From a candidate division FCPU426 bacterium (GTDB taxonomy: Bacteria > Oederibacteriota > Muellerivitia > Muellerivitales > Muellerivitaceae), in the NCBI GenBank assembly GCA_963719085.1, contig CAVRAL010000004.1, positions 256,001-320,000 on the forward strand: a DNA stretch of 64,000 nt. Direction: 5' to 3'. Positions 1 through 64,000 of this stretch are shown here, piece after piece; position 1 is the stretch's first letter; each line of letters starts with the position of its first letter. The position numbers were made by a program, and so were the translations under genes. Under the pieces are notes generated by a model. The model was given only the letters and a program-made list of their open reading frames with translations, made no database searches and had not been told where the DNA came from.

Positions 1-750
1 TAAAGAAAGCGCCGAAGTAGAATCACCTAATCTAATTGCTTGTTCAGATACCGACACGCTCAACTTATCCGGAAGCTCAGAAAACCAATTATCATAAAAT
101 ATCTTTTGCATCGATGTTTCTTGCAAGTTATTTTTAATGCAGTTAAAAGCCATCGTCTTCTGTTTTAATTCCCATTGACGTTCTATAAATAATTTAGACT
201 TATTCTTTTTCCACCAAACAACTTTCAAATCTTTTGAATATACGAGAAAACAATTTTCCTTAGTTGCATCAATAAACCTGAGAGCCGTGGCAGTAAACGA
301 AGTATCAAAAACACTGGACAACTTTTTGATAGATGCAATTCCCGGTTCTAAAGAACGACATATGGGAAAAAATAGATTTCTTGGCATAAGTACTTCGGCA
401 GCAAAAATATTCGCTTCCGTTTCAATCGAATCTTCTTCATTAACCGCCATCATATCTTTGTCATTGCAGATACTTGAAAATTTACTATCACGGTGCATTT
501 TCCAATGACCAAGTTCATGGGCTACGGCGAAACGTTTTCTTCGAGGATCATCATTGGCGTTTATAGTAACAATTCCATTTTCGCCATTTTGAACTAACCT
601 AGCATCAGCACCTCTAATAACTCCTTCTCGAACAATCAATCCTTGGTCCATTGCGATGTCTTCGATTCTTATATCTTCTGGCGTTTCAAATGAATACCGA
701 TCAATAAACTTAGATGCTTCAATATGAGCCCGAGTTATATCAGCCTTCAT
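1..750 (-). CDS. ImmA/IrrE (CapP-like) Zn metallopeptidase, 3' end runs off the window
   Basis: Not in the ORF track; translated by hand from ATG at 750: MKADITRAHIEASKFIDRY...DPRRKRFAVAHELGHWKMH...ETEANIFAAEVLMP. This gives HExxH plus the ExEANxFA motif. Open to base 1; overlaps the stop of the 740..1192 gene. Confidence 0.9.
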   Translation of the reverse strand, partial: MKADITRAHIEASKFIDRYSFETPEDIRIEDIAMDQGLIVREGVIRGADARLVQNGENGIVTINANDDPRRKRFAVAHELGHWKMHRDSKFSSICNDKDMMAVNEEDSIETEANIFAAEVLMPRNLFFPICRSLEPGIASIKKLSSVFDTSFTATALRFIDATKENCFLVYSKDLKVVWWKKNKSKLFIERQWELKQKTMAFNCIKNNLQETSMQKIFYDNWFSELPDKLSVSVSEQAIRLGDSTSALSL

Positions 751-1192
751 TGCTTCGCATCTTTCTTTGATGAATTTCTTCTAATAGCTTTAAATCTTTA
801 AGAAGAGTAATCAAATCTTCATCGGCAAGATTTTCAAAATTTCTATAGTGCGCAGTTAGTAATTGGCGTCTGTCAGGCGAAATCGTCGAAACAAAATCGA
901 TAAGCGCTTGTTTTACATTTGAAATATTTATTTCCAGATTCGATTCATTAGAAATAAACGTACTTTCGATTTCTTTTCTTTTGGCTTTTGCGGAATCCAA
1001 TTTTATTCTCGTGCAAATAACGTCGAATTGCCTACGCGCAATTTCCAAACGCGAATCAATATTAAAACCGTCTTCAACAAGCTCTTTACGAACTTCTTTA
1101 ATTGGCATCGATATTATTTCTTCAGGTTTTAGTTGAACAAAATCAAAAATGGATTGAAGCGTTTCTGTGTAATTTCTTTTTGTGTCGCTCAT
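740..1192 (-). CDS. Hypothetical helical protein (150 aa), candidate anti-sigma or peptidase substrate
   Basis: Tightly packed between the sigma-like gene (3-bp gap) and the peptidase (overlap). GGAGAGGTG RBS upstream. Function inferred from context only. Confidence 0.7.
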   Translation of the reverse strand: MSDTKRNYTETLQSIFDFVQLKPEEIISMPIKEVRKELVEDGFNIDSRLEIARRQFDVICTRIKLDSAKAKRKEIESTFISNESNLEINISNVKQALIDFVSTISPDRRQLLTAHYRNFENLADEDLITLLKDLKLLEEIHQRKMRSNEG

Positions 1193-1195
1193 GTT

Positions 1196-1822
1196 TCACC
1201 TCTCCGTTTCATTGGCTATAACGTTCAAATAATTTTCATCAATGATTTTCTGAAGTCGGCGATCAATCTGCTTTTTAAAGGCGGCGATTTGCTTATCACT
1301 TTTGCTCATTTGGTTAGCAATTTCAGCCGGTTTCAAATCATCTAAATATAATTCCAAAAACTTTATTAAATCGGCGTCATTTTCAATCACGACAAATAGT
1401 TTTGTCAGAATATCGCCACTAATTTTTTCAATTTCTTGTCGTTGGGTGTCAGTTAGCGGATTTGAAGAAATCTGTTCGAATACGTCTTCAACCTTTGAAT
1501 GAACTTCGCCTTCTTCATCATAAAAAGGTTTTTTAATATGGTTGTTATCTTCGTCTACCTGCAAGTTCCAAACTTCGCTTTTGACCATTTTGAATAAGAC
1601 TGGCAATAAATCAGGATACTTTTCTTGATTCCAATTTCTATCTCCACTACTAACTTTTGCAAAAACGCGAACAACTATATCCTCGCCCTCTTCCCCGTTA
1701 GCGGGTATTCCACCGTACTTCCCTTGCCAAAACCTACGTCTAAGTAAACCGTTGGCATACTTGGATAGCCTGAGATACCAATCCTCGAAATTCGTTTGAA
1801 TTAGATCCATTGGATTAGGCAT
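1196..1822 (-). CDS. ECF/sigma70-like factor
   Basis: Region-2-like EEGEDIVVRVFAKV...LFKMVKSEVWN and C-terminal region-4 HTH-like LYLDDLKPAEIANQMSKSDKQIAAFKKQIDRRL. Confidence 0.7.
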   Translation of the reverse strand: MPNPMDLIQTNFEDWYLRLSKYANGLLRRRFWQGKYGGIPANGEEGEDIVVRVFAKVSSGDRNWNQEKYPDLLPVLFKMVKSEVWNLQVDEDNNHIKKPFYDEEGEVHSKVEDVFEQISSNPLTDTQRQEIEKISGDILTKLFVVIENDADLIKFLELYLDDLKPAEIANQMSKSDKQIAAFKKQIDRRLQKIIDENYLNVIANETER

Positions 1823-1874
1823 TTTTGGCCAAAGTTCCCGTTGATTTGTTCATCCCATCATCCTCTCACACTAC

Positions 1875-1959
1875 CTATATGCTAATTATTCGAACATTAT
1901 GCCGAAATAATCATTCGATTTATTTTCGGCATGTTTGGAAATTTCTTAGCAGTATATAG
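1875..1959. promoter_or_regulatory. Extended imperfect inverted repeat in the divergent promoter region
   Basis: Left arm CTATATGCTAA..TCGAACAT.ATGCCGAAATAATC; right arm GATTTATTTTCGGCATGTTTGG..TTAGCAGTATATAG. Confidence 0.6.
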
Positions 1960-2228
1960 ATAAGGGGATAAATCCCCAAAAATGGCTAAAACGATTAAAA
2001 GGAATCGCCAGTTTGAGCGAAAACATCTGAGTCGATACTGTATCGACGAATCGAACATCTCAACAAGAATATCGGCTTAAAACCTATATTTAGACTTTAT
2101 ATGTTCCCCTCCGATGACTTTCATTCTAACTTACCCGCCGCCCCTAGGCGGTTAATCATTCGGTTCCTAGATTGTTACGCCCACTCCGTGAAAACGTAGT
2201 GAAATTTCAGTTAATGGAGGTTTTGATT

Positions 2229-2342
2229 ATGAAAGTTGGAAATATTATTTTATTTGCCCTTGGAGTATTTCTTTTTGGTGCGCTTACCGGCGGAGCCTTT
2301 GTTCTCAAAACTATGCAACCTAAACAAAATCTGCTGAATTAA
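2229..2342 (+). CDS. Small single-TM membrane peptide (37 aa)
   Basis: GGAGG RBS at 2216-2220; MKVGNIILFALGVFLFGALTGGAFVLKTMQPKQNLLN; its stop overlaps the RBS of the next gene. Confidence 0.6.
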   Translation: MKVGNIILFALGVFLFGALTGGAFVLKTMQPKQNLLN

Positions 2343-2352
2343 GGATATAAAA

Positions 2353-2787
2353 ATGGGATTTTTCGAATACGATTCAGATGATATCGCCCAAACAATTGAA
2401 CAATGGCAGGCCACAGGAACAACAGAAGAAGAATGCGAAGAATCACTGGGTAAATACCTAAACCAAAAATTTGAAAAACCAGTTTTTCACAGACAGTTCA
2501 CAATTGGAAAATCAAGAGCGGACATATACGTCCGATTCCCCGGTGGTGCCTCTGTCGCAATTGAACTAAAAAGCAATTTAACAGAACGGACAGAGTTTCA
2601 ACGTTTGATCGGTCAAATGTATGAATACTTAAATGTCAGCGATGTGGAACTAGTAGTTGTACTGTGCGGGGATGGCAATCCCGCTCTCGAAAAGATGGTT
2701 CGAGACGCAGTTGCTTTTTTTAACGAACATCACGAAAAGAAAGTTCGTTACGTTAAAAAGGGCGTCACCGCCTTATCAGTTAATTAA
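2353..2787 (+). CDS. PD-(D/E)XK nuclease-like protein
   Basis: RADIYV...AIELK motif followed by GQMYEY (QxxxY). Confidence 0.65.
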   Translation: MGFFEYDSDDIAQTIEQWQATGTTEEECEESLGKYLNQKFEKPVFHRQFTIGKSRADIYVRFPGGASVAIELKSNLTERTEFQRLIGQMYEYLNVSDVELVVVLCGDGNPALEKMVRDAVAFFNEHHEKKVRYVKKGVTALSVN

Positions 2788-2794
2788 TCCCGGG

Positions 2795-2823
2795 GAGCAA
2801 AACTTTGAATAAAAGTTTTGCTC
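2795..2823. terminator. Hairpin, possible terminator or operator
   Basis: GAGCAAAACTTT-GAATA-AAAGTTTTGCTC, 12-bp stem followed by TTCTT. Confidence 0.5.
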
Positions 2824-2896
2824 TTCTTACTCACCAAAAAATCAACTTATCTAAAAATGATTTATTGATTATTTAAAAAATAAGCGAGGTTATAAA

Positions 2897-4063
2897 ATGG
2901 ATTTTTCTAGAATTGGGCGCGGAGTAATTTATTGGCCTGTTGGTAGCGGTGACTCTTCCACAATCATCGTTGACGAAAACACTATCATACAAGTGGATAT
3001 TAACAAGCGAGCTGACTCAGAAGAAGAAAATACCCTTTATACAAATATTGTTGAAAAGCTTAGAACTTCATTGCGAAAAAAGGATGCAAAGCCCTATCTC
3101 GATGTGTTCGTATTAACTCATCCAGACCAAGATCATTGTAAAGGATTCGAAGAACTTCTTAAAAATGTGACCATAGGAGAGTTATGGTTCACACCGCGAG
3201 TTTTCAAAGAATTCAAAACCGATTTATGCGATGACGCAAAAGCGTTTCACACAGAAGCAGAACGTCGAATCAAAAAAATCATCCAAGAAAATGGCAACGT
3301 CACTTCAGGTAACCGCGTTAAATTATTTGGTTATGACGAGATAATTGGTAAAGGTGGTGATTACGAAGGTTTTCCAAAAGAGCTTTTGATCATACCTGGA
3401 ACATCTTTTAACTCGGTCGATGGGGTTTATCGAACTGAAGTTGACTTTTTTGCGCATAGCCCATTCAAAGATGATATGGACGGAGAACGAAATCACACCA
3501 GCCTTTCATTTCAAACCGTACTTAAAAAAGCCAATAAAGAACTAAAATTACTTCACTTCGGCGATTTGGCACACTTGCAATTAAAAAAGATTTTTGAAAA
3601 AACGAGCGATTCAGACAATCTTGGGTGGCACGTTTTGCTTGCTCCCCACCATTGTTCAAAATCAGCTATGTATCACTCCGAAGACGCGGATAGCGAAGAA
3701 ACTCTTCAAGCCGATTTCATTACCGGAATAACTAGCACCAAAGAGAAAGTTGCTTATATTGTTTCAAGTAGTGAAATTATCCCAGCAGACAATGACAAAG
3801 GCGATAATCCACCTCATGCCAAAGCGAAAAATCGTTATGTAGAAGTTGTAAACGAAAATTTCTTTTGCACTCATGAACACCCTGATGAAAAAAATCCAGA
3901 GCCAATAATCTTCAGATTGAACGATGACGGGAACATCGTTCCACCACAGCCGACAAAAAAAGAAAAAAAGGACCAAGGAAAATCTTTGGGAGCGAGTATC
4001 TTGACCGCCAGAGGGACAACTAATCAACCTCCCAAAAACCCAAGGCAATTTGGTCATGCTTGA
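2897..4063 (+). CDS. Metallo-beta-lactamase-fold (ComEC/Rec2-like) hydrolase with a flexible C-tail ending ...RQFGHA
   Basis: VGSGDS, THPDQDH (HxDxDH), NHTS, FGD and PHHCS motifs of ComEC-type MBL domains. Confidence 0.85.
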   Translation: MDFSRIGRGVIYWPVGSGDSSTIIVDENTIIQVDINKRADSEEENTLYTNIVEKLRTSLRKKDAKPYLDVFVLTHPDQDHCKGFEELLKNVTIGELWFTPRVFKEFKTDLCDDAKAFHTEAERRIKKIIQENGNVTSGNRVKLFGYDEIIGKGGDYEGFPKELLIIPGTSFNSVDGVYRTEVDFFAHSPFKDDMDGERNHTSLSFQTVLKKANKELKLLHFGDLAHLQLKKIFEKTSDSDNLGWHVLLAPHHCSKSAMYHSEDADSEETLQADFITGITSTKEKVAYIVSSSEIIPADNDKGDNPPHAKAKNRYVEVVNENFFCTHEHPDEKNPEPIIFRLNDDGNIVPPQPTKKEKKDQGKSLGASILTARGTTNQPPKNPRQFGHA

Positions 4064-6266
4064 AAAACAACAGACAGCAGTTCAAGAACTAAGAGATATA
4101 GAATCAACATCTAATAATGGCATTGAGCTAGTAACATCGCCGCATTTCGATGTATCGACACAAACAACAGTTATGGAAATCTCTATCGATTGTTCAAGCT
4201 TTGAGATGCGCGGCAATAATCATTTGTCACTTTCTCAACGTGAACGAGTAGTGATATTTTTAGACAAGAATTATCCCTTTTCCATACCGATTGTTGCAGT
4301 TTTTCATAATAGATTCATTACTTCCGCACACGTTCAGTGGATGCGGGAATTTGAAAAATATAAGGCTGTACTACCCACAATTTGCCTATATCAATCACCA
4401 TCCAATGATTGGGAGCCAAGTGAAGGGATGTTTGGGCTTATGGATAGATTAGTAAAATGGTTTGCTCGCGGTGCCGTGGCAGAGCTTGATCTTCCCGGAG
4501 ACCCGATTCATGCTCCCCTTGCCTATTACAGTCAATCCAATCCTATTCGTATAGTTCTGAGCAAAAACGCTCCAACGGTTGGTAGAGAAAGTTGGATTGG
4601 ATATTTTAAATATAAACGCATTAAAGAAAACATTTACGAAGTCGTTGATTTCATTCAAGACACTGATATTGATGACAGTTGTGGCTTAGGTTGTGCTTTT
4701 TTATTACCTCACGAAACATTTTTTGAATTCCCCAATCAATTAGACCATTTAATAAAGCTCATAACAAACCACGGAAACATTAATCAATCCACGATTGCTT
4801 CTAATATGGCAAAAGTCCAAAATCGCATTGGAAAAAATTTTCCTTTATTTGTTATGGTAGGCTCACCGATGCGAGGAATTGCGGGCGAAGCAGAAAGAAA
4901 ACTGCATCTAGCCATCGGTGATATAAGTGCACAGGCCATAACAGACAAAACTGACTTAAACAGTATTAATTGGTGCAAATCTTACGAAAACCGTGAAGAA
5001 ATAATTATCAAAAGAGATAACTACTCAAATATCACTTCATTAAGAGATAAAAATATTTTACTTATCGGGGTTGGAGGTCTGGGAGGATATGCTGCCGAAT
5101 CAATCGTTCGTAGTGGAGCTAAAAAAATAACGGTAGTAGATTTCGGCGAAGTGCATCCAGGACTGTTATCAAGACAAAATTACACTCACGAAGATATTGG
5201 AAAACCAAAAGTCGAAGCAATCCGCGATAGAATTACCAAAGTAAATCCAAACTGCGAAGTAACAATTATCAATAACGATTTTCTGACGGTTGCCGATTCC
5301 ATTAAATTTGAAGATTTTGATTTCATCATTAATCTAAGCGCCTCAAATCCAATTAATCTATATTTTGAACAACTTTCGAAAACTAAAAGATTTCCAACTG
5401 TTGCAGTGGGACTTATAAGTGCCGATGCCAAAGTTTTGCTTGGAACAATATCCGACAAAACTTATATCGGCGGTCAAAAGCAATTACTTCGTAACTTTCA
5501 TATTCGAATGCTTTCTGATAGAGAATTAGAAGAAGTTACCAAGAAAATATGGCCTGAACCAGGCAATGAAAATAACTTTCAGCCAGAACCCGGTTGCTCT
5601 GAACCGACTTTTACCGGTTCTGCAACCGACATGCAATTCCTTTCGTCGTTTTTCATTAATCAAATTTCAGAATACTTCGGACAACAAAACACCACATCGG
5701 GCCGCTTATTTGGCATACATCAACCAACCAACGGAATTACAAAGACATGGAGTTTTTTCCCCGAATGTTATCAACAATTCGATATATCCGACAACGATGC
5801 TAAAGTTAGAATTTCATCAAAATCATTAGCACAATTAAAAAGCCATGTCGCAAAAGCACAAAAGTTACGTGGTTCATCTTGTGAAACAGGCGGCTTAATG
5901 TACGGAAGAGTTGAAAATGCTATCGATTTAATTTGGGTTGACGAATGTACCGATGCGCCAAGTAATAGTGAATTTTCCGCAAGTGGTTTTCATTGCGGGA
6001 CAAATGGAGTCGAAGAATTATCAAAAAAAATATCTAAAGCCACTAATGGAGAGAGTTGTTTCATTGGATATTGGCATACACATCCTAACGGGCCAACAAA
6101 GCCCAGTTTTACAGATTTACTTGCGGCATTTGAAACAGTTTCGACTTCCGGAGAAAATCTAAGACAAGTATTATTCATGATTATTAATCCGGACAATTTT
6201 TCATTTGATTTTTATTTCTTCGATCACGTTAACGGTCAATTAAGGATAGTCATTGTCAGAGAATAA
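4056..6266 (+). CDS. E2-E1(ThiF)-JAB fusion (Cap2/Cap3-like ubiquitin-like conjugation and deconjugation protein)
   Basis: N-terminal E2-like YPFSIP...AHVQ...TICLY. E1: LLIGVGGLGG...DFGEVHPGLLSRQ and EPGCSEPTF. JAB: ETGG...GYWHTHP...PSFTD. ATG at 4056 overlaps the MBL stop. Confidence 0.88.
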   Translation: MLEKQQTAVQELRDIESTSNNGIELVTSPHFDVSTQTTVMEISIDCSSFEMRGNNHLSLSQRERVVIFLDKNYPFSIPIVAVFHNRFITSAHVQWMREFEKYKAVLPTICLYQSPSNDWEPSEGMFGLMDRLVKWFARGAVAELDLPGDPIHAPLAYYSQSNPIRIVLSKNAPTVGRESWIGYFKYKRIKENIYEVVDFIQDTDIDDSCGLGCAFLLPHETFFEFPNQLDHLIKLITNHGNINQSTIASNMAKVQNRIGKNFPLFVMVGSPMRGIAGEAERKLHLAIGDISAQAITDKTDLNSINWCKSYENREEIIIKRDNYSNITSLRDKNILLIGVGGLGGYAAESIVRSGAKKITVVDFGEVHPGLLSRQNYTHEDIGKPKVEAIRDRITKVNPNCEVTIINNDFLTVADSIKFEDFDFIINLSASNPINLYFEQLSKTKRFPTVAVGLISADAKVLLGTISDKTYIGGQKQLLRNFHIRMLSDRELEEVTKKIWPEPGNENNFQPEPGCSEPTFTGSATDMQFLSSFFINQISEYFGQQNTTSGRLFGIHQPTNGITKTWSFFPECYQQFDISDNDAKVRISSKSLAQLKSHVAKAQKLRGSSCETGGLMYGRVENAIDLIWVDECTDAPSNSEFSASGFHCGTNGVEELSKKISKATNGESCFIGYWHTHPNGPTKPSFTDLLAAFETVSTSGENLRQVLFMIINPDNFSFDFYFFDHVNGQLRIVIVRE

Positions 6267-7365
6267 AAGAATCGGACTATGTCTTTCCGGTGGCGGCTTT
6301 CGAGCGGTTGCTTTTCATTTGGGGTGCCTCCAAGGCCTTAATAACCTTGGATTGCTTAAACACATTCGATCAATATCCTGTGTTTCTGGCGGCTCAATCA
6401 TAGGCACGCTCTACACTCTGTACGGTCAAACAGACTTTTCAGAATTTGAAAAAAGAACCAAAAGAATGTTACAAACTAGGCTTGATCTTAAAATTGCCTA
6501 TAAACATATTTCTTCAGGGCGATTCTTATTCGATCTTTGTCAGTTGGGCACGTGTCTTCCAATACGATTTATTTCTCAAAAACTAAACTTCAATTTTGAA
6601 TTTCAAAGAAAATATAGTCTGACCGAATCACTCGTTAAGATATTTGATAAAGAATTTGATAAAAAACTTCTATCAAATCTTCAAAACTCTCCCATTGAAC
6701 TTATTATTAACGGGATTGAATTAAGAACATTTAGTGCAATTCGTTTCGGAGCTAAAAAAGCTGTTTGTTGGAGATTCGGCGAGATCGACCCTTCTCTAAT
6801 TTCGTTGGGAGAAGCCGTTGCTGTTAGTGCGGCTTATCCCCTGCTTTTACCTGCCTTAGAGCGAAAATACAGTTTTTCAAAAAAGGGAATAACCTACAAG
6901 GAAACTGTTTCTTTATCTGATGGCGGAACATATGACAATCTTGGACTCACACCATTTATAAGCACAAATGACTTCGCAGATAGTTATCCCCGACCCGAAT
7001 TAGACTACATTATTGCATGCGACGCCGCTCACGGACAGCTTCATCCACAAACATTGCCACACACACCCATTTCAAGATTACACGCCGCATTCAAATCGTT
7101 GATGAGTCGTTCTAGGCACTCTAACTTTAAAACTCTTCATAAGCTTAAAGAAGATGGTGACATAAAAGGTTTTTCATTAGCTTATTTAGGTCAACAAGAT
7201 GAAAGAATCCCAATTCCACCTATCGATTTAGTTCAGAAAAATCGTGTGGACTCATATCCAACAGATTTTAAAAAAATGAGTGACGACAATTTTGAAGTTC
7301 TAACTAAACGCGGCAGACAACTCACCGAATCTTTAACTACGCACTATTTACCAGAATTATTTTGA
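6253..7365 (+). CDS. Patatin-like phospholipase
   Basis: LSGGGFRA oxyanion motif, CVSGGS nucleophile, DGG motif. Overlaps the upstream gene; AAGGA RBS. Confidence 0.88.
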   Translation: MSENKRIGLCLSGGGFRAVAFHLGCLQGLNNLGLLKHIRSISCVSGGSIIGTLYTLYGQTDFSEFEKRTKRMLQTRLDLKIAYKHISSGRFLFDLCQLGTCLPIRFISQKLNFNFEFQRKYSLTESLVKIFDKEFDKKLLSNLQNSPIELIINGIELRTFSAIRFGAKKAVCWRFGEIDPSLISLGEAVAVSAAYPLLLPALERKYSFSKKGITYKETVSLSDGGTYDNLGLTPFISTNDFADSYPRPELDYIIACDAAHGQLHPQTLPHTPISRLHAAFKSLMSRSRHSNFKTLHKLKEDGDIKGFSLAYLGQQDERIPIPPIDLVQKNRVDSYPTDFKKMSDDNFEVLTKRGRQLTESLTTHYLPELF

Positions 7366-7379
7366 ACAATAAAAAATTG

Positions 7380-10300
7380 TTATCTTTTATTCTCATTTAA
7401 TGGTGGCAAGCCATTAACAATCTTCATGGTTTCGAGACTAACCGTCACAATGCGCTTTACCAAGTTAAGAATATATTGGGGATCATCGGACCAGTCGTTA
7501 GGATCATTGGTTATCTGGCTGTCTGATTCTATTGAGACTTGATATCGTTCCATAATCCATTCCAGTGCCGGACGACCATTAACTACATAATCATAAGCCC
7601 TCAGCGGAATGTCTTTTAGCGTAATGTGACTGTTATACACAATTGTTGTTTTATCCACTTGTCCATCGAGCTTGCCAAATATCATCTTACGAACCTTATA
7701 AAATTCTTTTGAATTAAGGTCAAACTGATCTTTGCTTACTTCTAGGGGATAGGGGTCAATATCTTCATAGTGGAGATGCCATTTTGCTAAATCTCTGCCA
7801 GCTTTACTGAAAATCCAAAAATCCTGAGCAAAAGGAATTCTAGGAATCATCTTACCGAGATCTGAAGAGAACCGAGTTTTGTATTCAAAAGAATGAAGAA
7901 TGCCATAAACATAATAAAAAATATCTTCTTCCCCAATCTTTTTGTCCGAATATTTCTCCCTAAATAACTTTACCGAAATGTCAGAAATCGCTTTCGATAT
8001 TCCATTCTCTTCATGAAATTGAAACCCCAAATTTTCGGAATTTTCCAGTGATTCAGATTTTTTATTGTATCTCAGCGGAAAACATTGTCCTTTCGAGATC
8101 ATTTCAAGATCAGGCAAAGCGTTAGAAATTAAAGCTGAAAACTCTTTAGTCGCACCTCGCCCCGTTACACAGATCACAAGGTTTTCAGTATTTATATCAG
8201 GAAAATATTTCGGCATTTGATAAACAGTGTTATTAAAACTTCTATTGAAATAAATCCATTGTTTGCAAAATGGTCTATAAAGACTTTTTACGATCGATTC
8301 TTTTTGAAATTTATGTACAATTCCTTTTTCAACGTCCCACTTGAGTTCTCTTGTCCAACTAATTTTTTTCGGATCATTTTCCACAAATCCTTCAATAGAA
8401 ATGTTTTTGCTTTTTGTGGCCGTTTTATAGTCTTCTGTTTGTTCGTTGTAAAATCGAATCATTCGCTTAACGTTAGCGATCAATTCATTTTTATTAAAAT
8501 TATAAACCCACGCATCTCGATTAGTTTTCACTCCCATGGAGTAACTATTAAAAATCGAAATGTTTTTCTCGTCGTCTTTATCACCTAAAGGAATAAATTT
8601 TTCAAAAGTTGGGTCGCGGTGATTTATCCAATCATGACTCGAATTTGGGACAATCTTAGTCCAAGGAATTGCTTTCGAGCTTTCAAACTCGTTAATGATT
8701 TTCAGTTTTTGTTCGCGAGTTAAGTAATCACCAATATCGTGATAAAAAAGTTGGCAAGTTCCCTTTTTTTCAGGATTCTTTATAAGCAAAGTAATTGCTA
8801 TCGAAGTTCGCGTCCCTTCACCAAAGACACTTCCCTTTTCTTTACGTCTCTGCTCACCAGAAGTACGAGCATTCCCTCGAAGGTTAAAACAATAAATAGA
8901 TGTAAAATCGTCCGTTAGACACTTACGGAATCCATCCATAGCATTCCCATCAATAAAAGAACCATTACTGACATAACAGATAACACCCTTTTCACCAATA
9001 CGGTCACCAGCCCAACGAAAAGCTCGAATGTAGGAATCGTAAAGACTATTTTTGAGAGTGGCCGTAGAAAAAGCAGCGTAAGTTTGTCGAATTTTTTCAT
9101 CTAAGCTTGGATATTTTAAATTTTTGTTCCCATCATTTTCGCTCGCTTGTAAAGCTGAGTAAGGTGGATTTCCAACAATAACTCGAATATCTTTTTTCTT
9201 TTGACGCGTAACACGTTCGTTATTTTCAGGAAAATACTTTTCATCCCAAGGACTCTTCGGTTCCGACATTTGAAATGTATCAGTCAGAACAATCCCATCA
9301 AAAGGTTCATACTTTCCACCAGCAAGCCCGTGATAAGCCTCTTCAACATTGATCGCCGCAATGTAATAGGCCAAAAGGACAATTTCATTAGCATGTAGTT
9401 CTTCTTTAAATTTGCGTTTAAGGTCTTCGGGTTTAATCAAACCATTTTGAAGAAGACGAACTATGAAAGTTCCGGTGCCAGTAAACGGATCAAGAATGTT
9501 TACCCCTTTATCAGTGAGCCCAACACCAAATTCTTGCTTTAAAGCCTCGTCCGCGCTTTTGACAATAAAATCAACTACTTCAACTGGTGTATAGACAATT
9601 CCCAAGCGTTCAGCCATCCGAGGGAAAGCAGACCTAAAAAACTTGTCGTATAGCTCCACAATAATCCGCTGTCTACCTTTTGCGTTATCAACACCACTCG
9701 CTCTCTCTTTGACACTTTCATAAAACTTTTCCAATTTTGCAGTTTCCTTCTCTAAACTTGCACCTTCCAAAAGATCAAGCATCTTCTGCATAGCTATAGA
9801 AACGGGGTTTTGTTGGGTAAATTTATAGTTTTCAAAAAGAGCGTCAAAGACTGGTTTAGTAATTAGATGTTGAGAAAGCATTTCAACAGCTTCCTCTTTA
9901 TCAATACTTGGATTGAGATTGTCTTGAAGGCCTTTTAAGAATTCATCAAAAGCGGCTTTATGCTTAGGTTTCGCACCCTTTAACAAACCCTCAATGCGAG
10001 TTTTGTGTCTTTCGGCTATTTCAGCCACATCTTTAGCCCAGCTCTCCCAATAGCGACGGTCACCGCATTTAAGAACAATTTTGGCATAGATGGCATTTCG
10101 CCATTCTTCTATATCTGGAAACTTGAATGCGCTTTGCCCGTATGGGGCCTGCGTTTCATGCGCGCCTGAAGTTTGACCCTCCTCTGCCTTATCACTACCG
10201 CCTACCCCTATTACTTGAATCTGGTCAGGACGGGATTTGTTTAATTCGATTTGATTAACTGTGGCGTTAAAACGGTCGTCATGAGCGCGAAGGGCCTGCA

Positions 10301-12164
10301 AAACCTGCCAAACAACTTTATATTTTTTATTATCTTTTAACGCTTCTTCTGGCGGTGTGTTGGCAGGAACACCTATCGGAAGAATGATGTAACCATACTT
10401 TTTACCTTCGGCTTTTCTCATAACCCGTCCGACAGATTGGACTACGTCCACAACCGAATTACGGGGATTGAGAAACATAACTGCATCAAGAGCTGGAACA
10501 TCTACCCCTTCGGCCAGACAACGAGCATTACTAAGAATACGACAAACATCACCTTCCGAAGCTGTATCAGCTTTAAGCCAATCGAGTCTTTCATTGCGTT
10601 TCAGAGCATTAAAAGTGCCGTCAACGTGCTCAACCTGACAGGCTAGGAAATTGTCATCGTCTTCATGCTGTTTACGATATTGGTCAACAATATCGCCAAA
10701 GAGATTTGTAATTCTTTGAGAATCTTTAATTGATCGACAAAAAGCAACTGCCCGATGCATGTGACCAAGGTCATTGGCGATACCATCTATTTCAGAACCT
10801 TTAACAAAACGCTTACTCAAACCATTCCAGCAACCGGTTATCTTTACGGCATCTTCAAGATTAAGTTCGCTATTACTATCAGCCAACATTTTTTGCAAAG
10901 AATTATTAACGTAACTCTCATCAACAGCCAGAACCATGACTTTGTAATCCGAAAGCAAGTCTTTACGAACAGCTTCAGAAAAATCCAAACGATAAAACTC
11001 TTTCCCATAAAGCGATTCGTCATCCATTGAACAGATTTCCGCATTTGCCTCTTCGGCCTTGGTTCTTGATTCATCACTGTAAATACGCGGAGTGGCCGTC
11101 ATATAAAGGCGTTTACCGCCTTTTATGAATTTCGGATCGTGAACTTTAACGAAATGGGATTCATCATCCCCTTCCAAAGTTACGCCTGTCGTTCTATGCG
11201 CTTCGTCGCAAATAATTAGATCAAAATCAGGCGCGCCTAACTTTTGGGCCTCTGAAATAACTTTAATAGATTGGTAGGTACTGAAAATAACCGTTAATTG
11301 CTTTTTACCGCCAAAAGCTTTTAATTGTGCCGCAAGTTTCTTTGCGTTAGTTGTTGCTGGTAATGGAAGATCGTGAGCTTGTATATCTTCACTCTCATTT
11401 TTCCTACCCACCTTAACATCTGAGCAAACCGCAAAATTATGAAGGGAAGCTTCTGCTTCCGCAGTCCACTCTCTTAGCGTTTGAGAAACAAGTGAGATTG
11501 AAGGCGCCAAAAAAAGAATAAATCCTTTCTCTCCCGCCATCTTTTCAGCGATTTTAAGAGAAGTGAAAGTTTTGCCCGTTCCACAAGCCATGATTAGTTT
11601 GCCGCGATCAGCTTTTTTAAATCCTTCAAGTGCATTGGAAAGAGCTTCTTTTTGATGATCTCTAAGTCTCTTTTTCTCTTTTAGTTTTATATTTTGAGGG
11701 CGGCTAAGGCTGAATTGGTTCCAATCAATCGGACTGTTAGCGAGGTCTTGAACCCTTAAGCGGGTAACCGGTGTCCGTTGGTTTTCCAAAGCTTCTTCAG
11801 CATGATTACTCCACTTGTCAGTAGTGGAAACGATCATTCGAGTGGTAAACGGCTCTTTACCTGAAGTAGTAAAAAATGAATCTATATCAGCTTTTTGGAG
11901 ATTGTAGTTAGGGTCATAAAATTTGCACTGAATGGCGCAAAATTCACCCGTATAGCGATCTTTAGCTACAAGGTCGATGCCAGTATCAGGCTTCTTTCCA
12001 CGGCCAGGCCATTCCGACCAAAGCCAAACGTCACTAAATTGATCTTTGTATATTGGGTCAGTGACAAGATAGTTGGCAATTAAACGTTCAAACTTATCAC
12101 CCAAGTCACGATTAGAGGTTGCCGCTTGTCTGAATTCTTCCAGCAACGTATGTATTGTTGTCAT
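7380..12164 (-). CDS. Type ISP restriction-modification enzyme (Mrr-like nuclease, SF2 helicase, N6-adenine MTase, TRD)
   Basis: DTGIDLVA..AIQCK nuclease; MACGTGKT and DEAH helicase; DPFTGTG and GNPPY MTase; 1594 aa, LlaGI/LlaBIII-like architecture. Confidence 0.93.
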   Translation of the reverse strand: MTTIHTLLEEFRQAATSNRDLGDKFERLIANYLVTDPIYKDQFSDVWLWSEWPGRGKKPDTGIDLVAKDRYTGEFCAIQCKFYDPNYNLQKADIDSFFTTSGKEPFTTRMIVSTTDKWSNHAEEALENQRTPVTRLRVQDLANSPIDWNQFSLSRPQNIKLKEKKRLRDHQKEALSNALEGFKKADRGKLIMACGTGKTFTSLKIAEKMAGEKGFILFLAPSISLVSQTLREWTAEAEASLHNFAVCSDVKVGRKNESEDIQAHDLPLPATTNAKKLAAQLKAFGGKKQLTVIFSTYQSIKVISEAQKLGAPDFDLIICDEAHRTTGVTLEGDDESHFVKVHDPKFIKGGKRLYMTATPRIYSDESRTKAEEANAEICSMDDESLYGKEFYRLDFSEAVRKDLLSDYKVMVLAVDESYVNNSLQKMLADSNSELNLEDAVKITGCWNGLSKRFVKGSEIDGIANDLGHMHRAVAFCRSIKDSQRITNLFGDIVDQYRKQHEDDDNFLACQVEHVDGTFNALKRNERLDWLKADTASEGDVCRILSNARCLAEGVDVPALDAVMFLNPRNSVVDVVQSVGRVMRKAEGKKYGYIILPIGVPANTPPEEALKDNKKYKVVWQVLQALRAHDDRFNATVNQIELNKSRPDQIQVIGVGGSDKAEEGQTSGAHETQAPYGQSAFKFPDIEEWRNAIYAKIVLKCGDRRYWESWAKDVAEIAERHKTRIEGLLKGAKPKHKAAFDEFLKGLQDNLNPSIDKEEAVEMLSQHLITKPVFDALFENYKFTQQNPVSIAMQKMLDLLEGASLEKETAKLEKFYESVKERASGVDNAKGRQRIIVELYDKFFRSAFPRMAERLGIVYTPVEVVDFIVKSADEALKQEFGVGLTDKGVNILDPFTGTGTFIVRLLQNGLIKPEDLKRKFKEELHANEIVLLAYYIAAINVEEAYHGLAGGKYEPFDGIVLTDTFQMSEPKSPWDEKYFPENNERVTRQKKKDIRVIVGNPPYSALQASENDGNKNLKYPSLDEKIRQTYAAFSTATLKNSLYDSYIRAFRWAGDRIGEKGVICYVSNGSFIDGNAMDGFRKCLTDDFTSIYCFNLRGNARTSGEQRRKEKGSVFGEGTRTSIAITLLIKNPEKKGTCQLFYHDIGDYLTREQKLKIINEFESSKAIPWTKIVPNSSHDWINHRDPTFEKFIPLGDKDDEKNISIFNSYSMGVKTNRDAWVYNFNKNELIANVKRMIRFYNEQTEDYKTATKSKNISIEGFVENDPKKISWTRELKWDVEKGIVHKFQKESIVKSLYRPFCKQWIYFNRSFNNTVYQMPKYFPDINTENLVICVTGRGATKEFSALISNALPDLEMISKGQCFPLRYNKKSESLENSENLGFQFHEENGISKAISDISVKLFREKYSDKKIGEEDIFYYVYGILHSFEYKTRFSSDLGKMIPRIPFAQDFWIFSKAGRDLAKWHLHYEDIDPYPLEVSKDQFDLNSKEFYKVRKMIFGKLDGQVDKTTIVYNSHITLKDIPLRAYDYVVNGRPALEWIMERYQVSIESDSQITNDPNDWSDDPQYILNLVKRIVTVSLETMKIVNGLPPLNENKR

Positions 12165-12290
12165 AGCCCCAACTTATTCAAAATTAATACAAATGATCTT
12201 GTTTAATATGGTCTCTCTCGAAAAACCCGTCTGATTCTACGCTTCCACGCCAAAGTTTTCTCAACTTTATTTGGATGGCTCAAACAGCTG

Positions 12291-14003
12291 TTATTTTTCG
12301 TTCCCCTTCAAAAACTCCCCATCCCATAACCTGTTTTGATCTATTTCCTTCTGATCCGCGAGATGTTCTTTTATGAAATTTTGAACCCGAGGAATACCTG
12401 CCGAATCGAGCAACGCCCGTTTAAGCCATTCAGTAAATGCTTCTTTTGAGCCTTCTCGTAAATAAACATTTCCAATTTCAAGGAAAATTCGAATTTCAAG
12501 AATCTGCGGCAAATTGACACTTGATACTCGATATCTACTCTTCAAATAACTTTCAAAAACAGAAACTATGTCCGCAATATTCCACGGGAATTTTTGTTTG
12601 GTAATAACATAATATGCAATAGTTTCAATTGAACATTTATCAAATAACGCCACATGCTTTTCAGCAACTTTTTCCCATTCGGGACGTTTTAATTCCGTTT
12701 TGATAACTCGATTATATAAGACATATTCCACAAGCATTCTTCGCCGATTATCTTCGTCCACCTGGCCGAATTGTTGTTCAAAGACTTTAAATAATTCATC
12801 CAGAGAAGTCAGGCCGTTTTTATCACCTATCAAAGCACTTTGAAATTCTTGAAAAAATCCGGTTAAATATTCACCGCATCTTTGAGATGTAAACCCCGCA
12901 TGATTTCCAATCCAATACTCAGGAGCCAATCTCATTTTGAACATTCCCGGTAAATCGGAATACCAGTCATACTGTTCTTTTTCAAGATGTTCCCCACGGG
13001 CAATAAATTGTTCAATAACATGGTTCGCCAATCGAAACATGCCCCTATACGATAAATAAGGTGAGTTCTCCCAAACAAACGCATCGGCACGGGCAATCAC
13101 AGGTACTTTCAATTGATCGAGAATCGGTTTGAGAACATGAGCAAATTCTGAGCGGAATTTATAAGCTTCTGAAAGCGCCTTACGAAGTTCGCTTTTTCGA
13201 ATAGGTCTTTGAATGTCGGTTATTTCTTGAATAAAGTAATCATCCGTAACATGAGAAAGAATAAATTCGACAAATTGAAATTGCGATTTAACGTGTGCTG
13301 ATTCCAATAAAACTTTTCTAATTTCCTGTATCTTTTCAATGCTTAATTCAACTTCTACAGTTTCAAGTTTTCTTTTTACATCTTCGTGGTAATCATCCCA
13401 AGTTGCAGTAAAACCGCTATGTCCTATGGACAGGGATTCCAATGCAAAAACAAGAAGTGTGTAAGCCAGATCAATGTTGTAGTTCAGAACAACCAAAGAA
13501 TTTTCAATTGTCTCAAGACATCGAATAACAGCTTTATACTTCGCGCGCGGCAAACCTATTACCTTTTTAACGAACTTCTCAAAATCATCTACAGTTTTAG
13601 GACTACCAAGTACTTGTTTACTACAATAACCAGACACAAAAGCCGCAGGAACGTAAACATCTCCTTTAGTTATCTGCTCTCTTCGGCACTGGTAAATAAT
13701 GTCTTGTTCGTTTTTGGCAAAAAAAGATTTAAAACCAAACATAGCCAAAAGCCTAAACTGGACCCTTATTTCTTCATCATCGGCTAAAACCACCACACCA
13801 GCTTTCTGCGGCGCTTTCTCCAGTTGATTAACAAAATTAAAAACATAAGAATTAACTAACGAATATCGATCAACCCCATCAAGGTCACCGACACATGTCT
13901 TTATTGCACCTATCCAAGCAAAGTTTGAGTAATAGATGGCTTTTTCATTACTTGTATTTCGTTCTTCGGAATTAAAAAACTTCCCAGAAATTATCTGTAA
14001 CAA
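12291..14003 (-). CDS. HEPN-motif protein (ApeA-like), putative defence RNase
   Basis: 570 aa. LVFALESL followed later by AYKFRSEFAH (Rx4H) at 13137-13154. TTG start with GAGG RBS. Confidence 0.6.
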   Translation of the reverse strand: MLQIISGKFFNSEERNTSNEKAIYYSNFAWIGAIKTCVGDLDGVDRYSLVNSYVFNFVNQLEKAPQKAGVVVLADDEEIRVQFRLLAMFGFKSFFAKNEQDIIYQCRREQITKGDVYVPAAFVSGYCSKQVLGSPKTVDDFEKFVKKVIGLPRAKYKAVIRCLETIENSLVVLNYNIDLAYTLLVFALESLSIGHSGFTATWDDYHEDVKRKLETVEVELSIEKIQEIRKVLLESAHVKSQFQFVEFILSHVTDDYFIQEITDIQRPIRKSELRKALSEAYKFRSEFAHVLKPILDQLKVPVIARADAFVWENSPYLSYRGMFRLANHVIEQFIARGEHLEKEQYDWYSDLPGMFKMRLAPEYWIGNHAGFTSQRCGEYLTGFFQEFQSALIGDKNGLTSLDELFKVFEQQFGQVDEDNRRRMLVEYVLYNRVIKTELKRPEWEKVAEKHVALFDKCSIETIAYYVITKQKFPWNIADIVSVFESYLKSRYRVSSVNLPQILEIRIFLEIGNVYLREGSKEAFTEWLKRALLDSAGIPRVQNFIKEHLADQKEIDQNRLWDGEFLKGNEK

Positions 14004-14097
14004 AATTACGCCTCTTTATCCGCTGTTCTTCCATAACACATCGCTTTAATCATATCTCTGAATAACGATCTGTATCACCACAAACCGCTTTTCAGAT

Positions 14098-14568
14098 TCA
14101 ATTGTCTAAAGACCCTTCGTGTTCGGTGTATTCCTCCGTCGTCCATTTATGCCCGCAAAGCGGGTCTTTACATTCCCAAAAGTGGCAGATCGTTTCATTA
14201 ACCATTTTGACCTGCTCCAATCGACTGACTTCATACCCCTGATTTGGGGTAAAAATTTCATTGGAATAGAGAACCCCATGGTCAATCCGCTCCACCGTTT
14301 CGAGATTTTCCCATTGTTCGATAACCTCGCCTTTAACGAATTGCCTTTTCCAGAACCGCTTGCACTGAGGACATCGGCTTTGGAATGCTTTCACCAAGCA
14401 CCAAACCGCCGGCTTTAAGGTGATGCAGTACAGCGGATAAAAAACAAACCAGAAGGCCTTTAGGACAAAACAGACCGCGCCTAAAGCCATCATCAGAAGA
14501 AACACGGCCAATACCACGGCGAGCCCAAATAAAAACAGATAAGCCAAAAAGCTAAATAAGGTATGCAT
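14098..14568 (-). CDS. Membrane-anchored Zn-ribbon hypothetical protein
   Basis: Hydrophobic N-terminus; CPQC and CKDPLC cysteine pairs; AAAGGGGG RBS. Confidence 0.6.
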   Translation of the reverse strand: MHTLFSFLAYLFLFGLAVVLAVFLLMMALGAVCFVLKAFWFVFYPLYCITLKPAVWCLVKAFQSRCPQCKRFWKRQFVKGEVIEQWENLETVERIDHGVLYSNEIFTPNQGYEVSRLEQVKMVNETICHFWECKDPLCGHKWTTEEYTEHEGSLDN

Positions 14569-14590
14569 AGTTCCCCCTTTGCCGGGCTAA

Positions 14591-14717
14591 TAACATGCTG
14601 AAAAAATCCCCCGAACGGATTTTTTCAGCCGACAACATCTACGGTAACCCCACGATTCCTGCTGAATCTTTGGGGTGACAGGCTGCTTTGTAGCTCTATT
14701 ACTTTTTTAGCAACCTG
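14591..14717. mobile_element. MITE-like IS remnant
   Basis: Imperfect terminal repeats TAACATGCTGAAAAAAT / CAGGTTGCTAAAAAAGT. CTAA on both flanks (14587-90, 14718-21). Internal perfect 13-bp palindrome at 14597-14629. Confidence 0.4.
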
Positions 14718-15194
14718 CTAAAGCAGCCCGGCTTGTCTAAAAGAAAAGTGACCTTCATGAGTAACGATTAAATGGTCATGAACCGCTATGCCCAAAGCCC
14801 TTGAGGCGGTCACGATCTGACGGGTTAACTGCTTATCGCCTTCACTGGGTTCCAAGCTTCCGGCGGGGTGGTTGTGGGAAAATATCAGCCCCGTGGCGTT
14901 TAATTCCAAAGCCAATTTCAAAATCTCTCTGGGATAAACCGCCGTATGGTCTACCGTGCCTTCGGTATTCAAAACCACATCCAAAACATGATTACGATGG
15001 TCTAGGTACATGGTCAAAAAAGCTTCCTTGGCCCTGCCGCCAATGTACTTACGGAAATATTCGGCGGCGTTTTGGGGCTCGCTAACGACGGGGCCTCTTT
15101 TGTAATCCATTCGTGCTTCGGCCCATGAGGTAACGGGAATGGTCGGCGGGGGAAGGGCATCCACACTCAATTTCAGTTCAAGTTGCTTTTTCAT
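14718..15194 (-). CDS. radC: RadC-family JAB domain protein (mobile-element type)
   Basis: EAFLTMYLD...GTVDHTAVYPREI...HNHPAGSLEPSEGD...DHLIV. GGAGG RBS at 15202-15206 supports ATG 15194. Confidence 0.9.
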   Translation of the reverse strand: MKKQLELKLSVDALPPPTIPVTSWAEARMDYKRGPVVSEPQNAAEYFRKYIGGRAKEAFLTMYLDHRNHVLDVVLNTEGTVDHTAVYPREILKLALELNATGLIFSHNHPAGSLEPSEGDKQLTRQIVTASRALGIAVHDHLIVTHEGHFSFRQAGLL

Positions 15195-15881
15195 ATAACG
15201 GCCTCCTTTTTTCATCTGGTTTTTCTGAAGGTTTTTTGCCTTTGAAAAACCGCCTTCCGCCTCCCCCCTTGCCCAAAAGAGGGGGGAGGAAGAAGGCCAT
15301 AGAGGAGGTTTGAGCGTTCGCGCTGACAGGACCAAAAACGAATGGGATACCAAACGAAGGGAGGCCATCCCTTAACTTTTGTGACAGCCGCCCTTTGGCT
15401 GGCGCAAAAGTTGCCTTGCAAGGGTGGCCGTGAAGGGATAAACAGGGTCTAGGGGCAGGGCGAACGATCAAAACTTTCCATCGTTCTAAGCCCTAAAACG
15501 GATGACCATCTACGGGGTTTGACTTGAGTTGGGCTTAATACAGCTGTGGGGACATCTACTTGGTGGTTAATGACTGATCACCTTAACCACTGATACTTTG
15601 AACTTCTCTTGAACCGACTTAAAACGACTGACTATTCACAAGCTTCACAATCTAAGATTCCTTCATCTTTAACTTCTCTTATACCTAATCACCTTCTTTC
15701 CTCAGGCTTATCAATTCGGCTTTCTTCACCTCCCAGTTCTTTTTCTTCTCTTCTTCATCCTTCCACTTCCCCGCTAATTGCCCAGCCTACCTCTTACCTC
15801 ACCACCCACTACTTCTTTACCCATCCCCCATATCCTTCTCTATGCCTTTGTGTTCCATGATTCTTCTCATCTCGTCTTTGA

Positions 15882-15970
15882 GGGTTTTTCCATGCGGAGA
15901 GGGCGACCCCCCCTATCGACTTTCTTGATGCATAGATAGGGGGGGTCGCCATCGGAGTGTGGAAAAACCC
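15882..15970. repeat. Nested palindrome (16-bp perfect inner IR, 11-bp outer IR)
   Basis: GGCGACCCCCCCTATC 15902-17 pairs with GATAGGGGGGGTCGCC 15935-50; GGGTTTTTCCA 15882-92 pairs with TGGAAAAACCC 15960-70. Confidence 0.8.
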
Positions 15971-16162
15971 GCCTTAAAAAGCCAAAAACGCCAAAATCAT
16001 AGTTCCATGGCACGGAACTACTTGTGGCACAACTTGGTTCGGTATGAGGGGGATGGGAAACATGGTTTGAGGTGTTTTGCGAAGGCGCTTCGATGCTATT
16101 TTCGACATTGCTTCCCCGGACTTATCGGGTTCTGGGTATCAACATCTTCGGAGGACAAACAA

Positions 16163-16450
16163 ATGGACGACAAGCTCTTTAAGCTTCCCTATCACGGCAA
16201 TAAGGTATTCAAACGGTCTGATCTATTCCCGGATAACCTGCCGGAATTCATGACCCTGAAAGCCATCGAAAAGGTCTATTCCATCAAACCCCAAACCATG
16301 CGCGATCTCTTAAGCCGACACCGGACAACCGGCATCCCCGCCCCGTTCATTTACCTACCCGGCTGTAAGCCCCTGCTGATTAAGCGGACTTCCTTTGAGG
16401 ACTGGCTATTGGCCCAAAGCAATGTGATTAAGGTTAAAAAGGAGGGCTGA
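16163..16450 (+). CDS. Excisionase/AlpA-like DNA-binding protein
   Basis: GGAGG RBS at 16150-54; FMTLKAIEKVYSIKPQTMRDL...LLIKRTSFEDWL pattern; directly upstream of the integrase. Confidence 0.65.
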   Translation: MDDKLFKLPYHGNKVFKRSDLFPDNLPEFMTLKAIEKVYSIKPQTMRDLLSRHRTTGIPAPFIYLPGCKPLLIKRTSFEDWLLAQSNVIKVKKEG

Positions 16451-16484
16451 CCTGGGATATTCAAAAATAAGGAGTGTTTAACTA

Positions 16485-17663
16485 ATGGCTTTTTTAAAGA
16501 TGAAGGTCAAACAATGCGAGGATAACCGTGAAGAGCTGAGAGCCTATGCCTACGATTCTTACGTGCTGAATGGGCAACAAAAGCAATTTTCTGTCCATAG
16601 ATTCGGCTTATGTCGCGATAAAGCCGATGCGAATGAACGTTTCAAAAAATGGCTAAAAACTTACAAAGAAGCCAAAGCCCAAAAGCGGCTATTACCTAAG
16701 ACCCCAACTTTGCAGGAATTCGCACCTTTATACCTTGAACGAAATGAACAGTTAACCGGCAACAAACACCAAAGCAAAGCCTCGTTGAAACACCTCATTA
16801 GACACCTTGGGAAACGCCCTTTAGATCAAATCACAAGGCTGGTCGTTTTGAACTATCGGGATTCCAGGACAAGTGAACCCATTAAAACAAAAGGCAAAAA
16901 TAAGGGAAAATTTCCGAGCCCCAAAACCATTAACCACGAACTTTCAACCCTATCCAGCTTGGTACGAAAAGCTCTCGAACTTGAACAGATCAAAGAACAT
17001 CCCTTTTTAAAATACGGCATCAGCCTTAAACGAAACTTCTTCTTAAAAGTAGTTCAAACCCCAAAACCCGCCCTAACCCGCCAAGAGTTTATGTCCCTCA
17101 TGGAAAGCACTACTGAAGAACGTTCGAAGGTAATTACCTTGCTCTATGCCGTAACGGGAATGCGCCAAGGCGAACTGATAAACTTACGGTTGACCGACAT
17201 TGATTTAGACCAAAACCGAATTACCTTTAGAGCACCGAAGACAGGTGACTTTAGGACGTTGGCAATCCCTAGCGTCTTAAAACCCCTCTTTGAAAAGCTT
17301 CTCACTCACCTGCCCTTAAGAACAGGCTGGCAGAAACGGAAACCCTATCAACGAGAACATATCCTTTGTAACCAAAAGGGTGAACAACAGAAGACGCCGG
17401 GGAAGGATTTTATGACTCAAGCCGCTCAAAGGGCCGGTATTAAAAAGCACGTCACGCCCCACATTTTAAGACATTCGTTTTGCTCCCATGCGGCCAACCA
17501 TGTCAATATTTGGGAGCTTAAAGAACTAATGGGACATAAAAACATCACCACCACGGAGATTTACGTTAAAACCTTCAAAACGCCTGATGTAGAGACAGCC
17601 AACAAAATTACAGGAAGTTTGGGGATTGATGCCAACTTTTTAAACTCGGTCTTATCGAATTAG
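16485..17663 (+). CDS. Tyrosine recombinase / phage-type integrase
   Basis: TGMRQGEL, PKT, HILRHSF and MGHKNITTTEIY catalytic motifs. Confidence 0.93.
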   Translation: MAFLKMKVKQCEDNREELRAYAYDSYVLNGQQKQFSVHRFGLCRDKADANERFKKWLKTYKEAKAQKRLLPKTPTLQEFAPLYLERNEQLTGNKHQSKASLKHLIRHLGKRPLDQITRLVVLNYRDSRTSEPIKTKGKNKGKFPSPKTINHELSTLSSLVRKALELEQIKEHPFLKYGISLKRNFFLKVVQTPKPALTRQEFMSLMESTTEERSKVITLLYAVTGMRQGELINLRLTDIDLDQNRITFRAPKTGDFRTLAIPSVLKPLFEKLLTHLPLRTGWQKRKPYQREHILCNQKGEQQKTPGKDFMTQAAQRAGIKKHVTPHILRHSFCSHAANHVNIWELKELMGHKNITTTEIYVKTFKTPDVETANKITGSLGIDANFLNSVLSN

Positions 17664-17689
17664 GGAAACCCGATAAAGAGACAAGCCTT

Positions 17690-17899
17690 TCATTGGAGCT
17701 TTCTTCTTTCCCTTGCATGAAGCTTCGCATGTTCACTTCTGCTCATATTGACGAGATTGCTTTCTCTGAAGTTTTTTGGATTCCCATCTATATGATGCGT
17801 GACTTGACCTTTTTTGGGTTGGGCTACAGTTCTATGAACCAATTTTCCGCTATCATTCCAGACAGGATAACCTTTTGGATTGTAATGAAACCTTCCCAT
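17690..17899 (-). CDS. Small HNH endonuclease-domain protein
   Basis: VHR...THHIDGNPKNFRESNL...EHAKLH; AAGGAG RBS. Confidence 0.8.
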   Translation of the reverse strand: MGRFHYNPKGYPVWNDSGKLVHRTVAQPKKGQVTHHIDGNPKNFRESNLVNMSRSEHAKLHARERRKLQ

Positions 17900-17927
17900 A
17901 GCTTACTCCTTTCAATGTGAACTTCGC

Positions 17928-18275
17928 TTACGCGCTCAACCTTACGTGAAAAAGCCAGACATCGACGATCATGTGAAACTCATATTCTTCCAGAGGCATC
18001 CCGTGTCTGAGTTTGGTGGCGATTCGACGGCCAAAATCGGCTTGCTCTCCCTTTGCCTCCGGTGAGGGCTCAACTATCTCGAGGGCAAATTTCAACAAAT
18101 CCCCGGTCAACCGTTCATTACTAATCAGCTTCCTCTTGATTTGGCCACAGCGCCAGTTTCGGAGTTTGCGGGCCTCCTCTTTTTCAGGATTCCGGAACGC
18201 GCGGGCGAAACAATCTTCCATGAACAAATCTTCCGGCCAAACCAATTCAAACGGCTTCTTTGGCTCTTTTTTCAT
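17928..18275 (-). CDS. Hypothetical protein
   Basis: 115-aa ORF with GGGGAG RBS. Confidence 0.55.
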   Translation of the reverse strand: MKKEPKKPFELVWPEDLFMEDCFARAFRNPEKEEARKLRNWRCGQIKRKLISNERLTGDLLKFALEIVEPSPEAKGEQADFGRRIATKLRHGMPLEEYEFHMIVDVWLFHVRLSA

Positions 18276-18725
18276 AGGCTCCCCCTTTCAGGTTTTAAGA
18301 ATATTTAAACCCCAGAGACGAAAAGGACAAGAAAAGTATTGGTTTGAAGTTATCAATAATGCGCTGAGTGACACAAAACGAGGTTTTGTTTACATGACCG
18401 TAACATTAGGGGTTATGCCGAAGATCGCCCAAGATTGCCGAGGCCAGGTGAAGGCTTTCCTAAAGAAAAATTTATTTTTCTGACGCTTTTTTAGCGCCCT
18501 GAAATAAAAGAAGCTCGAGTTTCTTTTTACGCCTTTCTAAATCTTCTGGGGGCAAAGGAATAACCCGAACCTCAACTGGGAGTTTTTCTAATTCTTTCTT
18601 TTTCAAAACGACCTTTTCTTATTCGCAGCTTATCTTGAGAATTCCCATCTACTATTCCGTCTATATTAGATTATATGAGTTTGTATAAGATTAAAGATGA
18701 GGCAGGATGAGCCTCAAGGGGGAAA

Positions 18726-19073
18726 CTATTTTATTTCCCTTTGAAAATTCACGGTTGGAATTACATCGACTATGGTTTCTTCAGGAAGAAGTCCGTTTTT
18801 TAGAACACCTGAACTTTCCAAATAGGCATTTTTGTTGGGGCCATCATCGGGAATATCTAAACCGGCTTCAGAAGCCGCATAGGCAATAACAGCTTTAAGA
18901 TGTTCCGCCGTTAATTCAGGATAAGTTTTAAGAATGTTTTCGATGTTATCGCCCAAAGCCAGATGACCCAAAACAGATTTTAGAGTTACTTGGGTTCCTT
19001 TTATAACAGGAACGCCGTTTCGTATTTTCGTGTCACGGATAACGTAATCTTTAAAGTTCATATTTAATTCCAA
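18726..19073 (-). CDS. DUF433 domain protein (antitoxin-like)
   Basis: IRDTKIRNGVPVIKGT.VTL..VL..LA.G...E.IL..YPELT.E.LKAVIAYA pattern. Confidence 0.85.
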   Translation of the reverse strand: MELNMNFKDYVIRDTKIRNGVPVIKGTQVTLKSVLGHLALGDNIENILKTYPELTAEHLKAVIAYAASEAGLDIPDDGPNKNAYLESSGVLKNGLLPEETIVDVIPTVNFQREIK

Positions 19074-19214
19074 GTATCAAACATCGGTTTTTTTGTGTTG
19101 ATATTAGCGTAGCGTCTTTGTACATTTGGGTTGGAGGCTTTGCGGAGTGAAGTTTACTCTGCATTGCCTTTTTTATTTTCAGGCTATTTTGAAACTTAAA
19201 TTCTATTAAAAGAA

Positions 19215-19583
19215 TTACAAAATATTTTTAAAATCTTTTTTTAAGAAGGGCGATGCTTTTCCGCCACGTCTTAGCTTTTCTAACAATGCGTCAGAAATAT
19301 CATCTTCCTGCGTCGCTATATGCATTTGAATAGCTTCTTCAATTTTTTGGATATCCGAAAGTATGGCTTCCCTATAGTTAACCGCAGATTCTTTCCTGAT
19401 AAAAGGATGCTCACCGGAACGTAATACACACGAATGATCTCTGTCTTCGTCATTCTCTGTGATGTTTACAAGCAAAACCTTGCCGTTATCGTCGGGTTCG
19501 GTAATTGCAAAATACAAGTGAGGTGGATTTTGCGGCCAACTTGGGTTTTTAAGGAGAACAGCGCTTTTGATTTGAATTGGCAT
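19215..19583 (-). CDS. Putative toxin, PemK/MazF-like fold
   Basis: HLYFAI...LLVNIT...HPFIRKESAVNY; immediately downstream of a Panacea antitoxin. Confidence 0.55.
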   Translation of the reverse strand: MPIQIKSAVLLKNPSWPQNPPHLYFAITEPDDNGKVLLVNITENDEDRDHSCVLRSGEHPFIRKESAVNYREAILSDIQKIEEAIQMHIATQEDDISDALLEKLRRGGKASPFLKKDFKNIL

Positions 19584-19595
19584 GGTGAATGCCGT

Positions 19596-20141
19596 TTATG
19601 AGCCGAAAACTGTACTGGCAAAATGAAAGTCCGAAGTCTCTTGCGCAATCTTTTTAATCTCTTTCGGAGCTTTCCCAATAGTTGTCAATAATGCTTCAAA
19701 CGCAATAGGAAACGAAGAGCCGTTCGGGTCTTCCCATTCTTTTGTGTGAGTATGGCAATAGTCGATCATTTGCCCGAAGGAATGCTTTTTAAACTTTTTA
19801 TCGATTTCATTCAAAATCTTTTCTTCGGCTTCGGAAAGTTCGCCGTCGCCTGGGTCTTGTATCAAAGCCACTTCGAAGCCCTGTTTCTTGATGGAAATCA
19901 TCCAATATTTATTCTCGGATTTCCCTTTCAGCCAGTCATAAACTTCGCTCAAAACAGGACCGTTATCCATCGATACATAACTTCCACCAATAATGGGACG
20001 ATTCCATTTCTTTAAAGCTTCACGATCAGAAAGATACATAAGCTTAATCATTTTTGTGTAATTAAGACGCTTGCCATTACTTTTAATAAAGTAGGCTGCC
20101 ACCTGCGTGGCTTTGAGTGGATTTAATTGAAAAGCGATCAT
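19596..20141 (-). CDS. Panacea/SocA (DUF4065) antitoxin
   Basis: KMIKLMYLSDR...YVSMDNGPVLSEVYD...YCH...EW motifs; AGGAG RBS. Confidence 0.85.
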   Translation of the reverse strand: MIAFQLNPLKATQVAAYFIKSNGKRLNYTKMIKLMYLSDREALKKWNRPIIGGSYVSMDNGPVLSEVYDWLKGKSENKYWMISIKKQGFEVALIQDPGDGELSEAEEKILNEIDKKFKKHSFGQMIDYCHTHTKEWEDPNGSSFPIAFEALLTTIGKAPKEIKKIAQETSDFHFASTVFGS

Positions 20142-20243
20142 GGGTTACTCCTGCGACTTAGTATATCTATCTCTAACGATAGACACTTAAATTTTCAATA
20201 GGACAGCCGAATTACGGTTATTTTTAACTAAAAAATCAAATAG

Positions 20244-20540
20244 TGGTGGGGCATCCTGGATTCGAACCAGGGACCAAGGCATTCAGGTTTGTGTCGTTTA
20301 CACGACTCCCCGGACTATCTCTTCACCCAAACATCAGGGTGTGGGACGCTTCTTCGCGGTCATTAAGGGGTCTTAACCCCTCCGCTAGTCTCTGCACCTT
20401 CCTCCGGTGTACCGGAAGCTTGGCTCAGGATTGCCTCTGTGAGGTTTCCCTGACTTCATCCCAATTCATCCAACAGCTTTCGCCATTGGTGCACAGCTTT
20501 TGCTATGAGTGCCCTGCTCTAACCGCTGAGCTAATGCCCC
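20244..20540 (-). tRNA. tRNA-Ile(CAU) (lysidine type; Met not fully excluded), intron-containing; exons 20540-20505 and 20283-20244
   Basis: Spliced 76-mer GGGGCATTAGCTCAGCGGTTAGAGCAGGGCACTCAT^AATGCCTTGGTCCCTGGTTCGAATCCAGGATGCCCCACCA folds as a cloverleaf with encoded CCA and resembles ileX-type tRNAs. Confidence 0.92.
20284..20504 (-). ncRNA. Group I self-splicing intron (IC3-like, 221 nt)
   Basis: Inserted after the U of CAU and ends in G. P1 CAUAGC-AAAA-GCUGUG with U.G wobble; P3 UGGGAUG/CGUCCCA; Q-like AAUCCUGAGCCAAG; R GCAGAGACUAG; S GAAGAGAUAGUCC. Confidence 0.92.
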
Positions 20541-20898
20541 TCTAAATCGTCCGTCATTTTACGTTAGATTCACCAAAACACAACAAATCAACGAATGACA
20601 TGGATATGACACTAACCCATTTTTTGATCGTGGCACTTTTGATGGTCTGCTCTCAAATCCAAGTTTTTCCTTAGATCAGGGCAGTAAAAGTGTCCTGCTC
20701 TCGCCGTGTCTTATTCGTGTCATTCGTAGTGCTGTTTTACCGCCCTTTACCGCCACTGACTGTCTTTGACCATGCTTTCAAAAAAAGACCCTTGCCCGCA
20801 ACCTCTCTAAAAGCGTTACGGGCAAAGGCATTCAAAACGTGCTGGGGACAGTTAAATTTTTACTGCACGGACTTTCCGACTCCAAAAAGCCTTGAAAA

Positions 20899-20938
20899 CA
20901 TTATGAGTGCCCTGCTCTAACCGCTGAGCTAATGCCCC
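20899..20938 (-). repeat. Duplicated tRNA-Ile 5' half (att-like), intron-less junction
   Basis: 20902-20938 is identical to 20504-20540 (37 bp). It continues CAT-AATG as in the spliced tRNA and then diverges. Confidence 0.9.
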
Positions 20939-21121
20939 GAGGGTCAACAAAAAATCTAATAGAGACCTCGGGGTAATCCCCGAATGGGATGCCCCGATTT
21001 ACTTTACGCTTTTGGGGTAATCCCCTCTTAGGAGGGTGCCCCGGTTTTATTGGGTTCCCCACATGGGGTCGCCCCAAAGACGGTCATTTTACGTTAGCCC
21101 GGGGATACCGTCCAACCTTAA

Positions 21122-22357
21122 CTATCTTACGAGCTTCTTCACCCAGGCGATCAATGCCGCCAACGCACAACCCGAAGCCACGGCCACGGTCAGGTTTACA
21201 AACAAGGTCAGCAAAAGAGTAGTCAAAAGAACCAATGCGTTTACGCGGCTGCCCTTGAGTTCTTTCCAAACCGTTTCCCATTCGAACATGTGAAAACACA
21301 CAACCACCAAGATTCCCGCGAGAACCGCCAAGGGCACACGCGCCGCCAATGGACCGGCCGCCAAAAGCACCAATAAAACAACCAAGGCATGAATCATTCC
21401 CGCCACGGGCGTCCTTCCACCATTGCGGACATTGGTGGCGGTCCGGGCAATGGCACCGGTGGAAGGTATGCCGCCGAACAACGCCGAGGCCGTGTTCGAC
21501 AGGCCTTGGGCGACCAATTCTAAGTTCGACTTATGGTGCCCATCAATGAGGTGGTCCGCCACCACCGCGCAGAGCAAGGATTCAATGGCGCCCAAGGCCG
21601 CGATCAAAAAAGCCGAAGGCAAAAGTTGGAGCGCTTGCGCGCCGGTCAGGGCCAGCCAATGAAAGGGGGGAAATCCGCCCGGAATCCCGCCAAAACGGGA
21701 ACCAATCGTTTCCACGGGAAATTGTCCCACGCCCGCCGCGAGGGACGCCGCCACCAGCGCCATCAAGGACCCGGGCACCTTCCATCCGCGGGGCCAAACC
21801 AAAAGGCAAACCGAGGTGAATAAACCAATGCCCAAGGCATAGGGATTCAGGTTAGGAATTGACTTCATGCAGGCGACCCACCTGGAAAGAAAATCCGCCG
21901 GCAAGGAATTAATCGGGAGCCCCAGCCAATCTTTGATTTGGGTGCTGAAGATGACGACGGCGATGCCGGCGGTGAACCCGGTGACAACCGCGGGCGGGAT
22001 GGATTTCACGAATCCGCCCAACCGCGAAAGACCCAAAACGATCAGGATGATCCCCGCCATGGCTGTGGCCAAGGCCAGTCCCTCGTAGCCATAGCGGGTT
22101 ACCACACCGGCGACGATAACGATGAAAGCGCCCGTGGGACCGCCGATCGTGACCCGGCTGCCGCTCAAGGCGGACAAAAGAAACCCCGCGACGACCGCCG
22201 TATAGAGGCCCCGCTCCGGCGGAAGGCCGCAGGCGATGGAAAAGGCCATGGCCAACGGAATCGCCACCAACCCCACGACCAGTCCGGCGCCTGCGTCAGC
22301 GTGGAATTGTTTCCAGGAATAATCCCTCAAACAAACTACCGACTTCGGCACGAACAT
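21122..22357 (-). CDS. SulP/SLC26 family anion permease lacking a STAS domain
   Basis: DAGAGLVVGLVAIPLAMAF, GGPTGAF and GAIARTATN motifs; ends directly after the TM domain. Confidence 0.9.
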   Translation of the reverse strand: MFVPKSVVCLRDYSWKQFHADAGAGLVVGLVAIPLAMAFSIACGLPPERGLYTAVVAGFLLSALSGSRVTIGGPTGAFIVIVAGVVTRYGYEGLALATAMAGIILIVLGLSRLGGFVKSIPPAVVTGFTAGIAVVIFSTQIKDWLGLPINSLPADFLSRWVACMKSIPNLNPYALGIGLFTSVCLLVWPRGWKVPGSLMALVAASLAAGVGQFPVETIGSRFGGIPGGFPPFHWLALTGAQALQLLPSAFLIAALGAIESLLCAVVADHLIDGHHKSNLELVAQGLSNTASALFGGIPSTGAIARTATNVRNGGRTPVAGMIHALVVLLVLLAAGPLAARVPLAVLAGILVVVCFHMFEWETVWKELKGSRVNALVLLTTLLLTLFVNLTVAVASGCALAALIAWVKKLVR

Positions 22358-22387
22358 AGCGCGTCCTTATCCATTCACCTTGGGGGG

Positions 22388-22990
22388 TTAGAGACCGTCG
22401 GGTAATTCCCTGATTTTTTCCCGTAGGATTCCCAAAGTAAACCCCTGCGCTTCCCGGAAAACCGGATCTTCCGACCTTAAGAGCATAGCCTTCCGCCGCT
22501 TTAAATCCTTCGATTCGCCCTCTAAATCTTGGGCATATCCGAAATCAGCGCCGACAAAAGCATCCCAGAGGGTTTCTTTGAGCGCGGCGGCCTGCCCATG
22601 CTTACGGGAGAAATCAAGGAATGTCTGGAGAGCTTCTAAAAAAACTCCGGGATGGTCGACCATCGCGTCCCCCAAAGCCCGCAAGACGTCTTGTTCCGTC
22701 CCGCCTTTTAAGAGTGGGATCAAACGAAATCCTATCTCCACGGCTTCTTCGTTTCCCGCTTCAACCCCGCGAAAAAACCTGGGAGATACTTCCGGTTGTG
22801 AAGGCTGGATATCTGTTTTTGAGGGCTGGTCCGACAGAAAGGTCAAATCCCTTTGCTCCAATTCCTGAAGACAGGCGGCGCCCATGGGCTTTCCCGCCAT
22901 CCAAAGCGCGCAAGAATCCTCTGCGGCCCCGAGAAAACCGGCTTGCGCGAAGATCAGGAGACTCAAAAATAACCGGGCGGAAAGAACCAT
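22388..22990 (-). CDS. Hypothetical exported protein
   Basis: Signal-peptide-like N-terminus; lies between arsR-like and sulP-like genes. Confidence 0.6.
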   Translation of the reverse strand: MVLSARLFLSLLIFAQAGFLGAAEDSCALWMAGKPMGAACLQELEQRDLTFLSDQPSKTDIQPSQPEVSPRFFRGVEAGNEEAVEIGFRLIPLLKGGTEQDVLRALGDAMVDHPGVFLEALQTFLDFSRKHGQAAALKETLWDAFVGADFGYAQDLEGESKDLKRRKAMLLRSEDPVFREAQGFTLGILREKIRELPDGL

Positions 22991-22999
22991 GGGGATGCC

Positions 23000-23332
23000 T
23001 CAACCCTCACCCAAGTGGCTGAGAACTTCCTGGCTTTCTTTCAATTTCTTCTTCAAAAACAGGGAGATCGGCCTTAACACGTCGAAAATGCCTTTGTCGC
23101 GGATGGAGTAATAAACGGTGACCTTCACTTGGCGCGAGTTCAGGATGCCCGCTTGTTTGAGGATGGCTAGGTGTTTGGAAAGACTGGATTGCTCCACTTC
23201 CAATGATTTGACCATCTTCCCCACCGAATCCTCGCGGGACTTCAAATGCTCAATGATCTTAAGCCGCGCGGGATGAGAAAGGGCCCGAAGAAAATCAGCT
23301 TTAATCTTAAAAACAAAATCCAGCTCAACCAT
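23000..23332 (-). CDS. ArsR/SmtB family transcriptional regulator
   Basis: RALSHPARLKII...QSSLSKHLAILK..GIL...VYYS. Confidence 0.92.
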   Translation of the reverse strand: MVELDFVFKIKADFLRALSHPARLKIIEHLKSREDSVGKMVKSLEVEQSSLSKHLAILKQAGILNSRQVKVTVYYSIRDKGIFDVLRPISLFLKKKLKESQEVLSHLGEG

Positions 23333-23473
23333 GCGCCACCCCTTTGAGCTTTAACTATATTCCAATATGTTCATATAGTAAACAATCTTACTCGACTTAA
23401 ATTAATCGGCCAGGATAGCTTTTTGAGATTTCCGACGGGAGGGTTTTCGCGTCTGGTTTCGCGGCGGGATTTC

Positions 23474-23977
23474 TTACTTCTTTTTGCCGAACCAAGTGGC
23501 TTTGGGCTTGGTCAAATAACCCATCACTTTCACCAAATTCCGCTTCAAAGCCTCGGGGCTTTTGAGATGGTTCAAATAGCGGTTCAATTCTTTTTGGTGC
23601 GAGGGACTGAACCGCCCGAAAGCGGCCTTGGCCTTGGGGGATTTTTTTAATGCCTTCGCCAAAGCCGGATTCATCGGCTCCACGCGGGGCGCCTTATCCA
23701 CCGCCAATACCACCTTCACCCGATCGCCCAAATCCTTCCCGATCGTCTTTCGCATGACTCCATGTAAATAAAGCCGGTGATGGGTACCGGGCTTGGCTTG
23801 GGTCCGTTTCGGACCCAGCGGCATGAGGTTGGCTTTGAAAGACTTGCCTTCCAAAAGAATCCGGACCGGCACGACCCCGCCGGTAGATCCCAACGTTTGG
23901 GCGGCACCCAAAGGCGGATCGACGTAAGGATTGATTCCTTCTTTTTTGATGATTGACTGAAACGAAACTTTTTTCAC
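23474..23977 (-). CDS. DUF1905 + YdeI/OmpD-associated domain protein
   Basis: VPVRI...GDRVKV and ALKKSPKAKAAFGRFSPSHQKE patterns. Confidence 0.75.
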   Translation of the reverse strand: MKKVSFQSIIKKEGINPYVDPPLGAAQTLGSTGGVVPVRILLEGKSFKANLMPLGPKRTQAKPGTHHRLYLHGVMRKTIGKDLGDRVKVVLAVDKAPRVEPMNPALAKALKKSPKAKAAFGRFSPSHQKELNRYLNHLKSPEALKRNLVKVMGYLTKPKATWFGKKK

Positions 23978-23995
23978 GCGTATTCCTTAAACAAA

Positions 23996-24021
23996 AAAAG
24001 CCGGCCCGAAGGCCGGCTTTT
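23996..24021 (-). terminator. Intrinsic terminator after rpoD
   Basis: AAAAGCCGGCC-CGAA-GGCCGGCTTTT. Confidence 0.85.
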
Positions 24022-24032
24022 GGTTTTACGAC

Positions 24033-25841
24033 CTAATCTAAATAGCCCTTCAGCTTGCGGCTCCTGGAGGGGTGCCGTAATTTACGCAAAGCCTTCGCCT
24101 CAATCTGCCGGACGCGCTCACGGGTGACCTTGAAGGTGTTACCGACTTCTTCCAAGGTATGCGGGTAGCCGTCGTTCAAACCGAAGCGCAGACGCAGGAC
24201 TTCCGCTTCCCGGTCCTTGAGGCTTCCCAGGACCTTGGAAATCTGCTCCTGCAAAAGAACAAAGGCCGCTGCGTTGGCGGGGCTGACGACATCCTTATCC
24301 TCGATGAAGTCGCCCAAGTGGCTGTCTTTTTCCTCGCCGATCGGGGTCTCAAGCGAAATGGGTTCTTGCGCGATTTTCAAAATGGCGCGCACCTTCTCCA
24401 CCGGCATTTCCAAACGCTCGGCGATTTCATCGGCCAAAGGTTCCCGACCCAATTCCTGGACCAAATCCCTCGACACCTTAATTGACTTATTAATGGTCTC
24501 AATCATATGCACGGGAATACGGATGGTGCGGGCCTGGTCGGCGATCGCGCGGGTGATGGCTTGGCGGATCCACCAGGTGGCATAGGTGGAGAACTTATAA
24601 CCCCGGCGGTACTCGAACTTCTCCACCGCGCGCATCAAACCAATGTTTCCTTCCTGGATCAAATCCAGGAACGGCAGGCCGCGGTTGGTGTATTTCTTGG
24701 CGATGGAAATGACCAAACGGAGGTTGGCTTCCACCAATTCCATGCGGGCGTAATAGGCTTCGCGCTCGCCCACCCGGATGCTTTTCATCATGACCTTCAT
24801 CTGGTCACGGGTGGCCATACCGTCTTTTTCCAGCTTTTTGATGTTGCGGCGGGCGTCTTCCCAGTGGGCGCAGATTTTGTGGAATTCATCGCCCTTAAGC
24901 GCGCTTTTCTTTTCCAATTGCTTCAAATCCGCCGGGGTGGCGTGTTTGAGGAGGCTGGGCAATTTAATATAGGCTTCCGGGGTAAGCTTCATCAGCTTTT
25001 CCTGCACGTGCATGGCGTGTTCCTGCTCCTCAATCTTCTCGCCATGTTCCCGCAGGCTTTCAATGAGCCGTTCCTTGACCTTCTTTTGGAACTGGCAATC
25101 CTTCACCAGCCAAATGAGGTCGATCAGTTTGACGTCCAGCGCCTCGATTAAAGGCTTTTTCTTTTCCAGGCTCATCGACTTGAGGGCCACCTTGTGCTGG
25201 AGCGCCTTGATATGGCGTTCCATGACCTTGAGCTTGGCGTGGTTTTTGCGGATCTTGGCGTAGATGGCTTTTTCCGGAACCCCGCCCGGCAAATCGGCGT
25301 AGGGGTCCAGGTCGATGGTTTCTTGGAGGGTTTTCTTTTTCTTGATCACGTTGGTGAAAAGCTCGTGCAGGTTCTGGAAGCCCAGCGCGGATCCGAGGAC
25401 GGCCTTTTCCACCTTAAACTCGCCCGCCTCAATGCGTTTGGCGATCGAAATTTCTTCCTCGCGGGTCAAAAGCGAGATGCGGCCCATCTCGTGCAGATAC
25501 ATCTTGACCGGGTCGCCCATGCGGGTCTCGACGCCGGAGGTCTCGAAGGGCTTGTCGAATTCCTCGTCATCGTCATCATCGTCGTCTTTGGAGCCGGCGG
25601 CGGCGCCCACTTCTTTATCGTCGTCGGGAATCGCGGCGGCCTTTTCGTCCTGGTCCACGATCTTGATGTCGTTCTCGCCCAGCATCAAAAGGATATCGTC
25701 GATTTCTTCGGAGGAAACCACTTCGTCGGGCAGGATGTCATTGACCTGTTTGTAGGTGATGTATCCTTTTTCCTTACCGACTTCCAGGATCTTATTGACG
25801 TGATCGGACTTAGGTTTTCCCGCCGCTGGCTTCATGGCCAT
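24033..25841 (-). CDS. rpoD: RNA polymerase primary sigma factor RpoD
   Basis: [58 protein letters not shown]. Confidence 0.98.
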
Positions 25842-25852
25842 TTGTTCCTCTT

Positions 25853-27694
25853 TTAAGAGAATTGTTTTTTTAGCTCGCTCATTTGCCGAGCGAGAAGCAG
25901 CGCTTCTTCCTGTTGCCCCGCCTTCTCCGCCTCACCCTGCTTTTGCTTTAAAGTGTCCATCTCCCGCTTGAAATAGCGTTTTTTAACCTCGCCCGCGAAC
26001 TCCAGGATCATGGCTTCCCGTATCTGCCGCTCCTTCAGGTTGACCTCGTCCTCGCTCTTGTTTTTCCACAGGGCGGCGTCCTGCTTGCGCTTTTCCGCCC
26101 GGGCCTCGATGCGTATAAAAGACGATTCCAACTCGGGAACCGCGTTAAGCTCCGCGGGCTTTAGGTCGCCCGAACTGAGCTTCTCAAACAGATCCCGGAA
26201 CTTCGCGTTCGCGAAATGCTGGGGCGACAGTTCATTGGCCGCCCAGGGCACAAATTCCCCCCGCTCTTCCGTGAGCAGGGCCAAAAAGTCGCTTTCCACC
26301 TCGTCGCTTCCATCCGTCTTCTCTTTAGACGGAGCCGCCGGCTTATCCGGGTTCGGGGCCTGGGACCCTTCGGCCGTGAACCGGCGGGGGCCGCCCTTTT
26401 TACGGGCCGTATTCACCAGGGTCAGCAAGTCCCGGTTGTCCAGGGACAACTCGGACTCGATGGCCGCGCAAGCCGCCTGCACCGCCGCCTCATCCTCCAA
26501 TCCCGCCAGGACGGGGACAAATTCCTGGAGCGCGCGTATCAACTCTTCTTTTCGCGCTTCCGGCATCTTGGCTCTCAACGAAGACGCCCACCACCTGAAA
26601 AAGTCAGGGGCCTTCTCAATCAGCGCCGTCAGGTCTTCTTTTGGGTGCTTCTGTAAATACTCGTCCGGATCCTTGGCATCCGGAATGAGCAAAACCTTCA
26701 CTTGAAGGCCAGCCTGCATCAGGGGCTCGAAACCCCGCAAAACCGCCGCCTGCCCCGCCGCGTCCGCGTCGTAGGAAAAAACCACTTCTTTCGTGTAGCG
26801 TTTCAACAAGGGGCCGTGTTGGGTGGTTAAGGCCGTCCCCAAGGTCGCCACCGCGTTGTCAAAACCAAAAAGATGCAGGGCCAAAGCGTCGAAATAACCC
26901 TCAACGACTAGCACGAATCCCGCGCGGCGAATTCCTTCCCGGGCGGCGTTCAACAAATAAAGCGTCTCACCTTTTTTAAAGAGAAGGGTTTCTGGCGAAT
27001 TGAGGTACTTAGGACCGGGATCCTCACCCAAAGTCCTGCCGCCGAAGGCGATGATATTATCATAATTGTTAAAGACGGGAAAGATGAGGCGGTTCCGAAA
27101 TTTATCGTAATAAGTGTTTTTTTCCTCGTTATGAACCAGCAGTCCCGCCGCCAATAGTTCCTCTTGGGAGAACCCCTCTTTTTGAGCCGCGTTTTTTAAG
27201 AAATCCCAGCCCGGAGGGGCGAAACCAATCTTAAATTTTACGGCCATTTCCTTGGTAAAACCCCGGGCCTTGTAATAGTCCCGCGCGCTCTGGCCTTCGG
27301 CCGACAACAGTTTTTCGTGATAAAGCTTTCCGGCCAATTCATTCAAAGCGATCATGCGCTCGCGCTGGCGATCCCGGGCCAAATCCTGCGCGCTGTCCTG
27401 TTGGGTCGGCAAAGGGATTCCCGCTTTGCCCGCCAAATGCCGCAGGGCTTCGGGAAAGGGCATCTTTTCCATTTCCATGACGAAGGTGATGACATTGCCG
27501 CCCTTGCCGCAGCCGAAACAATGGAAGGTGTGCCGGGAGGGAGACACGATAAAGCTGGGCGACTTTTCGCTGTGGAAGGGGCAGAGGCCCTTGTAGCTGG
27601 ACCCGGCTTTTTTAAGGGACACGTATTCGCTTACTACGGACACAATGTCCGAGGAATCGCGCACACGCTGAATGATGTCGTCCGAATATTTCAT
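25853..27694 (-). CDS. dnaG: DNA primase
   Basis: [15 protein letters not shown] zinc domain, [21 protein letters not shown] toprim. Confidence 0.97.
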
Positions 27695-27716
27695 GAAACC
27701 CTTTTAGAAAAAACTG

Positions 27717-28343
27717 AACCAATACAAACAGCTCACGCAAAGACGCTAAGACGCCAAGGAAGCCTCAACCTCTTAGATAAATCGACAACAATCACCCATA
27801 AAAACTAGGCCTTCTTAGTAAAAACAATTCGTTGAATACCGTCTTTGATAACCGGAACATTGAAATTGATCAAAAGACCCAATTCGTGACTGGATAATTT
27901 CAAATATGTCCGCAATTGAGCCTGATGAACTTTTGTAATGATTTCCACGGCTTTCAACTCAACCACCACCCTATCCTCAACCAACAAATCCAGTCTCAAT
28001 CCTCCGTCCAGGGTCAGTCCTTCAAAGCTGATCGGCAATAATACCTGTTTATCCACTTTAAGACCGCGAAGCTTCAATTCGTGAATAAGGAACGATTCAT
28101 AAACACTCTCCAATAAGCCCGGTCCCAAGGTTGAGTGAAGTTTGAAGGCCGCGTCCACTACTTCGGAAGCAATCCGATTCGTTTCTGGATCTATTTCCAG
28201 TCTTGGATTTTTGTTTTCCTCACTCATGTCTACCTTCGCAGCTTTTCGTTAGATTTTGGCAGTTTTCGCTAAATCCTTCAAACAACAAAGCTTTTGCCTA
28301 CCTTGGCGGCTTAGCGTCTTTGCGTTGGCTTTTTGTGTTGGTT
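27717..28343. mobile_element. GxxExxY gene cassette bounded by 43-bp inverted repeats
   Basis: 27717-27759 vs reverse complement of 28301-28343 match at 38/43 by hand alignment; core (ACGCNAAG)x3. Confidence 0.7.
27805..28227 (-). CDS. GxxExxY protein (PD-(D/E)XK nuclease family)
   Basis: LGPGLLESVY, RLDLLVEDRVVVELKAV, AQLRTYLK, GLLINFN. Confidence 0.95.
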   Translation of the reverse strand: MSEENKNPRLEIDPETNRIASEVVDAAFKLHSTLGPGLLESVYESFLIHELKLRGLKVDKQVLLPISFEGLTLDGGLRLDLLVEDRVVVELKAVEIITKVHQAQLRTYLKLSSHELGLLINFNVPVIKDGIQRIVFTKKA

Positions 28344-28348
28344 GTCCT

Positions 28349-30739
28349 TTACTTCTTAAACTTAATCACCGTCACCCCGGCGCCGCCCTGGGACGGTTCG
28401 GCCATGGAAAACTCCACGTTCGGATGTTGGACGGGCAGGTGTTTGTGAATGGCTTCCTTCAAGGCGCCCGTCCCTTTCCCATGGATGATACGCACAAAAG
28501 GCAAGTCCACCAAGAGCGCGTCATCGATGAATTTATCAAGTATCAGCAAAGCCTGGTCCACCATTTTGCCCCGCAGATCCAGCTCCAACTGGCCCTTATT
28601 CTCACGGGCCGTTTGAAGCGCGTTCGGCTGGGATCGCACCGGTGGTTTTGCCGTCACAGGCCCCGCCAATCCCAAATCGGAATATTTGCAGGAAAGCTTC
28701 AGTCCCCCGTCCAAAAGGATGACCGCTTCTTGTTTCTCATCGTCCGCGTTCAGGACTTTGGCTTTGGAATTGCCGGGTTTAAAAAAGATCGCTTGGCCTT
28801 CTTTTAATTCCCGCACTTCCAGCAAACGCCTCTCGTTGATTTGGGGGATATTTTTAAGTTTGAGTCCCACTTCCCTTTGGGCTTGGCGCGCCTTGTCCCG
28901 GTTCAACTCGCCGGCAGGGGCCACGCCCTGGATGAGATGATCCATCTGGCGCCGGGTGTTTTTCACGATGCCTTCGGCCTCGATCTGGGCCTGCCGTTTG
29001 ACGCGCCGGGCCTCTTCCTTCATTTGGCGCCGGGCGGCTAAAAGTTCTTCCTCTATTTTCTTGGCCCGGTCCCGGGCCTTTTCAGCTTCCAGACGCGCTT
29101 CCTGCGCCTGTTGTTTCTCGGCCCCCAGTTTGGCCAGAAGCTCCGAAAGGTCGGCTTCGCCTTGGGGCAGGTGCGCCTTGGCTTTTTCCAAAACCACCGG
29201 ATCAAATCCCAATTGGGTGGCCAGGGTCAAGGCGTAAGATCTTCCCGGTACGCCCACCACCAGCTTAAAGGTGGGCTTGCCGGTGGCCTCGTCAAAAAGC
29301 ATGGCGGCGTTGGCCATTCCTTTTTCTTCCTGGGTTAAAAGTTTCAAAAGCGGTTGATGAGTATTGGCGAACACGAGCGATTGCCTCTCCCGGAAAGCCT
29401 CAAGACACGCGAGCCCCAAAGCGCCGCCCTCCCGAGGGTCGGTTCCCGAACCCAGTTCATCCAAAAGTAAAAGCGTTTCCCCATCGGCCCGGTCCAGCAT
29501 GCGTTTCAAGGCCGTCAGCTTGGCCGCGTAAGTGCTGAGGTGATCCTCAAGATTTTGGGCGTCGGTGAGGTCAGTGTCAAAATGGGACAACCAGGGAAAG
29601 GAGCTGTTGCTGGAGGCTAAAACCGGAAGCCCGGTCTGAGCCATCACGCAGGAAAGTCCCATGGTCTTCAGCGCCACGGTTTTTCCCCCGGCGTTGGGAC
29701 CGGATAAAAGAATGACCCGCACCTGGGTCTCAAATTCCAAATTCAGGGGGATAACCTTGTCCCTGTATTTTTCACCTGCTTCCAAAACCAGCAAAGGATG
29801 GCGGGCCTCGGTCAGCCGGAAGGCCGTTTCTTTTTGAGGCGCCAAAAATTGTCCGTCAAAGCGGGAGGCGAAAAGCGCCAAGGCCCCATGGGCATCAATC
29901 TCGGCGCAGGCCGCTAAGGTGATGGACAGTTCTTGTGCCACACCCTTCACCGCTTCCGTGCACTCCCGCAAGACCTTGCGGATTTCCTCGTCCTCTTGGA
30001 GCCGGGTTTCCCGGACCTGGTTGTTGCGCTCAACGATTTCCTGGGGCTCAATGAAAACCGTCGAGCCCGAGGCCGAAAGGCCGTGGATAAACCCGGGAAC
30101 CTGCGATTGATGGTCCCGCTTGACCGGCACGACCAGGCGGCCTTCCCGCTCGGTCACAATCTTTTCTTGAAGCGCGTCCGCGTGGTTCGCGGTCTGAAGA
30201 AACTGCCGGTAATAATCCTGGACTTCGGCTTGAAGGGATTTGAGCCGGTCCCGGACGCTTTTAAGCTGGGGGGAAGCGGAGTCAAAAACCCCGCCTTGGT
30301 CCGAGATTTTGCGGCCCAAAAACTCGCGCAAGGCCGGAAGCGGCTGTAAGCGCGAAAGCCAGTCAACGAAAGCCGAGGCTTGTTTTTCATCCATCGAAAG
30401 CGCCTTCCGCAGCTTCACCACCTGGGCCAGAAAACGGGCCAAGGCCGCCAGTTCCAAAGCCGAAAGCACTTTGCCCGAGACCCGGGAATCCTCAAAAGAA
30501 TCTTGAAATTCCTCCGCTCTCGGGATGGACGGGGCGGAATACCGGATCAGGTGTTTTTCGAGCTGTTCGGTTCGGGCTAAGCGGCCCCGTAAGGTCTTTT
30601 CATCCCCCAAGGGCCTCAATTGAAAAAGCACGTTCCGGCCGGCGGGAGTCTGGCAATCCTTCGCCAAGCTCTCGAGCAGTCTGGGAAATTCCACGGCTTT
30701 TAAAAAGTTCTCAAGGCTCACGTCGTTCATAAAATCCAT
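28349..30739 (-). CDS. mutS2: MutS2 with Smr domain
   Basis: SGPNAGGKT, LLDELGSGTDP, C-terminal LDLRG...IIHGKGTG Smr. Confidence 0.95.
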   Translation of the reverse strand: MDFMNDVSLENFLKAVEFPRLLESLAKDCQTPAGRNVLFQLRPLGDEKTLRGRLARTEQLEKHLIRYSAPSIPRAEEFQDSFEDSRVSGKVLSALELAALARFLAQVVKLRKALSMDEKQASAFVDWLSRLQPLPALREFLGRKISDQGGVFDSASPQLKSVRDRLKSLQAEVQDYYRQFLQTANHADALQEKIVTEREGRLVVPVKRDHQSQVPGFIHGLSASGSTVFIEPQEIVERNNQVRETRLQEDEEIRKVLRECTEAVKGVAQELSITLAACAEIDAHGALALFASRFDGQFLAPQKETAFRLTEARHPLLVLEAGEKYRDKVIPLNLEFETQVRVILLSGPNAGGKTVALKTMGLSCVMAQTGLPVLASSNSSFPWLSHFDTDLTDAQNLEDHLSTYAAKLTALKRMLDRADGETLLLLDELGSGTDPREGGALGLACLEAFRERQSLVFANTHQPLLKLLTQEEKGMANAAMLFDEATGKPTFKLVVGVPGRSYALTLATQLGFDPVVLEKAKAHLPQGEADLSELLAKLGAEKQQAQEARLEAEKARDRAKKIEEELLAARRQMKEEARRVKRQAQIEAEGIVKNTRRQMDHLIQGVAPAGELNRDKARQAQREVGLKLKNIPQINERRLLEVRELKEGQAIFFKPGNSKAKVLNADDEKQEAVILLDGGLKLSCKYSDLGLAGPVTAKPPVRSQPNALQTARENKGQLELDLRGKMVDQALLILDKFIDDALLVDLPFVRIIHGKGTGALKEAIHKHLPVQHPNVEFSMAEPSQGGAGVTVIKFKK

Positions 30740-30795
30740 TCATCACTAGTTCCCGCTCCCTTGATGGGAGAGGGTTCAAAAAAATAAAGCCACAA

Positions 30796-31428
30796 TCAAC
30801 GAATTCCAAGGGCTTTTTTTCTTCCCGGCGAGGGGCGGTCTTTACCCGGCCCTACCGAAAGATAGGGACTTCCCTTTAAATAAAACCGAAGCGGCAATCC
30901 CCAACCCTCCGTAATGCCGATGCGGGTGGTTACCCCCACTTCCCTCGGACGGCTGGAGGCGGCGCGGATGTAAAGGGGCTTGGCGGTTACTTTTTGCCGG
31001 TTTTGCGCCGGACCCAGGTCCAGCGCTTGCGTCAATTTACCCGGCCCATTGGTTAAAGTCTTTTTAGGTTCCTGTCCTTTTTTTCTTCGGCGCGCCATCA
31101 GGTCCAAGCCTTCCACCGGTTCCAACGCCCGGATCAAAACCGCCCCCGGCAGTCCCGGCTTTTCCGTGACCACGTTGAAAAGAAAATGGTTTCCGTAGCA
31201 AAAATAAACATAAGCGAAACCCGCGGGGCCGAACATGATGGCGTTGCGGGGCGTTTGGCCCCGGGCCGCGTGGGAACCCGGGTCATTTTGGGGAAGGTAG
31301 GCTTCCACTTCCACAATCCGGCCTGAGGCAACGCCCCGAGGCGTCTCATGAACAAGGATTTGCCCGATCAAATCACGGGCGACCCGGGTGGTCGGACGGG
31401 AATAAAAGGCGGAAGGAAGGATCATCAC
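30796..31428 (-). CDS. DNA-3-methyladenine glycosylase (MPG/AAG family)
   Basis: IVEVEAY, AYVYFCYG, AVLIRALEP, NGPGKL, RIGI. Confidence 0.93.
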   Translation of the reverse strand: MMILPSAFYSRPTTRVARDLIGQILVHETPRGVASGRIVEVEAYLPQNDPGSHAARGQTPRNAIMFGPAGFAYVYFCYGNHFLFNVVTEKPGLPGAVLIRALEPVEGLDLMARRRKKGQEPKKTLTNGPGKLTQALDLGPAQNRQKVTAKPLYIRAASSRPREVGVTTRIGITEGWGLPLRFYLKGSPYLSVGPGKDRPSPGRKKALGIR

Positions 31429-31497
31429 ATCACCGAATAAAGTGTGAGGTTGGAAGTCCGAAGTTAGAAGTTAATTCAACCGCTCCAAACTTCAAAC

Positions 31498-31950
31498 TCA
31501 CCCGAGTTTCGCCTTGACCACTGAAGAAAGCTTTCCCATGTCGGTCTTGCCCTTGACCTTAGGCGTCAGCCAACCCATGACCTTTCCCATTTCTTTCGGA
31601 CCGGCGGCGCCGGTGGCCTTCACGGCCTCTTCCACGAGTTTGGAAAGTTCCTCGTCGCTTAAACCCGCGGGTAAGAATTTTTCGATCAAGGCCAATTCGG
31701 CCTTTTCGCTGGCGGCGCTTTCGGGGCGGCCGCCCTTTTCAAAACCCTCGATGGATTCCCGGCGTTGTTTGGCCTGCTTGGTCAAAACGTCGATGACGTC
31801 CTCGTCCGTGATCTCGCGCTTCAAATCCACTTCTTTATATTTGATGGCGGACTTCAACATGCGAAGGGCCGACAGGGCCGCCTCGTCTTTCGCCTTCATG
31901 GCGGTGATGATATCGGCGTTGATTCGGTCGAATAGGGGGGATGCGCTCAT
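31498..31950 (-). CDS. GatB/YqeY domain protein
   Basis: AMKAKD...KQRRESI...MGKVMG pattern; downstream of rpsU. Confidence 0.92.
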   Translation of the reverse strand: MSASPLFDRINADIITAMKAKDEAALSALRMLKSAIKYKEVDLKREITDEDVIDVLTKQAKQRRESIEGFEKGGRPESAASEKAELALIEKFLPAGLSDEELSKLVEEAVKATGAAGPKEMGKVMGWLTPKVKGKTDMGKLSSVVKAKLG

Positions 31951-31975
31951 GGTGCCTCCAGGGCTCATAAAAAAA

Positions 31976-32002
31976 AGCCCGTCCCCCTGAAGGGAACGGG
32001 CT
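31976..32002 (-). terminator. Terminator after rpsU
   Basis: AGCCCGTTCCC hairpin followed by a T-run on the minus strand. Confidence 0.7.
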
Positions 32003-32020
32003 CCACAAAAAATTTAAGAC

Positions 32021-32221
32021 TTAGTCGCGGCTGAACTTCATTTGGCGGCGGCGCGCCTTTTTGCGGGCGGCGGCTTCGCGCTTTTTACGGCGCTCGCTGG
32101 GCTTCTCGTAAAACTCACGCTTCTTCATTTCCGAGATTAATCCCGAGTTCTGCACGACCTTTTTGAAACGCTTGAGGGCGTTTTCAATGGGTTCGTTTTC
32201 TTCCAATCGTACTTCGACCAC
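32021..32221 (-). CDS. rpsU: 30S ribosomal protein S21
   Basis: ENALKRFKK...KREFYEKPSERRK; GTG start at 32221 behind a GAGGGGAG RBS. Confidence 0.95.
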   Translation of the reverse strand: MVEVRLEENEPIENALKRFKKVVQNSGLISEMKKREFYEKPSERRKKREAAARKKARRRQMKFSRD

Positions 32222-32480
32222 GTGGTCACTCTCCCCTCTATGGGTGGAATAGGAACCGACCAGGCCCAAAGGCCTATCGGGGAAGGGGAGTTTAAACCTT
32301 TCGATAGGGCGAGTCAAGCAATGGAAAAAAGGCTTATTTGCACCAGATTTTCATCGTTTAGGGCTTTTCCCACCGCTGGGGGACAAAAGCCAAAAGCATG
32401 CTTCGGCTGGGATGTGCGTAGGCAGAAACCAACACCACTCCCTATTGGCCAACCGGAGGCTGGTGTTTAATGACTGGAAT

Positions 32481-32825
32481 TTAACCCGGCGGCCAACCCA
32501 TCGGACGTCCGCCCAAAAGATGCAGATGCAGGTGGGAAATGGTCTGGCCGCCGTTGTGCCCGTTGTTAAAAACAAGCCGGAAGCCGTCTTGGGCGATGCC
32601 CAACTGAGCGGCGACCTTCACCGCCCGCTCGGTCAGGATGGAAACAATGGGGTCCCCCGAGGGGATGGCCGAAACGGAATCGATGTGCTTTTTAGGAATG
32701 ACGAGCGCGTGAACCGGCGCCTGGGGATGGATATCGTGAAGAACCATGACCTCATTGTCTTCGTAGGCCAGGTTGGGTGTTATTTCTTTACGGGCGAATT
32801 TGCAAAAAAGGCAGTCGGTTTCCAT
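32481..32825 (-). CDS. hinT: Histidine triad nucleotide-binding protein
   Basis: DCLFCK, PQAPVHALVIPKKH, HLHLHLLGGR. Confidence 0.93.
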   Translation of the reverse strand: METDCLFCKFARKEITPNLAYEDNEVMVLHDIHPQAPVHALVIPKKHIDSVSAIPSGDPIVSILTERAVKVAAQLGIAQDGFRLVFNNGHNGGQTISHLHLHLLGGRPMGWPPG

Positions 32826-32896
32826 GGTGTCCCTCCTCCAAACTTTCGACTCGTTAACCTTATCTACTATACACCCGGCATCAACCCTAAAAATTA

Positions 32897-33054
32897 AACC
32901 AACAAAAAAAGCTCACGCAAAGACGCTAAGACGCCAAGAAGGGCGAAAATAGGCTGAAGTTTCCGCTGGAATAATTTGGTTACCTTGGCGTCTCAAGCCG
33001 CATTAAACTTAAATAAAATAAACGGGTCCCTTTAGGGATTGCGTGAGCGGTTGG
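32897..33054. repeat. Gene-less derivative of the GxxExxY inverted-repeat element
   Basis: 32910-32938 identical to 27730-27758; split inverted copy CCTTGGCGTCT...TTGCGTGAGC at 32983-33048. Confidence 0.8.
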
Positions 33055-33062
33055 CTTTGGTT

Positions 33063-33689
33063 CTAGTCATTAAATATGTAAGCCGTGATGTCTCCCGGCA
33101 GATACCCCGAAACCATCTTGTAGTTTCCATCCGACCAGGTCTTCACCCGCCGTTCCAGATCCTTGGGATTGGCGTAGAAAAGCTCCGGGTCCCATTCGCC
33201 TTGTTCCGAGGACAGTAGATTGAACGCCAGTCCCTTGCGGGCTAAAGCTTTCGCGCTCCTGACCATCTGCTCCATCCAAGCCCAGTTATCCCGGACCCGG
33301 TGGTTAAAAATCCCGCTGATCAGCACATAGTCCCATTGCTCCCGCGGAGGGGCGGCCAAAATATCCCGGGCCTCGAAACGCGCCTCAGGAAACCGGGCCT
33401 TGGCTTCCCGGGCCATGGCTTTTAAAAGATCAAAGCCCGTATAGTCTCCGCGCCAATTTCTTTCTTGAAGATAACCGTAAAGACAGCCTAGCCCCGAACC
33501 CAGGTCCAGGATTTTTTGGTCTTGAAGGTCGGCGATTTGGGTCAGGGCCTCGAAACGGCTTTCCTGGTTATGACGGGACTGCCAACCCACTCTTTTTTCC
33601 GGAAGGTCATAACGCCTCAGCTTAATGGCGTAAAAGAGCCAAAAATAAAGCCGGTCATAAAGGCTGAAAGGTGACTTTTGAAAGATCAT
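33063..33689 (-). CDS. Class I SAM-dependent methyltransferase
   Basis: ILDLGSGLG, YTGFD, DYVLISGIFN. Confidence 0.85.
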   Translation of the reverse strand: MIFQKSPFSLYDRLYFWLFYAIKLRRYDLPEKRVGWQSRHNQESRFEALTQIADLQDQKILDLGSGLGCLYGYLQERNWRGDYTGFDLLKAMAREAKARFPEARFEARDILAAPPREQWDYVLISGIFNHRVRDNWAWMEQMVRSAKALARKGLAFNLLSSEQGEWDPELFYANPKDLERRVKTWSDGNYKMVSGYLPGDITAYIFND

Positions 33690-33702
33690 TCCACTCCCTC
33701 AT

Positions 33703-35058
33703 CTAAAAAAGAGCGGTCAATTGGGCGCCTAAAATGATTCCGCTCAAATCCAGGGACAGGGGCTGGGATCCCGCCGGGGGCGTTGTGCCGTCGGGCACAA
33801 AATTGATCGAGGTGGTCGAGCCGCTTCGCTGGGTTTCCAATTGGCCCGAAACGCTGTTGGCCGAGCCCTTGAACCCGTTCAGGTCCGCCAATTGGTACCC
33901 GACAAAAAAGCCCACCAAAGAATTGGGCAGGGGTTTCCATTCCACCCCCAGCTTAAAAAGCGACCCAAAACCGGTGGTGGAAAAATTACCGTTGGCCGGG
34001 ATGAATCCCCAGGGGGTGGAAGTATCCGAATTCACGACCGACAGGCTGGCGAAATAAACATCGGGGTCGGCTTCCACGAAAAGCCTTATCCGGCCCCGGT
34101 CGAATTTGAGGAACCGGGCCTTCAAACTAATTCCCATGTCCCAAATATCGTAATTGATGGTTCCGTTTTCCTGCGGGCTGGTATTGACCGTGGCCGCTGA
34201 AAATCCTCCCAAGAACACACCCCCAAAATTAAGGCCCGCCTCAATTCCATCGGTCACCTCGAGGAACGGATTTACGTCCGCCGCCAAGGCCACCGCGGGG
34301 GCGTTGGCCGAAAGGGAAAACTGGGTCTTCAAACTTTTGGCGTAATCGGAAAAATCCTTAAGCCCGGCGAGCTGGATATCCGTTCCCAGCCGGATGCCCA
34401 CGCCCGTATAGCGGAAAGGCGGCGGGAAAGGCGGATCCGTGTTCAGTTCCTCCTCGACCCAGGCCTGGTCTTCGGGGATCAACCGGTTTTTAATTTGGTC
34501 GGCGGTCGCTTGAACCCGGGCGTCTTTTTTCTTTTTGGCGTAATAAGCGAAGTTAAGCGCCGCGTAAGCCCGGTCCCCGATCAAATACTCGCTATAGGCC
34601 TGGTAATAAAAAGCGGGCAGGTTTTCCGGATCATCCGCCACGGCTTCTTGAAAAGCCTGGCTGGCGTCCTTGTAACGCTTCTCACTGAAGGCGATCCGGC
34701 CCTGGTCAAAGGGGCCGCCCTTGGAATCCAGCTCGAACCGTAATTTCTCCACGAACTGGGCCAGCGGCGGGTTGTTGGGATAAATTTTGAGCGACAGCCG
34801 GTAATCTTCCATGGCTTTGCTCTTATGTCCCCGGGCGTATTCGCAATTGCCCATGCCGGCGAAGGCCCGGTAGGGGTTGGGATCCAGGTTGGCGGCGCCT
34901 TGGTAGGCGTCAAAAGCGTGGTCGTAATCCTTTTGGGAATAAAACGAGGCGGCTTCCTTGTAATAATCGTCGGCGGTTTCAGCGAAAGCGGCCTGAAGCC
35001 CGCAAACGAATAAAAACAAAACGAGCGCCAATCGTTGGAACATCCCCGCGGGCCTCAA
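33703..35058 (-). CDS. Exported TPR protein with C-terminal outer-membrane beta-barrel-like domain
   Basis: Signal peptide, TPR repeats, amphipathic strands, terminal Phe (LTALF). Confidence 0.75.
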   Translation of the reverse strand: MRPAGMFQRLALVLFLFVCGLQAAFAETADDYYKEAASFYSQKDYDHAFDAYQGAANLDPNPYRAFAGMGNCEYARGHKSKAMEDYRLSLKIYPNNPPLAQFVEKLRFELDSKGGPFDQGRIAFSEKRYKDASQAFQEAVADDPENLPAFYYQAYSEYLIGDRAYAALNFAYYAKKKKDARVQATADQIKNRLIPEDQAWVEEELNTDPPFPPPFRYTGVGIRLGTDIQLAGLKDFSDYAKSLKTQFSLSANAPAVALAADVNPFLEVTDGIEAGLNFGGVFLGGFSAATVNTSPQENGTINYDIWDMGISLKARFLKFDRGRIRLFVEADPDVYFASLSVVNSDTSTPWGFIPANGNFSTTGFGSLFKLGVEWKPLPNSLVGFFVGYQLADLNGFKGSANSVSGQLETQRSGSTTSINFVPDGTTPPAGSQPLSLDLSGIILGAQLTALF

Positions 35059-36377
35059 GCGGTTTGAACGGAGCCCAAGGCCCGTCCCCCCTGAAAAGAA
35101 TCCACTTGAACGAGCGCTTCCCGGCCCAATTGGCCTTCGGCCCGGGGAAACAGCACGCGCAGGCCCTGGTCGGTTAACCCGGCGGAATGCGTGTGACTGT
35201 TTTTTTCCACCACCATGCTAAAGATTTGGCCCTTAGCCTTTTCCACCGCGGCTTGGATACAGCCGGATTTTAAGGACAGCAGGGCCTTCATTCTTTCACG
35301 CAAAACCGCCGGATGGACCTTGGGCTCCAGCGCTTCCCCGGGGGTTCCCGCCCGGTCCGAATAGGGAAAGGGATGAAAATCGACGAAACCAAATTCCCGG
35401 ATCCGGTCCAAGGTATTTTGAAAAGCCGCGTCCGTCTCGCCCGGAAAACCCGCCAGAATGTCGCCGGTCAATCCCACCCGGGGCGCCGCTTGCCGGACCT
35501 TTTCAACCGTACGCGCGTAAGCTTCCAGCGAATAGGGCCGGCGCATGGCCTTGAGTGTTTCCGGATCCCCGCTTTGAAGCGGCAGATGCAGGTGCGGGCA
35601 AAGACCCGAATCGGCTTTCCACAAGGGCAAAAGGGCGTCCTCGAAATCGGCCACGGCGTAAGACGAAAGCCGGACCCGTTTGATCCCCGGAATTTTCAAA
35701 AGTTTTTCAATGACCGGCGCCAACCGGGGTTCGGCGGCTTTTCGGCCAAGGTCGCGGCCATAGGAAGACAACTGGATCCCCGCCAAGACCAACTCCCGGA
35801 CGCCGTTTTCGGCCAACCGGGCCGCCTCCAAAAGAATATCCACCTCCGGTCTGGAAATCATTTCCCCGCGCACCCGTGGAATGAGGCAGAAGGAACAGCC
35901 GAAATTACAGCCATCCTGAACCTTGATCGTGGCGCGTTGATGGCCGTCAAAACGGGAAATGCCCGATCCCCAAGGCGAGGCGGGCTGCGGCAAGACGGCG
36001 CCCGCGCGGGCAAAACGCGGCGCTTGATGGATGATTTTCTCGAGCATTTGGGTTTTGTCCCGATTGCCCACCACCAGGTCCACGCCCGGCAGGGCTTTGA
36101 CTTCGTCCGGGCGGTCTTGGGCCAAACACCCGGTCACCACCACGAAAGAATCGGGGTTTTCAGCCTTGGCCCGGCGCACCAGCTGCTTGCCCTCGGCGTC
36201 CGCGGCGGAGGTCACCGTGCAGGTGTTGATGACGTAAATGTCCGCGCCGGCGCCAAAAGGCACCAGCTCAAAGGCCGCCCGCTCCATTTGCTCGCGCAAA
36301 ACCTGGGTGTCATATTGGTTGACCCGGCATCCCAGCGTGGTGAAGGCCACTTTGGTTTTAGTTTTCGTTGATTCCAC
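35055..36377 (-). CDS. mtaB: tRNA methylthiotransferase MtaB
   Basis: TLGCRVNQYD, INTCTVT, VTGC, CNFGCSFC radical-SAM motif; GTG start at 36377. Confidence 0.9.
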   Translation of the reverse strand: MESTKTKTKVAFTTLGCRVNQYDTQVLREQMERAAFELVPFGAGADIYVINTCTVTSAADAEGKQLVRRAKAENPDSFVVVTGCLAQDRPDEVKALPGVDLVVGNRDKTQMLEKIIHQAPRFARAGAVLPQPASPWGSGISRFDGHQRATIKVQDGCNFGCSFCLIPRVRGEMISRPEVDILLEAARLAENGVRELVLAGIQLSSYGRDLGRKAAEPRLAPVIEKLLKIPGIKRVRLSSYAVADFEDALLPLWKADSGLCPHLHLPLQSGDPETLKAMRRPYSLEAYARTVEKVRQAAPRVGLTGDILAGFPGETDAAFQNTLDRIREFGFVDFHPFPYSDRAGTPGEALEPKVHPAVLRERMKALLSLKSGCIQAAVEKAKGQIFSMVVEKNSHTHSAGLTDQGLRVLFPRAEGQLGREALVQVDSFQGGRALGSVQTA

Positions 36378-36402
36378 GGTTTTCCTCGAGCTGATTCTAC
36401 CC

Positions 36403-37530
36403 TTAATTGGCCCCCTGGGGGGCGGAGGCTTGATCCAAGTGAATCGGCACGTCAAAAGGCACGGTGGCCAAGAGCCTCAGTGAGTTGGCCCATGAACCGT
36501 CGATCCAGTGGGACCTAAACTCAAAATCAAAACGCGCGTCCCCCTCGATGGCCACGTTTCGCCGGACTCCCAATTCCTCGTAAGAACGCGAGGACCGGTA
36601 GTAGACGCCGTCGGTCCCCACCGAGTCATAATTGGAATCGCCTTCCTTTGAATAATAGTCCCGTCCCATCCAATAGATACCAAAAAATTCCCAAGCGTTG
36701 TCAGGCGAAAAGGATCCTTTCACGTAAAGACCATAGCCCTGCGCGGGGCCCGGATAACCGGTGAGATCGGTGGTTTTGCTGGTCAAACCGTAGATTTCGA
36801 GGAAATTTTTACCCCAGGTTTCGGGATCGGCTTGGAGTTTAATCCCCAAACCCGCCGCCAGGTTGTTCCAAACCGGAACATTAAATTGAGCGCCGCCCGA
36901 ATGGTACCCATGCAATTGCCCTTCCAAAGCCAGGTCGCCCGAAATCGGGAGGATGGCCGATCCGCCATAATCAAAAAGCTCGCTTTGGCCCGGAGCCAAT
37001 AGTTGCTGCCAATCCAGAAAACTGTCCAAGCGGATAAAATCATCCTTTTGAATCCACTGAAAACCGTACTCGATGGGCCGGGTCAACTCCAGCGTGGTGA
37101 CTTCCATGGGCTCAATCAAACCATGGCGGTTGACCGTCTCCAAGGTACCCAGGATGCCTTCCGAAGTGCCCGTGTGGTAGACGAAAGACAAGATCGGCAA
37201 TACGGGAAAGCCCGTCTGTTGGGCCGCGCGGTGGTCGGCGAAAAGCCCCGCCCAAAAAGCCGTGTCGGCGCCCGCGTCCACCTTTAGGAAGGTTTTAAAC
37301 TGCTGGCCCAAAATGGTTTCCCGGATCCGGTAGGGCTCAAAAAATTCCGTGTTGTCGCCGTAAAAAGTAAAGTCCGTGTGCCAGGTGATGTTTTGAGACG
37401 CAGGCGCGGTCCCCAGAGGGGACGAAGTTCCCGCGGGCGGGACCGCCTGCGCGATCGCGAATCCAGGTCCGTTTAAAGTCAAAAGCGATAGGAGCCACCC
37501 GGCGGTCCATTTTAAAATTCTAAAGCGCAT
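36403..37530 (-). CDS. Putative outer-membrane beta-barrel protein
   Basis: Signal peptide, aromatic amphipathic strands; paralog of 37520..38650. Confidence 0.7.
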   Translation of the reverse strand: MRFRILKWTAGWLLSLLTLNGPGFAIAQAVPPAGTSSPLGTAPASQNITWHTDFTFYGDNTEFFEPYRIRETILGQQFKTFLKVDAGADTAFWAGLFADHRAAQQTGFPVLPILSFVYHTGTSEGILGTLETVNRHGLIEPMEVTTLELTRPIEYGFQWIQKDDFIRLDSFLDWQQLLAPGQSELFDYGGSAILPISGDLALEGQLHGYHSGGAQFNVPVWNNLAAGLGIKLQADPETWGKNFLEIYGLTSKTTDLTGYPGPAQGYGLYVKGSFSPDNAWEFFGIYWMGRDYYSKEGDSNYDSVGTDGVYYRSSRSYEELGVRRNVAIEGDARFDFEFRSHWIDGSWANSLRLLATVPFDVPIHLDQASAPQGAN

Positions 37531-38650
37531 CCGGCACCTCGATTCCAGTATTCGTCTGTCCCTGAGCGGCGGCGGGCTCTTTCGGAGGCGTTTGTCCCTT
37601 GAGGGGCAGGTTTAAATCAAAAGGAACACTGGCGGTCAAATGGAAAGCCCAGCCCCAAAACTCGTCGATCCAAGCGGATTTTATCTGGGCGTCCAATTGG
37701 ATGCCGGAGTCAAAAACCAAGTCCTTCTTCAAGCCCGCCTCCACGTAAAGCCGGCTGGAGCGGTAAAAGGACGGGTCGGTTCCTTGGGAATTATAGTTGG
37801 GGTCGCCTTCCTGGGAGAAAAAGTCTTGGGCGTTCCAATAGAGCCCGTAAAGCTCCACCCAGCTTCCCGGCGTGACCGATCCCCTGACATAAAACCCGCG
37901 GCCCCAATCCGGGCCGATATCAAATTTGCCCTCAAAGTCGCTGCTGGCGACGGCGAAAAGATCAAGCCGGCTCTTTCCCAAGAAACCCAGATCTTCCCCG
38001 ATTTTAAAACCCAGCGCGGGATTATAGTTGTTCACCACCCGGATATTGAAGATCCGGCCGCCCTCATGGTAACCGTGGAACTGCATCTGAAGGGAAGCCT
38101 TGGGGCTTAAAGCCGCGGTTAAGACTCCGCCGTAATCAAAAATCTCATCCTGCCCCGGCTGATCCACCTGCTGCCAATCCAGATAAAGATCGGTATTAAA
38201 TCCCTCGTCCTTTTCCAACCACTGAAATCCATATTCCACCGGCCGGGTAATTTCCAAGGTCTCGTTTTCCAGCGGCGCGATAAAACCGTGGCGGTTTTGG
38301 TTTTCAATCGTTCCCATGATCAGGCGGGTCGTGTCCGTGTGGTACTCAAAAGAAAGGATGGGCTTAAACTCAACCGAGGCGTTGTCCTGATTTTGGTCCT
38401 CCACGAAAAAACCCGCCCGGAAGCCCGTGACTTTCCCCGTGGAAGCGGCCAAGAGGGATGAAAATCGCTCGCCCACCAGGCTCAACCCGGAGCGGAAAGG
38501 CCCGGTAAACACCTCGTTGTCGTCGTAAAAGGACAGTTGGCTTTGGAGGATTGGCGTTGGGGTCTGGGCCTGCGCGCGCGCCGCGCTGGAATTTAAAAAA
38601 AAGAGGGTGAAAAGACCGGCGCTCAAAATTAAAACAAAACGGAAAATCAT
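37520..38650 (-). CDS. Putative outer-membrane beta-barrel protein (paralog)
   Basis: Shares PILSF.YHT, NRHG, TRP.EYGFQW, LDWQQ, FDYGG and EGD.NY with its neighbour. Confidence 0.7.
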   Translation of the reverse strand: MIFRFVLILSAGLFTLFFLNSSAARAQAQTPTPILQSQLSFYDDNEVFTGPFRSGLSLVGERFSSLLAASTGKVTGFRAGFFVEDQNQDNASVEFKPILSFEYHTDTTRLIMGTIENQNRHGFIAPLENETLEITRPVEYGFQWLEKDEGFNTDLYLDWQQVDQPGQDEIFDYGGVLTAALSPKASLQMQFHGYHEGGRIFNIRVVNNYNPALGFKIGEDLGFLGKSRLDLFAVASSDFEGKFDIGPDWGRGFYVRGSVTPGSWVELYGLYWNAQDFFSQEGDPNYNSQGTDPSFYRSSRLYVEAGLKKDLVFDSGIQLDAQIKSAWIDEFWGWAFHLTASVPFDLNLPLKGQTPPKEPAAAQGQTNTGIEVPDAL

Positions 38651-38694
38651 GCGATCCCTTTAAGAAACGAACATCGGAAGTTTACGCGGCCAAT

Positions 38695-38722
38695 AAAAAA
38701 CGGGAGCGTTTCCGCTCCCGTT
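38695..38722 (-). terminator. Intrinsic terminator
   Basis: AACGGGAGCG-GAAA-CGCTCCCGTTTTTT on the minus strand. Confidence 0.85.
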
Positions 38723-38761
38723 CAAGTGGCTTTAAATTCCTTCGACTTTTAAACTTCTTAA

Positions 38762-40192
38762 TTAAAAGACTAACGAGAGATTCACTCCGGCCGCGATGCC
38801 GCTCAAATCCATCGTCAGAGGCACGTAGCTGCCTCCGGGTTGAGCCGACGCGGAACCTTGGGAGCTGCCCGGGGTGGTCACGTCACCGCTCTTCGTGTCC
38901 ACCTGCAACTTGTTGTTGTTTGAATCCGTGAAGCTCGAGATGTTCAGGTAACGGAAGCCCACATAGGGTCCCAGAAGTATTTCTTTGGACAGTTTGAAAT
39001 CAACTCCCAAATTCACGTGGCCGCCAAAAGCCATTCCATTGAAATTATCGGAAAAGCCGTTGGTGGTAGGCGTATTTTCGAGGGCTTCTTTCGTGAATCC
39101 CAGGCTGACCGGCGATAATTCGCCGCCTGCCTCAATGTAGGGCACCGTATCCGAGTCCCCTAAATCAAGCCGGAAACCCAATCCCAAGTTCACCATGCTG
39201 ATGTTGTAGGTGTATTGATAGTCGTTGGTATTATCGTATATGTCGAACCATTGGTAGGTCAGGGTTCCCGCCGGCAAATAGGCGAATTCCAAGTTGACCT
39301 CGAAGTTCGGGCTGAATTGATAGTAGGGTTCAAAACCAATCGCCGCGGTCCAGGCGGGAGTTTGACCCGAAATGGAAACTCCGGTTGCCCCGCCGGGGGT
39401 TCCCGGCACCAAGCCGACCTTGGCCCCATCCTCAATCTGGCTCGGATTCGAAAGTATATTGTAAGCGCCGCCCTCGATATGAAAACCAAACCCCGGCGTA
39501 AAGCGGGGCGCGCCGCCGCCCACCATCTCCCCTTGGGAGGATTTACCCAGTTGGTCGCTCACCCACTGTTGATCATCGGAGTTCAAAGAAGCCTTATACC
39601 GGTAAGCCATGGTTTGGATCGAAGCGTTCGGGTATTTCTGATTGGCCAGGCCAAAATAAAGGGCCGCGTTTTTGTTGTCCTGGAGCATGGCGGAGGCGTA
39701 GCCCGCGTAGTAGTAAGGCTTATAGTCGTTGGGCGTATCCTGGATCGCCTGTTGGAAGAACGGCAGGGAGTCGGCGTATTGCCGCTGCTTCATGAGCGAC
39801 AAGCCCTGTTGCAGGGCCGTGGGAGTCACCACCGCGTTCGGCGAGGCTTGGCCGAGTTGAGTCTGAAGATTTTGCACGAATTGGGATAACTGGGCGTTGC
39901 TGGGATTCAAAGCCAAGGCTCTTTGATAGAAAGCCAGGGCGTCCGAGCGGCGGCCCAAAGCGTAAAAGCAATTGCCCAAACCCTGATAAGCCGGCGAGTA
40001 ATTGGGATCGATCTTGGTGGCGGCGCTGTAATACTGCGCGGCTTGAGCGTAATTGCGGGCCCCGTAAAGCTGGTTTCCAGCGGCGTAATATTGCGCGGCG
40101 GAAGCGGCTTGAGCTTGGGAAGGCCGCGGATGGCCAAGCGTGAATAACGTCAACCCGGCTAAGAACCATGCCCCCAATTTCAACCCGTGCAT
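38762..40192 (-). CDS. Exported TPR + beta-barrel protein (paralog of 33703..35058)
   Basis: GGAGG RBS before ATG 40192; TPRs; ends PLTMDLSGIAAGVNLSLVF. Confidence 0.75.
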   Translation of the reverse strand: MHGLKLGAWFLAGLTLFTLGHPRPSQAQAASAAQYYAAGNQLYGARNYAQAAQYYSAATKIDPNYSPAYQGLGNCFYALGRRSDALAFYQRALALNPSNAQLSQFVQNLQTQLGQASPNAVVTPTALQQGLSLMKQRQYADSLPFFQQAIQDTPNDYKPYYYAGYASAMLQDNKNAALYFGLANQKYPNASIQTMAYRYKASLNSDDQQWVSDQLGKSSQGEMVGGGAPRFTPGFGFHIEGGAYNILSNPSQIEDGAKVGLVPGTPGGATGVSISGQTPAWTAAIGFEPYYQFSPNFEVNLEFAYLPAGTLTYQWFDIYDNTNDYQYTYNISMVNLGLGFRLDLGDSDTVPYIEAGGELSPVSLGFTKEALENTPTTNGFSDNFNGMAFGGHVNLGVDFKLSKEILLGPYVGFRYLNISSFTDSNNNKLQVDTKSGDVTTPGSSQGSASAQPGGSYVPLTMDLSGIAAGVNLSLVF

Positions 40193-40386
40193 TGACGCCT
40201 CCGAAGTTCTAAGAAAGTGAAAGAATCTCAGACAAAAAATCGTTTTTTGTTTTTGACGAATTCCGCCATTATAAATTGAATTCAAATACCGTCTAGGAAA
40301 AACGGCCTCTCGAAGGCCTCTTTTTCCAAGGTTTTTAACGGCCAACCATCCTTAGAGCGCCTTGAAAAGCCCCCCACCGCCCCTAG

Positions 40387-41592
40387 TTAAACCAACCCTT
40401 GAGTCGAGACCACCGGAGCCACTTCGCGCGCGCCTTCCTGCGGTTCATAAATATAAACCTGCGCGTTAATATTCACCTTCTTTTTATACTCGGCGCGAAC
40501 TTGGTCGGCGAAGGCCTGCGTCTGATCCCCCTTGACGAGACAAACCAAATGACCACCCCAGCCGATGCCGGCCATGCGGGCCCCCAAGCAGCCCGGAAGG
40601 TTTTGCGTGATATTCCACAAAATATCAATTTCCCCGCAGGTCACCTTTAACTTGTCCGCTAAGGACGCGTGGGAGTCGTTCAAAAGCTGCCCAAAGCCTT
40701 CATAATCGCCCCGGGTCAAAATTTCCTTGGCCCGCCTCACCCTTTGATTCTCATAAACCACATGGTCCAGGCGTTTGCGCAAAATGATGTCCACCTTCTT
40801 GCGCGCGTCCTCATAGGCTTCCCCGCTCACGTCCCTTAAAGAAATGACCTTGGGAACATATTTGCGGATCTCGGTGAGCAATTGACCGAAAAGTTCCAGG
40901 CGCTTTTTAAACTCGTCTTCCCGTTCTTTTTTCTTCACCCCGCTGTCCACGATGACCAGCTTGTAGGCCTTGGAATCAAAGGGCATGTACTCGGGTTTGA
41001 AACTGCGCGAGTCCAGCATGACCAATTGGTCTTTTTTCGACATCTTGGCGGCAAAGGGCGAGAAATAATCGCCCCGGGCCCCGATGAACTGGGTTTCCAC
41101 CCTTTGGCAAAGCTTGACCAAAGTGGTGTCGTCCAAGGGGTTGGTGCCCAGGATATTGCAGGCCACGCCGGTGGCCGTCTCGATAGCCGCCGAGACGCCC
41201 AGTCCGATATTTTCCGGGATGTCGCTGACGATGACCATTTGGATGCCCTCGAACTTGCGGCCCGTGCGCTCGTAAAAATATAGCACGCCCTTGGGGAAGT
41301 TGGCCCAGCCGTCCTGACGGTCAAAGCGGAGCGTGGCCAGGTTGATCTTGATTTTCTCGTCATAGCTCAGGGAATGGATGACCGCTTGACGGTCGTTACG
41401 GCGCTGGGCCGCGATCACCACCGAGTGGGATCCGGCCGCCACCAAACTGAAGCCGTCCACGGCTTCGGTATATTCGCCGCCCAAAAGGGTGATCCGGCTT
41501 GGCGCGGTCACCAGGGTCACGTGTTTTCCCACATCGCCGAATTGGTGATGAAAGGTGCTTTGGGCTTTTTTGATCAAATCTTCGAGGGCCAT
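40387..41592 (-). CDS. Galactokinase-like GHMP kinase with degenerate motifs
   Basis: APSRITLLGGEYTE, IPENIGLGVSAA, SHASL and GARMAGIGWGG resemble GalK but deviate from it. Confidence 0.75.
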   Translation of the reverse strand: MALEDLIKKAQSTFHHQFGDVGKHVTLVTAPSRITLLGGEYTEAVDGFSLVAAGSHSVVIAAQRRNDRQAVIHSLSYDEKIKINLATLRFDRQDGWANFPKGVLYFYERTGRKFEGIQMVIVSDIPENIGLGVSAAIETATGVACNILGTNPLDDTTLVKLCQRVETQFIGARGDYFSPFAAKMSKKDQLVMLDSRSFKPEYMPFDSKAYKLVIVDSGVKKKEREDEFKKRLELFGQLLTEIRKYVPKVISLRDVSGEAYEDARKKVDIILRKRLDHVVYENQRVRRAKEILTRGDYEGFGQLLNDSHASLADKLKVTCGEIDILWNITQNLPGCLGARMAGIGWGGHLVCLVKGDQTQAFADQVRAEYKKKVNINAQVYIYEPQEGAREVAPVVSTQGLV

Positions 41593-41649
41593 GAAACGCT
41601 CCTAAATTATTTTTTTCAAGAACCAGACAAGAGCGTGGGCCTTCCGGTT

Positions 41650-42468
41650 TTAAGGCCGAAGGGTCAGGTAATAAAACAAAACAGGGGCGGTAAAAAGCAA
41701 ACTGTCGATCCGGTCGAAGATCCCGCCGTGACCCGGGAAAAAAGAGCCCGAGTCCTTGGCCGAAAGGCTGCGCTTGATCATGGACTCCACCAAGTCCCCC
41801 AATTGGCCGAACAACGACATTAAAACTGAAAGGATCAAGAGATCCTTCCATCCGAAAATTTCCTGGTAGACGGGGAAAAAGGCCCAGAGCGCCCAAAGAC
41901 CGGCGCCGCACAACAAAAGCCCCCCAAAAGCGCCCTCCCAGGTTTTTTTGGGCGAGACCTGCGGCGTCATTTTATGGTTTCCCAAAAAGCGGCCGGCGAA
42001 ATAGCCGCCCGTGTCATAAGCCCAGGTGGCCACATAAACGAATAATAAAAGCCAGGACCCCCGGGGCAGGTCGCGCAAAAGCAGGAAGTATCCGCCTAAA
42101 AACCCAAAATAAAGCGTGGCGAAAAAGATCAAGCCTACCGAGCGAAGCATGTCCTGGGGAGGCCGGGGGGAAAAAAGAAAAGTCAAGGATAAGGCAAAGA
42201 GGGCGAACACCACCGATTCACGGTCCTTAAAAAACAAGAGCGAAGGGTCAAACGCGGGCGCCAGAATGACCAATAGACAAACATAGGACGCCCACGGTAC
42301 GGCCTTGGCTTTTTTATCCGGGGACATTTGAAACCACTCGTGAAGGGCCAAAATCAGGGCCACCGCCACCAGAATCTTGAAGGCCAGCGGTTGGGGATAG
42401 AAGGTGACGGCTAAAAGCAAGGGCATGGCGATGAGGGCGACTAAAACCCGTTTGGCTAAAGGTCCCAT
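41650..42468 (-). CDS. cdsA: Phosphatidate cytidylyltransferase
   Basis: SPKKTWEG, GDLVESMIKR...KDSG..FPGHGGIFDRIDS. Confidence 0.96.
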   Translation of the reverse strand: MGPLAKRVLVALIAMPLLLAVTFYPQPLAFKILVAVALILALHEWFQMSPDKKAKAVPWASYVCLLVILAPAFDPSLLFFKDRESVVFALFALSLTFLFSPRPPQDMLRSVGLIFFATLYFGFLGGYFLLLRDLPRGSWLLLFVYVATWAYDTGGYFAGRFLGNHKMTPQVSPKKTWEGAFGGLLLCGAGLWALWAFFPVYQEIFGWKDLLILSVLMSLFGQLGDLVESMIKRSLSAKDSGSFFPGHGGIFDRIDSLLFTAPVLFYYLTLRP

Positions 42469-43226
42469 GTCACGCTCCCGGACTTATTTTCAACGCCGCC
42501 GAAACGCCGGTCGCGTTTTTGAAATTCCCGCAAGGCACCCACCAGGGCCTTTTTCCTAAAGTCGGGCCAAAGGGTCTTGGTGATATAAAACTCCGAATAA
42601 GCCAGCTCCCACAAAAGGAAATTCGACAACCTTATTTCCCCGCTGGTGCGGATTAAAAGATCCACCGAGGGAAACCCGCCCGTGGATAGCGCGCGGGTGA
42701 TGTCGCCTTCGGTGATTTTCGAGGGCTTCAGCCGGTTTTCTTTCACCCGAGCCGCCAATTTCCGGAAAGCCTCGGCCAGGTCCGCCCGACCGCTATAAGA
42801 AAGCGCCAAAACCAGTTTCAATCCCGTGCAATGGGCGGTGGCCTTCATGGCGTTTTTAAGCTCGGTTTGGATTTCGGCGGGCAGATCCCGGGTGCGGCCG
42901 ATGGTTAAAAGCCTCACGTTATTTTTTAAAAGCTCCGCCACTTCCTGCCGCAAATAGCGCTTCAGTAGAAGCATGAGAAGCCGGACTTCCTGGCGGGGAC
43001 GTTTCCAATTTTCGGTCGAGAAAGCGTAAAGGGTCAAAACTTCCACGCCCACTTCGCCCGAGAGGCGGACCACTTCCCGGACCGATTCCGCCCCGGCCCG
43101 GTGCCCGGCGATTCTCGGGAGCGAGCGCTTTTTAGCCCAACGGCCGTTTCCATCCATGATGATGGCCACATGGCGGGGAATTTGGGGGGTGAGCCTGTAT
43201 TTCTTCAGGAGGGATTCAGTGGCCAT
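42456..43226 (-). CDS. uppS: Undecaprenyl diphosphate synthase
   Basis: HVAIIMDGNGRWA, YAFSTENWKRP, IRTSGE.RLSNFLLW. Confidence 0.97.
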   Translation of the reverse strand: MATESLLKKYRLTPQIPRHVAIIMDGNGRWAKKRSLPRIAGHRAGAESVREVVRLSGEVGVEVLTLYAFSTENWKRPRQEVRLLMLLLKRYLRQEVAELLKNNVRLLTIGRTRDLPAEIQTELKNAMKATAHCTGLKLVLALSYSGRADLAEAFRKLAARVKENRLKPSKITEGDITRALSTGGFPSVDLLIRTSGEIRLSNFLLWELAYSEFYITKTLWPDFRKKALVGALREFQKRDRRFGGVENKSGSVTWDL

Positions 43227-43279
43227 GGGGTAGACGGGGCTTGCCTTTCACAGGGTTCGCCGGGGGGCGGAGCCTTCGG

Positions 43280-43837
43280 TCAGAATTCCAAAATTTCCTT
43301 TTCCTTATGCTCGGACAGCTTCTTGATCTCATCGGTGTATTGGTCGGTCATTTTTTGGATCCGGTCCTGGTTCTTTTTGATCTCGTCCTCAGGCATGGAT
43401 TTTTTCAGCTGATCCAGATGCTTGTTCGCGTCTTGGCGCACGCCCCGGACCACGACCCGCCCTTCCTCGGCGTGTTTGTGGACCAACTTGACGAATTCTT
43501 TGCGGCGTTCCTCGGTCAAGGGCGGCATATTGATGCGGATCAGTTTACCGTCATTATTGGGGGTCAGGCCTAAGTCGCTTTTGAGGATGGCTTTTTCAAT
43601 GTCCACCAAGGCCTTCGCGTCCCAGGGCTTTATTTCCAAGGTGCGGGAGTCGGTGGCCGAGATATTGGCGACCTGGTTCAAGGGCACGTAAGAACCGTAA
43701 TATTCCACCTTGATGTTTTCCACCAACGAACCGGTGGCCCGGCCCGTGCGGATCGAGGAAAAATCCCGTTTGGTGGCCTCGATGGCTTTTTTCATCCCGC
43801 CTTCGGCTTCATTTAAAACTTCTTGGATATCGGCCAT
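43280..43837 (-). CDS. frr: Ribosome recycling factor
   Basis: IRTGRA, VEYYG, PPLTEERRKE. Confidence 0.97.
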   Translation of the reverse strand: MADIQEVLNEAEGGMKKAIEATKRDFSSIRTGRATGSLVENIKVEYYGSYVPLNQVANISATDSRTLEIKPWDAKALVDIEKAILKSDLGLTPNNDGKLIRINMPPLTEERRKEFVKLVHKHAEEGRVVVRGVRQDANKHLDQLKKSMPEDEIKKNQDRIQKMTDQYTDEIKKLSEHKEKEILEF

Positions 43838-43868
43838 GGCAACTGTCTCCTTCCGAGGACTTGAGGCG

Positions 43869-44609
43869 CTACCGGACCAGCGTTCCAATGGGTTCTCCCC
43901 AAATGACGCGCTTGATGTTTTCTTTTTGCTTCAGGCTGAAAACCACGATCGGCAGCTTGTTTTCCATGCAAAGGGTCAGGGCGGTCGTGTCCATCACCCG
44001 AAGGCGGCGGTTGATGGCTTCCAGATAAGTGAGGGTCTTGAACTTTTTAGCTTTCGGGTCTTTTTTCGGGTCCGCGCTGTAGATGCCGTCCACGTTGGTG
44101 GCCTTCAAGATGGCGTCGGCGCCGATCTCGATGGCGCGAAGCGCCGCGGCCGTATCCGTGGTGAAATAGGGGTTCCCGGTTCCGCCGGCGAAAATCACGA
44201 TGCGGTTTTTTTCCAAGTGGCGCATAGCGCGGCGGCGGATGAAGGGCTCGGCGACCTTGGACATTTCAATGGCGCTTTGCACCCGGGTAAAGGCGCCGAG
44301 TTTTTCCAAGGCGTTTTGAAGGGCCAGCGCGTTGATCAGGGTGGCCAGCATGCCCATGTAGTCGCTGGAGACGCGGTCCATACCCATCTTTTCGCCGTCG
44401 GCACCGCGGTAAATGTTCCCGCCGCCGATGACCAGGGCCACCTTCACCCCGCTTTTGTGGACCCCGTATACGGCCTTGGCGATTTCTTGCACGACGACCG
44501 CGTCGATGCCGTAGCCTTGGCTGCCCGCCAGGGCCTCCCCCGAAATCTTCAACAACACTTTCTTATAGAGAGGCTTCTTTTTGGGCCCCGCGGGGGAAGA
44601 AGCCTTCAT
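43869..44609 (-). CDS. pyrH: UMP kinase
   Basis: [27 protein letters not shown]. Confidence 0.97.
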
Positions 44610-44612
44610 GGC

Positions 44613-45203
44613 TTACTCCCCGACTTGGAGCCGGGCGAACCGGCGAACCACGACGTTTTCGCCGACCTTGGCGGCCACTTCGGTGACGTATTGTTTCACG
44701 GTTTTTTTCGCTTCCCGGATATAGGGCTGTTCCAAAAGGCAAACCTGTTTGTAATAGCTCTCGATTTTGCCCTCGGCGATCTTGGTCTGCACGGCCTCGG
44801 GCTTGCCCGATTGCTTGGCTTCGTTCAGGTAAATCTCGCGTTCTTTTTCAAGCTCGGCGGCCGGGACTTCTTCCCGGGTGACGTACTTGGGGGTCGAGGC
44901 GGCCACCTGCATGGCCAACTCTTTGGCCAGGGCTTGGAAGTCGTCGGTCTTGGCCACGAAATCAGTCTCGCAGTTCAGCTCCACCATCACGCCCAATTTT
45001 CCGGCGTGCACGTAGGTCCCGATCACGCCCTGGGACGCCGCGCGCCCCGCGCGCTTGGCCACTTGGGCCGCCCCGCGCTCGCGCAGGTAGGCCACGGCCT
45101 TTTCCAAATCACCCGACGTCTCCGTCAGGGCTTTTTTACAATCCATCATGCCCGCGCCGGTCTTTTCGCGCAGGTCGCTTACCATCTTGGCGGTCACTTC
45201 CAT
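44613..45203 (-). CDS. tsf: Elongation factor Ts (short form)
   Basis: [34 protein letters not shown] at 45213-17. Confidence 0.97.
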
Positions 45204-45253
45204 TTTGAACATCCTCCTAATAATTTGGGGGCCAAAAATCTTCAAAGGAATTT

Positions 45254-45361
45254 TTCACCACGAAGGTCGCAAAGTTCACGAAGTTAAAGAAAAACCAGCT
45301 TGTTCTTCAACTTGAAATTCTCGCCGCCTCGCTTCGTGCACTCAGTGAACTTCGTGGTAAA
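45254..45361. repeat. Intergenic inverted-repeat element between rpsB and tsf
   Basis: TTCACCACGAAGGTCGCAAAGTTCACGAAG ... CTTCGTGCACTCAGTGAACTTCGTGGTAAA (24/30 inverted match). Confidence 0.7.
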
Positions 45362-45372
45362 TATTTTTAAAC

Positions 45373-46335
45373 TTACTCGTCGCGGGTGCGCTTGGTGCGA
45401 ATCCGCTCGACTTTTTGGTTGGCCAATTCATCCGCCAAGGCGGCCACCGTGGTGATATCGCCGGCCAAGTGGCTGACGTCGGACACCAGCAGTTCGGACA
45501 CTTCTTTCTTTTCTTCCGCGACCTCGGCGGCGACTTCCTCAGCCGTTTCACCTTCGGACGGGACGCTGATTTCTTGCGCGGCGGCGGCCAAAAGCTCTTG
45601 GGCCACCTCACTGGTGGCGGAACCGCCCTCGGCGGAAACCTCGCGGCCTTCCAATTCCTTGGAACGGCCTTCCAGAATGGCGCTGGCCATGACCGAGGTC
45701 ATGAGCTTGACGGCGCGGATGGCGTCGTCGTTGCCCGGAACCACCACGTCAATTTCCTCAGGGTCGCAATTGGTGTCGACCACCGCGATGACCTTGATGC
45801 CGAGCTTGCGGGCTTCTTGGACCGCGATGTGTTCTTTCTTGGTGTCGATGACGAAGATGGCGCCCGGCAGTTTGTTCAGATTCTTGATGCCGCCCAAGGA
45901 GCGCTGCAGCTTTTCCTTGTCCTTGCCCAAGATGGCTTGTTCTTTTTTGGAACGCTTGGCCATTTCCAGGTCCGAGATGCTTTCCAATTCTTTCAGGTAG
46001 CCGATGGACTTTTTGATGGTGGCGAAGTTGGTGAGCATGCCGCCCAGCCAGCGGTAGTTGACGTAGTACATGCCGCAACGTTCAGCTTCTTCCTTAATGG
46101 CGTCTTGGGCTTGCTTCTTGGTTCCGACGAAAACAACCGTTTCGCCCGAGGCCGAGAGTTCTTTCACGTACTGATAGGCTTCTTTAAGTTTCTTGACCGT
46201 CTTTTGCAGGTCGATGATGTGGATGCCGTTGCGTTCGCCGAAAATGTAGGCGGCCATCTTGGGATTCCAGCGGCGGGTTTGATGTCCGAAATGGACACCC
46301 GCTTCCAACAATTGCTTCATCGAGACAGACATCAT
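45373..46335 (-). CDS. rpsB: 30S ribosomal protein S2 with acidic C-terminal extension
   Basis: [38 protein letters not shown]. Confidence 0.98.
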
Positions 46336-46544
46336 GGACAGACTCCTTTTTAGTTAAGCCACCGCTTTTCCATTTCCCCCGCTTCGAGGGAACCCTATCC
46401 ATCCCGCCTTTTAGGCGAAAGACACTCAAGGGCGTTTGAAGTAGCGTGTGAAATAGGCGAAGGCTTACGCCTTCTTACCTTCCCCCTTGACCCTAAGGCG
46501 GGGGGTGCAAGGTTATAGCATGAAATTCACTGATTTCACAATAT

Positions 46545-48773
46545 CTATCGGGGGGGTGAGACCACCAGTGGATCGGGGCCCATTTTCAACAATAAAACAC
46601 CTCCCCGGGTCAGGGTGTCATGGGTTAAATGATAGGATTTTTCAGGAATTCCGTTTAAATCCATGGATTGGATATAAGCGTTCTTAGGCGAATTATTCAG
46701 GGTTTTGACCACTAAGTTATCCCCCGCGTAAAAGGACTTATCAATCTCCACTTCGACCCTTTGAAAAAGCGGGCTTCCCACCTGATAAAGCCCGCTGGCC
46801 GAGCCCAGGGGATAAAAACCCATCGCCGAAAAGACATACCAGGCCGACAGGGTGCCGGACTCGTCATGCCCCGGCAGGCCGTCGGCGTTGGGGCCGTAGT
46901 TTTGGTCCAGCGAGTGCCGGACATATTTCTGCGCCCGCCATTCGCTCCCCGGCACCTCGTCAAAAAGATAGGGATCGGCCATGTCCGCGGGATTACCCGG
47001 GTCATAATCCCCTTGAGTCAGGCCGGTTTCCAAGCGCTTGGTGAATCCCACGTCTCCGCCCAACAATAACTTCAGGCCGTCCAAATCCTGGGGAACATCG
47101 AACAAATACTGCCAGGCCGTGCCTTCATAAAATCCCGGTCCGCCGCTGCCCGGCCAAGTTTGGTCACAACAGGCGGCCTGCGGGTCAAAAGGCTCCAGAT
47201 AGGTTCCGTCCTGGTTCCGGGGCCTCAAGAAACGCGTTTTCGGATCGTAGAGGTTTCGGTAGGCCCCAATCCTGGAAAGCAAGACCTTGGCTTGTTCATC
47301 TTGACCCATCGCTTTGACCCATTGGCTTAAGGCAAAATAGGCTTTGGAATAGTCCAAACTGGCCGACACCGTGCCGGGCGACTTGTCATTCCCCGCCCCA
47401 TCCTGGGGAACAAAACCTTGTTTCAAAAAGAACCGAATGCCCCCGTAAGGGCCGCTGGAATCCCCCCGCAAGCCCTTGTCCATTTCCTCGGTGGCGGCCG
47501 GCGCGTCAAAAGCGGTGAGCCCCTTCAAATAACTGTCCGCGATCACCGCGGCGGCCGGGAATCCAACCCCGACGCCGCTCTCCTCGCCCGCGAACTCAAA
47601 ACGCGGCAAAGCCGATCCCTCTTTTCCCATTTCAACCAAACTTTTCACCATGTCCAGTTCGACTTTGGGATATACCAAGCTGAGCAGGGGATGAAGCGAA
47701 CGCTGGGTGTCCGCCAAGTCAAAAAAGGAATAACGGGTATAGTCCTGCGCGGTTTTCACGCCCGAATGTTGAAATCCCTGGTACTGCCCGTTCACGTCGC
47801 TAAAAACGCAGGGCTGAAGCAGGCAATGATAGAGGGCCGTGTAAAAAATTTTTTGGGCGGCGGGATCGCCCCCGGTAATTTTAATTTTAGAAAGTTCCCC
47901 ATCCCACGCGGCCAGGGCCTGGCGCATGGCCGCCTCAAAATCCCAGTCCGGGATCTCGGTTTCCAGATTCAATTCGGCGTTTTCCACGCTGACATAGGAG
48001 ACCCCCACCTTCACCTCGATCGATTCGCCCGCCGCGGTGGAAAAACTGACGAAGGCCCCGACGTCCGCGCCTTGCTGCTGCGGCTCGGCCGAAAGTTTTC
48101 CGTCTTTCCAAGTCCCCGTCTTTTCAGCGGCCTTGCTGAACCGCGCCACGAAATAAATTTTTTGCCGGTTGCCGGAATCAGGCTTTCCAAAGTCGCCGCT
48201 TTCGCTCACTCCGGAGATTTCTTGGTTGGAAACGATCTTGACGCTGGACTCGGTCGGGTGCCGGGCCCTCACGCTGTCGGTGGCCAACCGCGCGCCCGCG
48301 TCCACCAGGATGTTGGCGTCGCCGTCACAAGCGGGAAAGGTGTAACGGCTAAACCCCGTGTGGCAGGCGGCGGTCATTTCCGCCAAAAGTCCAAAGGTGG
48401 TCAGCCGGGTTTTGTAATACCCCGGGAAGGCGCTCTCGGAATCGTAGGCGCTTTTCCGGGCCTCCGGGTCCATTTGAATTTTTCCCGTGGTGGGCATCAA
48501 TACCACATTCCCCAACCCCGGGGTTTCAGCGCCGCTTAAATGAAGGTGCCCAAATCCATAAAGGAAGGGACGGCCTGAAATGTACCCCGAGGGTGATTGC
48601 AAGTCGTTATGCGGGCTTACGGAGACCATGCCCCAAGGAATCGACGCCCCCGGAAAAGTATTTCCACCATTGGCTGTGCCCACGAAACAATTCACCAGTG
48701 TTACCGGGCCATAAGTTGGCGCCGCGGCGAGGCCCAAGCCATGGAAAAAAAACAGCGTTGTCACGAAAAACAT
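46545..48773 (-). CDS. GH92 family alpha-mannosidase-like glycoside hydrolase
   Basis: GNTFPGA..PWGMV..SP, GFGHLHLSG, FYTALYH, EGTAWQY, SAWYVFSAMGFYP; start uncertain. Confidence 0.9.
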   Translation of the reverse strand: MFFVTTLFFFHGLGLAAAPTYGPVTLVNCFVGTANGGNTFPGASIPWGMVSVSPHNDLQSPSGYISGRPFLYGFGHLHLSGAETPGLGNVVLMPTTGKIQMDPEARKSAYDSESAFPGYYKTRLTTFGLLAEMTAACHTGFSRYTFPACDGDANILVDAGARLATDSVRARHPTESSVKIVSNQEISGVSESGDFGKPDSGNRQKIYFVARFSKAAEKTGTWKDGKLSAEPQQQGADVGAFVSFSTAAGESIEVKVGVSYVSVENAELNLETEIPDWDFEAAMRQALAAWDGELSKIKITGGDPAAQKIFYTALYHCLLQPCVFSDVNGQYQGFQHSGVKTAQDYTRYSFFDLADTQRSLHPLLSLVYPKVELDMVKSLVEMGKEGSALPRFEFAGEESGVGVGFPAAAVIADSYLKGLTAFDAPAATEEMDKGLRGDSSGPYGGIRFFLKQGFVPQDGAGNDKSPGTVSASLDYSKAYFALSQWVKAMGQDEQAKVLLSRIGAYRNLYDPKTRFLRPRNQDGTYLEPFDPQAACCDQTWPGSGGPGFYEGTAWQYLFDVPQDLDGLKLLLGGDVGFTKRLETGLTQGDYDPGNPADMADPYLFDEVPGSEWRAQKYVRHSLDQNYGPNADGLPGHDESGTLSAWYVFSAMGFYPLGSASGLYQVGSPLFQRVEVEIDKSFYAGDNLVVKTLNNSPKNAYIQSMDLNGIPEKSYHLTHDTLTRGGVLLLKMGPDPLVVSPPR

Positions 48774-48867
48774 TGAGTGTTGGAATGCCCTTTTCAACTC
48801 TTGGTTTCCACCTTTCGGTTCGGCTGGTAGAATAATCATAAGTGATGAAACTCCACGGGAGCCTTCC

Positions 48868-49884
48868 ATGAACGTCCGACCCCAACTGGCCTCCATTCGC
48901 GCCCGCTACGGCACTCCTTACCACCAATGGATGACCCAGGAATTCGACGAATTAGGCTGGAAGCTGGTCCAAAAAAGTTTACTTCAAAAACGCTTCCATG
49001 ACGTGACTTTGTTGATTGAGGGGCCGGATAAACGCTTCGCCCTGATGAGCAAGCACAGCTATCCCCCCGGCGTTTTTCGCTCCCCCTCGGGCGGCGTGGA
49101 ACCGGGCGAGGACCTGGCCGCGGGGGCTTTAAGGGAAGCGATGGAGGAAACGGGCCTGCCCGTGGATCTTCGCCGCTTCATCCATCACATCACCCTGGAC
49201 ATCGTCTTTGAGAAGGACGTGGCCCGGTGGGATTCCTATATTTTTTACGCCACCACCAAAGAAACCGACCTTAAGCCCCAAGATTTAAAGGAAGTGAGGG
49301 AGGCACAATGGGCCACCCGGTCCCAAATGGAGCTGATGGTGCACCGATTAAGGGATACGGGTAACGGCGGCCTCATTTATCGGGGCAACTTGACCGAAGC
49401 CTCCCTTTGGGCGCTGGACAATCCGGTCCGGATTCGCGAAGCCAAGCTCCAGGACATGCCTGCGATTTCCCGGTCGCTGGTCGCCAACCTGATCGACAAT
49501 ACGGCCATGGACCAAACCTTGTGGTGGGTGGCGGAAGTGAACGGGGTTTGGGCCGGCACGGTGGGCATTATGCCCCAAAGCGATTGCGTGGAGTTGACGG
49601 GTTTGACGGTGGAACCGGCCTACCAAGCCAAGGGGTTGGGCCACGCCCTGGTCGAGTACGCCTGCGACCAATGGAACGACGCGGAAAAAAGAAAAAAACT
49701 CACCGCCGCTCGGAAGGTTTTTCTGAACGACAAGCTCTGGATCTTGACCCCGACACCCGCTTATTTTTTACCGGTCAATTTCGCCCTTACCTCAAGGGAA
49801 TTTCTTCCCGAAAGCCTGAAGAAAAAACTATCGGGCCCCAAGGCCCGCTGGTCCGCCATGCGCTACCAGCTTTATAAGCTGTAG
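48868..49884 (+). CDS. NUDIX hydrolase-GNAT acetyltransferase fusion
   Basis: GGVEPGEDLAAGALREAMEETGL Nudix box; LTVEPAYQAKGLGHALV acetyl-CoA motif. Confidence 0.85.
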   Translation: MNVRPQLASIRARYGTPYHQWMTQEFDELGWKLVQKSLLQKRFHDVTLLIEGPDKRFALMSKHSYPPGVFRSPSGGVEPGEDLAAGALREAMEETGLPVDLRRFIHHITLDIVFEKDVARWDSYIFYATTKETDLKPQDLKEVREAQWATRSQMELMVHRLRDTGNGGLIYRGNLTEASLWALDNPVRIREAKLQDMPAISRSLVANLIDNTAMDQTLWWVAEVNGVWAGTVGIMPQSDCVELTGLTVEPAYQAKGLGHALVEYACDQWNDAEKRKKLTAARKVFLNDKLWILTPTPAYFLPVNFALTSREFLPESLKKKLSGPKARWSAMRYQLYKL

Positions 49885-49892
49885 CGAATTTA

Positions 49893-50008
49893 TTTTCACC
49901 GCCAAGAGGCCAAGTTCGCCAAGAACACCTAAACATAGGCGTATGGAAATATTCAAAAAGAAAAAATTTAAAGCACTCAATGTTTTCTTGGCGTCTTGGC
50001 GGTGAAAA
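49893..50008. repeat. Intergenic inverted-repeat element between convergent genes
   Basis: TTTTCACCGCCAAGAGGCCAAG ... CTTGGCGTCTTGGCGGTGAAAA (21/22 inverted match). Confidence 0.8.
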
Positions 50009-50009
50009 A

Positions 50010-50705
50010 CTATTTAATACTTTTATTCCAGCGGGAAAACCAGTAGGAACCCAGAAGCGCCGTGGCGAAGCTGGCGACAGCCACCGGCAGCACATGGGCC
50101 GTGAGAAGATGGCTACGGGTCCAGCAAGGGCAGCAAACAAAAAGCGCGCCGGACGCCATGAGGAAGGCCGAGGTTCCGGACCAAAGACCGGTCACCGCGG
50201 GGCGGAAGCTGGCGTTTTTTGACAAGGTCAAACCCAGAATCACCCAAGGCAAAAGCCCGATGGCCAAAACCAGCGGGAAACAATAATCATCATCCAAATT
50301 TCCGCTGTCCACATCAGCCGCCGCGGCCGGAAAAAGAAACCAGGGCACCAAAACCAATCCGATCAAGGCCGCCCCTAAAAAGATCTTTTGCCAAAGCGCC
50401 AGGCCCCGTCCCGGGATTCCCGAAAGCACCGCGCCCCAAGCCGAAAACGCCGAAGCCAATAAAATAAAGCCCACGAATAAAACAAACCCGGGATTTTGAA
50501 AATTTTCGGCCATGTCAGGCCGGGGCTTCAGCCCGGCGATAAGGCCTCCCATGATGAGGCCCGTCAACCCCAGCCAGGCCAGCCATTGAACCAAGGGATT
50601 CTGGACGCGCCCAATCGAACCCGCTCCGGATTGGGTCAATTGGTCCACCAAGCTTTGATGCAAGCTGGAAGGGTTTTGTTTTACTTTAGCGGCCGTGCTT
50701 TTCAT
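50010..50705 (-). CDS. NrsF/DUF1109-family membrane anti-sigma factor
   Basis: Multi-TM, RPD motif, S.IPGR, Cys in DYC and CCP, H..P; follows an ECF sigma. Confidence 0.8.
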   Translation of the reverse strand: MKSTAAKVKQNPSSLHQSLVDQLTQSGAGSIGRVQNPLVQWLAWLGLTGLIMGGLIAGLKPRPDMAENFQNPGFVLFVGFILLASAFSAWGAVLSGIPGRGLALWQKIFLGAALIGLVLVPWFLFPAAAADVDSGNLDDDYCFPLVLAIGLLPWVILGLTLSKNASFRPAVTGLWSGTSAFLMASGALFVCCPCWTRSHLLTAHVLPVAVASFATALLGSYWFSRWNKSIK

Positions 50706-51310
50706 TTGTGTCTGGTCTCCATCAAACTTTTTCGAAGATAAACATATCCGCGGTGGGCCCTTACCTTGAGCGCCGGCACCGAGATCCCGAGTTTCCGGGA
50801 GGCTTCTTCCAGGGAAAAACCCTGGATTTTTAAAAGTTCCACCGCCTGCCGGTTCATCTTGGGCAGGGCGCGAAGGGCGCGGTAAAGCTCGTCCGTCAGG
50901 CTTTCCGAATCGCCGTTGATTTCAGCCTCGGCCACATCTTGTAATTTTTCCGTCGGGATTTCCCGTTGGGTGACCCGCCGCCGCCGCCCTAAACTGACCA
51001 AAATGGAATTTCGCGCCACTGCAAAAAGCCAGGGCCCCAGCAGCCGCGCCGGGTCATAAGTCGGCAAGGCTTTATGTAAGGTCAAAAGAAGATCTTGGTA
51101 AGCGTCCAAGACTAAATCTTGCTGATAGACCCGCTTGCGGACATAACCCAAAAGAAGCGGGCCGATTTCATCCAAAAAGCGGCGATAGGCTTCCATGTCG
51201 CCCTGCTGGGCCTTTTCCATGAGAACCTGCCACGATTCCCATTGGAGCCGGTTTTCCTCGCTTTGAAAGCCGGAAGACCGGTTGGATTTTGGAACCCTGC
51301 CTGAGGCCAA
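50702..51310 (-). CDS. ECF sigma factor
   Basis: QQGDMEAY, TYDPAR..GPWLFAVARN, ALKVRAHRG; TTG start at 51310 behind AGGAG. Confidence 0.92.
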   Translation of the reverse strand: MASGRVPKSNRSSGFQSEENRLQWESWQVLMEKAQQGDMEAYRRFLDEIGPLLLGYVRKRVYQQDLVLDAYQDLLLTLHKALPTYDPARLLGPWLFAVARNSILVSLGRRRRVTQREIPTEKLQDVAEAEINGDSESLTDELYRALRALPKMNRQAVELLKIQGFSLEEASRKLGISVPALKVRAHRGYVYLRKSLMETRHK

Positions 51311-51485
51311 GAGTCTCTCCTGAGTAAATATCGTCGGACGGCCCACAATGTTACCGTAAATTAGACGAAATCGCAGGCGCGGAAGGGGCTTTGGGGTAAG
51401 AAACCTTCAAAAAAATAACCGGAATCCAATGAGAAAAACCTGTTTTTGGCGCGCTGAAAAAATTCCTTTTTTCACAAATGGAAAA

Positions 51486-52175
51486 CTACTTTTTCCAGCG
51501 GGAGAACCAAAAAAGACCGGCCCAGCTGGCCAACAGGGTGAACAGGGCCACGGGTAAAAGATGGGCCATCAGGATATGGCCCCATTCGTTATTGGGGCAA
51601 TGCAGTTGAACCGTGGTGGTTCCCAAAAGGAATGCCGACGCCCCGGTCCAGGCCCCGGTCCAGGCCGGTTTAAAAGCGGCGTTGCGGGAAACGATCCAGG
51701 CCAAAAGAATCCAGGGCGGCAAGCCCACCAAAGAGACCACGGTGAAACAACCCCATCCTTGCTTGAGCGTTTCGAGGGGGTTAAAAGCCTGGCTGTTGGC
51801 GGACAAAAATAAAATCGGCAAAGCGAAAAGCCCGGCCAAAACCAGTAAGGCCGTTATTTGATAAAGCTTCCCCGTCTGACGGCCCGGCACGCTGGAAGCG
51901 ATGGCTTCCCAAGCGGCCAGCGCCGCGCCGGCGAAAGCCAAAACCGCGAAAGTCAGCGAGGGCATTTGTCCCAGGGACGCTTCCAACCCCGGTTGAATCT
52001 TAATGACGGCCAAGGCCAGTCCCATCACGATGACCGACGCCGTCAGCCACAAACCCCACTGAGACCAGGCCGACGGGATCGGTTCCACGGCCCGGGTGTC
52101 GGACAAAATGTGACGGACCAAGTTTTTGTGGGCCTGGGTCATGTCTTTGGTTTTTTTGTGGATTCCCGCTCGCAT
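51486..52175 (-). CDS. NrsF/DUF1109-family anti-sigma factor (paralog)
   Basis: Multi-TM, SSVPGR, GWGC, LHCP, H..P. Confidence 0.8.
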   Translation of the reverse strand: MRAGIHKKTKDMTQAHKNLVRHILSDTRAVEPIPSAWSQWGLWLTASVIVMGLALAVIKIQPGLEASLGQMPSLTFAVLAFAGAALAAWEAIASSVPGRQTGKLYQITALLVLAGLFALPILFLSANSQAFNPLETLKQGWGCFTVVSLVGLPPWILLAWIVSRNAAFKPAWTGAWTGASAFLLGTTTVQLHCPNNEWGHILMAHLLPVALFTLLASWAGLFWFSRWKK

Positions 52176-52756
52176 CAGTTCTTCCCCTTCAAAATTTCAC
52201 GCAGCTGCCGGTAACCCCGATGGGCCCTGACCTTCAAAGCCGCCACCGTGATTTGCAATTGAGCCGCGGCGGCTTCCAGGCTCAGACCCTTTAATTTTAA
52301 AAGCTCAATCGCTTCGCGGTTCAAGGGCGGCAAAGCCTTTAAGGCCTGGTCCAGGTCGTCCCCCAAGCTTCCGTCCATTTCAACGGTTCCCGTTTCGGGC
52401 AATTCCTCAACGGCGATCTCCCGTTCCACGAAACGGCGGTTCTTCGCCAAGGCGTCCAGCATCGAATTGCGGGCCACGGTAAAAAGCCAGGGCCCAAAAG
52501 GACGGCTGGGTTCATAGCTATGGCGGGCCTTGTGGAAGGTCAACAACACTTCCTGGTAAACGTCCTGGACGATTTCGCGGTTAAACACCCGCTTGCGCAC
52601 ATAACCCAAAAGGACCGGTCCCAACTCGTTGAGCAATTGCTCATAAGCGGCCTTGTCGCCCTGTTGGACCTTGACCATCAAAACGGTCCAAGAATCCCAT
52701 TGCGCCGGGTTCCAGGGTTTCGTCTTGGATGAAGAGGAATGCGGCTTTAATTTCAA
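52175..52756 (-). CDS. ECF sigma factor (paralog)
   Basis: QQGDKAAY, DVYQEV, YEPSRPFGPWLFTVARN, ALKVRAHRG. Confidence 0.93.
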   Translation of the reverse strand: MKLKPHSSSSKTKPWNPAQWDSWTVLMVKVQQGDKAAYEQLLNELGPVLLGYVRKRVFNREIVQDVYQEVLLTFHKARHSYEPSRPFGPWLFTVARNSMLDALAKNRRFVEREIAVEELPETGTVEMDGSLGDDLDQALKALPPLNREAIELLKLKGLSLEAAAAQLQITVAALKVRAHRGYRQLREILKGKN

Positions 52757-52775
52757 GAAGGCCCTTCTTTACACC

Positions 52776-52801
52776 TACGAAATGGGGACAACCAAAGTTA
52801 C
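52776..52801 (-). promoter_or_regulatory. SigF/ECF16-type autoregulatory promoter
   Basis: GTAACT-N16-CGTA directly upstream of the ECF gene. Confidence 0.65.
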
Positions 52802-52803
52802 CC

Positions 52804-53499
52804 TCAGCCTAATAAATCCACCGTCTCGCGCACGCTCATGAGTTTACAGGTATAGATGGGCGTGTCCCGGACCGTATACTTGGACCCTTCGGTTTCCCGA
52901 AGCGCCATCACGAGGTCCAGGAAGTCCTGGGGCTGGTCGCCCTCAAAGGCCACCACGAAATCCTGATCATCCAAACCGAAGGAATAGGTGGTGTTCAGCT
53001 TCACCGACGGATAAAGGTTTCCCACCCGGATATGCTCATCCATGATCCTTTGGCGCTCTTCTTTGGACAATAGATACCACTCGCGGCTCTTCACAAAGGG
53101 ATAAATGAAAATATATTTGCCCCGGCCCGGCACGATGGCCATCCGGTTGCCGTCCTGGCCGTCATGCTGGTGCTTGTCGATGTAAAGACTGCGCTTGGTC
53201 ATGGCCAAGTAAGAAGCGGGCTGGGACAGATAAGGCCCCAATCCGGATTGAAGGATCCGCGAGTCCATGCGCTGAAAGCTATCCAGGTCGTAGCTGATGC
53301 GCCAAAGCATCAGGTCGGTTTCGGCTTTGAATCCCAAGGTGGAATAGGCCAAAAGAATCCCCTCTTTTTCAAAAGCCTCCACCGCTTCCACGAAAGATTT
53401 TTTGGCTTCTTGGCGTTCCGCGGGGGATAGTTTCCGAAAATCTTGGGACACCTTATAAAAAGCGAAACTCACGTATTGTCGTTTCGGGGCCTCGGCCAT
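52804..53499 (-). CDS. Chlorite dismutase / coproheme decarboxylase family heme protein
   Basis: YPFVKSREWYLL...MDEHIRVG, TYSFGLDDQDFVVAFE, LRETE, DTPIYT. Confidence 0.88.
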   Translation of the reverse strand: MAEAPKRQYVSFAFYKVSQDFRKLSPAERQEAKKSFVEAVEAFEKEGILLAYSTLGFKAETDLMLWRISYDLDSFQRMDSRILQSGLGPYLSQPASYLAMTKRSLYIDKHQHDGQDGNRMAIVPGRGKYIFIYPFVKSREWYLLSKEERQRIMDEHIRVGNLYPSVKLNTTYSFGLDDQDFVVAFEGDQPQDFLDLVMALRETEGSKYTVRDTPIYTCKLMSVRETVDLLG

Positions 53500-53606
53500 T
53501 CGGATACTCCATTCGGTTGGATGATGACATTCCCCCCGTCTTCGGGGGATTTAAACAGAGGCGTATTCTAGGACGGCTTTTTTAAAAATGCAAAAAAGCC
53601 GTGCTT

Positions 53607-55751
53607 TTAAGATCTCGGCGCCGTGATCTCAATCTCACCCACCGGGGCGAAAGCAGGGTTTTCCGCGGGCATTCGCGCGGGAGTCAGGGAGAAAAAGTCG
53701 CTCGGAAGGTCTTCGGAAGTTTCCGGGGCGTATTGGGTGAAAAAGCCACCGCCGGGTTCTCCCGTGAACTTCTCCAAATCCTGGGCCTCAGCCCGATCAT
53801 AAAAATCGCCGTTAAAATTTTCCAGGCCCTGCCGCGGCTTTTCAACGCCCCTTTGCAAACCCACTACCATCCGGTAATGGCCCGGGGGGAAATCGGACGG
53901 CACAAACAGCGTCCGCTCCTCGCCATACCAAAGCCCTGGGCGCAGTTGACTCCAGGAAAGCCTTCCGCTGAAAGGCGCATGGATGTCATGAAACCACAAA
54001 ACCCCGTCCTTGAGCGGATAGGCGCCTTGGTCATCCACGAAATAAACGACCACTTGTTCCGCTTGGTCGGCTTCGCTAAAGCCGGTCCGCTTCCATTGAT
54101 AAAGAAGCGACAACCGCCCCCCCGCCGCCACGCTGGTTCCCGAGGTTTCTACCGCCATGAGCTGAATCCCTCCCCAAGCCGCCAGGGGCCTCGCCTGAGG
54201 CGGCGCGGGCCTCAACAAGGCGGGAGGTTCTTGGGTAGCTTTTAAAAGCGGGCCCTCGGCTTTGAAATACCAATTGGACGGCAATCCCTCGATCGGCCGG
54301 TTCAAATAAAGCGGCCGCCCCGCGAGCAGGGCGTCCCGTATTTTTTGGCCGACGAGATCATGCCCGTCCTTCCCAGGTTCGAGAATTTCCACATCGGGAC
54401 GCGCGCCGTAAGCGGTCTGATATCCCACCACGGGGAAATATTGGTTCTCCTCCGACGGCACATAGAGGGCTTGAGGCCCCAAGGTTTCCAAAATATTCTT
54501 GGCGTAATCCTGCGCGCCCCTTTCCCGGCCCCGATCCCACTGGCGCCCGACGAGGCCAAACTGGAGCAATACCCAAACCAAAAGCAAAAAGCTCATTCCC
54601 CCCTTCCAAGAAAAAGTTTTTGGCCCCCTAAATTTTCCCAGCCGCTTGAATTCCCAATGGCTGATCCAGGCCAAAAAGACCGCGGCTATAAGCCCGAAAA
54701 AAATCCAAGGGTAGAGGAATTGATGGGACTCAAAGGCCGGATAAGGAACCGTGATGACGAGCAGGGCTTCCAACAGGGCCCAGCCCAATCCCGCCCAAAA
54801 AAACAGCGGCAGTTTTTCTTTTTTCTTGGCCAGGGCCCAAAACCCGCCCGCCAAAAGCAAAAACCCGATGGGAGTCAAATCAATCCAAAGACGCTCGACC
54901 AGCTGACCTAAAACAATCGCGACATTGGAAAAGGAAGTGGCGCCGAGCGACTTCGAGAATTTTAAGGCCAAGACTTGGCGTAAAAACTCCGGCGCGTGGT
55001 CGATGGAGGAAAAGGCGATGGCCGGATGAAGCGCGGAGCGCAAAGGAAAATAAAGCGCCGTGCTCCATCCCAAAAGGAAAAAAGCGAGGAATCTGGGGAT
55101 TTCCCGGCTCCACGAATCCGACCGCCGCCGGTTTTCCCAAGCATAAGCCGCTAAAAGAACCGCCGCCCCGAAATATTGGGTCGGTCTGAAAACCACCGCC
55201 GCGCCCAATACCATAGCCACCGCCATCCACTTTTTAGGACTTTGAACCGAAACCAGCCAAAGCGCGCCCAAGATCAAGGCCACATGCAGGGGATAAACCA
55301 CCACCGTCAGCGAATAGGTCCACCAGGGCAGGCTGAGGCTCCAAGCCAAGGTCAAAAAAACCAGCCATGTCTTTAAACGGGGGGAAAGGGGCTTCGAAGG
55401 CTGGGGCGAAAAACGCTCCGCCAAACGGCAGGCCAAAAGAAAAAACAAACCGGAGGTCAACGAGGAACTAAAAACCGATAAAAGCCCCAGACGGAAAGCC
55501 GGGCTTCCCGCCGGCCACCCTAAAAACAGCTTTCCCAAAAGATGGTAAAGCGCTTGACCCGAGGGATGGGAAATGCCTAAGGCCGCCGTGGCGGCCAACA
55601 ACTCCCCCGAGTCATACCAACCAATAAAGGGGGAAAGCAGAAAGACGTTAACGAGAAAAAGCCCCGTTCCAATCCCGACCGCGGTTTTCCAGCGCGCCCG
55701 CGAAGCGGAAGTCGGAGGTTTTCTTTTACCGGGGGAAGTCTTTGAGATCAA
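53607..55751 (-). CDS. DUF2723-like (GT-C type) membrane glycosyltransferase
   Basis: YDSGEL...LGISHPSG motif followed by many TM helices. Confidence 0.75.
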   Translation of the reverse strand: MISKTSPGKRKPPTSASRARWKTAVGIGTGLFLVNVFLLSPFIGWYDSGELLAATAALGISHPSGQALYHLLGKLFLGWPAGSPAFRLGLLSVFSSSLTSGLFFLLACRLAERFSPQPSKPLSPRLKTWLVFLTLAWSLSLPWWTYSLTVVVYPLHVALILGALWLVSVQSPKKWMAVAMVLGAAVVFRPTQYFGAAVLLAAYAWENRRRSDSWSREIPRFLAFFLLGWSTALYFPLRSALHPAIAFSSIDHAPEFLRQVLALKFSKSLGATSFSNVAIVLGQLVERLWIDLTPIGFLLLAGGFWALAKKKEKLPLFFWAGLGWALLEALLVITVPYPAFESHQFLYPWIFFGLIAAVFLAWISHWEFKRLGKFRGPKTFSWKGGMSFLLLVWVLLQFGLVGRQWDRGRERGAQDYAKNILETLGPQALYVPSEENQYFPVVGYQTAYGARPDVEILEPGKDGHDLVGQKIRDALLAGRPLYLNRPIEGLPSNWYFKAEGPLLKATQEPPALLRPAPPQARPLAAWGGIQLMAVETSGTSVAAGGRLSLLYQWKRTGFSEADQAEQVVVYFVDDQGAYPLKDGVLWFHDIHAPFSGRLSWSQLRPGLWYGEERTLFVPSDFPPGHYRMVVGLQRGVEKPRQGLENFNGDFYDRAEAQDLEKFTGEPGGGFFTQYAPETSEDLPSDFFSLTPARMPAENPAFAPVGEIEITAPRS

Positions 55752-55753
55752 AT

Positions 55754-57751
55754 TCAGGAAACGGCCTGGAGCCGGTGGATTTCATTTTCAACCAATGGGA
55801 TTTTATCCAATAACCCAACCGCGCGCAGTTTCACTTCCACGTCCCGGTAAACCTGGACGGCTTGGGCGCGCCGCCCCAAGGATTCCAGCGCCTTGGCTTT
55901 TTGAAAATAAGCCTCGAGAAAGTAATTATCGAGGTCAATGGCTTTTTGGGCCACCGGCAAAACCTCGGAGTATTTTCCTTCGGCCATTAAAATTTCCCCT
56001 TCTTCCAAATAATTGGTGGGCAGGTTGGGAAGTTTCTGGGTAAGCGCGGCCTGCAGGTCCAGGGCTTCGTTGAGGCGGCCCCAAAACTCCATCAGTTTCA
56101 CTTGGTTTTCCCGGGGCGTCACCGCCTCCGGCGACATGAGGACGGCTTGATCGAAATCAAACTCGGCCAAGTGGAAGTACGCGGTCCTCACCGCCGACTC
56201 CTTTTGCGTGACCGCCTGCCCGAGCGCGATTGTCCCCAGCGAATTCCAGGCGCCCATTAAACGGGGGCGAAACACCAGGCTTTCATTCAGCGCGTCTTGG
56301 GCCTCTTTTAATTGTCCGCCCGCCTGAAGCCGCTCACCCTTGAGATAATCGAATTGGGCCCCAAAATCCCGCACAGCGCCGATTCCCAAAATATAAAAAA
56401 GCCCGAGAAATAGGATCACGGTCAGGCCTTGGAAGGCCGAAGGTGAAAACTCCAAGTTGATTTCCACGCCGCTCACACGCTCATTGCGCAATGCGAAGGT
56501 CAGAAACCCGACTAAGACCAAAAGAATCGCCCATTCGTGAAAGGTGAAGTCAACCAGGTTGTGCAATAAGGTGTAAATCAAAAACAAAAGCGAGATTTCG
56601 GCCGTCCACGAAGGCGGAGCCAGGGGCTTAAAGGATGAGTTTTTGCGGGCCAACCGCCAAGCGTTCCAAATAAGGGCGGTGGCGAAAAGAAGCACAAGCG
56701 CCAAGGCGGGCCAACCGCATTCGGCCGCGACCTGCAGAAACTCGTTATGCGCGAAAGGCGTGGTCGTGGTCCAAATGTCCGAGGAACGGTAATAAGGATA
56801 AACCGTCTCAAAACTTCCGGGGCCAAAACCAAACAAGGGCTGGTCGCAGGCCATATGAAACGCGCTGGCCCAGACCTCCGGGCGCAAATCGGCGCGGGGA
56901 TCAATCTTATCGGCTTCCAAAAGCCGAATCACCATGGGCACGGAACAAATCAGTATGAAAAGAACGATCCCGGCGAAAATCAGCCACTGCTTGGTTTTAA
57001 AACCCTTAAGCCTCGCCTCGACTTCTGAATAATGGGTGAAAAGATAAAATAGAAGCACAAACGCCAAGGCCAAAAAAGCGCCCCGGCCGCGCGTGCTGCC
57101 CCAAGCGGCGAAAAGAAAAAGTAAAAAAGCCGCCGAACGGGCCGAGCCTTCATGCAGCCACTCCAGCGCGCAAAGGATCAAGGCCATTCCCAAGAAACTG
57201 GCGGTGCCGTTGACATTAGGAAAGGGCCCGGCGAAGGGTTCGAAGTGGCCTAGGCAAAGCCCCACTAAAACCCAGGCCGCCACCAGCAGGGCCGACCAAC
57301 GGAAAAGTTTTTCAAAAAGGGGAAAAAGCCGCGGATTTTTCTTCCAAGTCCGCCTTAACGCGAACCACCAAAGAGCCAGGGCTAGGAAGCTTTTGAAGGC
57401 GCTGAAACTTTCAAACGACTCCGAAGAGTTCCAGGCCGATAAAAGAACCCAGACCAATCCCAAAAGAACCAAAAGATCGAGAAAATCCAACCGCAAGCTT
57501 GACCCGGAACGGCCCTTGGCTTTCGCGAACCCTTCCAGAAGCCCCAGGCTAAAAACAAAGAGCGCGGCCCAACGGACGCCCAAATCCAGGCTTAACCAAA
57601 CGGGGACCGCCGTGGCGGGAATCAGGATGCAAGCGGCTAAGATGCCTAGAAAAACGAGTGCGGTCAAACGGCCAAAAAACGAAGAGGGTAATTTTAAAGA
57701 CTCCACCATGATCGAACCCCATCCCCCGCAAGATGAAAACCGCTTTATCAT
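55754..57751 (-). CDS. O-antigen ligase-family protein with C-terminal TPRs
   Basis: GPFPNVN, TRGRGA, PLFGFGPGSF, AHNEFLQ; TPR tail. Confidence 0.85.
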   Translation of the reverse strand: MIKRFSSCGGWGSIMVESLKLPSSFFGRLTALVFLGILAACILIPATAVPVWLSLDLGVRWAALFVFSLGLLEGFAKAKGRSGSSLRLDFLDLLVLLGLVWVLLSAWNSSESFESFSAFKSFLALALWWFALRRTWKKNPRLFPLFEKLFRWSALLVAAWVLVGLCLGHFEPFAGPFPNVNGTASFLGMALILCALEWLHEGSARSAAFLLFLFAAWGSTRGRGAFLALAFVLLFYLFTHYSEVEARLKGFKTKQWLIFAGIVLFILICSVPMVIRLLEADKIDPRADLRPEVWASAFHMACDQPLFGFGPGSFETVYPYYRSSDIWTTTTPFAHNEFLQVAAECGWPALALVLLFATALIWNAWRLARKNSSFKPLAPPSWTAEISLLFLIYTLLHNLVDFTFHEWAILLVLVGFLTFALRNERVSGVEINLEFSPSAFQGLTVILFLGLFYILGIGAVRDFGAQFDYLKGERLQAGGQLKEAQDALNESLVFRPRLMGAWNSLGTIALGQAVTQKESAVRTAYFHLAEFDFDQAVLMSPEAVTPRENQVKLMEFWGRLNEALDLQAALTQKLPNLPTNYLEEGEILMAEGKYSEVLPVAQKAIDLDNYFLEAYFQKAKALESLGRRAQAVQVYRDVEVKLRAVGLLDKIPLVENEIHRLQAVS

Positions 57752-57776
57752 ACACTTTTTAAAAGACTTCCGGCTC

Positions 57777-58922
57777 TTAACCGGACGTCCTCGAGTACAG
57801 TTTCTCGATGGCTTTCAACATCAGCTTGATTTGAAAGGTTCCTTTTAATCCCGACTTGCCCGCGCGGCCCATTTTTTTGGCTAAATCCGGCCGGGTCAAT
57901 ATTGAATACAAGCTTTCCGCCATGGCGGCGGCCGCGTGGGCTGAATGAAGAAATCCGCTGACGCCGTCTTGGACGGCCTCGGGAGTCCCGCTGACCGCGC
58001 TGGCCACCACGGGTTTTCCCGCCGCCATGGCCTGCAAAACCACCCGGGGCAATCCCTCATAAATGGACGTGAGCAGTAAAACGTCCGAGGCCGCCAAAAG
58101 CGCCCCAATTTCATCCCGCCATCCCAACAGATCAAAGTTCGCCTTTAGGTTGGAGGACTCAACGCGCTTTTCAACTTCCGGCAAAAGCGGCCCATCGCCC
58201 GCCCATAAAAAAAGAACATTGGGCAGGCGGGGCGCCAGGATCTCGGCGGTCTTCACCACATCCAACGGCGATTTTTGTTTTTTAAAATTGGACAGGACCA
58301 AAACCGTGGGACGGTTTTGGGTTTTGAAAAGTTGACGCGCCTTCAAGGCCGCCGCCGGGTTCAAAACGTAACGCTTCGGGTCCACACCGCTATGGATGAC
58401 CTCGTACTGCTCGGGCCGTCCGATCCGGGCGGCTAAACCCGCCCTTTTATTTTCCTCACTGACCGTAATCAGTTTCTCCGTAAAGCCCGCGGCCCATCTC
58501 TCTAAAGTTTGGTAAAGCCACTTCACCAGGAAAAATTGGCCGGGATAAAAGCCCCAACCGTGAACCGTATGAAGAATACGCGGGACCCCGGCGCGTTTCG
58601 CCGCCCAGCGGCCCAGAAACCCGGCCTTAGAACTGTGGGTATGGACCAAGTCCACTTTTTCCAGTCTTAAAATTTCCGTGATTCGCCGCAGGGCCAAAAA
58701 ATCCCAGAAAGGGCGGATGGGATGCTTGAGCTCGGAGAGAAAATATTTTCGGCAGCCCTTGATCCACCGGGCCTCTTCGTCCAATTGACCGCCGGTGCCG
58801 CAAATCAGGATGACATCAAATTTTTTACGGTCGTGGTTCTCGCAGCAATACAGGGTGTTTTGCTGGGCGCCGCCCAATTCCAGGCGGGTGATAATATGGG
58901 CGACCTTGAGGCGTTGGGCCAT
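57777..58922 (-). CDS. Glycosyltransferase family 4
   Basis: LGGAQ, HTHSSKAG, EGLPRVVLQAMAAGKPVV. Confidence 0.92.
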   Translation of the reverse strand: MAQRLKVAHIITRLELGGAQQNTLYCCENHDRKKFDVILICGTGGQLDEEARWIKGCRKYFLSELKHPIRPFWDFLALRRITEILRLEKVDLVHTHSSKAGFLGRWAAKRAGVPRILHTVHGWGFYPGQFFLVKWLYQTLERWAAGFTEKLITVSEENKRAGLAARIGRPEQYEVIHSGVDPKRYVLNPAAALKARQLFKTQNRPTVLVLSNFKKQKSPLDVVKTAEILAPRLPNVLFLWAGDGPLLPEVEKRVESSNLKANFDLLGWRDEIGALLAASDVLLLTSIYEGLPRVVLQAMAAGKPVVASAVSGTPEAVQDGVSGFLHSAHAAAAMAESLYSILTRPDLAKKMGRAGKSGLKGTFQIKLMLKAIEKLYSRTSG

Positions 58923-58962
58923 GGAGGATATCCTCGATTTCCAAATCCGGGAAAAACGTTAA

Positions 58963-60120
58963 TTAGGGGTTCGCCTCGTCCAAGCCTGAGTCCGAAGCCG
59001 GAATGTCGGAGCTTATCTCGGAAACGATCTTCCGCTTCGGGGACTTCTTCCCTTTTAGAGACTTCTCTTTGCGCGCGGCTTTCTTCGCGGCTTTTTCATC
59101 GGCCTTGAACTCGGCCAAGGCCGCCTGGTCCACCTCCGTGATGGGTTGGACATTGGCCTTGATGGCCCGTTCCTCATCCTCGTTTTGGACAAACCGGCTC
59201 ATCCATTCCCATTCACGAGCCAAGCCTTCCTTGAGGGAAACCTTGGGTTTAAAACCAAAAAGCTTTTCCAACTTCGCCGTGTCCGCCCGGGTGGAAAAGA
59301 CATCGCCCTTCTGGCGCTCTAAAAAGGTGCGGGGGCATTTGTGCCCGCTCACTTCCTCGAGCGCTTCGATGGCCTGAAGCAGGGTGGCCGGCGATCCGCC
59401 GCCCACATTCACCACTTGGCCCGCCACGTCCGCGCTCAGGGCCGCCGTCACCACGTCGACCACGTCATCCACATAGGTGTAGTCCCGGACCTGCTTCCCG
59501 TCGCCGTAAATGGAAATAGCGGCCTCGTGCAGGATGCTTTGGCAAAAACGGTGGAAAGCCATGTCGGGCCTTTGGCCCGGACCGTAAACCGAGAAAAACC
59601 GCAGGGCCACCGTGGGCATTTTGTGTTCTTGATGATAGATCTGGCAAAGCTGCTCGCCGGCCAGCTTGGTCACGCCATAGGGGCTTTTGGGCTCCAGGCG
59701 CATATCCTCGTTTAGAACCTCGCCCACGTCCCCGTAAACCGAGGAAGAGGAGGCGTAGACGAATCTTTTTAACTTACTGCCTTTAAATTCCTCGAGCAAT
59801 TTTTGAGTGGCCTGAATGTTGTTGGCGACGTACCGGTTGAAAGAAGTTCCCCAGGAGCCGCGGACGCCCGGCTGGCCGGCCAAGTGGACAATGGCCTCCG
59901 TTCCCTTTTGGACCTTGACCAGGGCCATGGTCGTCAAGTTGTCCTCGATCAATTTAAAGTTCGGATGTAAAAGAACCGGCATCAAGTTTTTTTCTTTTTG
60001 CCCGCGGGAATAATAAATATCGAAGGAGTCCACGCCTGTGACTTCATGGCCTTCTTTTAAAAGCCGCGCCACCACGTGGGAGCCGATGAATCCAGCAGCA
60101 CCCGTAACGAGTATTTTCAC
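58963..60120 (-). CDS. NAD-dependent epimerase/dehydratase (UDP-glucuronate epimerase-like)
   Basis: TGAAGFIG, ASSSSVYG, YGVTK, YGPGQRPDMA; Lys-rich tail. Confidence 0.92.
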   Translation of the reverse strand: MKILVTGAAGFIGSHVVARLLKEGHEVTGVDSFDIYYSRGQKEKNLMPVLLHPNFKLIEDNLTTMALVKVQKGTEAIVHLAGQPGVRGSWGTSFNRYVANNIQATQKLLEEFKGSKLKRFVYASSSSVYGDVGEVLNEDMRLEPKSPYGVTKLAGEQLCQIYHQEHKMPTVALRFFSVYGPGQRPDMAFHRFCQSILHEAAISIYGDGKQVRDYTYVDDVVDVVTAALSADVAGQVVNVGGGSPATLLQAIEALEEVSGHKCPRTFLERQKGDVFSTRADTAKLEKLFGFKPKVSLKEGLAREWEWMSRFVQNEDEERAIKANVQPITEVDQAALAEFKADEKAAKKAARKEKSLKGKKSPKRKIVSEISSDIPASDSGLDEANP

Positions 60121-60233
60121 GATTTCACCCCATCATTCAAAATGGACCGGCTTACACGGTTATATCGACATCCGCTAATGCTGCTTAGAAAGGTCGATGT
60201 GAATCCGGCAGCACCGGTTACCAGTACTTTCAT
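60117..60233 (-). pseudogene. Vestigial epimerase gene fragment (38 aa)
   Basis: MKVLVTGAAGF then unrelated sequence; GAGGTG RBS; stop overlaps the GTG of the intact epimerase. Confidence 0.6.
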
Positions 60234-60334
60234 AATTCACCTCAAACCTTAACCGGGATAAAAAATCAAAGGCTATTGGAACAATGATAAACGCAGATGA
60301 ACGCGGATTGTTCAAAAACAAAATCCTACATTAT

Positions 60335-61528
60335 TTAAAACTCGGCTTCTTGGAGGACCAAGGTTCGCAAATACTCCGTTTCCGGAATCGAAAGAATGAC
60401 CGGATGGTCCGTCGGCTGGGTGAGACGGTCGAGCAATTGAAAGGGCCGGCCTGATTCTTCCACCGCTTCCCGCGTCACGCCTTCCAAGACGGTCCAGGAA
60501 AAGTGATGGGAACAGGAAGCCACGATGAGAAAACCGCCGGGATTAAGCAGATCAAAGGCGTTGCCCAGCATGCGCTTGAGGGCCGCCCGCGCGCCCGGCA
60601 GCTCATGCACGCTTTTTGCCAGGGGCGGCGGATCGAGCAAAATACCGTCGAACATCCGCTCGGTTTTTTTGAGTTCCCGGAAAATTTTAAAACTGTCCTC
60701 GCGGCGGAACTCAATTTTTCCTTCCACCCCGTTGAGCTTGGCGTTCTCCAGCGCGTGGTCCAGCGCGCCTTGGGAGGAGTCCAGCGACAAGATTTCCTTG
60801 GCGCCCCCGAGGGCGGCCTGAACCGCCGCCGCGCCCGTGTAACCAAAGGCGTCCAAAATCGACCGACCTTGGCTCATCTCAAACATTTTTCGGCGGGCTT
60901 CGCGGAAGTCGAGATAAAAACCCGTCTTCTGCCCCGCTTCGGGATGCACCTGAAATTTCGCGCGTCCCTCGGTGAAAACGAAAGGCAAGGGGCCCGGTTC
61001 GGTGCGCCAGCCTTGAAACTCCGCCATGCCTTCTTTTTGGCAGGCTTCTCCCGAGCTTTTCTCGTAAATCCAAGCGTAGCCGTGGGCTTGGAAGGCGCGG
61101 ACGATATCGGGGATGAAGACTTTCATTCCGGCGCTGAAGCAGGACAATACGATGCCTTTTCCAAAAGCGTCCGCGATGACGCCCGGCAATCCATCCGCCT
61201 CGCCGAACAAAACCCGGAACCCGTCGGTGGCGGACTTTTCTTTTAAGACCTCCCGCGACTTCAAGGCCTGCTCCACCCGGCGGCGGATCAAGTCCCCGTC
61301 CAATTCCCGCGCGAAGTCATGGGTCAAGAGGCGCACCAAAATTTTGGACGTGGGATTGGCCACGCCGCGGCCCACGGGCGCGCCCTCGGCGGTAATGACC
61401 TCGACGAAGGCGCCTTGGATTAAAACTTTCGGGATGGTGTCGACCTCATTGGCGAAAACCCAAGGATGACCGGCCAATAGGCGGCCTTCTTCTTTGCGTT
61501 TCAGTTTGACGCGGATATAAGCAGGCAT
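60335..61528 (-). CDS. RlmI-like class I SAM rRNA methyltransferase
   Basis: GHPWVF PUA domain, EADGLPG, GQKTGFYLD, LDPP, PETEYL. Confidence 0.88.
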   Translation of the reverse strand: MPAYIRVKLKRKEEGRLLAGHPWVFANEVDTIPKVLIQGAFVEVITAEGAPVGRGVANPTSKILVRLLTHDFARELDGDLIRRRVEQALKSREVLKEKSATDGFRVLFGEADGLPGVIADAFGKGIVLSCFSAGMKVFIPDIVRAFQAHGYAWIYEKSSGEACQKEGMAEFQGWRTEPGPLPFVFTEGRAKFQVHPEAGQKTGFYLDFREARRKMFEMSQGRSILDAFGYTGAAAVQAALGGAKEILSLDSSQGALDHALENAKLNGVEGKIEFRREDSFKIFRELKKTERMFDGILLDPPPLAKSVHELPGARAALKRMLGNAFDLLNPGGFLIVASCSHHFSWTVLEGVTREAVEESGRPFQLLDRLTQPTDHPVILSIPETEYLRTLVLQEAEF

Positions 61529-61589
61529 GGGAAGACTCTTTCGTCCGCTATAAGGCGCGGCGTTAATTTTTTAGGGAATCGATGGACGG

Positions 61590-62186
61590 CTAGAACTTTA
61601 AGGAAACGACCGAGTAAGTCGGTTGAAAGGCTTTTTGGGTTTTCACCCACGCCGGATCCTGCGCGAAGGCCTGCTGAAAGCGGATATCACGCGCGGCGGC
61701 CAAGCGCGCGGGCAAGGGTCCTTGGGATTCTTGCACTTCATAGTCCCGGGGCATGATCAAGGCCCCCACGCCGATTCCCCCGCATAGCCCTAAGGCCCCG
61801 CCGATAAACATGTCTTGCGTGGTCGCGTTGGTCAGGGTATAGGCCAAGACCAGCCCCGCGCCCAACCCCACGATCCCCGAAGCCACGATCACGACGGTTT
61901 TTTGCCCGTTATTGACTGAGGGCCCATGGTCTTGGTTTTCCAAATCTTTATATTGGGCTTCCTTAGATTCCTTATCCAGTCCGTTGATCCAATCGCTGAG
62001 GAAAAAGCCGGTGGGCCGGTTCACTTTTTCTTTGGGGTCGCTTAAGGAACTATCGTCTTCCCACCAAAGGGCTTGGGCCTTGGGGGTGAACCCGGGGAAA
62101 AGGCCCAACAGCTGCGCCATCAAGGCCAGCGCCAATAAAATTCGGGGAAGTTTCGAAGGCATAAAGGGGATTATACCTTTAAACAA
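61590..62186 (-). CDS. Hypothetical exported/membrane protein
   Basis: Signal peptide and two Gly-rich hydrophobic segments. Confidence 0.6.
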   Translation of the reverse strand: MFKGIIPFMPSKLPRILLALALMAQLLGLFPGFTPKAQALWWEDDSSLSDPKEKVNRPTGFFLSDWINGLDKESKEAQYKDLENQDHGPSVNNGQKTVVIVASGIVGLGAGLVLAYTLTNATTQDMFIGGALGLCGGIGVGALIMPRDYEVQESQGPLPARLAAARDIRFQQAFAQDPAWVKTQKAFQPTYSVVSLKF

Positions 62187-62219
62187 ACGGTTGAAAAGCC
62201 AAAAAGGGTCCGGGGAAAT

Positions 62220-63332
62220 TCAGCGGGGAGCGGGTTTTTGAATGACTCCCCCGCCCACCACAACCTCCCCGTCATAAAAAACCGTGGATTGGCCGGGAGT
62301 GACGGCCCGGGCCGGATCCTTTAAAACCACCCGCACCCGCTTGGGCCCCTCGGGGTAAAGCGTCGCGGGTTGCTCCAAAGACCGGTAGCGGATCTTGGCC
62401 AAGGCTTCCCGCGGCTCAGTCAAGGGCTCCCAGGCCACCCAATTCATTTCAGCCACGGAAAATTCTTTCACGAAAGTATCTTTATCACGGCCCACGATCA
62501 CGGTGGCCGTGTCGGGATTGAGCTCCACCACGAAATAGGGGCCGCCCGAAAGGTTTAAGCCCTTGCGCTGGCCGATGGTGTAACCCGCAATGCCCTCATG
62601 GCGTCCGAGCAAATGACCGTCCACATCCACGATGTTGCCCGGTACAAAAGCGCGGGGCCGGTGGATCTTCACGAAGTCCCGGTAGCTGTTTTGGGTCACA
62701 AAACAAATTTCCATGCTTTCGGGTTTTTCAGCGATGTTAAGCTCCAGCCGGCGGGCGTCCTCGCGGACCTGCGCTTTCACCGTCTCGCCCAAGGGAAAAA
62801 GCAGATGGGACAAAAGCTTTTGGGTGAGCTTATAAAGCACGTAGCTTTGATCTTTGTCCGGATCCATGGCCTTCAAGATACGCCAACGGCCATTCACCGG
62901 GTCTTGATCGATGCGGGCGTAATGGCCCGTCGCCAGTTTTTCACAGCCCAGATTAAGGGCCTGTTGAAGTAAAAGTGGAAGCTTGGCGAAACGGTTGCAT
63001 TCCACGCAAGGGTTGGGGGTGATGCCTCTTTCGTACTCATCCAAAAACCGGTCCACCACATTGGCCTTAAAAACATCCAGGCCCTCATTGACGTAATGGG
63101 GCGCGCCCAGTTTCAACGCCACCGAGCGGGCGTCTTGGATATCCTCGACGGAGCAGCAGCGCTGGCCCTTGGGTTCCACAGTCTTGACCGTCACCGCGCC
63201 GTTCTCGCCGGGCGTGATTTCGCAGGGTAAAATTTTAAGGGTAAGCCCGACCACGTCGTGGCCCTGTTCCTTCAACAGCCCCAAGGCCACGCTGGAATCC
63301 ACTCCCCCGCTCATCGCCACGCCGATCTTCAT
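62220..63332 (-). CDS. mnmA: tRNA 2-thiouridylase MnmA
   Basis: AMSGGVDSS, TPNPCVECN, ATGHYA, KDQSY, TIGQRKG, AVTPGQ. Confidence 0.97.
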   Translation of the reverse strand: MKIGVAMSGGVDSSVALGLLKEQGHDVVGLTLKILPCEITPGENGAVTVKTVEPKGQRCCSVEDIQDARSVALKLGAPHYVNEGLDVFKANVVDRFLDEYERGITPNPCVECNRFAKLPLLLQQALNLGCEKLATGHYARIDQDPVNGRWRILKAMDPDKDQSYVLYKLTQKLLSHLLFPLGETVKAQVREDARRLELNIAEKPESMEICFVTQNSYRDFVKIHRPRAFVPGNIVDVDGHLLGRHEGIAGYTIGQRKGLNLSGGPYFVVELNPDTATVIVGRDKDTFVKEFSVAEMNWVAWEPLTEPREALAKIRYRSLEQPATLYPEGPKRVRVVLKDPARAVTPGQSTVFYDGEVVVGGGVIQKPAPR

Positions 63333-63358
63333 CCATCACTCCCAAATTTAAAAATCTT

Positions 63359-64000
63359 TTAACCCTTGGCGATCGCGTTCAACGCCGCCAGCGCTTTTTC
63401 AATTTCTTTCGCCGTATTGTAGTAGCCAAAGCTAAACCGAACGGTTCCCGTCGGGTAGGTGCCGATGGTTCGGTGCGCCAAAGGCGCGCAATGGAGCCCC
63501 ACCCGGCTCATGATGCCGAAACGCTCGTCCAATTCATAGCCTACTTCGGAAGGGTCTTTGCCCTCCACGTTCAAGGAAACCACCGCCACCCGGGCCGTCG
63601 TGCCCTCGCCCGGCAAACCGTAAAGCTTTAGCCCGTTAATTTTTTGAGCCTCTTTTAAAAACTGGCTGGTGAGCGCTTCCTCATGCCGTCTTATTTTTTG
63701 GACGCTGGTTTTTAAGATAAACTCGACCGCCGCCCTTAAACCCGCCAAGCCCCAATAATTTTGGGTGCCGCTCTCGAACTTATCCGGCCATTGGCCGGGC
63801 TGGAATTCCTGGTCGCTGTTGGACCCGGTCCCTCCCTCAATGAAAGAGTCTAAATTTCGTTTGGGAGAAACAATCAATCCCCCCGTTCCCGGCGGGCCCA
63901 TCAATCCTTTGTGGCCCGTGAAGGCGAGAAAATCAATTTTGAGGGCTTCCATATGGATCGGCACCGCGCCGGCGGTTTGGGCCGCGTCCACCAAATAAGC
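63359..64000 (-). CDS. Cysteine desulfurase-family class V aminotransferase (5' end outside the window)
   Basis: DAAQTAG, FTGHKGLMGP, RVGLHCAP, VRFSFG. Confidence 0.9.
   Translation of the reverse strand, partial: AYLVDAAQTAGAVPIHMEALKIDFLAFTGHKGLMGPPGTGGLIVSPKRNLDSFIEGGTGSNSDQEFQPGQWPDKFESGTQNYWGLAGLRAAVEFILKTSVQKIRRHEEALTSQFLKEAQKINGLKLYGLPGEGTTARVAVVSLNVEGKDPSEVGYELDERFGIMSRVGLHCAPLAHRTIGTYPTGTVRFSFGYYNTAKEIEKALAALNAIAKG

Follow-up and report, generated by a model that had tools for sequence, protein, structure and literature searches.

Three adjacent genes in the window, by which we mean the whole 64,000-nucleotide stretch of DNA analysed, form what we take, with a probability of roughly 55%, to be a three-component anti-phage operon of the 6A-MBL family, a cyclase-less sister of type II CBASS that would work by the mechanism set out at the end of this account. 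Their products are a hydrolase of the MBL fold, a fusion of E2, E1 and JAB domains (E2-E1-JAB) and a patatin (Table 1); the genes constitute one operon with coding regions overlapping at both junctions. The MBL stop codon (4061-4063) is overlapped by the E2-E1-JAB reading frame with its ATG at 4056, which is probably the true start since the database copy of the protein (P0008) has 736 aa rather than the 738 aa of the ORF. The patatin starts at TTG 6253, with AAGGA just 5' of it, and overlaps the E2-E1-JAB stop codon (6264-6266). The ORF coordinates match exactly the three overlapping genes described in an earlier, sequence-only reading, and the order MBL then E2-E1-JAB is kept in 75 of 80 loci.

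Table 1. Features of the operon and its upstream region, in window positions
Feature	Positions	Strand	Length	Basis
CapP-like IrrE/M78 metallopeptidase	1..750	-		PADLOC capP 2.6e-54, Pfam Peptidase_M78 6.2e-16
150-aa protein, capH position	740..1192	-	150 aa	overlaps capP start; no detectable HTH
Divergent sigma-70 / ECF-like sigma factor	1196..1822	-		first gene, divergent regulator operon
MBL-fold hydrolase	2897..4063	+	388 aa	ORF listing
MBL C-terminal tail, A371-R-G373 ... P-P ... F385-G386 + H-A	4007..4060	+		alignment, pLDDT
E2-E1-JAB fusion	4056..6266 (ORF 4050..6266)	+	738 aa (ORF)	ORF listing
Patatin	6253..7365	+	370 aa	ORF listing

Pfam recognized Prok-E2_A (7.5e-15), ThiF (7.5e-24) and Prok-JAB (3.8e-09) in the product of the middle gene, PADLOC recognized E1-E2 (7.1e-66) and JAB (9.8e-21), and a PDB profile search ranked Cap2 (7to3) first (4.7e-22). 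Counted from the TTG at 4050, the E2 domain covers approximately residues 14-159, with the cysteine C112 in ICLYQ; the E1 domain approximately 328-520, with G340/G342/G345 in GVGGLGG and C516 in EPGCS; and the JAB domain approximately 578-725, with E612, H676, H678, S686 and D689. All of these catalytic and motif residues were invariant in an alignment of 30 homologues, which bears out the E2 ICLY, E1/ThiF GxGxxG and EPGC, and JAB motifs read earlier from the sequence. In the E2-E1-JAB tree the window branch is very long (2.4 substitutions per column) and its placement is unsure. These data identify the middle gene, at the level of profiles and motifs, as a Cap2-Cap3 fusion and a divergent member of its family.

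The best NCBIfam match of E2-E1-JAB was NF058523 '6A-MBL_cap2_3' (282.3 bits, under the curated cut-off of 320), and the MBL matched NF058524 'anti-phage 6A-MBL system MBL-fold protein' (302.4 bits, cut-off 220). The 6A-MBL name traces to row 6a in Table 1 of Iyer, Burroughs and Aravind 2006 (PMC1779556), whose 6a operon has two genes and whose text does not contain the word 'patatin'. A review credits van den Berg et al. 2024 with the experimental confirmation of 6A-MBL, the system is cited from that work as validated in Pseudomonas aeruginosa, and a 2025 preprint places it among known jumbo-phage defences. The operon had been put forward as an uncharacterised system; this is refuted, as regards core novelty only, by the MBL and cap2_3 pair, which NCBIfam names 6A-MBL and which is cited as anti-phage. 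Like 6A-MBL, the operon has a specialised MBL gene, above its curated cut-off, directly upstream of a triple-domain E2-E1-JAB, has all catalytic residues and lies in a defence island. However, it has a third, translationally coupled gene for a patatin, where NCBIfam holds two models only, and its E2-E1-JAB is very divergent (~30% identical to its nearest relatives, with a score under the cut-off). These comparisons suggest that the operon is a divergent 6A-MBL member in a widespread three-gene form with a patatin, of which we found no description in the literature searched, the gene content of van den Berg et al. 2024 lying outside that search.

Pfam matched the MBL weakly, under cut-off, to Lactamase_B_2 (0.0044). 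The metal motif H75-x-D77-x-D79-H80, together with D19, D34, H187, D223, H251, H252 and H307, was invariant in an alignment of 30 MBL sequences. An AlphaFold2 model (pLDDT 87.3) matched MBL-fold structures in Foldseek, with the ComEC beta-lactamase-like domain first (9ic4, E 2.2e-12, TM 0.72 on target), phosphorylcholine esterases second, and RNase J, CPSF-73 and PhnP further down. Alignment and predicted structure together mark the first gene as encoding a 6A-MBL-type MBL-fold metallo-phosphoesterase with a complete metal site. In the model its fold is nearest to the ComEC nuclease domain, a likeness that is new in this analysis and that would be no less compatible with the MBL being an effector than with its being a sensor.

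The patatin had been judged apparently intact, and the Pfam match (6.6e-17) and the invariance of G13-G14-G15-x-R17, S45 and D223-G-G in 21 aligned sequences agree with this. Its AlphaFold2 model (pLDDT 87.6) matched PlpD, plant patatin, CapE and CapV in Foldseek, the CBASS lipases CapE and CapV fitting about equally to PlpD and plant patatin. No PADLOC or NCBIfam model matched at E<=0.01, so the patatin is not a recognised CapV-type effector; nor did the 21 sequences share an invariant lysine, which leaves the patatin unsupported as a defined conjugation target. It shares 36% identity (E 8e-76) with the C-terminal domain of a protein in which E2-E1-JAB and patatin are fused, and the same patatin was found in 73 of 80 related loci, either fused C-terminally to E2-E1-JAB or directly downstream of it. 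A lack of conservation beside homologous MBL and E2-E1-JAB pairs had been named beforehand as grounds for refutation, and this count speaks in favour of the proposal. Across the window and 77 loci, 34 patatins were fused, 34 lay directly downstream (the window included), 2 lay further away and 8 loci were without one; in the tree of E2-E1-JAB, the patatin must have passed between the fused and the separate state at least 8 times, and well-supported branches force 3-4 of these changes. Fifty of 119 database homologues of E2-E1-JAB reach at least 1000 aa. At the same position the patatin is replaced by a fused calcineurin-like phosphoesterase (metallophosphoesterase) in L052 and by small proteins with 3-4 hydrophobic segments (multi-TM) in L009, L012 and L039. 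This conservation, which is new in this analysis, and these replacements fit a swappable effector, in keeping with the effector role proposed earlier for the patatin.

Alternatively, the effector may be the MBL itself, as a nuclease or phosphodiesterase resembling ComEC whose targeting or activity depends on conjugation of its C-terminus, for example onto phage structures as in Bil, with the patatin as accessory effector or membrane anchor. The ComEC match points this way, as do weak PADLOC matches to MBLs of other defence systems (RTasMBL at 4.7e-9, PDC-M48B and LmuA). The MBL is also the constant gene, with an invariant metal site, and since the original 6a operon (Iyer et al. 2006, PMC1779556) consists of two genes only, it must suffice there. 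However, the third position is filled in nearly all loci examined, and each time its occupant resembles an effector (a patatin, a multi-TM protein or a phosphoesterase), which mirrors the sensor and variable effector of CBASS; moreover, nuclease activity is only predicted, and the second-best fold matches are phosphorylcholine esterases, not nucleases. We regard an MBL effector as a tentative and rather improbable reading.

Past residue 350 the pLDDT of the MBL model falls to 46-62. In this tail, the alignment of 30 sequences showed A371, R372 and G373 to be nearly invariant and P379 and G386 invariant, which gives the motif ARG..PP..(F/Y)G. A few variable residues come after it; in the window MBL these are H-A after FG386. 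In 70 of 71 MBLs, [FY]G lies 0-5 residues from the C-terminus (0 residues in 9, 1 in 5, 2 in 31, 3 in 15 and 4 in 10), the sole exception having an extension of 6 residues, and 65 of the 71 carry the full motif A[RQ]x..P..[FY]G. Among near-full-length representatives of the wider family, 69 of 81 terminate in [FYHW][GA] plus 0-5 residues, against 7.2 on average and at most 14 for shuffled tails. The low-pLDDT tail resembles that of type II CBASS cyclases, whose C-terminus is disordered and conserved and, according to the Ledvina preprint (10.1101/2022.03.31.486616), is adenylated by Cap2, Cap3 cleavage having been assayed there on C-terminal cGAS-GFP fusions. A Corbett-lab preprint (PMC11601596) says that 'MBL pathways' conjugate their own enzyme like type II CBASS. 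The tail thus looks Ubl-like, and we propose, as a new element of this analysis, that the MBL C-terminus would be processed by JAB and activated by E1. Among proteins of 1293-3690 aa, no match joined an MBL to E2-E1-JAB, which is weak evidence; this absence is consistent with the MBL C-terminus having to be free. The one apparent MBL-E2-E1-JAB fusion ORF, in L060, was taken for a frameshift or ORF-calling artefact: past the MBL core it is low-complexity, rich in Arg, Gly and Ala and without the tail motif, and other MBL pieces lie in other frames.

By analogy, E2-E1 might instead join the aromatic-Gly C-terminus of the MBL to a membrane lipid, as in the ATG7/ATG3/ATG8-phosphatidylethanolamine pathway, with the tethered patatin supplying, remodelling or removing the anchor. 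Precursors of ATG8, LC3 and GABARAP end in an (F/Y)G-type pattern plus a short stretch that can be removed, and the MBL tail shares this. However, the substrate in the window is not a beta-grasp Ubl but an enzyme of 388 aa whose tail is flexible, its lipid acceptor is speculation, and its processing would fall to a JAB metalloprotease, ATG4 being a cysteine protease. No bacterial Cap2-type enzyme is known to yield a lipid adduct. The Ledvina preprint describes the ATG7 E1 as closer to bacterial 6a and 6b/Cap2 E1s than to other eukaryotic E1s, and the Cap2 E2 as resembling ATG3/ATG10, ATG8 being moved to phospholipid by ATG3; the likeness includes an E1 catalytic cysteine on the crossover loop and a non-canonical E2. 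The third gene, moreover, is membrane-directed in almost all loci (lipase or multi-TM protein), and in half of the family the lipase is covalently joined to the conjugating enzyme. Nevertheless, the case is one of analogy alone, the fusion partner in L052 is not obviously lipid-directed, and aromatic-Gly ends may just reflect the pocket preference of E1 and JAB, and we consider lipid conjugation unlikely.

A deconjugating role for the patatin, an alternative raised in the sequence-only reading, is more doubtful still; as an esterase or thioesterase it would cleave MBL~Cys thioesters or oxyester-linked conjugates and give the system a second negative regulator. Enzymes of the patatin fold are acyl hydrolases with a Ser-Asp dyad, the dyad is invariant here, and in half of the relatives the domain is fused beside JAB; however, deconjugation already has a JAB peptidase whose active site is intact, the multi-TM and phosphoesterase replacements cannot do that job, and E1 and E2 both retain their cysteines, with no result pointing to oxyester conjugates.

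PADLOC found no CD-NTase or Pycsar cyclase among the 7 proteins of positions 1-7365 (E<=0.01) or in 46 further window ORFs of at least 110 aa (E<=1e-8), and family searches, which left out shorter ORFs, gave no ubiquitin-like family for P0004-P0007. Within that coverage the absence of cyclase and beta-grasp genes asserted in the sequence-only reading is upheld, as are its picture of a cyclase-free, CBASS-like conjugation operon in a defence setting and its placing of the MBL in the cyclase position of type II CBASS. The operon resembles that system (CD-NTase, Cap2, Cap3, CapV/CapE) in its Cap2-like E2-E1, its Cap3-like JAB, a substrate enzyme with a disordered tail leading to a conserved Gly, a patatin-fold lipase and CapP-type regulation upstream. 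It differs in having an MBL hydrolase instead of a CD-NTase, in the fusion of Cap2 and Cap3, and in a patatin that matches no CapV model; no nucleotide signal is known or predicted, and since half of the relatives have the patatin fused to the conjugating enzyme, a signal that acts purely by diffusion is disfavoured.

Divergently upstream, the capP match spans profile positions 5-238 of 242, in an ORF that extends beyond the window start (250 aa visible). The 150-aa protein has no Pfam or NCBIfam family and no family in the Atlas (best score 0.89); it resembles the CapH C-terminus only in its last ~33-50 residues (PADLOC capH 5.7e-4; hhalign against 5 CapH-like proteins, E 0.0012, probability 19%) and may be a CapP substrate or an anti-sigma factor. 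The sigma-like gene matched NCBIfam sigma70-ECF under cut-off (3.7e-4) and scored 0.96-0.98 to Atlas clusters, some with Sigma70_r2 (68% of members) or Sigma70_r4_2 (96%). This layout resembles CapH and CapP as described by Lau et al. 2022: the gene for a CapP-like protease and the small gene that overlaps it upstream are transcribed divergently from the immune operon, next to a sigma-like gene, but the small protein lacks an HTH and only its C-terminal ~33 residues are weakly CapH-like. Five related 6A-MBL-patatin loci carry canonical HTH CapH with CapP in the same divergent position. Lau et al. 2022 report a sigma-70-family factor beside capH/capP in 24 CBASS systems; the sigma/IrrE module, once taken as a mark of an uncharacterised system, is thus a CapP-type regulator in company already noted. 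Within 13 kb of the operon lie a Type ISP restriction enzyme, RadC, an integrase and a SocA/Panacea gene. That the operon is no phage defence in its host, and serves stress response or mobile-element maintenance in an integrative island, is least credible of all: the integrase, homologues on plasmids (one conjugative), the general response of CapP-type regulators to DNA damage (Lau et al. 2022) and an immune/stress boundary blurred according to the CapK/CapS paper would allow it, but annotations and citations present the family as anti-phage, the neighbours are restriction and toxin-antitoxin-type genes, and no MBL homologue was found in 50,697 phage records.

We therefore return to the three-component 6A-MBL operon as the preferred reading. 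Its expression would be governed by the divergent regulators, a CapP-type protease, ssDNA-activated in relatives, presumably acting on the 150-aa protein in the capH position, with a dedicated sigma-like factor encoded alongside; this regulatory step is the least secure, because the 150-aa protein has no HTH. By homology to Cap2 and Cap3, and given the conserved catalytic residues, JAB would trim the short MBL extension, E1 would adenylate G386, and the acyl group would pass to C516 and then to C112 of E2. The MBL would thereby be conjugated through its C-terminus to a target and so primed or positioned, and JAB could also undo the conjugation. Comparative genomics points to the patatin (Ser45/Asp223) as a membrane-attacking effector module, probably acting while physically tied to E2-E1-JAB, to which about half of the relatives have it fused and to which it is translationally coupled in the window, and it may halt the infected cell through phospholipid degradation.

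Three open reading frames (ORFs) on the same strand, described in the sequence-only reading as an MBL-fold protein (MBL), an E2-E1-JAB fusion and a patatin, were recovered by ORF listing at exactly the coordinates given in that reading, and every motif that it named was present. Pfam matches placed Prok-E2_A (residues 14-159), ThiF (residues 328-462) and Prok-JAB (residues 604-713) on the middle protein in the order E2, E1, JAB, and a Patatin domain on the last protein; the first protein gave only a sub-threshold beta-lactamase match. The true start of the E2-E1-JAB gene is probably the ATG at 4056, since the database copy of the protein has 736 aa. This ATG overlaps the MBL stop codon, giving a gene overlap of 8 nt, and the patatin gene, which has a TTG start with AAGGA six bases before it, overlaps the stop of the E2-E1-JAB gene. 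With starts and stops overlapping in this way, the three genes are translationally coupled. A sigma-70 consensus scan of the + strand upstream of the MBL gene found no promoter, and promoter-like sites numbered 7, below the shuffle mean of 14.6; the scan was uninformative.

Features of the operon and its surroundings, and of small proteins encoded after E2-E1-JAB in related loci (L009, L012 and L039)
Feature	Location	Strand	Size or description
MBL gene	2897-4063	+	388 aa
E2-E1-JAB gene	4050-6266	+	738 aa as ORF
Patatin gene	6253-7365	+	370 aa
Sigma-like gene, 150-aa-protein gene and CapP-like gene	divergent operon upstream of MBL	-	
Island	7380-20141		downstream of operon
Type ISP restriction-modification enzyme	within 7380-20141		1594 aa
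Two ORFs	within 7380-20141		570 and 156 aa; no Pfam or PADLOC family
RadC gene	within 7380-20141		
Tyrosine integrase	16485-17663		
SocA/Panacea-domain gene	19596-20141		
Small protein after E2-E1-JAB	L009:4047-4535		3-4 hydrophobic segments
Small protein after E2-E1-JAB	L012:10326-11018		3-4 hydrophobic segments
Small protein after E2-E1-JAB	L039:8917-9717		3-4 hydrophobic segments

The core of the operon is a known, named system. The MBL scored 302.4 bits against NCBIfam NF058524, "anti-phage 6A-MBL system MBL-fold protein" (cut-off, 220), over profile positions 1-346 of 346. The E2-E1-JAB protein scored 282.3 bits against NF058523, "6A-MBL_cap2_3", under the curated equivalog cut-off of 320, and its nearest database relatives are only about 30% identical. 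Because nine E2-E1-JAB relatives from related loci reach 322-413 bits against the same model, the window's copy is, judged by these scores, a divergent outlier of the same cap2_3 family. The adjacent MBL and E2-E1-JAB genes follow one another in the same order in one operon in 75 of 80 related loci. The 6A-MBL label derives from row 6a of Table 1 of Iyer, Burroughs and Aravind 2006 (PMC1779556). A 2026 review (PMC13276650), with van den Berg 2024 as its source, describes the system as one that was predicted and then confirmed by experiment in Pseudomonas aeruginosa, and a 2025 preprint (10.1101/2025.09.30.679545) lists it among known jumbo-phage defenses. The novelty claimed for the core in the sequence-only reading therefore fails, since this core carries the NCBIfam 6A-MBL name and is cited as anti-phage. 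The papers reached by literature searches contained no description of a patatin with a 6a, E2-E1-JAB or MBL operon, no mechanism for 6A-MBL, and neither the C-terminal motif nor the swappable third module described below. Nor does the two-model NCBIfam definition reflect the patatin form, the tail motif or the exchangeable third part.

One genome per species was scanned for related loci, yielding 266 relatives, of which the best 80 were kept; the window's own genome was absent from the scan matches. Genes in the 80 loci were called by phmmer with the window's proteins. Among these best 80 of 266, the MBL gene was immediately upstream of that for E2-E1-JAB in 75 and a patatin was present in 73, so that the patatin is conserved beside homologous MBL and E2-E1-JAB pairs, in favor of the sequence-only reading; as only the best 80 of the 266 were examined, the share of loci with a patatin may be skewed towards those most closely related to the window. 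An E2-E1-JAB tree was built from the window and 77 loci, omitting 3 loci in which fewer than 600 query residues were covered. In this set, 34 have the patatin fused to E2-E1-JAB and 34, the window among them, have it as a separate gene directly downstream; it lies further off in 2 and is lacking in 8. The fused and separate states switched at least eight times on the tree, with three to four of the switches forced by well-supported branches. Fusion was also evident among the 119 listed database homologues of the middle protein, of which 50 have at least 1000 aa; listed homologues of about 1130-1180 aa carry a Pfam Patatin domain, and the window's patatin aligns at 36% identity with the last 390 residues of one of these (E, 8e-76). 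Judged by this conservation, the patatin belongs to the system. Two plasmid-borne copies have it as well: in L081 (Rhodococcus pDK1) the patatin ORF at 6366-7547 is missing from the distributed gene table, and in L082 (Rhizobium leguminosarum pRLa11) the patatin at 6201-7416 is split into two ORFs. The loci span at least 15 phyla as labelled, with some near-identical copies in different phyla. Loci L002, L024, L026, L005 and L007, from genomes labelled Acidobacteriota, Chloroflexota and Actinomycetota, have near-identical E2-E1-JAB-patatin genes with branch lengths of 0.05-0.2. Near identity of this kind between phyla is a sign of either recent horizontal transfer or binning errors.

The patatin shows the PF01734 pattern, with G13-G-G-F-R17 as the oxyanion motif, C43-V-S45-G-G as the nucleophile elbow, in which Cys takes the place of the first Gly, and D223-G-G. 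In an alignment of 21 sequences, G13-G-G-x-R17, S45 and D223-G-G were invariant. H22 and C25 (residues 22-25 at window 6316-6327), within A-F-H-L-G-C of the helix after the oxyanion loop, were also invariant (21/21); other bacterial patatins generally have Val at the position of C25. No PADLOC or NCBIfam model matched the patatin. Its structural model (pLDDT, 87.6) lies about equally close to PlpD, plant patatin, CapE and CapV; the likeness to the type II CBASS effectors CapE (1.3e-10) and AbCapV (9.8e-9) is no better than that to PlpD or plant patatin.

The eight patatin-absent cases were locus L063, two Vibrio contigs and loci L012, L039, L052, L013 and L034. L063 stops at the edge of its contig. 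In the two Vibrio contigs and in L012 and L039, the patatin position is taken by small proteins (162, 230 and 266 aa) with three or four hydrophobic segments and without a match to any Pfam family; those of L009, L012 and L039 are candidate membrane effectors. L052 encodes an E2-E1-JAB protein of 1158 aa (L052:2315-5791) with a calcineurin-like metallophosphoesterase domain fused where the patatin would be. In the Dehalococcoidia loci L013 (5253-7247) and L034 (10616-12419), the gene after E2-E1-JAB is a second, different MBL-superfamily gene, and next comes a patatin more distantly related to that of the window (E, about 5e-19). Across the loci, the enzyme and the conjugation machine thus stay constant, while the third module varies and is mostly membrane-directed. 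A constant core with a variable third module is the effector logic of CBASS, and this is our main reason for reading the patatin as the effector.

The globular alignment of the MBL gave no sign of a second conserved feature, a ubiquitin-like tail, which was seen on listing the C-termini of the MBLs from the loci. These read A-R-G, P-P after four residues and, a few residues on, (V/T)-G/x-(F/Y)-G, followed by 0-5 unconserved residues; the window's MBL ends in ...ARGTTNQPPKNPRQFG-HA. In 71 MBLs (the window and 70 loci), [FY]G lay within five residues of the C-terminus in 70 and the full motif was found in 65. The extension after [FY]G was 0 residues in 9, 1 in 5, 2 in 31, 3 in 15 and 4 in 10, and the one miss has 6. 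At E<=1e-30 the wider MBL family has 236 clusters, and among 81 near-full-length representatives, [FYHW][GA] plus 0-5 residues ended 69, being exactly terminal in 37; shuffled tails of the same 81 gave a mean of 7.2 and a maximum of 14. G386 was invariant in an alignment of 30 MBL sequences. In the AlphaFold2 model of the MBL (pLDDT, 87.3), confidence falls to 46-62 past residue 350. The catalytic machinery that could act on such a tail is intact: alignment of 30 E2-E1-JAB sequences showed C112, the glycines of GxGxxG, R375, Q376, K387, D424, C516, E612, H676, H678, S686 and D689 to be invariant. As a precedent, Cap3 cleavage has been assayed on cGAS-GFP fusion substrates mutated at the C-terminus of cGAS (10.1101/2022.03.31.486616).

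From the motif, the disorder of the tail, the intact catalytic residues and the cGAS-tail precedent, we infer four conjugation steps. The JAB domain would trim H-A from the MBL C-terminus, G386 would then be adenylated, the MBL acyl group would pass as a thioester via C516 and then C112, and the MBL would finally be conjugated to a target. A search for MBL fused to E2-E1-JAB among related proteins of 1293-3690 aa found none, which is weak evidence; a 1622-aa ORF in locus L060 was considered as such a fusion and set aside, as it appears to be an artefact of a frameshift or of ORF calling. That the patatin is often fused and the MBL never, though its gene abuts that of E2-E1-JAB, fits, weakly, a need for a free MBL C-terminus. 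A conserved motif for putative processing and activation on the MBL C-terminus singles out G386 as the residue to target.

The MBL itself has the invariant residues D19, D34, H75-x-D77-x-D79-H80, H187, D223, H251, H252 and H307 (30 sequences). A PDB sequence search with the MBL profile returned nothing significant; the fold search alone gave matches, first to the ComEC beta-lactamase-like domain (E, 2.2e-12), second to Pce, the phosphorylcholine esterase of pneumococci (about 1e-10), and then to RNase J, PhnP, CPSF-73 and others. No MBL homologue was found in phage records. Our best guess, from the modelled fold, is that the MBL would be a phosphodiesterase with nucleic acid or a phosphodiester headgroup as its substrate, and analogy with the cyclase suggests that it may be a sensor or a primed enzyme. 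The main rival to the patatin as effector is that the MBL itself is the effector, for which the fold likeness to ComEC argues. A further reading would make the whole a bacterial counterpart of ATG8 lipidation, with which it shares an aromatic-Gly tail, here on the MBL, and an ATG7/ATG3-like enzyme. The JAB domain would expose the aromatic-Gly end of the MBL, the E1-E2 part would link the MBL covalently to a membrane lipid, and the tethered patatin, or elsewhere a multi-TM protein, would supply, remodel or release the anchor. We regard this reading as improbable; were it true, the defense would be a phosphodiesterase planted on the membrane.

A divergent operon upstream encodes a sigma-like protein, which matched an NCBIfam ECF model (3.7e-4) and scored 0.96-0.98 to Atlas clusters partly annotated Sigma70_r2 or r4_2, and a CapP-like peptidase, which matched PADLOC capP (2.6e-54) across nearly the entire profile. 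The 150-aa protein encoded with them matched no HTH family in Pfam or NCBIfam and no family in the Atlas search; its last approximately 33 residues are weakly like the CapH C-terminus. Therefore, compared with a CapH and CapP pair, the window has the CapP feature and lacks the CapH HTH repressor. Among the 80 loci, six have a CapP-like gene, and in five of these a canonical XRE-type HTH gene, oriented divergently to the MBL gene, lies just upstream of the CapP-like one. At 740-1822 (-), the window thus carries a sigma-like gene and an HTH-less 150-aa protein where relatives have a plain HTH CapH before CapP. We suggest that the 150-aa protein may be a partner of the sigma factor that CapP can cleave, and the set may form a sigma/anti-sigma/protease switch. 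Lau et al. (10.1101/2022.04.27.489752) report 24 CBASS systems with capH, capP and a sigma-70-family factor.

Between the divergent operon and the MBL gene, the 144-aa protein encoded at 2353-2787 (+) was considered as a system member and rejected, as none of the 80 loci has a homologue and a hairpin, formed by a perfect 12-bp inverted repeat (2795-2823), lies between it and the MBL gene. It matched the sce7726 family (8.4e-7) and PHROG 984 weakly, and an ORF for a 37-aa hydrophobic peptide lies directly before it (2230-2343, +). Because neither occurs in any related locus, the two are probably a separate small unit. Downstream, the restriction, RadC, integrase and SocA/Panacea neighbors indicate that the operon lies in a defense island on an integrated element; housekeeping genes (sulP, rpoD, dnaG and mutS2) follow from about 21 kb. 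The host belongs to an uncultured lineage, and among the relatives of its RpoD, candidate division FCPU426 is seen at about 54% identity. Outside the island, PADLOC matched a Csa3-like 110-aa protein (23000-23332; 1e-14), a mad2-like methyltransferase (60335-61528; 1.9e-21) and a DndA/SspA-like cysteine desulfurase fragment (63359-64000; 1.3e-19), the last of which is likely housekeeping.

With type II CBASS, the system shares counterparts of Cap2 and Cap3 (PADLOC E1-E2, 7.1e-66; JAB, 9.8e-21), and a PDB profile search with the middle protein matched Cap2 (7to3; 4.7e-22). However, the Cap2 and Cap3 parts are fused in one protein here, and PADLOC detected no nucleotide cyclase, including any cGAS/DncV-like CD-NTase, in the 7 proteins of 1-7365 or in 46 other window ORFs, so that the description of the operon as cyclase-free stands. 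The curated two-gene definition of 6A-MBL lacks a third, swappable, membrane-directed part, and for that reason the system will be under-called by annotation pipelines. That the lipase is so often covalently fused to the conjugating enzyme speaks for direct control through conjugation and not through a second messenger. If this holds, it would represent a coupling of ubiquitin-like chemistry to cell killing different from that of CBASS, and it would bear on what Cap2-type enzymes conjugate their substrates to.

Follow-up and report, generated by a model that had tools for sequence, protein, structure and literature searches.

The MBL-fold enzyme encoded in the window, the stretch of 64,000 nucleotides that was analysed, ends in a flexible tail that is probably a conjugation tag by which the adjacent E2-E1-JAB protein attaches the whole enzyme to a target. 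The locus would be an anti-phage operon of 6A-MBL type with three genes, encoding a ComEC/Pce-like MBL hydrolase, a Cap2-Cap3-like fusion and a patatin phospholipase (Table 1), and the hydrolase would bear its own "ubiquitin tail", a flexible appendix of about 40 residues. We infer the whole course of events, from JAB trimming of His-Ala through adenylation, thioesters and ligation to the target and the effect on activity. The JAB domain would cut off His-Ala and expose Gly386. The tail would then be bound by the E1 domain, the Gly386 carboxylate would be adenylated with ATP, and the acyl group would pass to E1 Cys514 and on to E2 Cys110. Finally, Gly386 would be joined through an amide bond to an amine on the putative target, a ligation that the JAB domain may also reverse. 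If type II CBASS is a guide, the MBL hydrolase would be primed, activated or localised by ligation, and the patatin phospholipase would serve as a co-effector, killing the infected cell.

Table 1. Features of the operon and of the C-terminal tail of the MBL-fold enzyme (positions in the window)
Feature	Position	Strand	Basis or remark
MBL-fold enzyme of the 6A-MBL system, 388 aa	2897..4063	+	core 1-345 plus C-terminal appendix
Lys/Pro-rich, charged, variable linker, residues 346-363	3932..3985	+	no column conservation (alignment); drop in AF2 pLDDT
Conserved short helix, residues 364-373, LGASILTARG, with Ala-Arg-Gly at its end	3986..4015	+	
Pro-containing stretch TTNQPPKNPRQFG ending in Phe385-Gly386; Gly386 is the proposed attachment residue	4016..4054	+	
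His387-Ala388 extension and stop; contains the ATG of the next gene	4055..4063	+	sequence
Cap2/Cap3-like E2-E1-JAB fusion, 736 aa from ATG 4056	4056..6266	+	Pfam, PADLOC, NCBIfam, PDB
Patatin-like phospholipase, 370 aa, TTG start, third gene of the operon	6253..7365	+	Pfam Patatin 6.6e-17

The MBL ORF closes with ...DGNIVPPQPTKKEKKDQGKSLGASILTARGTTNQPPKNPRQFGHA and then the stop. Phe385-Gly386 occupies nucleotides 4049-4054, His387-Ala388 nucleotides 4055-4060 and the stop codon nucleotides 4061-4063. Residues 346-388 include 6 Lys and 6 Pro out of 43. In the AF2 model, the block mean of pLDDT is 93 for residues 341-350 and drops to 65 and 60 in the next two blocks, with values of 52-68 from residue 351 on; DSSP assigns a single short helix, at 364-372. 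Since the Lys/Pro count and the fall in confidence agree, we call the tail Lys/Pro-rich and low in structure. The first-pass annotation had described it in these terms, with FG plus two residues (HA) at the C-terminus and the ATG of the next gene in the HA codons, and the FG, the HA and the ATG can be read directly in the ORF: the ATG at 4056-4058 sits within CAT-GCT, in the frame of the next ORF.

The catalytic core identifies the enzyme. The NCBIfam equivalog model NF058524.1 (6A-MBL_enzyme), whose name for the enzyme is "anti-phage 6A-MBL system MBL-fold protein", scored 302.4 bits against a cut-off of 220 and matched only residues 12-345. The Pfam Lactamase_B_2 match is weak, and PADLOC, whose 2023 library holds no 6A-MBL model, returned only weak matches to other MBL effectors (RTasMBL, PDC-M48B, and LmuA). 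The AF2 model has an MBL fold, with an overall pLDDT of 88.7 and confident prediction over residues 1-345; it contains no beta-grasp domain, only the MBL core and the disordered tail with its one helix. Among PDB structures, Foldseek places it closest to the ComEC MBL domain 9ic4 (E 1.5e-11) and to the phosphorylcholine esterase Pce (2bib/1wra). When 75 homologues of 44-70% identity were aligned, H75, D77, D79, H80, H187, D223, and H251 of the core were invariant. The family is widespread, with relatives in 282 plasmid records, many from Klebsiella, Clostridium, Escherichia, and Acinetobacter; a search of the phage collection with the MBL protein gave no match. Van den Berg et al. (2024) reportedly gave the 6A-MBL system its name and tested it.

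The end of the tail is conserved far better than the linker that leads to it. In the alignment of 75 homologues, Gly386 is invariant (75/75), and F385, A371, R372, G373, and P379 are each at least 90% conserved; the linker between core and tail has no conservation. Among the 120 homologues listed, 119 carry [FYHW][GA] within the last 8 residues, with no residue after the Gly in 8, one in 17, two in 27, three in 43, four in 23, five in 1, and eleven in 1. Every one of the 80 genome loci examined, all with an E2-E1-JAB neighbour save one where the contig ends, encodes an MBL protein that finishes with [F/Y/H]-Gly and 0-6 variable residues. These loci yield 73 distinct tails (FG in 42, YG in 30, and HG in 1), 9 of which end exactly on Gly. 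The first-pass annotation had suggested aligning homologue C-termini and would have given up the tag if FG were not conserved near the end; it is conserved there.

The pattern extends to distant relatives. Of 150 representatives of 50%-identity clusters, 80 are full-length (355-460 aa), and the last 8 residues of 70 of these include [FYHW][GA], exactly terminal in 36. Internal 8-residue windows of the same proteins carry the motif in 2339 of 28077 cases (8.3%), giving a binomial P of 2e-64 for terminal enrichment, a value that is overstated because the sequences share kinship. The 10 exceptions comprise three ends in RAG with zero or one further residue, one RLG, one YG followed by eight residues, one SYSA, and four with no such ending, which may be mis-called gene ends. 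Aromatic-Gly ends occur in the family, as do aromatic-Ala ends in one clade; five plasmid relatives of 24-33% identity terminate in TYGK, RAGVSNQ, PHGAS, RAG, and RAG. At the sequence level, conservation of the tail is well above chance.

The protein encoded next would supply all the activities needed for conjugation. Its gene, for which the ORF list gives a TTG start at 4050 and an end at 6266, is the one directly 3' of the MBL gene in 78 of the 79 loci that could be assessed. The layout is an E2 domain (about residues 12-157, with Cys110), a linker, an E1 adenylation domain (about 300-570, with GxGxxG at 338-343 and Cys514), and a JAB/JAMM peptidase (about 580-715). Pfam matched Prok-E2_A (7.5e-15, residues 12-157), ThiF (7.5e-24, 326-460), and Prok-JAB (3.8e-09, 602-711), and PADLOC matched E1-E2 (8.6e-66) and JAB (9.8e-21). 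The nearest solved relative is Cap2 (PDB 7TO3, E 7.3e-23), and the E1 domain has matches to ThiF, MoeB, and MccB as well. The best NCBIfam match is NF058523.1 (6A-MBL_cap2_3; E 8.4e-84), at 282.3 bits, under the curated cut-off of 320, a difference from 6A-MBL that would make the fusion a diverged member. Among 35 sequences, the catalytic residues are invariant throughout: H92 and C110 of the E2 domain; G338, G340, G343, R352, D362, R373, Q374, and K385 of the E1 domain, together with the E1 cysteine C514 in PEPGCS; and E610, H674, H676, S684, and D687 of the JAMM site. The motif, the synteny and the intact machinery thus all support the putative E1-E2-JAB conjugation put forward in the first-pass annotation, and none of the computational tests able to refute that reading did so.

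We also predicted the complex of full-length E2-E1-JAB with MBL residues 345-386, ATP, and Mg. The ipSAE was 0.39 (runs of 0.39, 0.43, and 0.32) and the best of three controls scored 0.00; the ipSAE mark is attained by 116 of 157 solved complexes and 2 of 215 mismatches, and at 0.60 or under by only 18 of the 157 solved complexes plus both mismatches. The runs had at least 12% of contacts in common and a partner pLDDT of at least 48, and gave no contacts or interface. The score may stem from the solved Cap2-CD-NTase complex having been memorised. The prediction therefore lends weak support to a pairing of tail and ligase: modelling the tail on E1, an earlier suggestion, produced a score above controls but not a placement in the E1 site.

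Could the tail serve the peptidase alone? It might be a pro-peptide or an auto-inhibitory segment, so that the JAB cut turns the MBL enzyme on, with E1 and E2 acting elsewhere. Protease-paired MBL nucleases of other defence systems are described, in the available portions of two reports, as pro-enzymes activated by cleavage, the activating proteases being trypsin-like (PMC12799240; 10.1101/2025.11.14.688446). The MBL core is ComEC-like by Foldseek here and, according to the same portions of the first report, likewise in HamM (PMC12799240), and most close relatives do have 1-4 residues after the Gly. However, there is nothing to cut in the members that already stop at the motif, whether counted among diverged representatives (36/80), locus tails (9/73), or the homologues listed (8/120). 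Loss of two residues from a disordered end would be an unlikely switch, the catalytic residues of both E1 and E2 are invariant, and the operon holds no other candidate substrate. We consider activation by the protease alone improbable.

It also seems unlikely that the tail is a non-covalent docking peptide, whose helix and aromatic-Gly would hold the MBL enzyme on the E2-E1-JAB(-patatin) scaffold with neither adenylation nor transfer. The Ala-Arg-Gly helix, conserved and located 12-22 residues from the end, does resemble a binding element, and the complex prediction exceeds its controls, yet it cannot separate binding from chemistry. Docking would leave unexplained why the residue at the free C-terminus, or beside it, is small and invariant, why Gly and Ala alternate as they do in CD-NTase substrates, and why every ATP-site and Cys residue is retained. 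Very little speaks for chemistry by E1 only, in which Gly386 would be adenylated and then thiocarboxylated or otherwise modified like ThiS/MoaD or MccB substrates, with no conjugation. The E1 matches to ThiF, MoeB, and MccB fit this idea, but the best match is Cap2, the E1 shares its chain with a JAMM peptidase and a conserved E2 with invariant His92 and Cys110, and Pfam found no rhodanese or sulfur-transfer domain. Hardly any credence is due to the conserved end being a by-product of gene overlap, imposed by a ribosome-binding site or the start of the next gene: the predicted downstream start does fall within the Gly codon, the extension or the stop at 50 of 67 distinct junctions (start choice being heuristic), but its spacing from the Gly codon varies, the motif is maintained across loci of 34-69% G+C, and the 72 distinct nucleotide tails use all four Gly codons (GGC 28, GGT 17, GGG 14, and GGA 13) and TTC, TTT, TAC, TAT, and CAC for the aromatic residue, so selection is on the protein, not on overlapping DNA, and we reject nucleotide-level constraint as the cause.

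The third gene of the operon, overlooked by the first-pass annotation along with the 6A-MBL identity of the enzyme, encodes a patatin-like phospholipase and shares its first 14 nt with the end of the E2-E1-JAB gene. In 63 of 75 assessable relatives, the patatin lies next to E2-E1-JAB or is fused to it, as an in-frame fusion in 33 and a separate adjacent gene in 30; in the other 12 it is not directly downstream. GGGxRA, Ser45, and Asp223-Gly-Gly are at least 95% conserved (58 rows). The protein has no PADLOC or NCBIfam match and no PDB sequence match at E <= 0.01. Since the patatin partner is conserved and often fused to the ligase, we suggest a single working unit that combines the ligase with a nuclease-like hydrolase and a membrane-attacking enzyme, which goes beyond the descriptions of 6A-MBL in the literature surveyed.

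A system of this kind is already known, because NCBIfam names the enzyme, the operon type dates to 2006, and a 2024 preprint, in the part available, describes MBL pathways as conjugating their enzyme (Ye et al. 2024, PMC11601596). Iyer, Burroughs and Aravind (2006, PMC1779556) described operon type '6a' as an MBL gene followed by a single E2-E1-JAB protein. The present locus agrees in having an MBL gene that passes the equivalog model and, directly after it, one protein with the three domains in that order. It differs in that this branch adds a patatin as a conserved third gene or C-terminal fusion; the 2006 paper gives 6a operons as 'usually two genes' and has 0 occurrences of patatin. In the literature searched, van den Berg et al. 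2024 lying outside that search, we found no printed description of the MBL tail motif, no link of patatin to 6a operons, and only a mention by name of 6A-MBL. Two points appear to be new: that in most members the Gly is followed by a short extension, which makes them pre-proteins, and that a patatin phospholipase so regularly adjoins or joins the 6A-MBL operon.

Type II CBASS offers the closest guide to mechanism. Both systems have a Cap2-like E1-E2 of identical catalytic layout plus a JAB peptidase, and in both, as far as the available text on CBASS goes, the enzyme to be conjugated has a disordered, Gly/Ala-ended tail in place of a beta-grasp Ubl. The disordered substrate C-terminus enters the E1 site of Cap2 and is adenylated, according to the accessible part of the Ledvina preprint (10.1101/2022.03.31.486616), and Cap3 is described in the sections available of Jenson et al. 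(2023, PMC10097602) as cleaving past the C-terminal residue of the substrate. The same sections name patatin phospholipases (CapV) as CBASS effectors. Here, in contrast, an MBL hydrolase replaces the CD-NTase, and Cap2 and Cap3 lie in one chain. The first-pass annotation had credited CD-NTases with F-G/F-A-type termini, but these sections report a last residue of Gly or Ala with a variable penultimate residue, which in the MBL enzymes is a conserved aromatic. CD-NTases also end on the Gly or Ala itself, by the same account, whereas most MBL members have 1-4 residues past the Gly, so processing would be needed. No cyclic-nucleotide logic is tied to the patatin here; Pfam and PADLOC found no nucleotidyltransferase in or beside the operon, and because a nucleotide synthase is missing from the operon, the CBASS analogy does not explain the role of the patatin.

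Bil/Bub systems likewise combine E1 and E2 enzymes with a JAB peptidase, by which a pre-protein is processed to bare its reactive C-terminus, as the part available of Ye et al. describes (PMC11601596), but they use separate beta-grasp Ubl proteins, whereas here the MBL enzyme itself is tailed. Compared with beta-grasp Ubl modifiers in general, the locus has the C-terminal Gly pattern, judged from sequence, and the E1/E2 enzymes; it differs in that the MBL protein lacks the beta-grasp fold and the operon a small Ubl ORF, the ORF list and Pfam yielding no beta-grasp Ubl gene. ATG8/LC3 proteins are made with an aromatic-Gly and a short extension that a protease removes. In the ATG7-ATG3/ATG10-ATG8 pathway, however, the substrate is not an MBL enzyme but a beta-grasp protein, the protease is the cysteine protease ATG4 and not a JAMM enzyme, and the target is a lipid, which for the MBL enzyme is only a proposal.

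That proposal, to which we give a small chance, is that the E1-E2, which would be ATG7/ATG3-like, ligates Gly386 ATG8-style to the amine of a membrane lipid (e.g., phosphatidylethanolamine) and not to a protein lysine. It rests on the resemblance of the aromatic-Gly and extension to ATG8 pre-proteins, on the 6a and 6b family E1s being the bacterial E1s nearest ATG7 in the available text of the Ledvina preprint (10.1101/2022.03.31.486616), and on the lipid-acting enzyme that is the conserved partner in 63/75 relatives. The ComEC/Pce-like phosphodiesterase would then be tethered to the inner membrane face where phage DNA enters, and the patatin, fused to or beside the ligase, would act on the same membrane, for anchor remodelling or cell lysis. 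Lipid conjugation was raised as a possibility for CBASS by Jenson et al., in the part available (PMC10097602).

Should the tail prove to be a genuine conjugation tag, whole-enzyme ubiquitin-like conjugation without a ubiquitin fold would gain a second enzyme class; in the literature surveyed, it has so far been shown only for bacterial cGAS-like enzymes. The two-residue extension would be a reporter of JAB processing by intact mass, and Gly386 a clean experimental handle. Since Arg383 precedes Gln-Phe-Gly, trypsin should leave a Gln-Phe-Gly remnant on the target, which would make the target directly findable.

Outside the operon, we rejected the upstream ORF at 2353-2787 as a component of the system: tblastn found relatives of it in 0 of 80 loci, and its only match, to the sce7726 family, is weak and under the cut-off. 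A scan of positions 1-24000 of the window for a tRNA as integration site found none. The neighbours of the operon include a type IIG restriction enzyme, RadC, an integrase, and a SocA/Panacea antitoxin gene.

The end of the MBL-fold enzyme had been described in a first-pass annotation as a Lys- and Pro-rich tail closing in Phe-Gly plus His-Ala, with the last codons overlapping the ATG of the next gene. The ORF sequence and the ATG at 4056-4058 bear this description out throughout, and the last 43 residues contain 6 Lys and 6 Pro. The protein matches Pfam Lactamase_B_2 weakly and NCBIfam NF058524.1, "anti-phage 6A-MBL system MBL-fold protein," clearly (302.4 bits; cut-off, 220), in a match that spans only residues 12-345 and ends ahead of the tail. 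An AlphaFold2 model from 75 homologues (mean pLDDT, 88.7) has a confident core at 1-345, then a low-confidence linker and a single helix (364-372), and it closes in disorder. Among solved structures, this model is matched best by the MBL domain of ComEC (9ic4, E 1.5e-11) and by pneumococcal phosphorylcholine esterase Pce, so the predicted activity is most likely nuclease or phosphodiesterase. At the metal site, H75, D77, D79, H80, H187, D223, and H251 are invariant in the alignment.

Features of the operon and its surroundings
Feature	Position (nt)	Strand	Evidence or remark
IrrE/M78 peptidase	1-750		
144-aa ORF just 5′ of MBL gene	2353-2787	+	weak sce7726-family match, 29.1 bits (cut-off 70)
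MBL-fold enzyme ORF, 388 residues	2897-4063	+	C-terminus ...PTKKEKKDQGKSLGASILTARGTTNQPPKNPRQFGHA
Phe385-Gly386 codons	4049-4054	+	sequence
His-Ala codons	4055-4060	+	sequence
MBL ORF stop	4061-4063	+	sequence
Patatin-like phospholipase	6253-7365	+	third operon gene; Pfam; 14-nt overlap with E2-E1-JAB gene
Type IIG restriction-modification enzyme, 1594 aa	7380-12164	-	PADLOC REase_MTase_IIG, 2297.9 bits
570-aa ORF beside restriction enzyme	12291-14003	-	no Pfam or PADLOC match
RadC	14718-15368		
Tyrosine integrase	16485-17663		
SocA/Panacea antitoxin domain	19596-20141		

Conservation of Phe-Gly near the C-terminus of homologues had been proposed as a check, and it was found. Gly386 is invariant across 75 aligned homologues (44-70% identity); in this alignment, conservation is 90% or higher at Phe385, Ala371, Arg372, Gly373, and Pro379, and the linker ahead of them shows none. 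The 120 best homologues end in FG (112), YG (7), or HG (1), followed by 0 (8), 1 (17), 2 (27), 3 (43), 4 (23), 5 (1), or 11 (1) residues; in 56 of the 112 extended tails, Arg or Lys comes directly after Gly. Scanning one genome per species gave 308 relatives; at every one of the best 80 loci, the protein ends in [F/Y/H]-Gly with 0-6 further residues. When 1.84 billion cluster representatives were searched with a profile, 1052 relatives came up at E ≤ 0.001, and 80 of the 150 representatives listed were near full length (355-460 aa). Among these listed matches, [FYHW][GA] lies within the last eight residues in 70/80 and is the exact end in 36/80, against only 8.3% of internal eight-residue windows. 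A separate diverged group ends exactly in aromatic-Ala (FA 4, YA 3 of the 80 near full length). Ten representatives do not have the pattern: three end in RAG, one in RLG, one in YG plus eight residues, and one in SYSA, and four that have no such ending may be mis-called. Five plasmid relatives of just 24-33% identity end in TYGK, RAGVSNQ, PHGAS, RAG, and RAG.

Of the 79 loci that could be assessed for length of sequence, 78 have an E2-E1-JAB gene directly 3′ of the MBL gene. In the sole exception, the genome locus L023, an insertion of ~1.8 kb (7125-8950) lies between the MBL gene and the remainder of the E2-E1-JAB gene, and the ligase copy looks disrupted from its sequence because it is matched only from residue ~261 on. 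Within the insertion, an ORF of 477 aa is encoded on the other strand (7125-8558). In the window, the ligase ORF is listed from TTG 4050, and alignment with 34 relatives places its N-terminus at the in-frame ATG, within the MBL His and Ala codons. The 736-aa product has the Pfam order Prok-E2_A, ThiF, Prok-JAB and is matched by both the CBASS E1-E2 and JAB models of PADLOC; its top NCBIfam match is 6A-MBL_cap2_3 (282.3 bits, under the cut-off of 320), and its closest solved structure is Cap2 (7TO3/7TQD, E 7.3e-23). Across 35 aligned proteins, the others 26-31% identical to the window's, the invariant residues include E2 His92 and Cys110, the E1 nucleotide site (G338, G340, G343, R352, D362, R373, Q374, K385), E1 Cys514 within PEPGCS, and JAMM residues E610, H674, H676, S684, and D687. 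The ORF list and Pfam revealed no beta-grasp Ubl gene in the operon.

Because of the homology to Cap2/Cap3, we consider the MBL tail probably a conjugation tag, which is the reading of the first-pass annotation and the best-supported one. JAB would take off His-Ala, E1 would adenylate Gly386, and the acyl group would pass to Cys514, then to Cys110, and finally to an amine of some target; JAB would also undo the link. For Cap2, a cryo-EM structure has the disordered C-terminus of the substrate sitting in the E1 site in adenylated form (Ledvina preprint), and biochemistry described Gly/Ala-dependent thioesters and lysine isopeptides, with Cap3 cleaving exactly past the C-terminal residue (Jenson 2023). 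Modelling the tail in the E1 site, another proposed check, gave weak support. Predicted together with ATP and Mg, the whole E2-E1-JAB protein and the MBL segment 345-386 scored ipSAE 0.39 (runs 0.39, 0.43, 0.32), compared with 0.00 for the best of three controls; the runs had at least 12% of contacts in common and a partner pLDDT of at least 48, and no interface was reported. The ipSAE mark was reached by 116/157 solved complexes and 2/215 mismatches, and at ipSAE ≤0.60 by only 18/157 solved complexes and both mismatches. The prediction may reflect the model's memory of the solved Cap2-CD-NTase complex.

Four facts bear on the rival readings: a small residue is invariant at the terminus, some members end exactly there, the E1/E2 cysteines are invariant, and the codons vary. 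Non-covalent docking of the tail, E1-only chemistry, and protease-only activation each leave one or more of these unexplained. The same applies to a by-product of gene overlap. The predicted ligase start falls within the Gly codon, extension, or stop in 50/67 distinct junctions (heuristic start choice), so the variable post-Gly residues largely coincide with the translational-coupling overlap; however, every one of the four Gly codons occurs among 72 distinct nucleotide tails, as do both codons for Phe and for Tyr, and selection therefore acts on the protein, not on DNA overlapping the next gene. Comparative evidence supports the conjugation-tag interpretation.

The patatin gene, of which the first-pass annotation makes no mention, is part of the operon unit. 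Among 75 assessable loci, patatin is an in-frame C-terminal fusion to E2-E1-JAB in 33, separate but adjacent, mostly with a few-base overlap, in 30, and missing directly downstream in 12, several of which have a patatin gene elsewhere inside 6 kb. Across 58 sequences, conservation is 95% or higher at its GGGxRA oxyanion loop, at Ser45, and at Asp223-Gly-Gly. The arrangement differs among plasmid relatives at greater distance: those in C. perfringens and K. pneumoniae are two-gene operons, whose A. tumefaciens counterpart has an adjacent patatin gene, and on a Deinococcus plasmid patatin lies two genes off. On an A. johnsonii plasmid (L083, 7980-9050), the gene after E2-E1-JAB opens with the MBL-type motif THPDRDH; in the position of the window's patatin, this distant 6A-MBL operon therefore has another MBL-like gene. 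Divergent WYL-domain regulator genes lie 5′ of MBL on this plasmid (3497-4399) and a Klebsiella one (L082, 3498-4352); the window locus has none. In the plasmid collection, 282 records carry a relative of the MBL gene (Klebsiella, 125; Clostridium, 31; Escherichia, 25; Acinetobacter, 18), 139 of them typed as conjugative; the phage collection yielded no relative.

The aromatic-Gly-plus-extension end resembles that of ATG8. The Ledvina preprint describes the 6a E1s as the bacterial E1s nearest to ATG7, and together with the ATG8-like end this makes a lipid target, the boldest of the readings, conceivable though unlikely. Unlike CBASS substrates, the MBL family has a conserved aromatic penultimate residue and consists mostly of pre-proteins; the locus is not type II CBASS, since it has no CD-NTase. 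The MBL-ligase operon type has been on record since 2006, listed under row 6a and said to come "usually with two genes" (Iyer 2006; PMC1779556, section 14, Table 1), in a paper where the word "patatin" does not occur. Its current name is 6A-MBL, counted among anti-phage systems (PMC13276650, PMC13700489, 10.1101/2025.09.30.679545, PMC13373217). Ye et al. 2024 (PMC11601596) state that MBL pathways conjugate their own enzyme, and the concept is therefore already in print. In a search that left aside van den Berg et al. 2024 and supplements, we found no printed description of the C-terminal motif, the processing extension, or the patatin partner. The kind, 6A-MBL, is known; within it, this branch forms a variant that has a patatin module and a tail predicted to be processed. 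Specialists would expect conjugation here, but the motif shared across the family, the extension after Gly, and the fusions of ligase with patatin are concrete testable handles on an uncharacterised mechanism.

The ORF just 5′ of the MBL gene, which also has weak PADLOC Csn2 matches, is probably not part of the system, because tblastn gave no relative in 80 related loci. On the other side, the type IIG gene is convergent with the operon, 14 nt past the patatin stop, and the 570-aa ORF beside it may be an unknown defence-island gene. A scan of 1-24000 found no tRNA. The region 1-20141, which includes the IrrE/M78 peptidase, RadC, tyrosine integrase, and SocA/Panacea antitoxin-domain genes, looks like a mobile defence island, and housekeeping genes (sulfate permease, rpoD, dnaG, mutS2) follow from ~21 kb.
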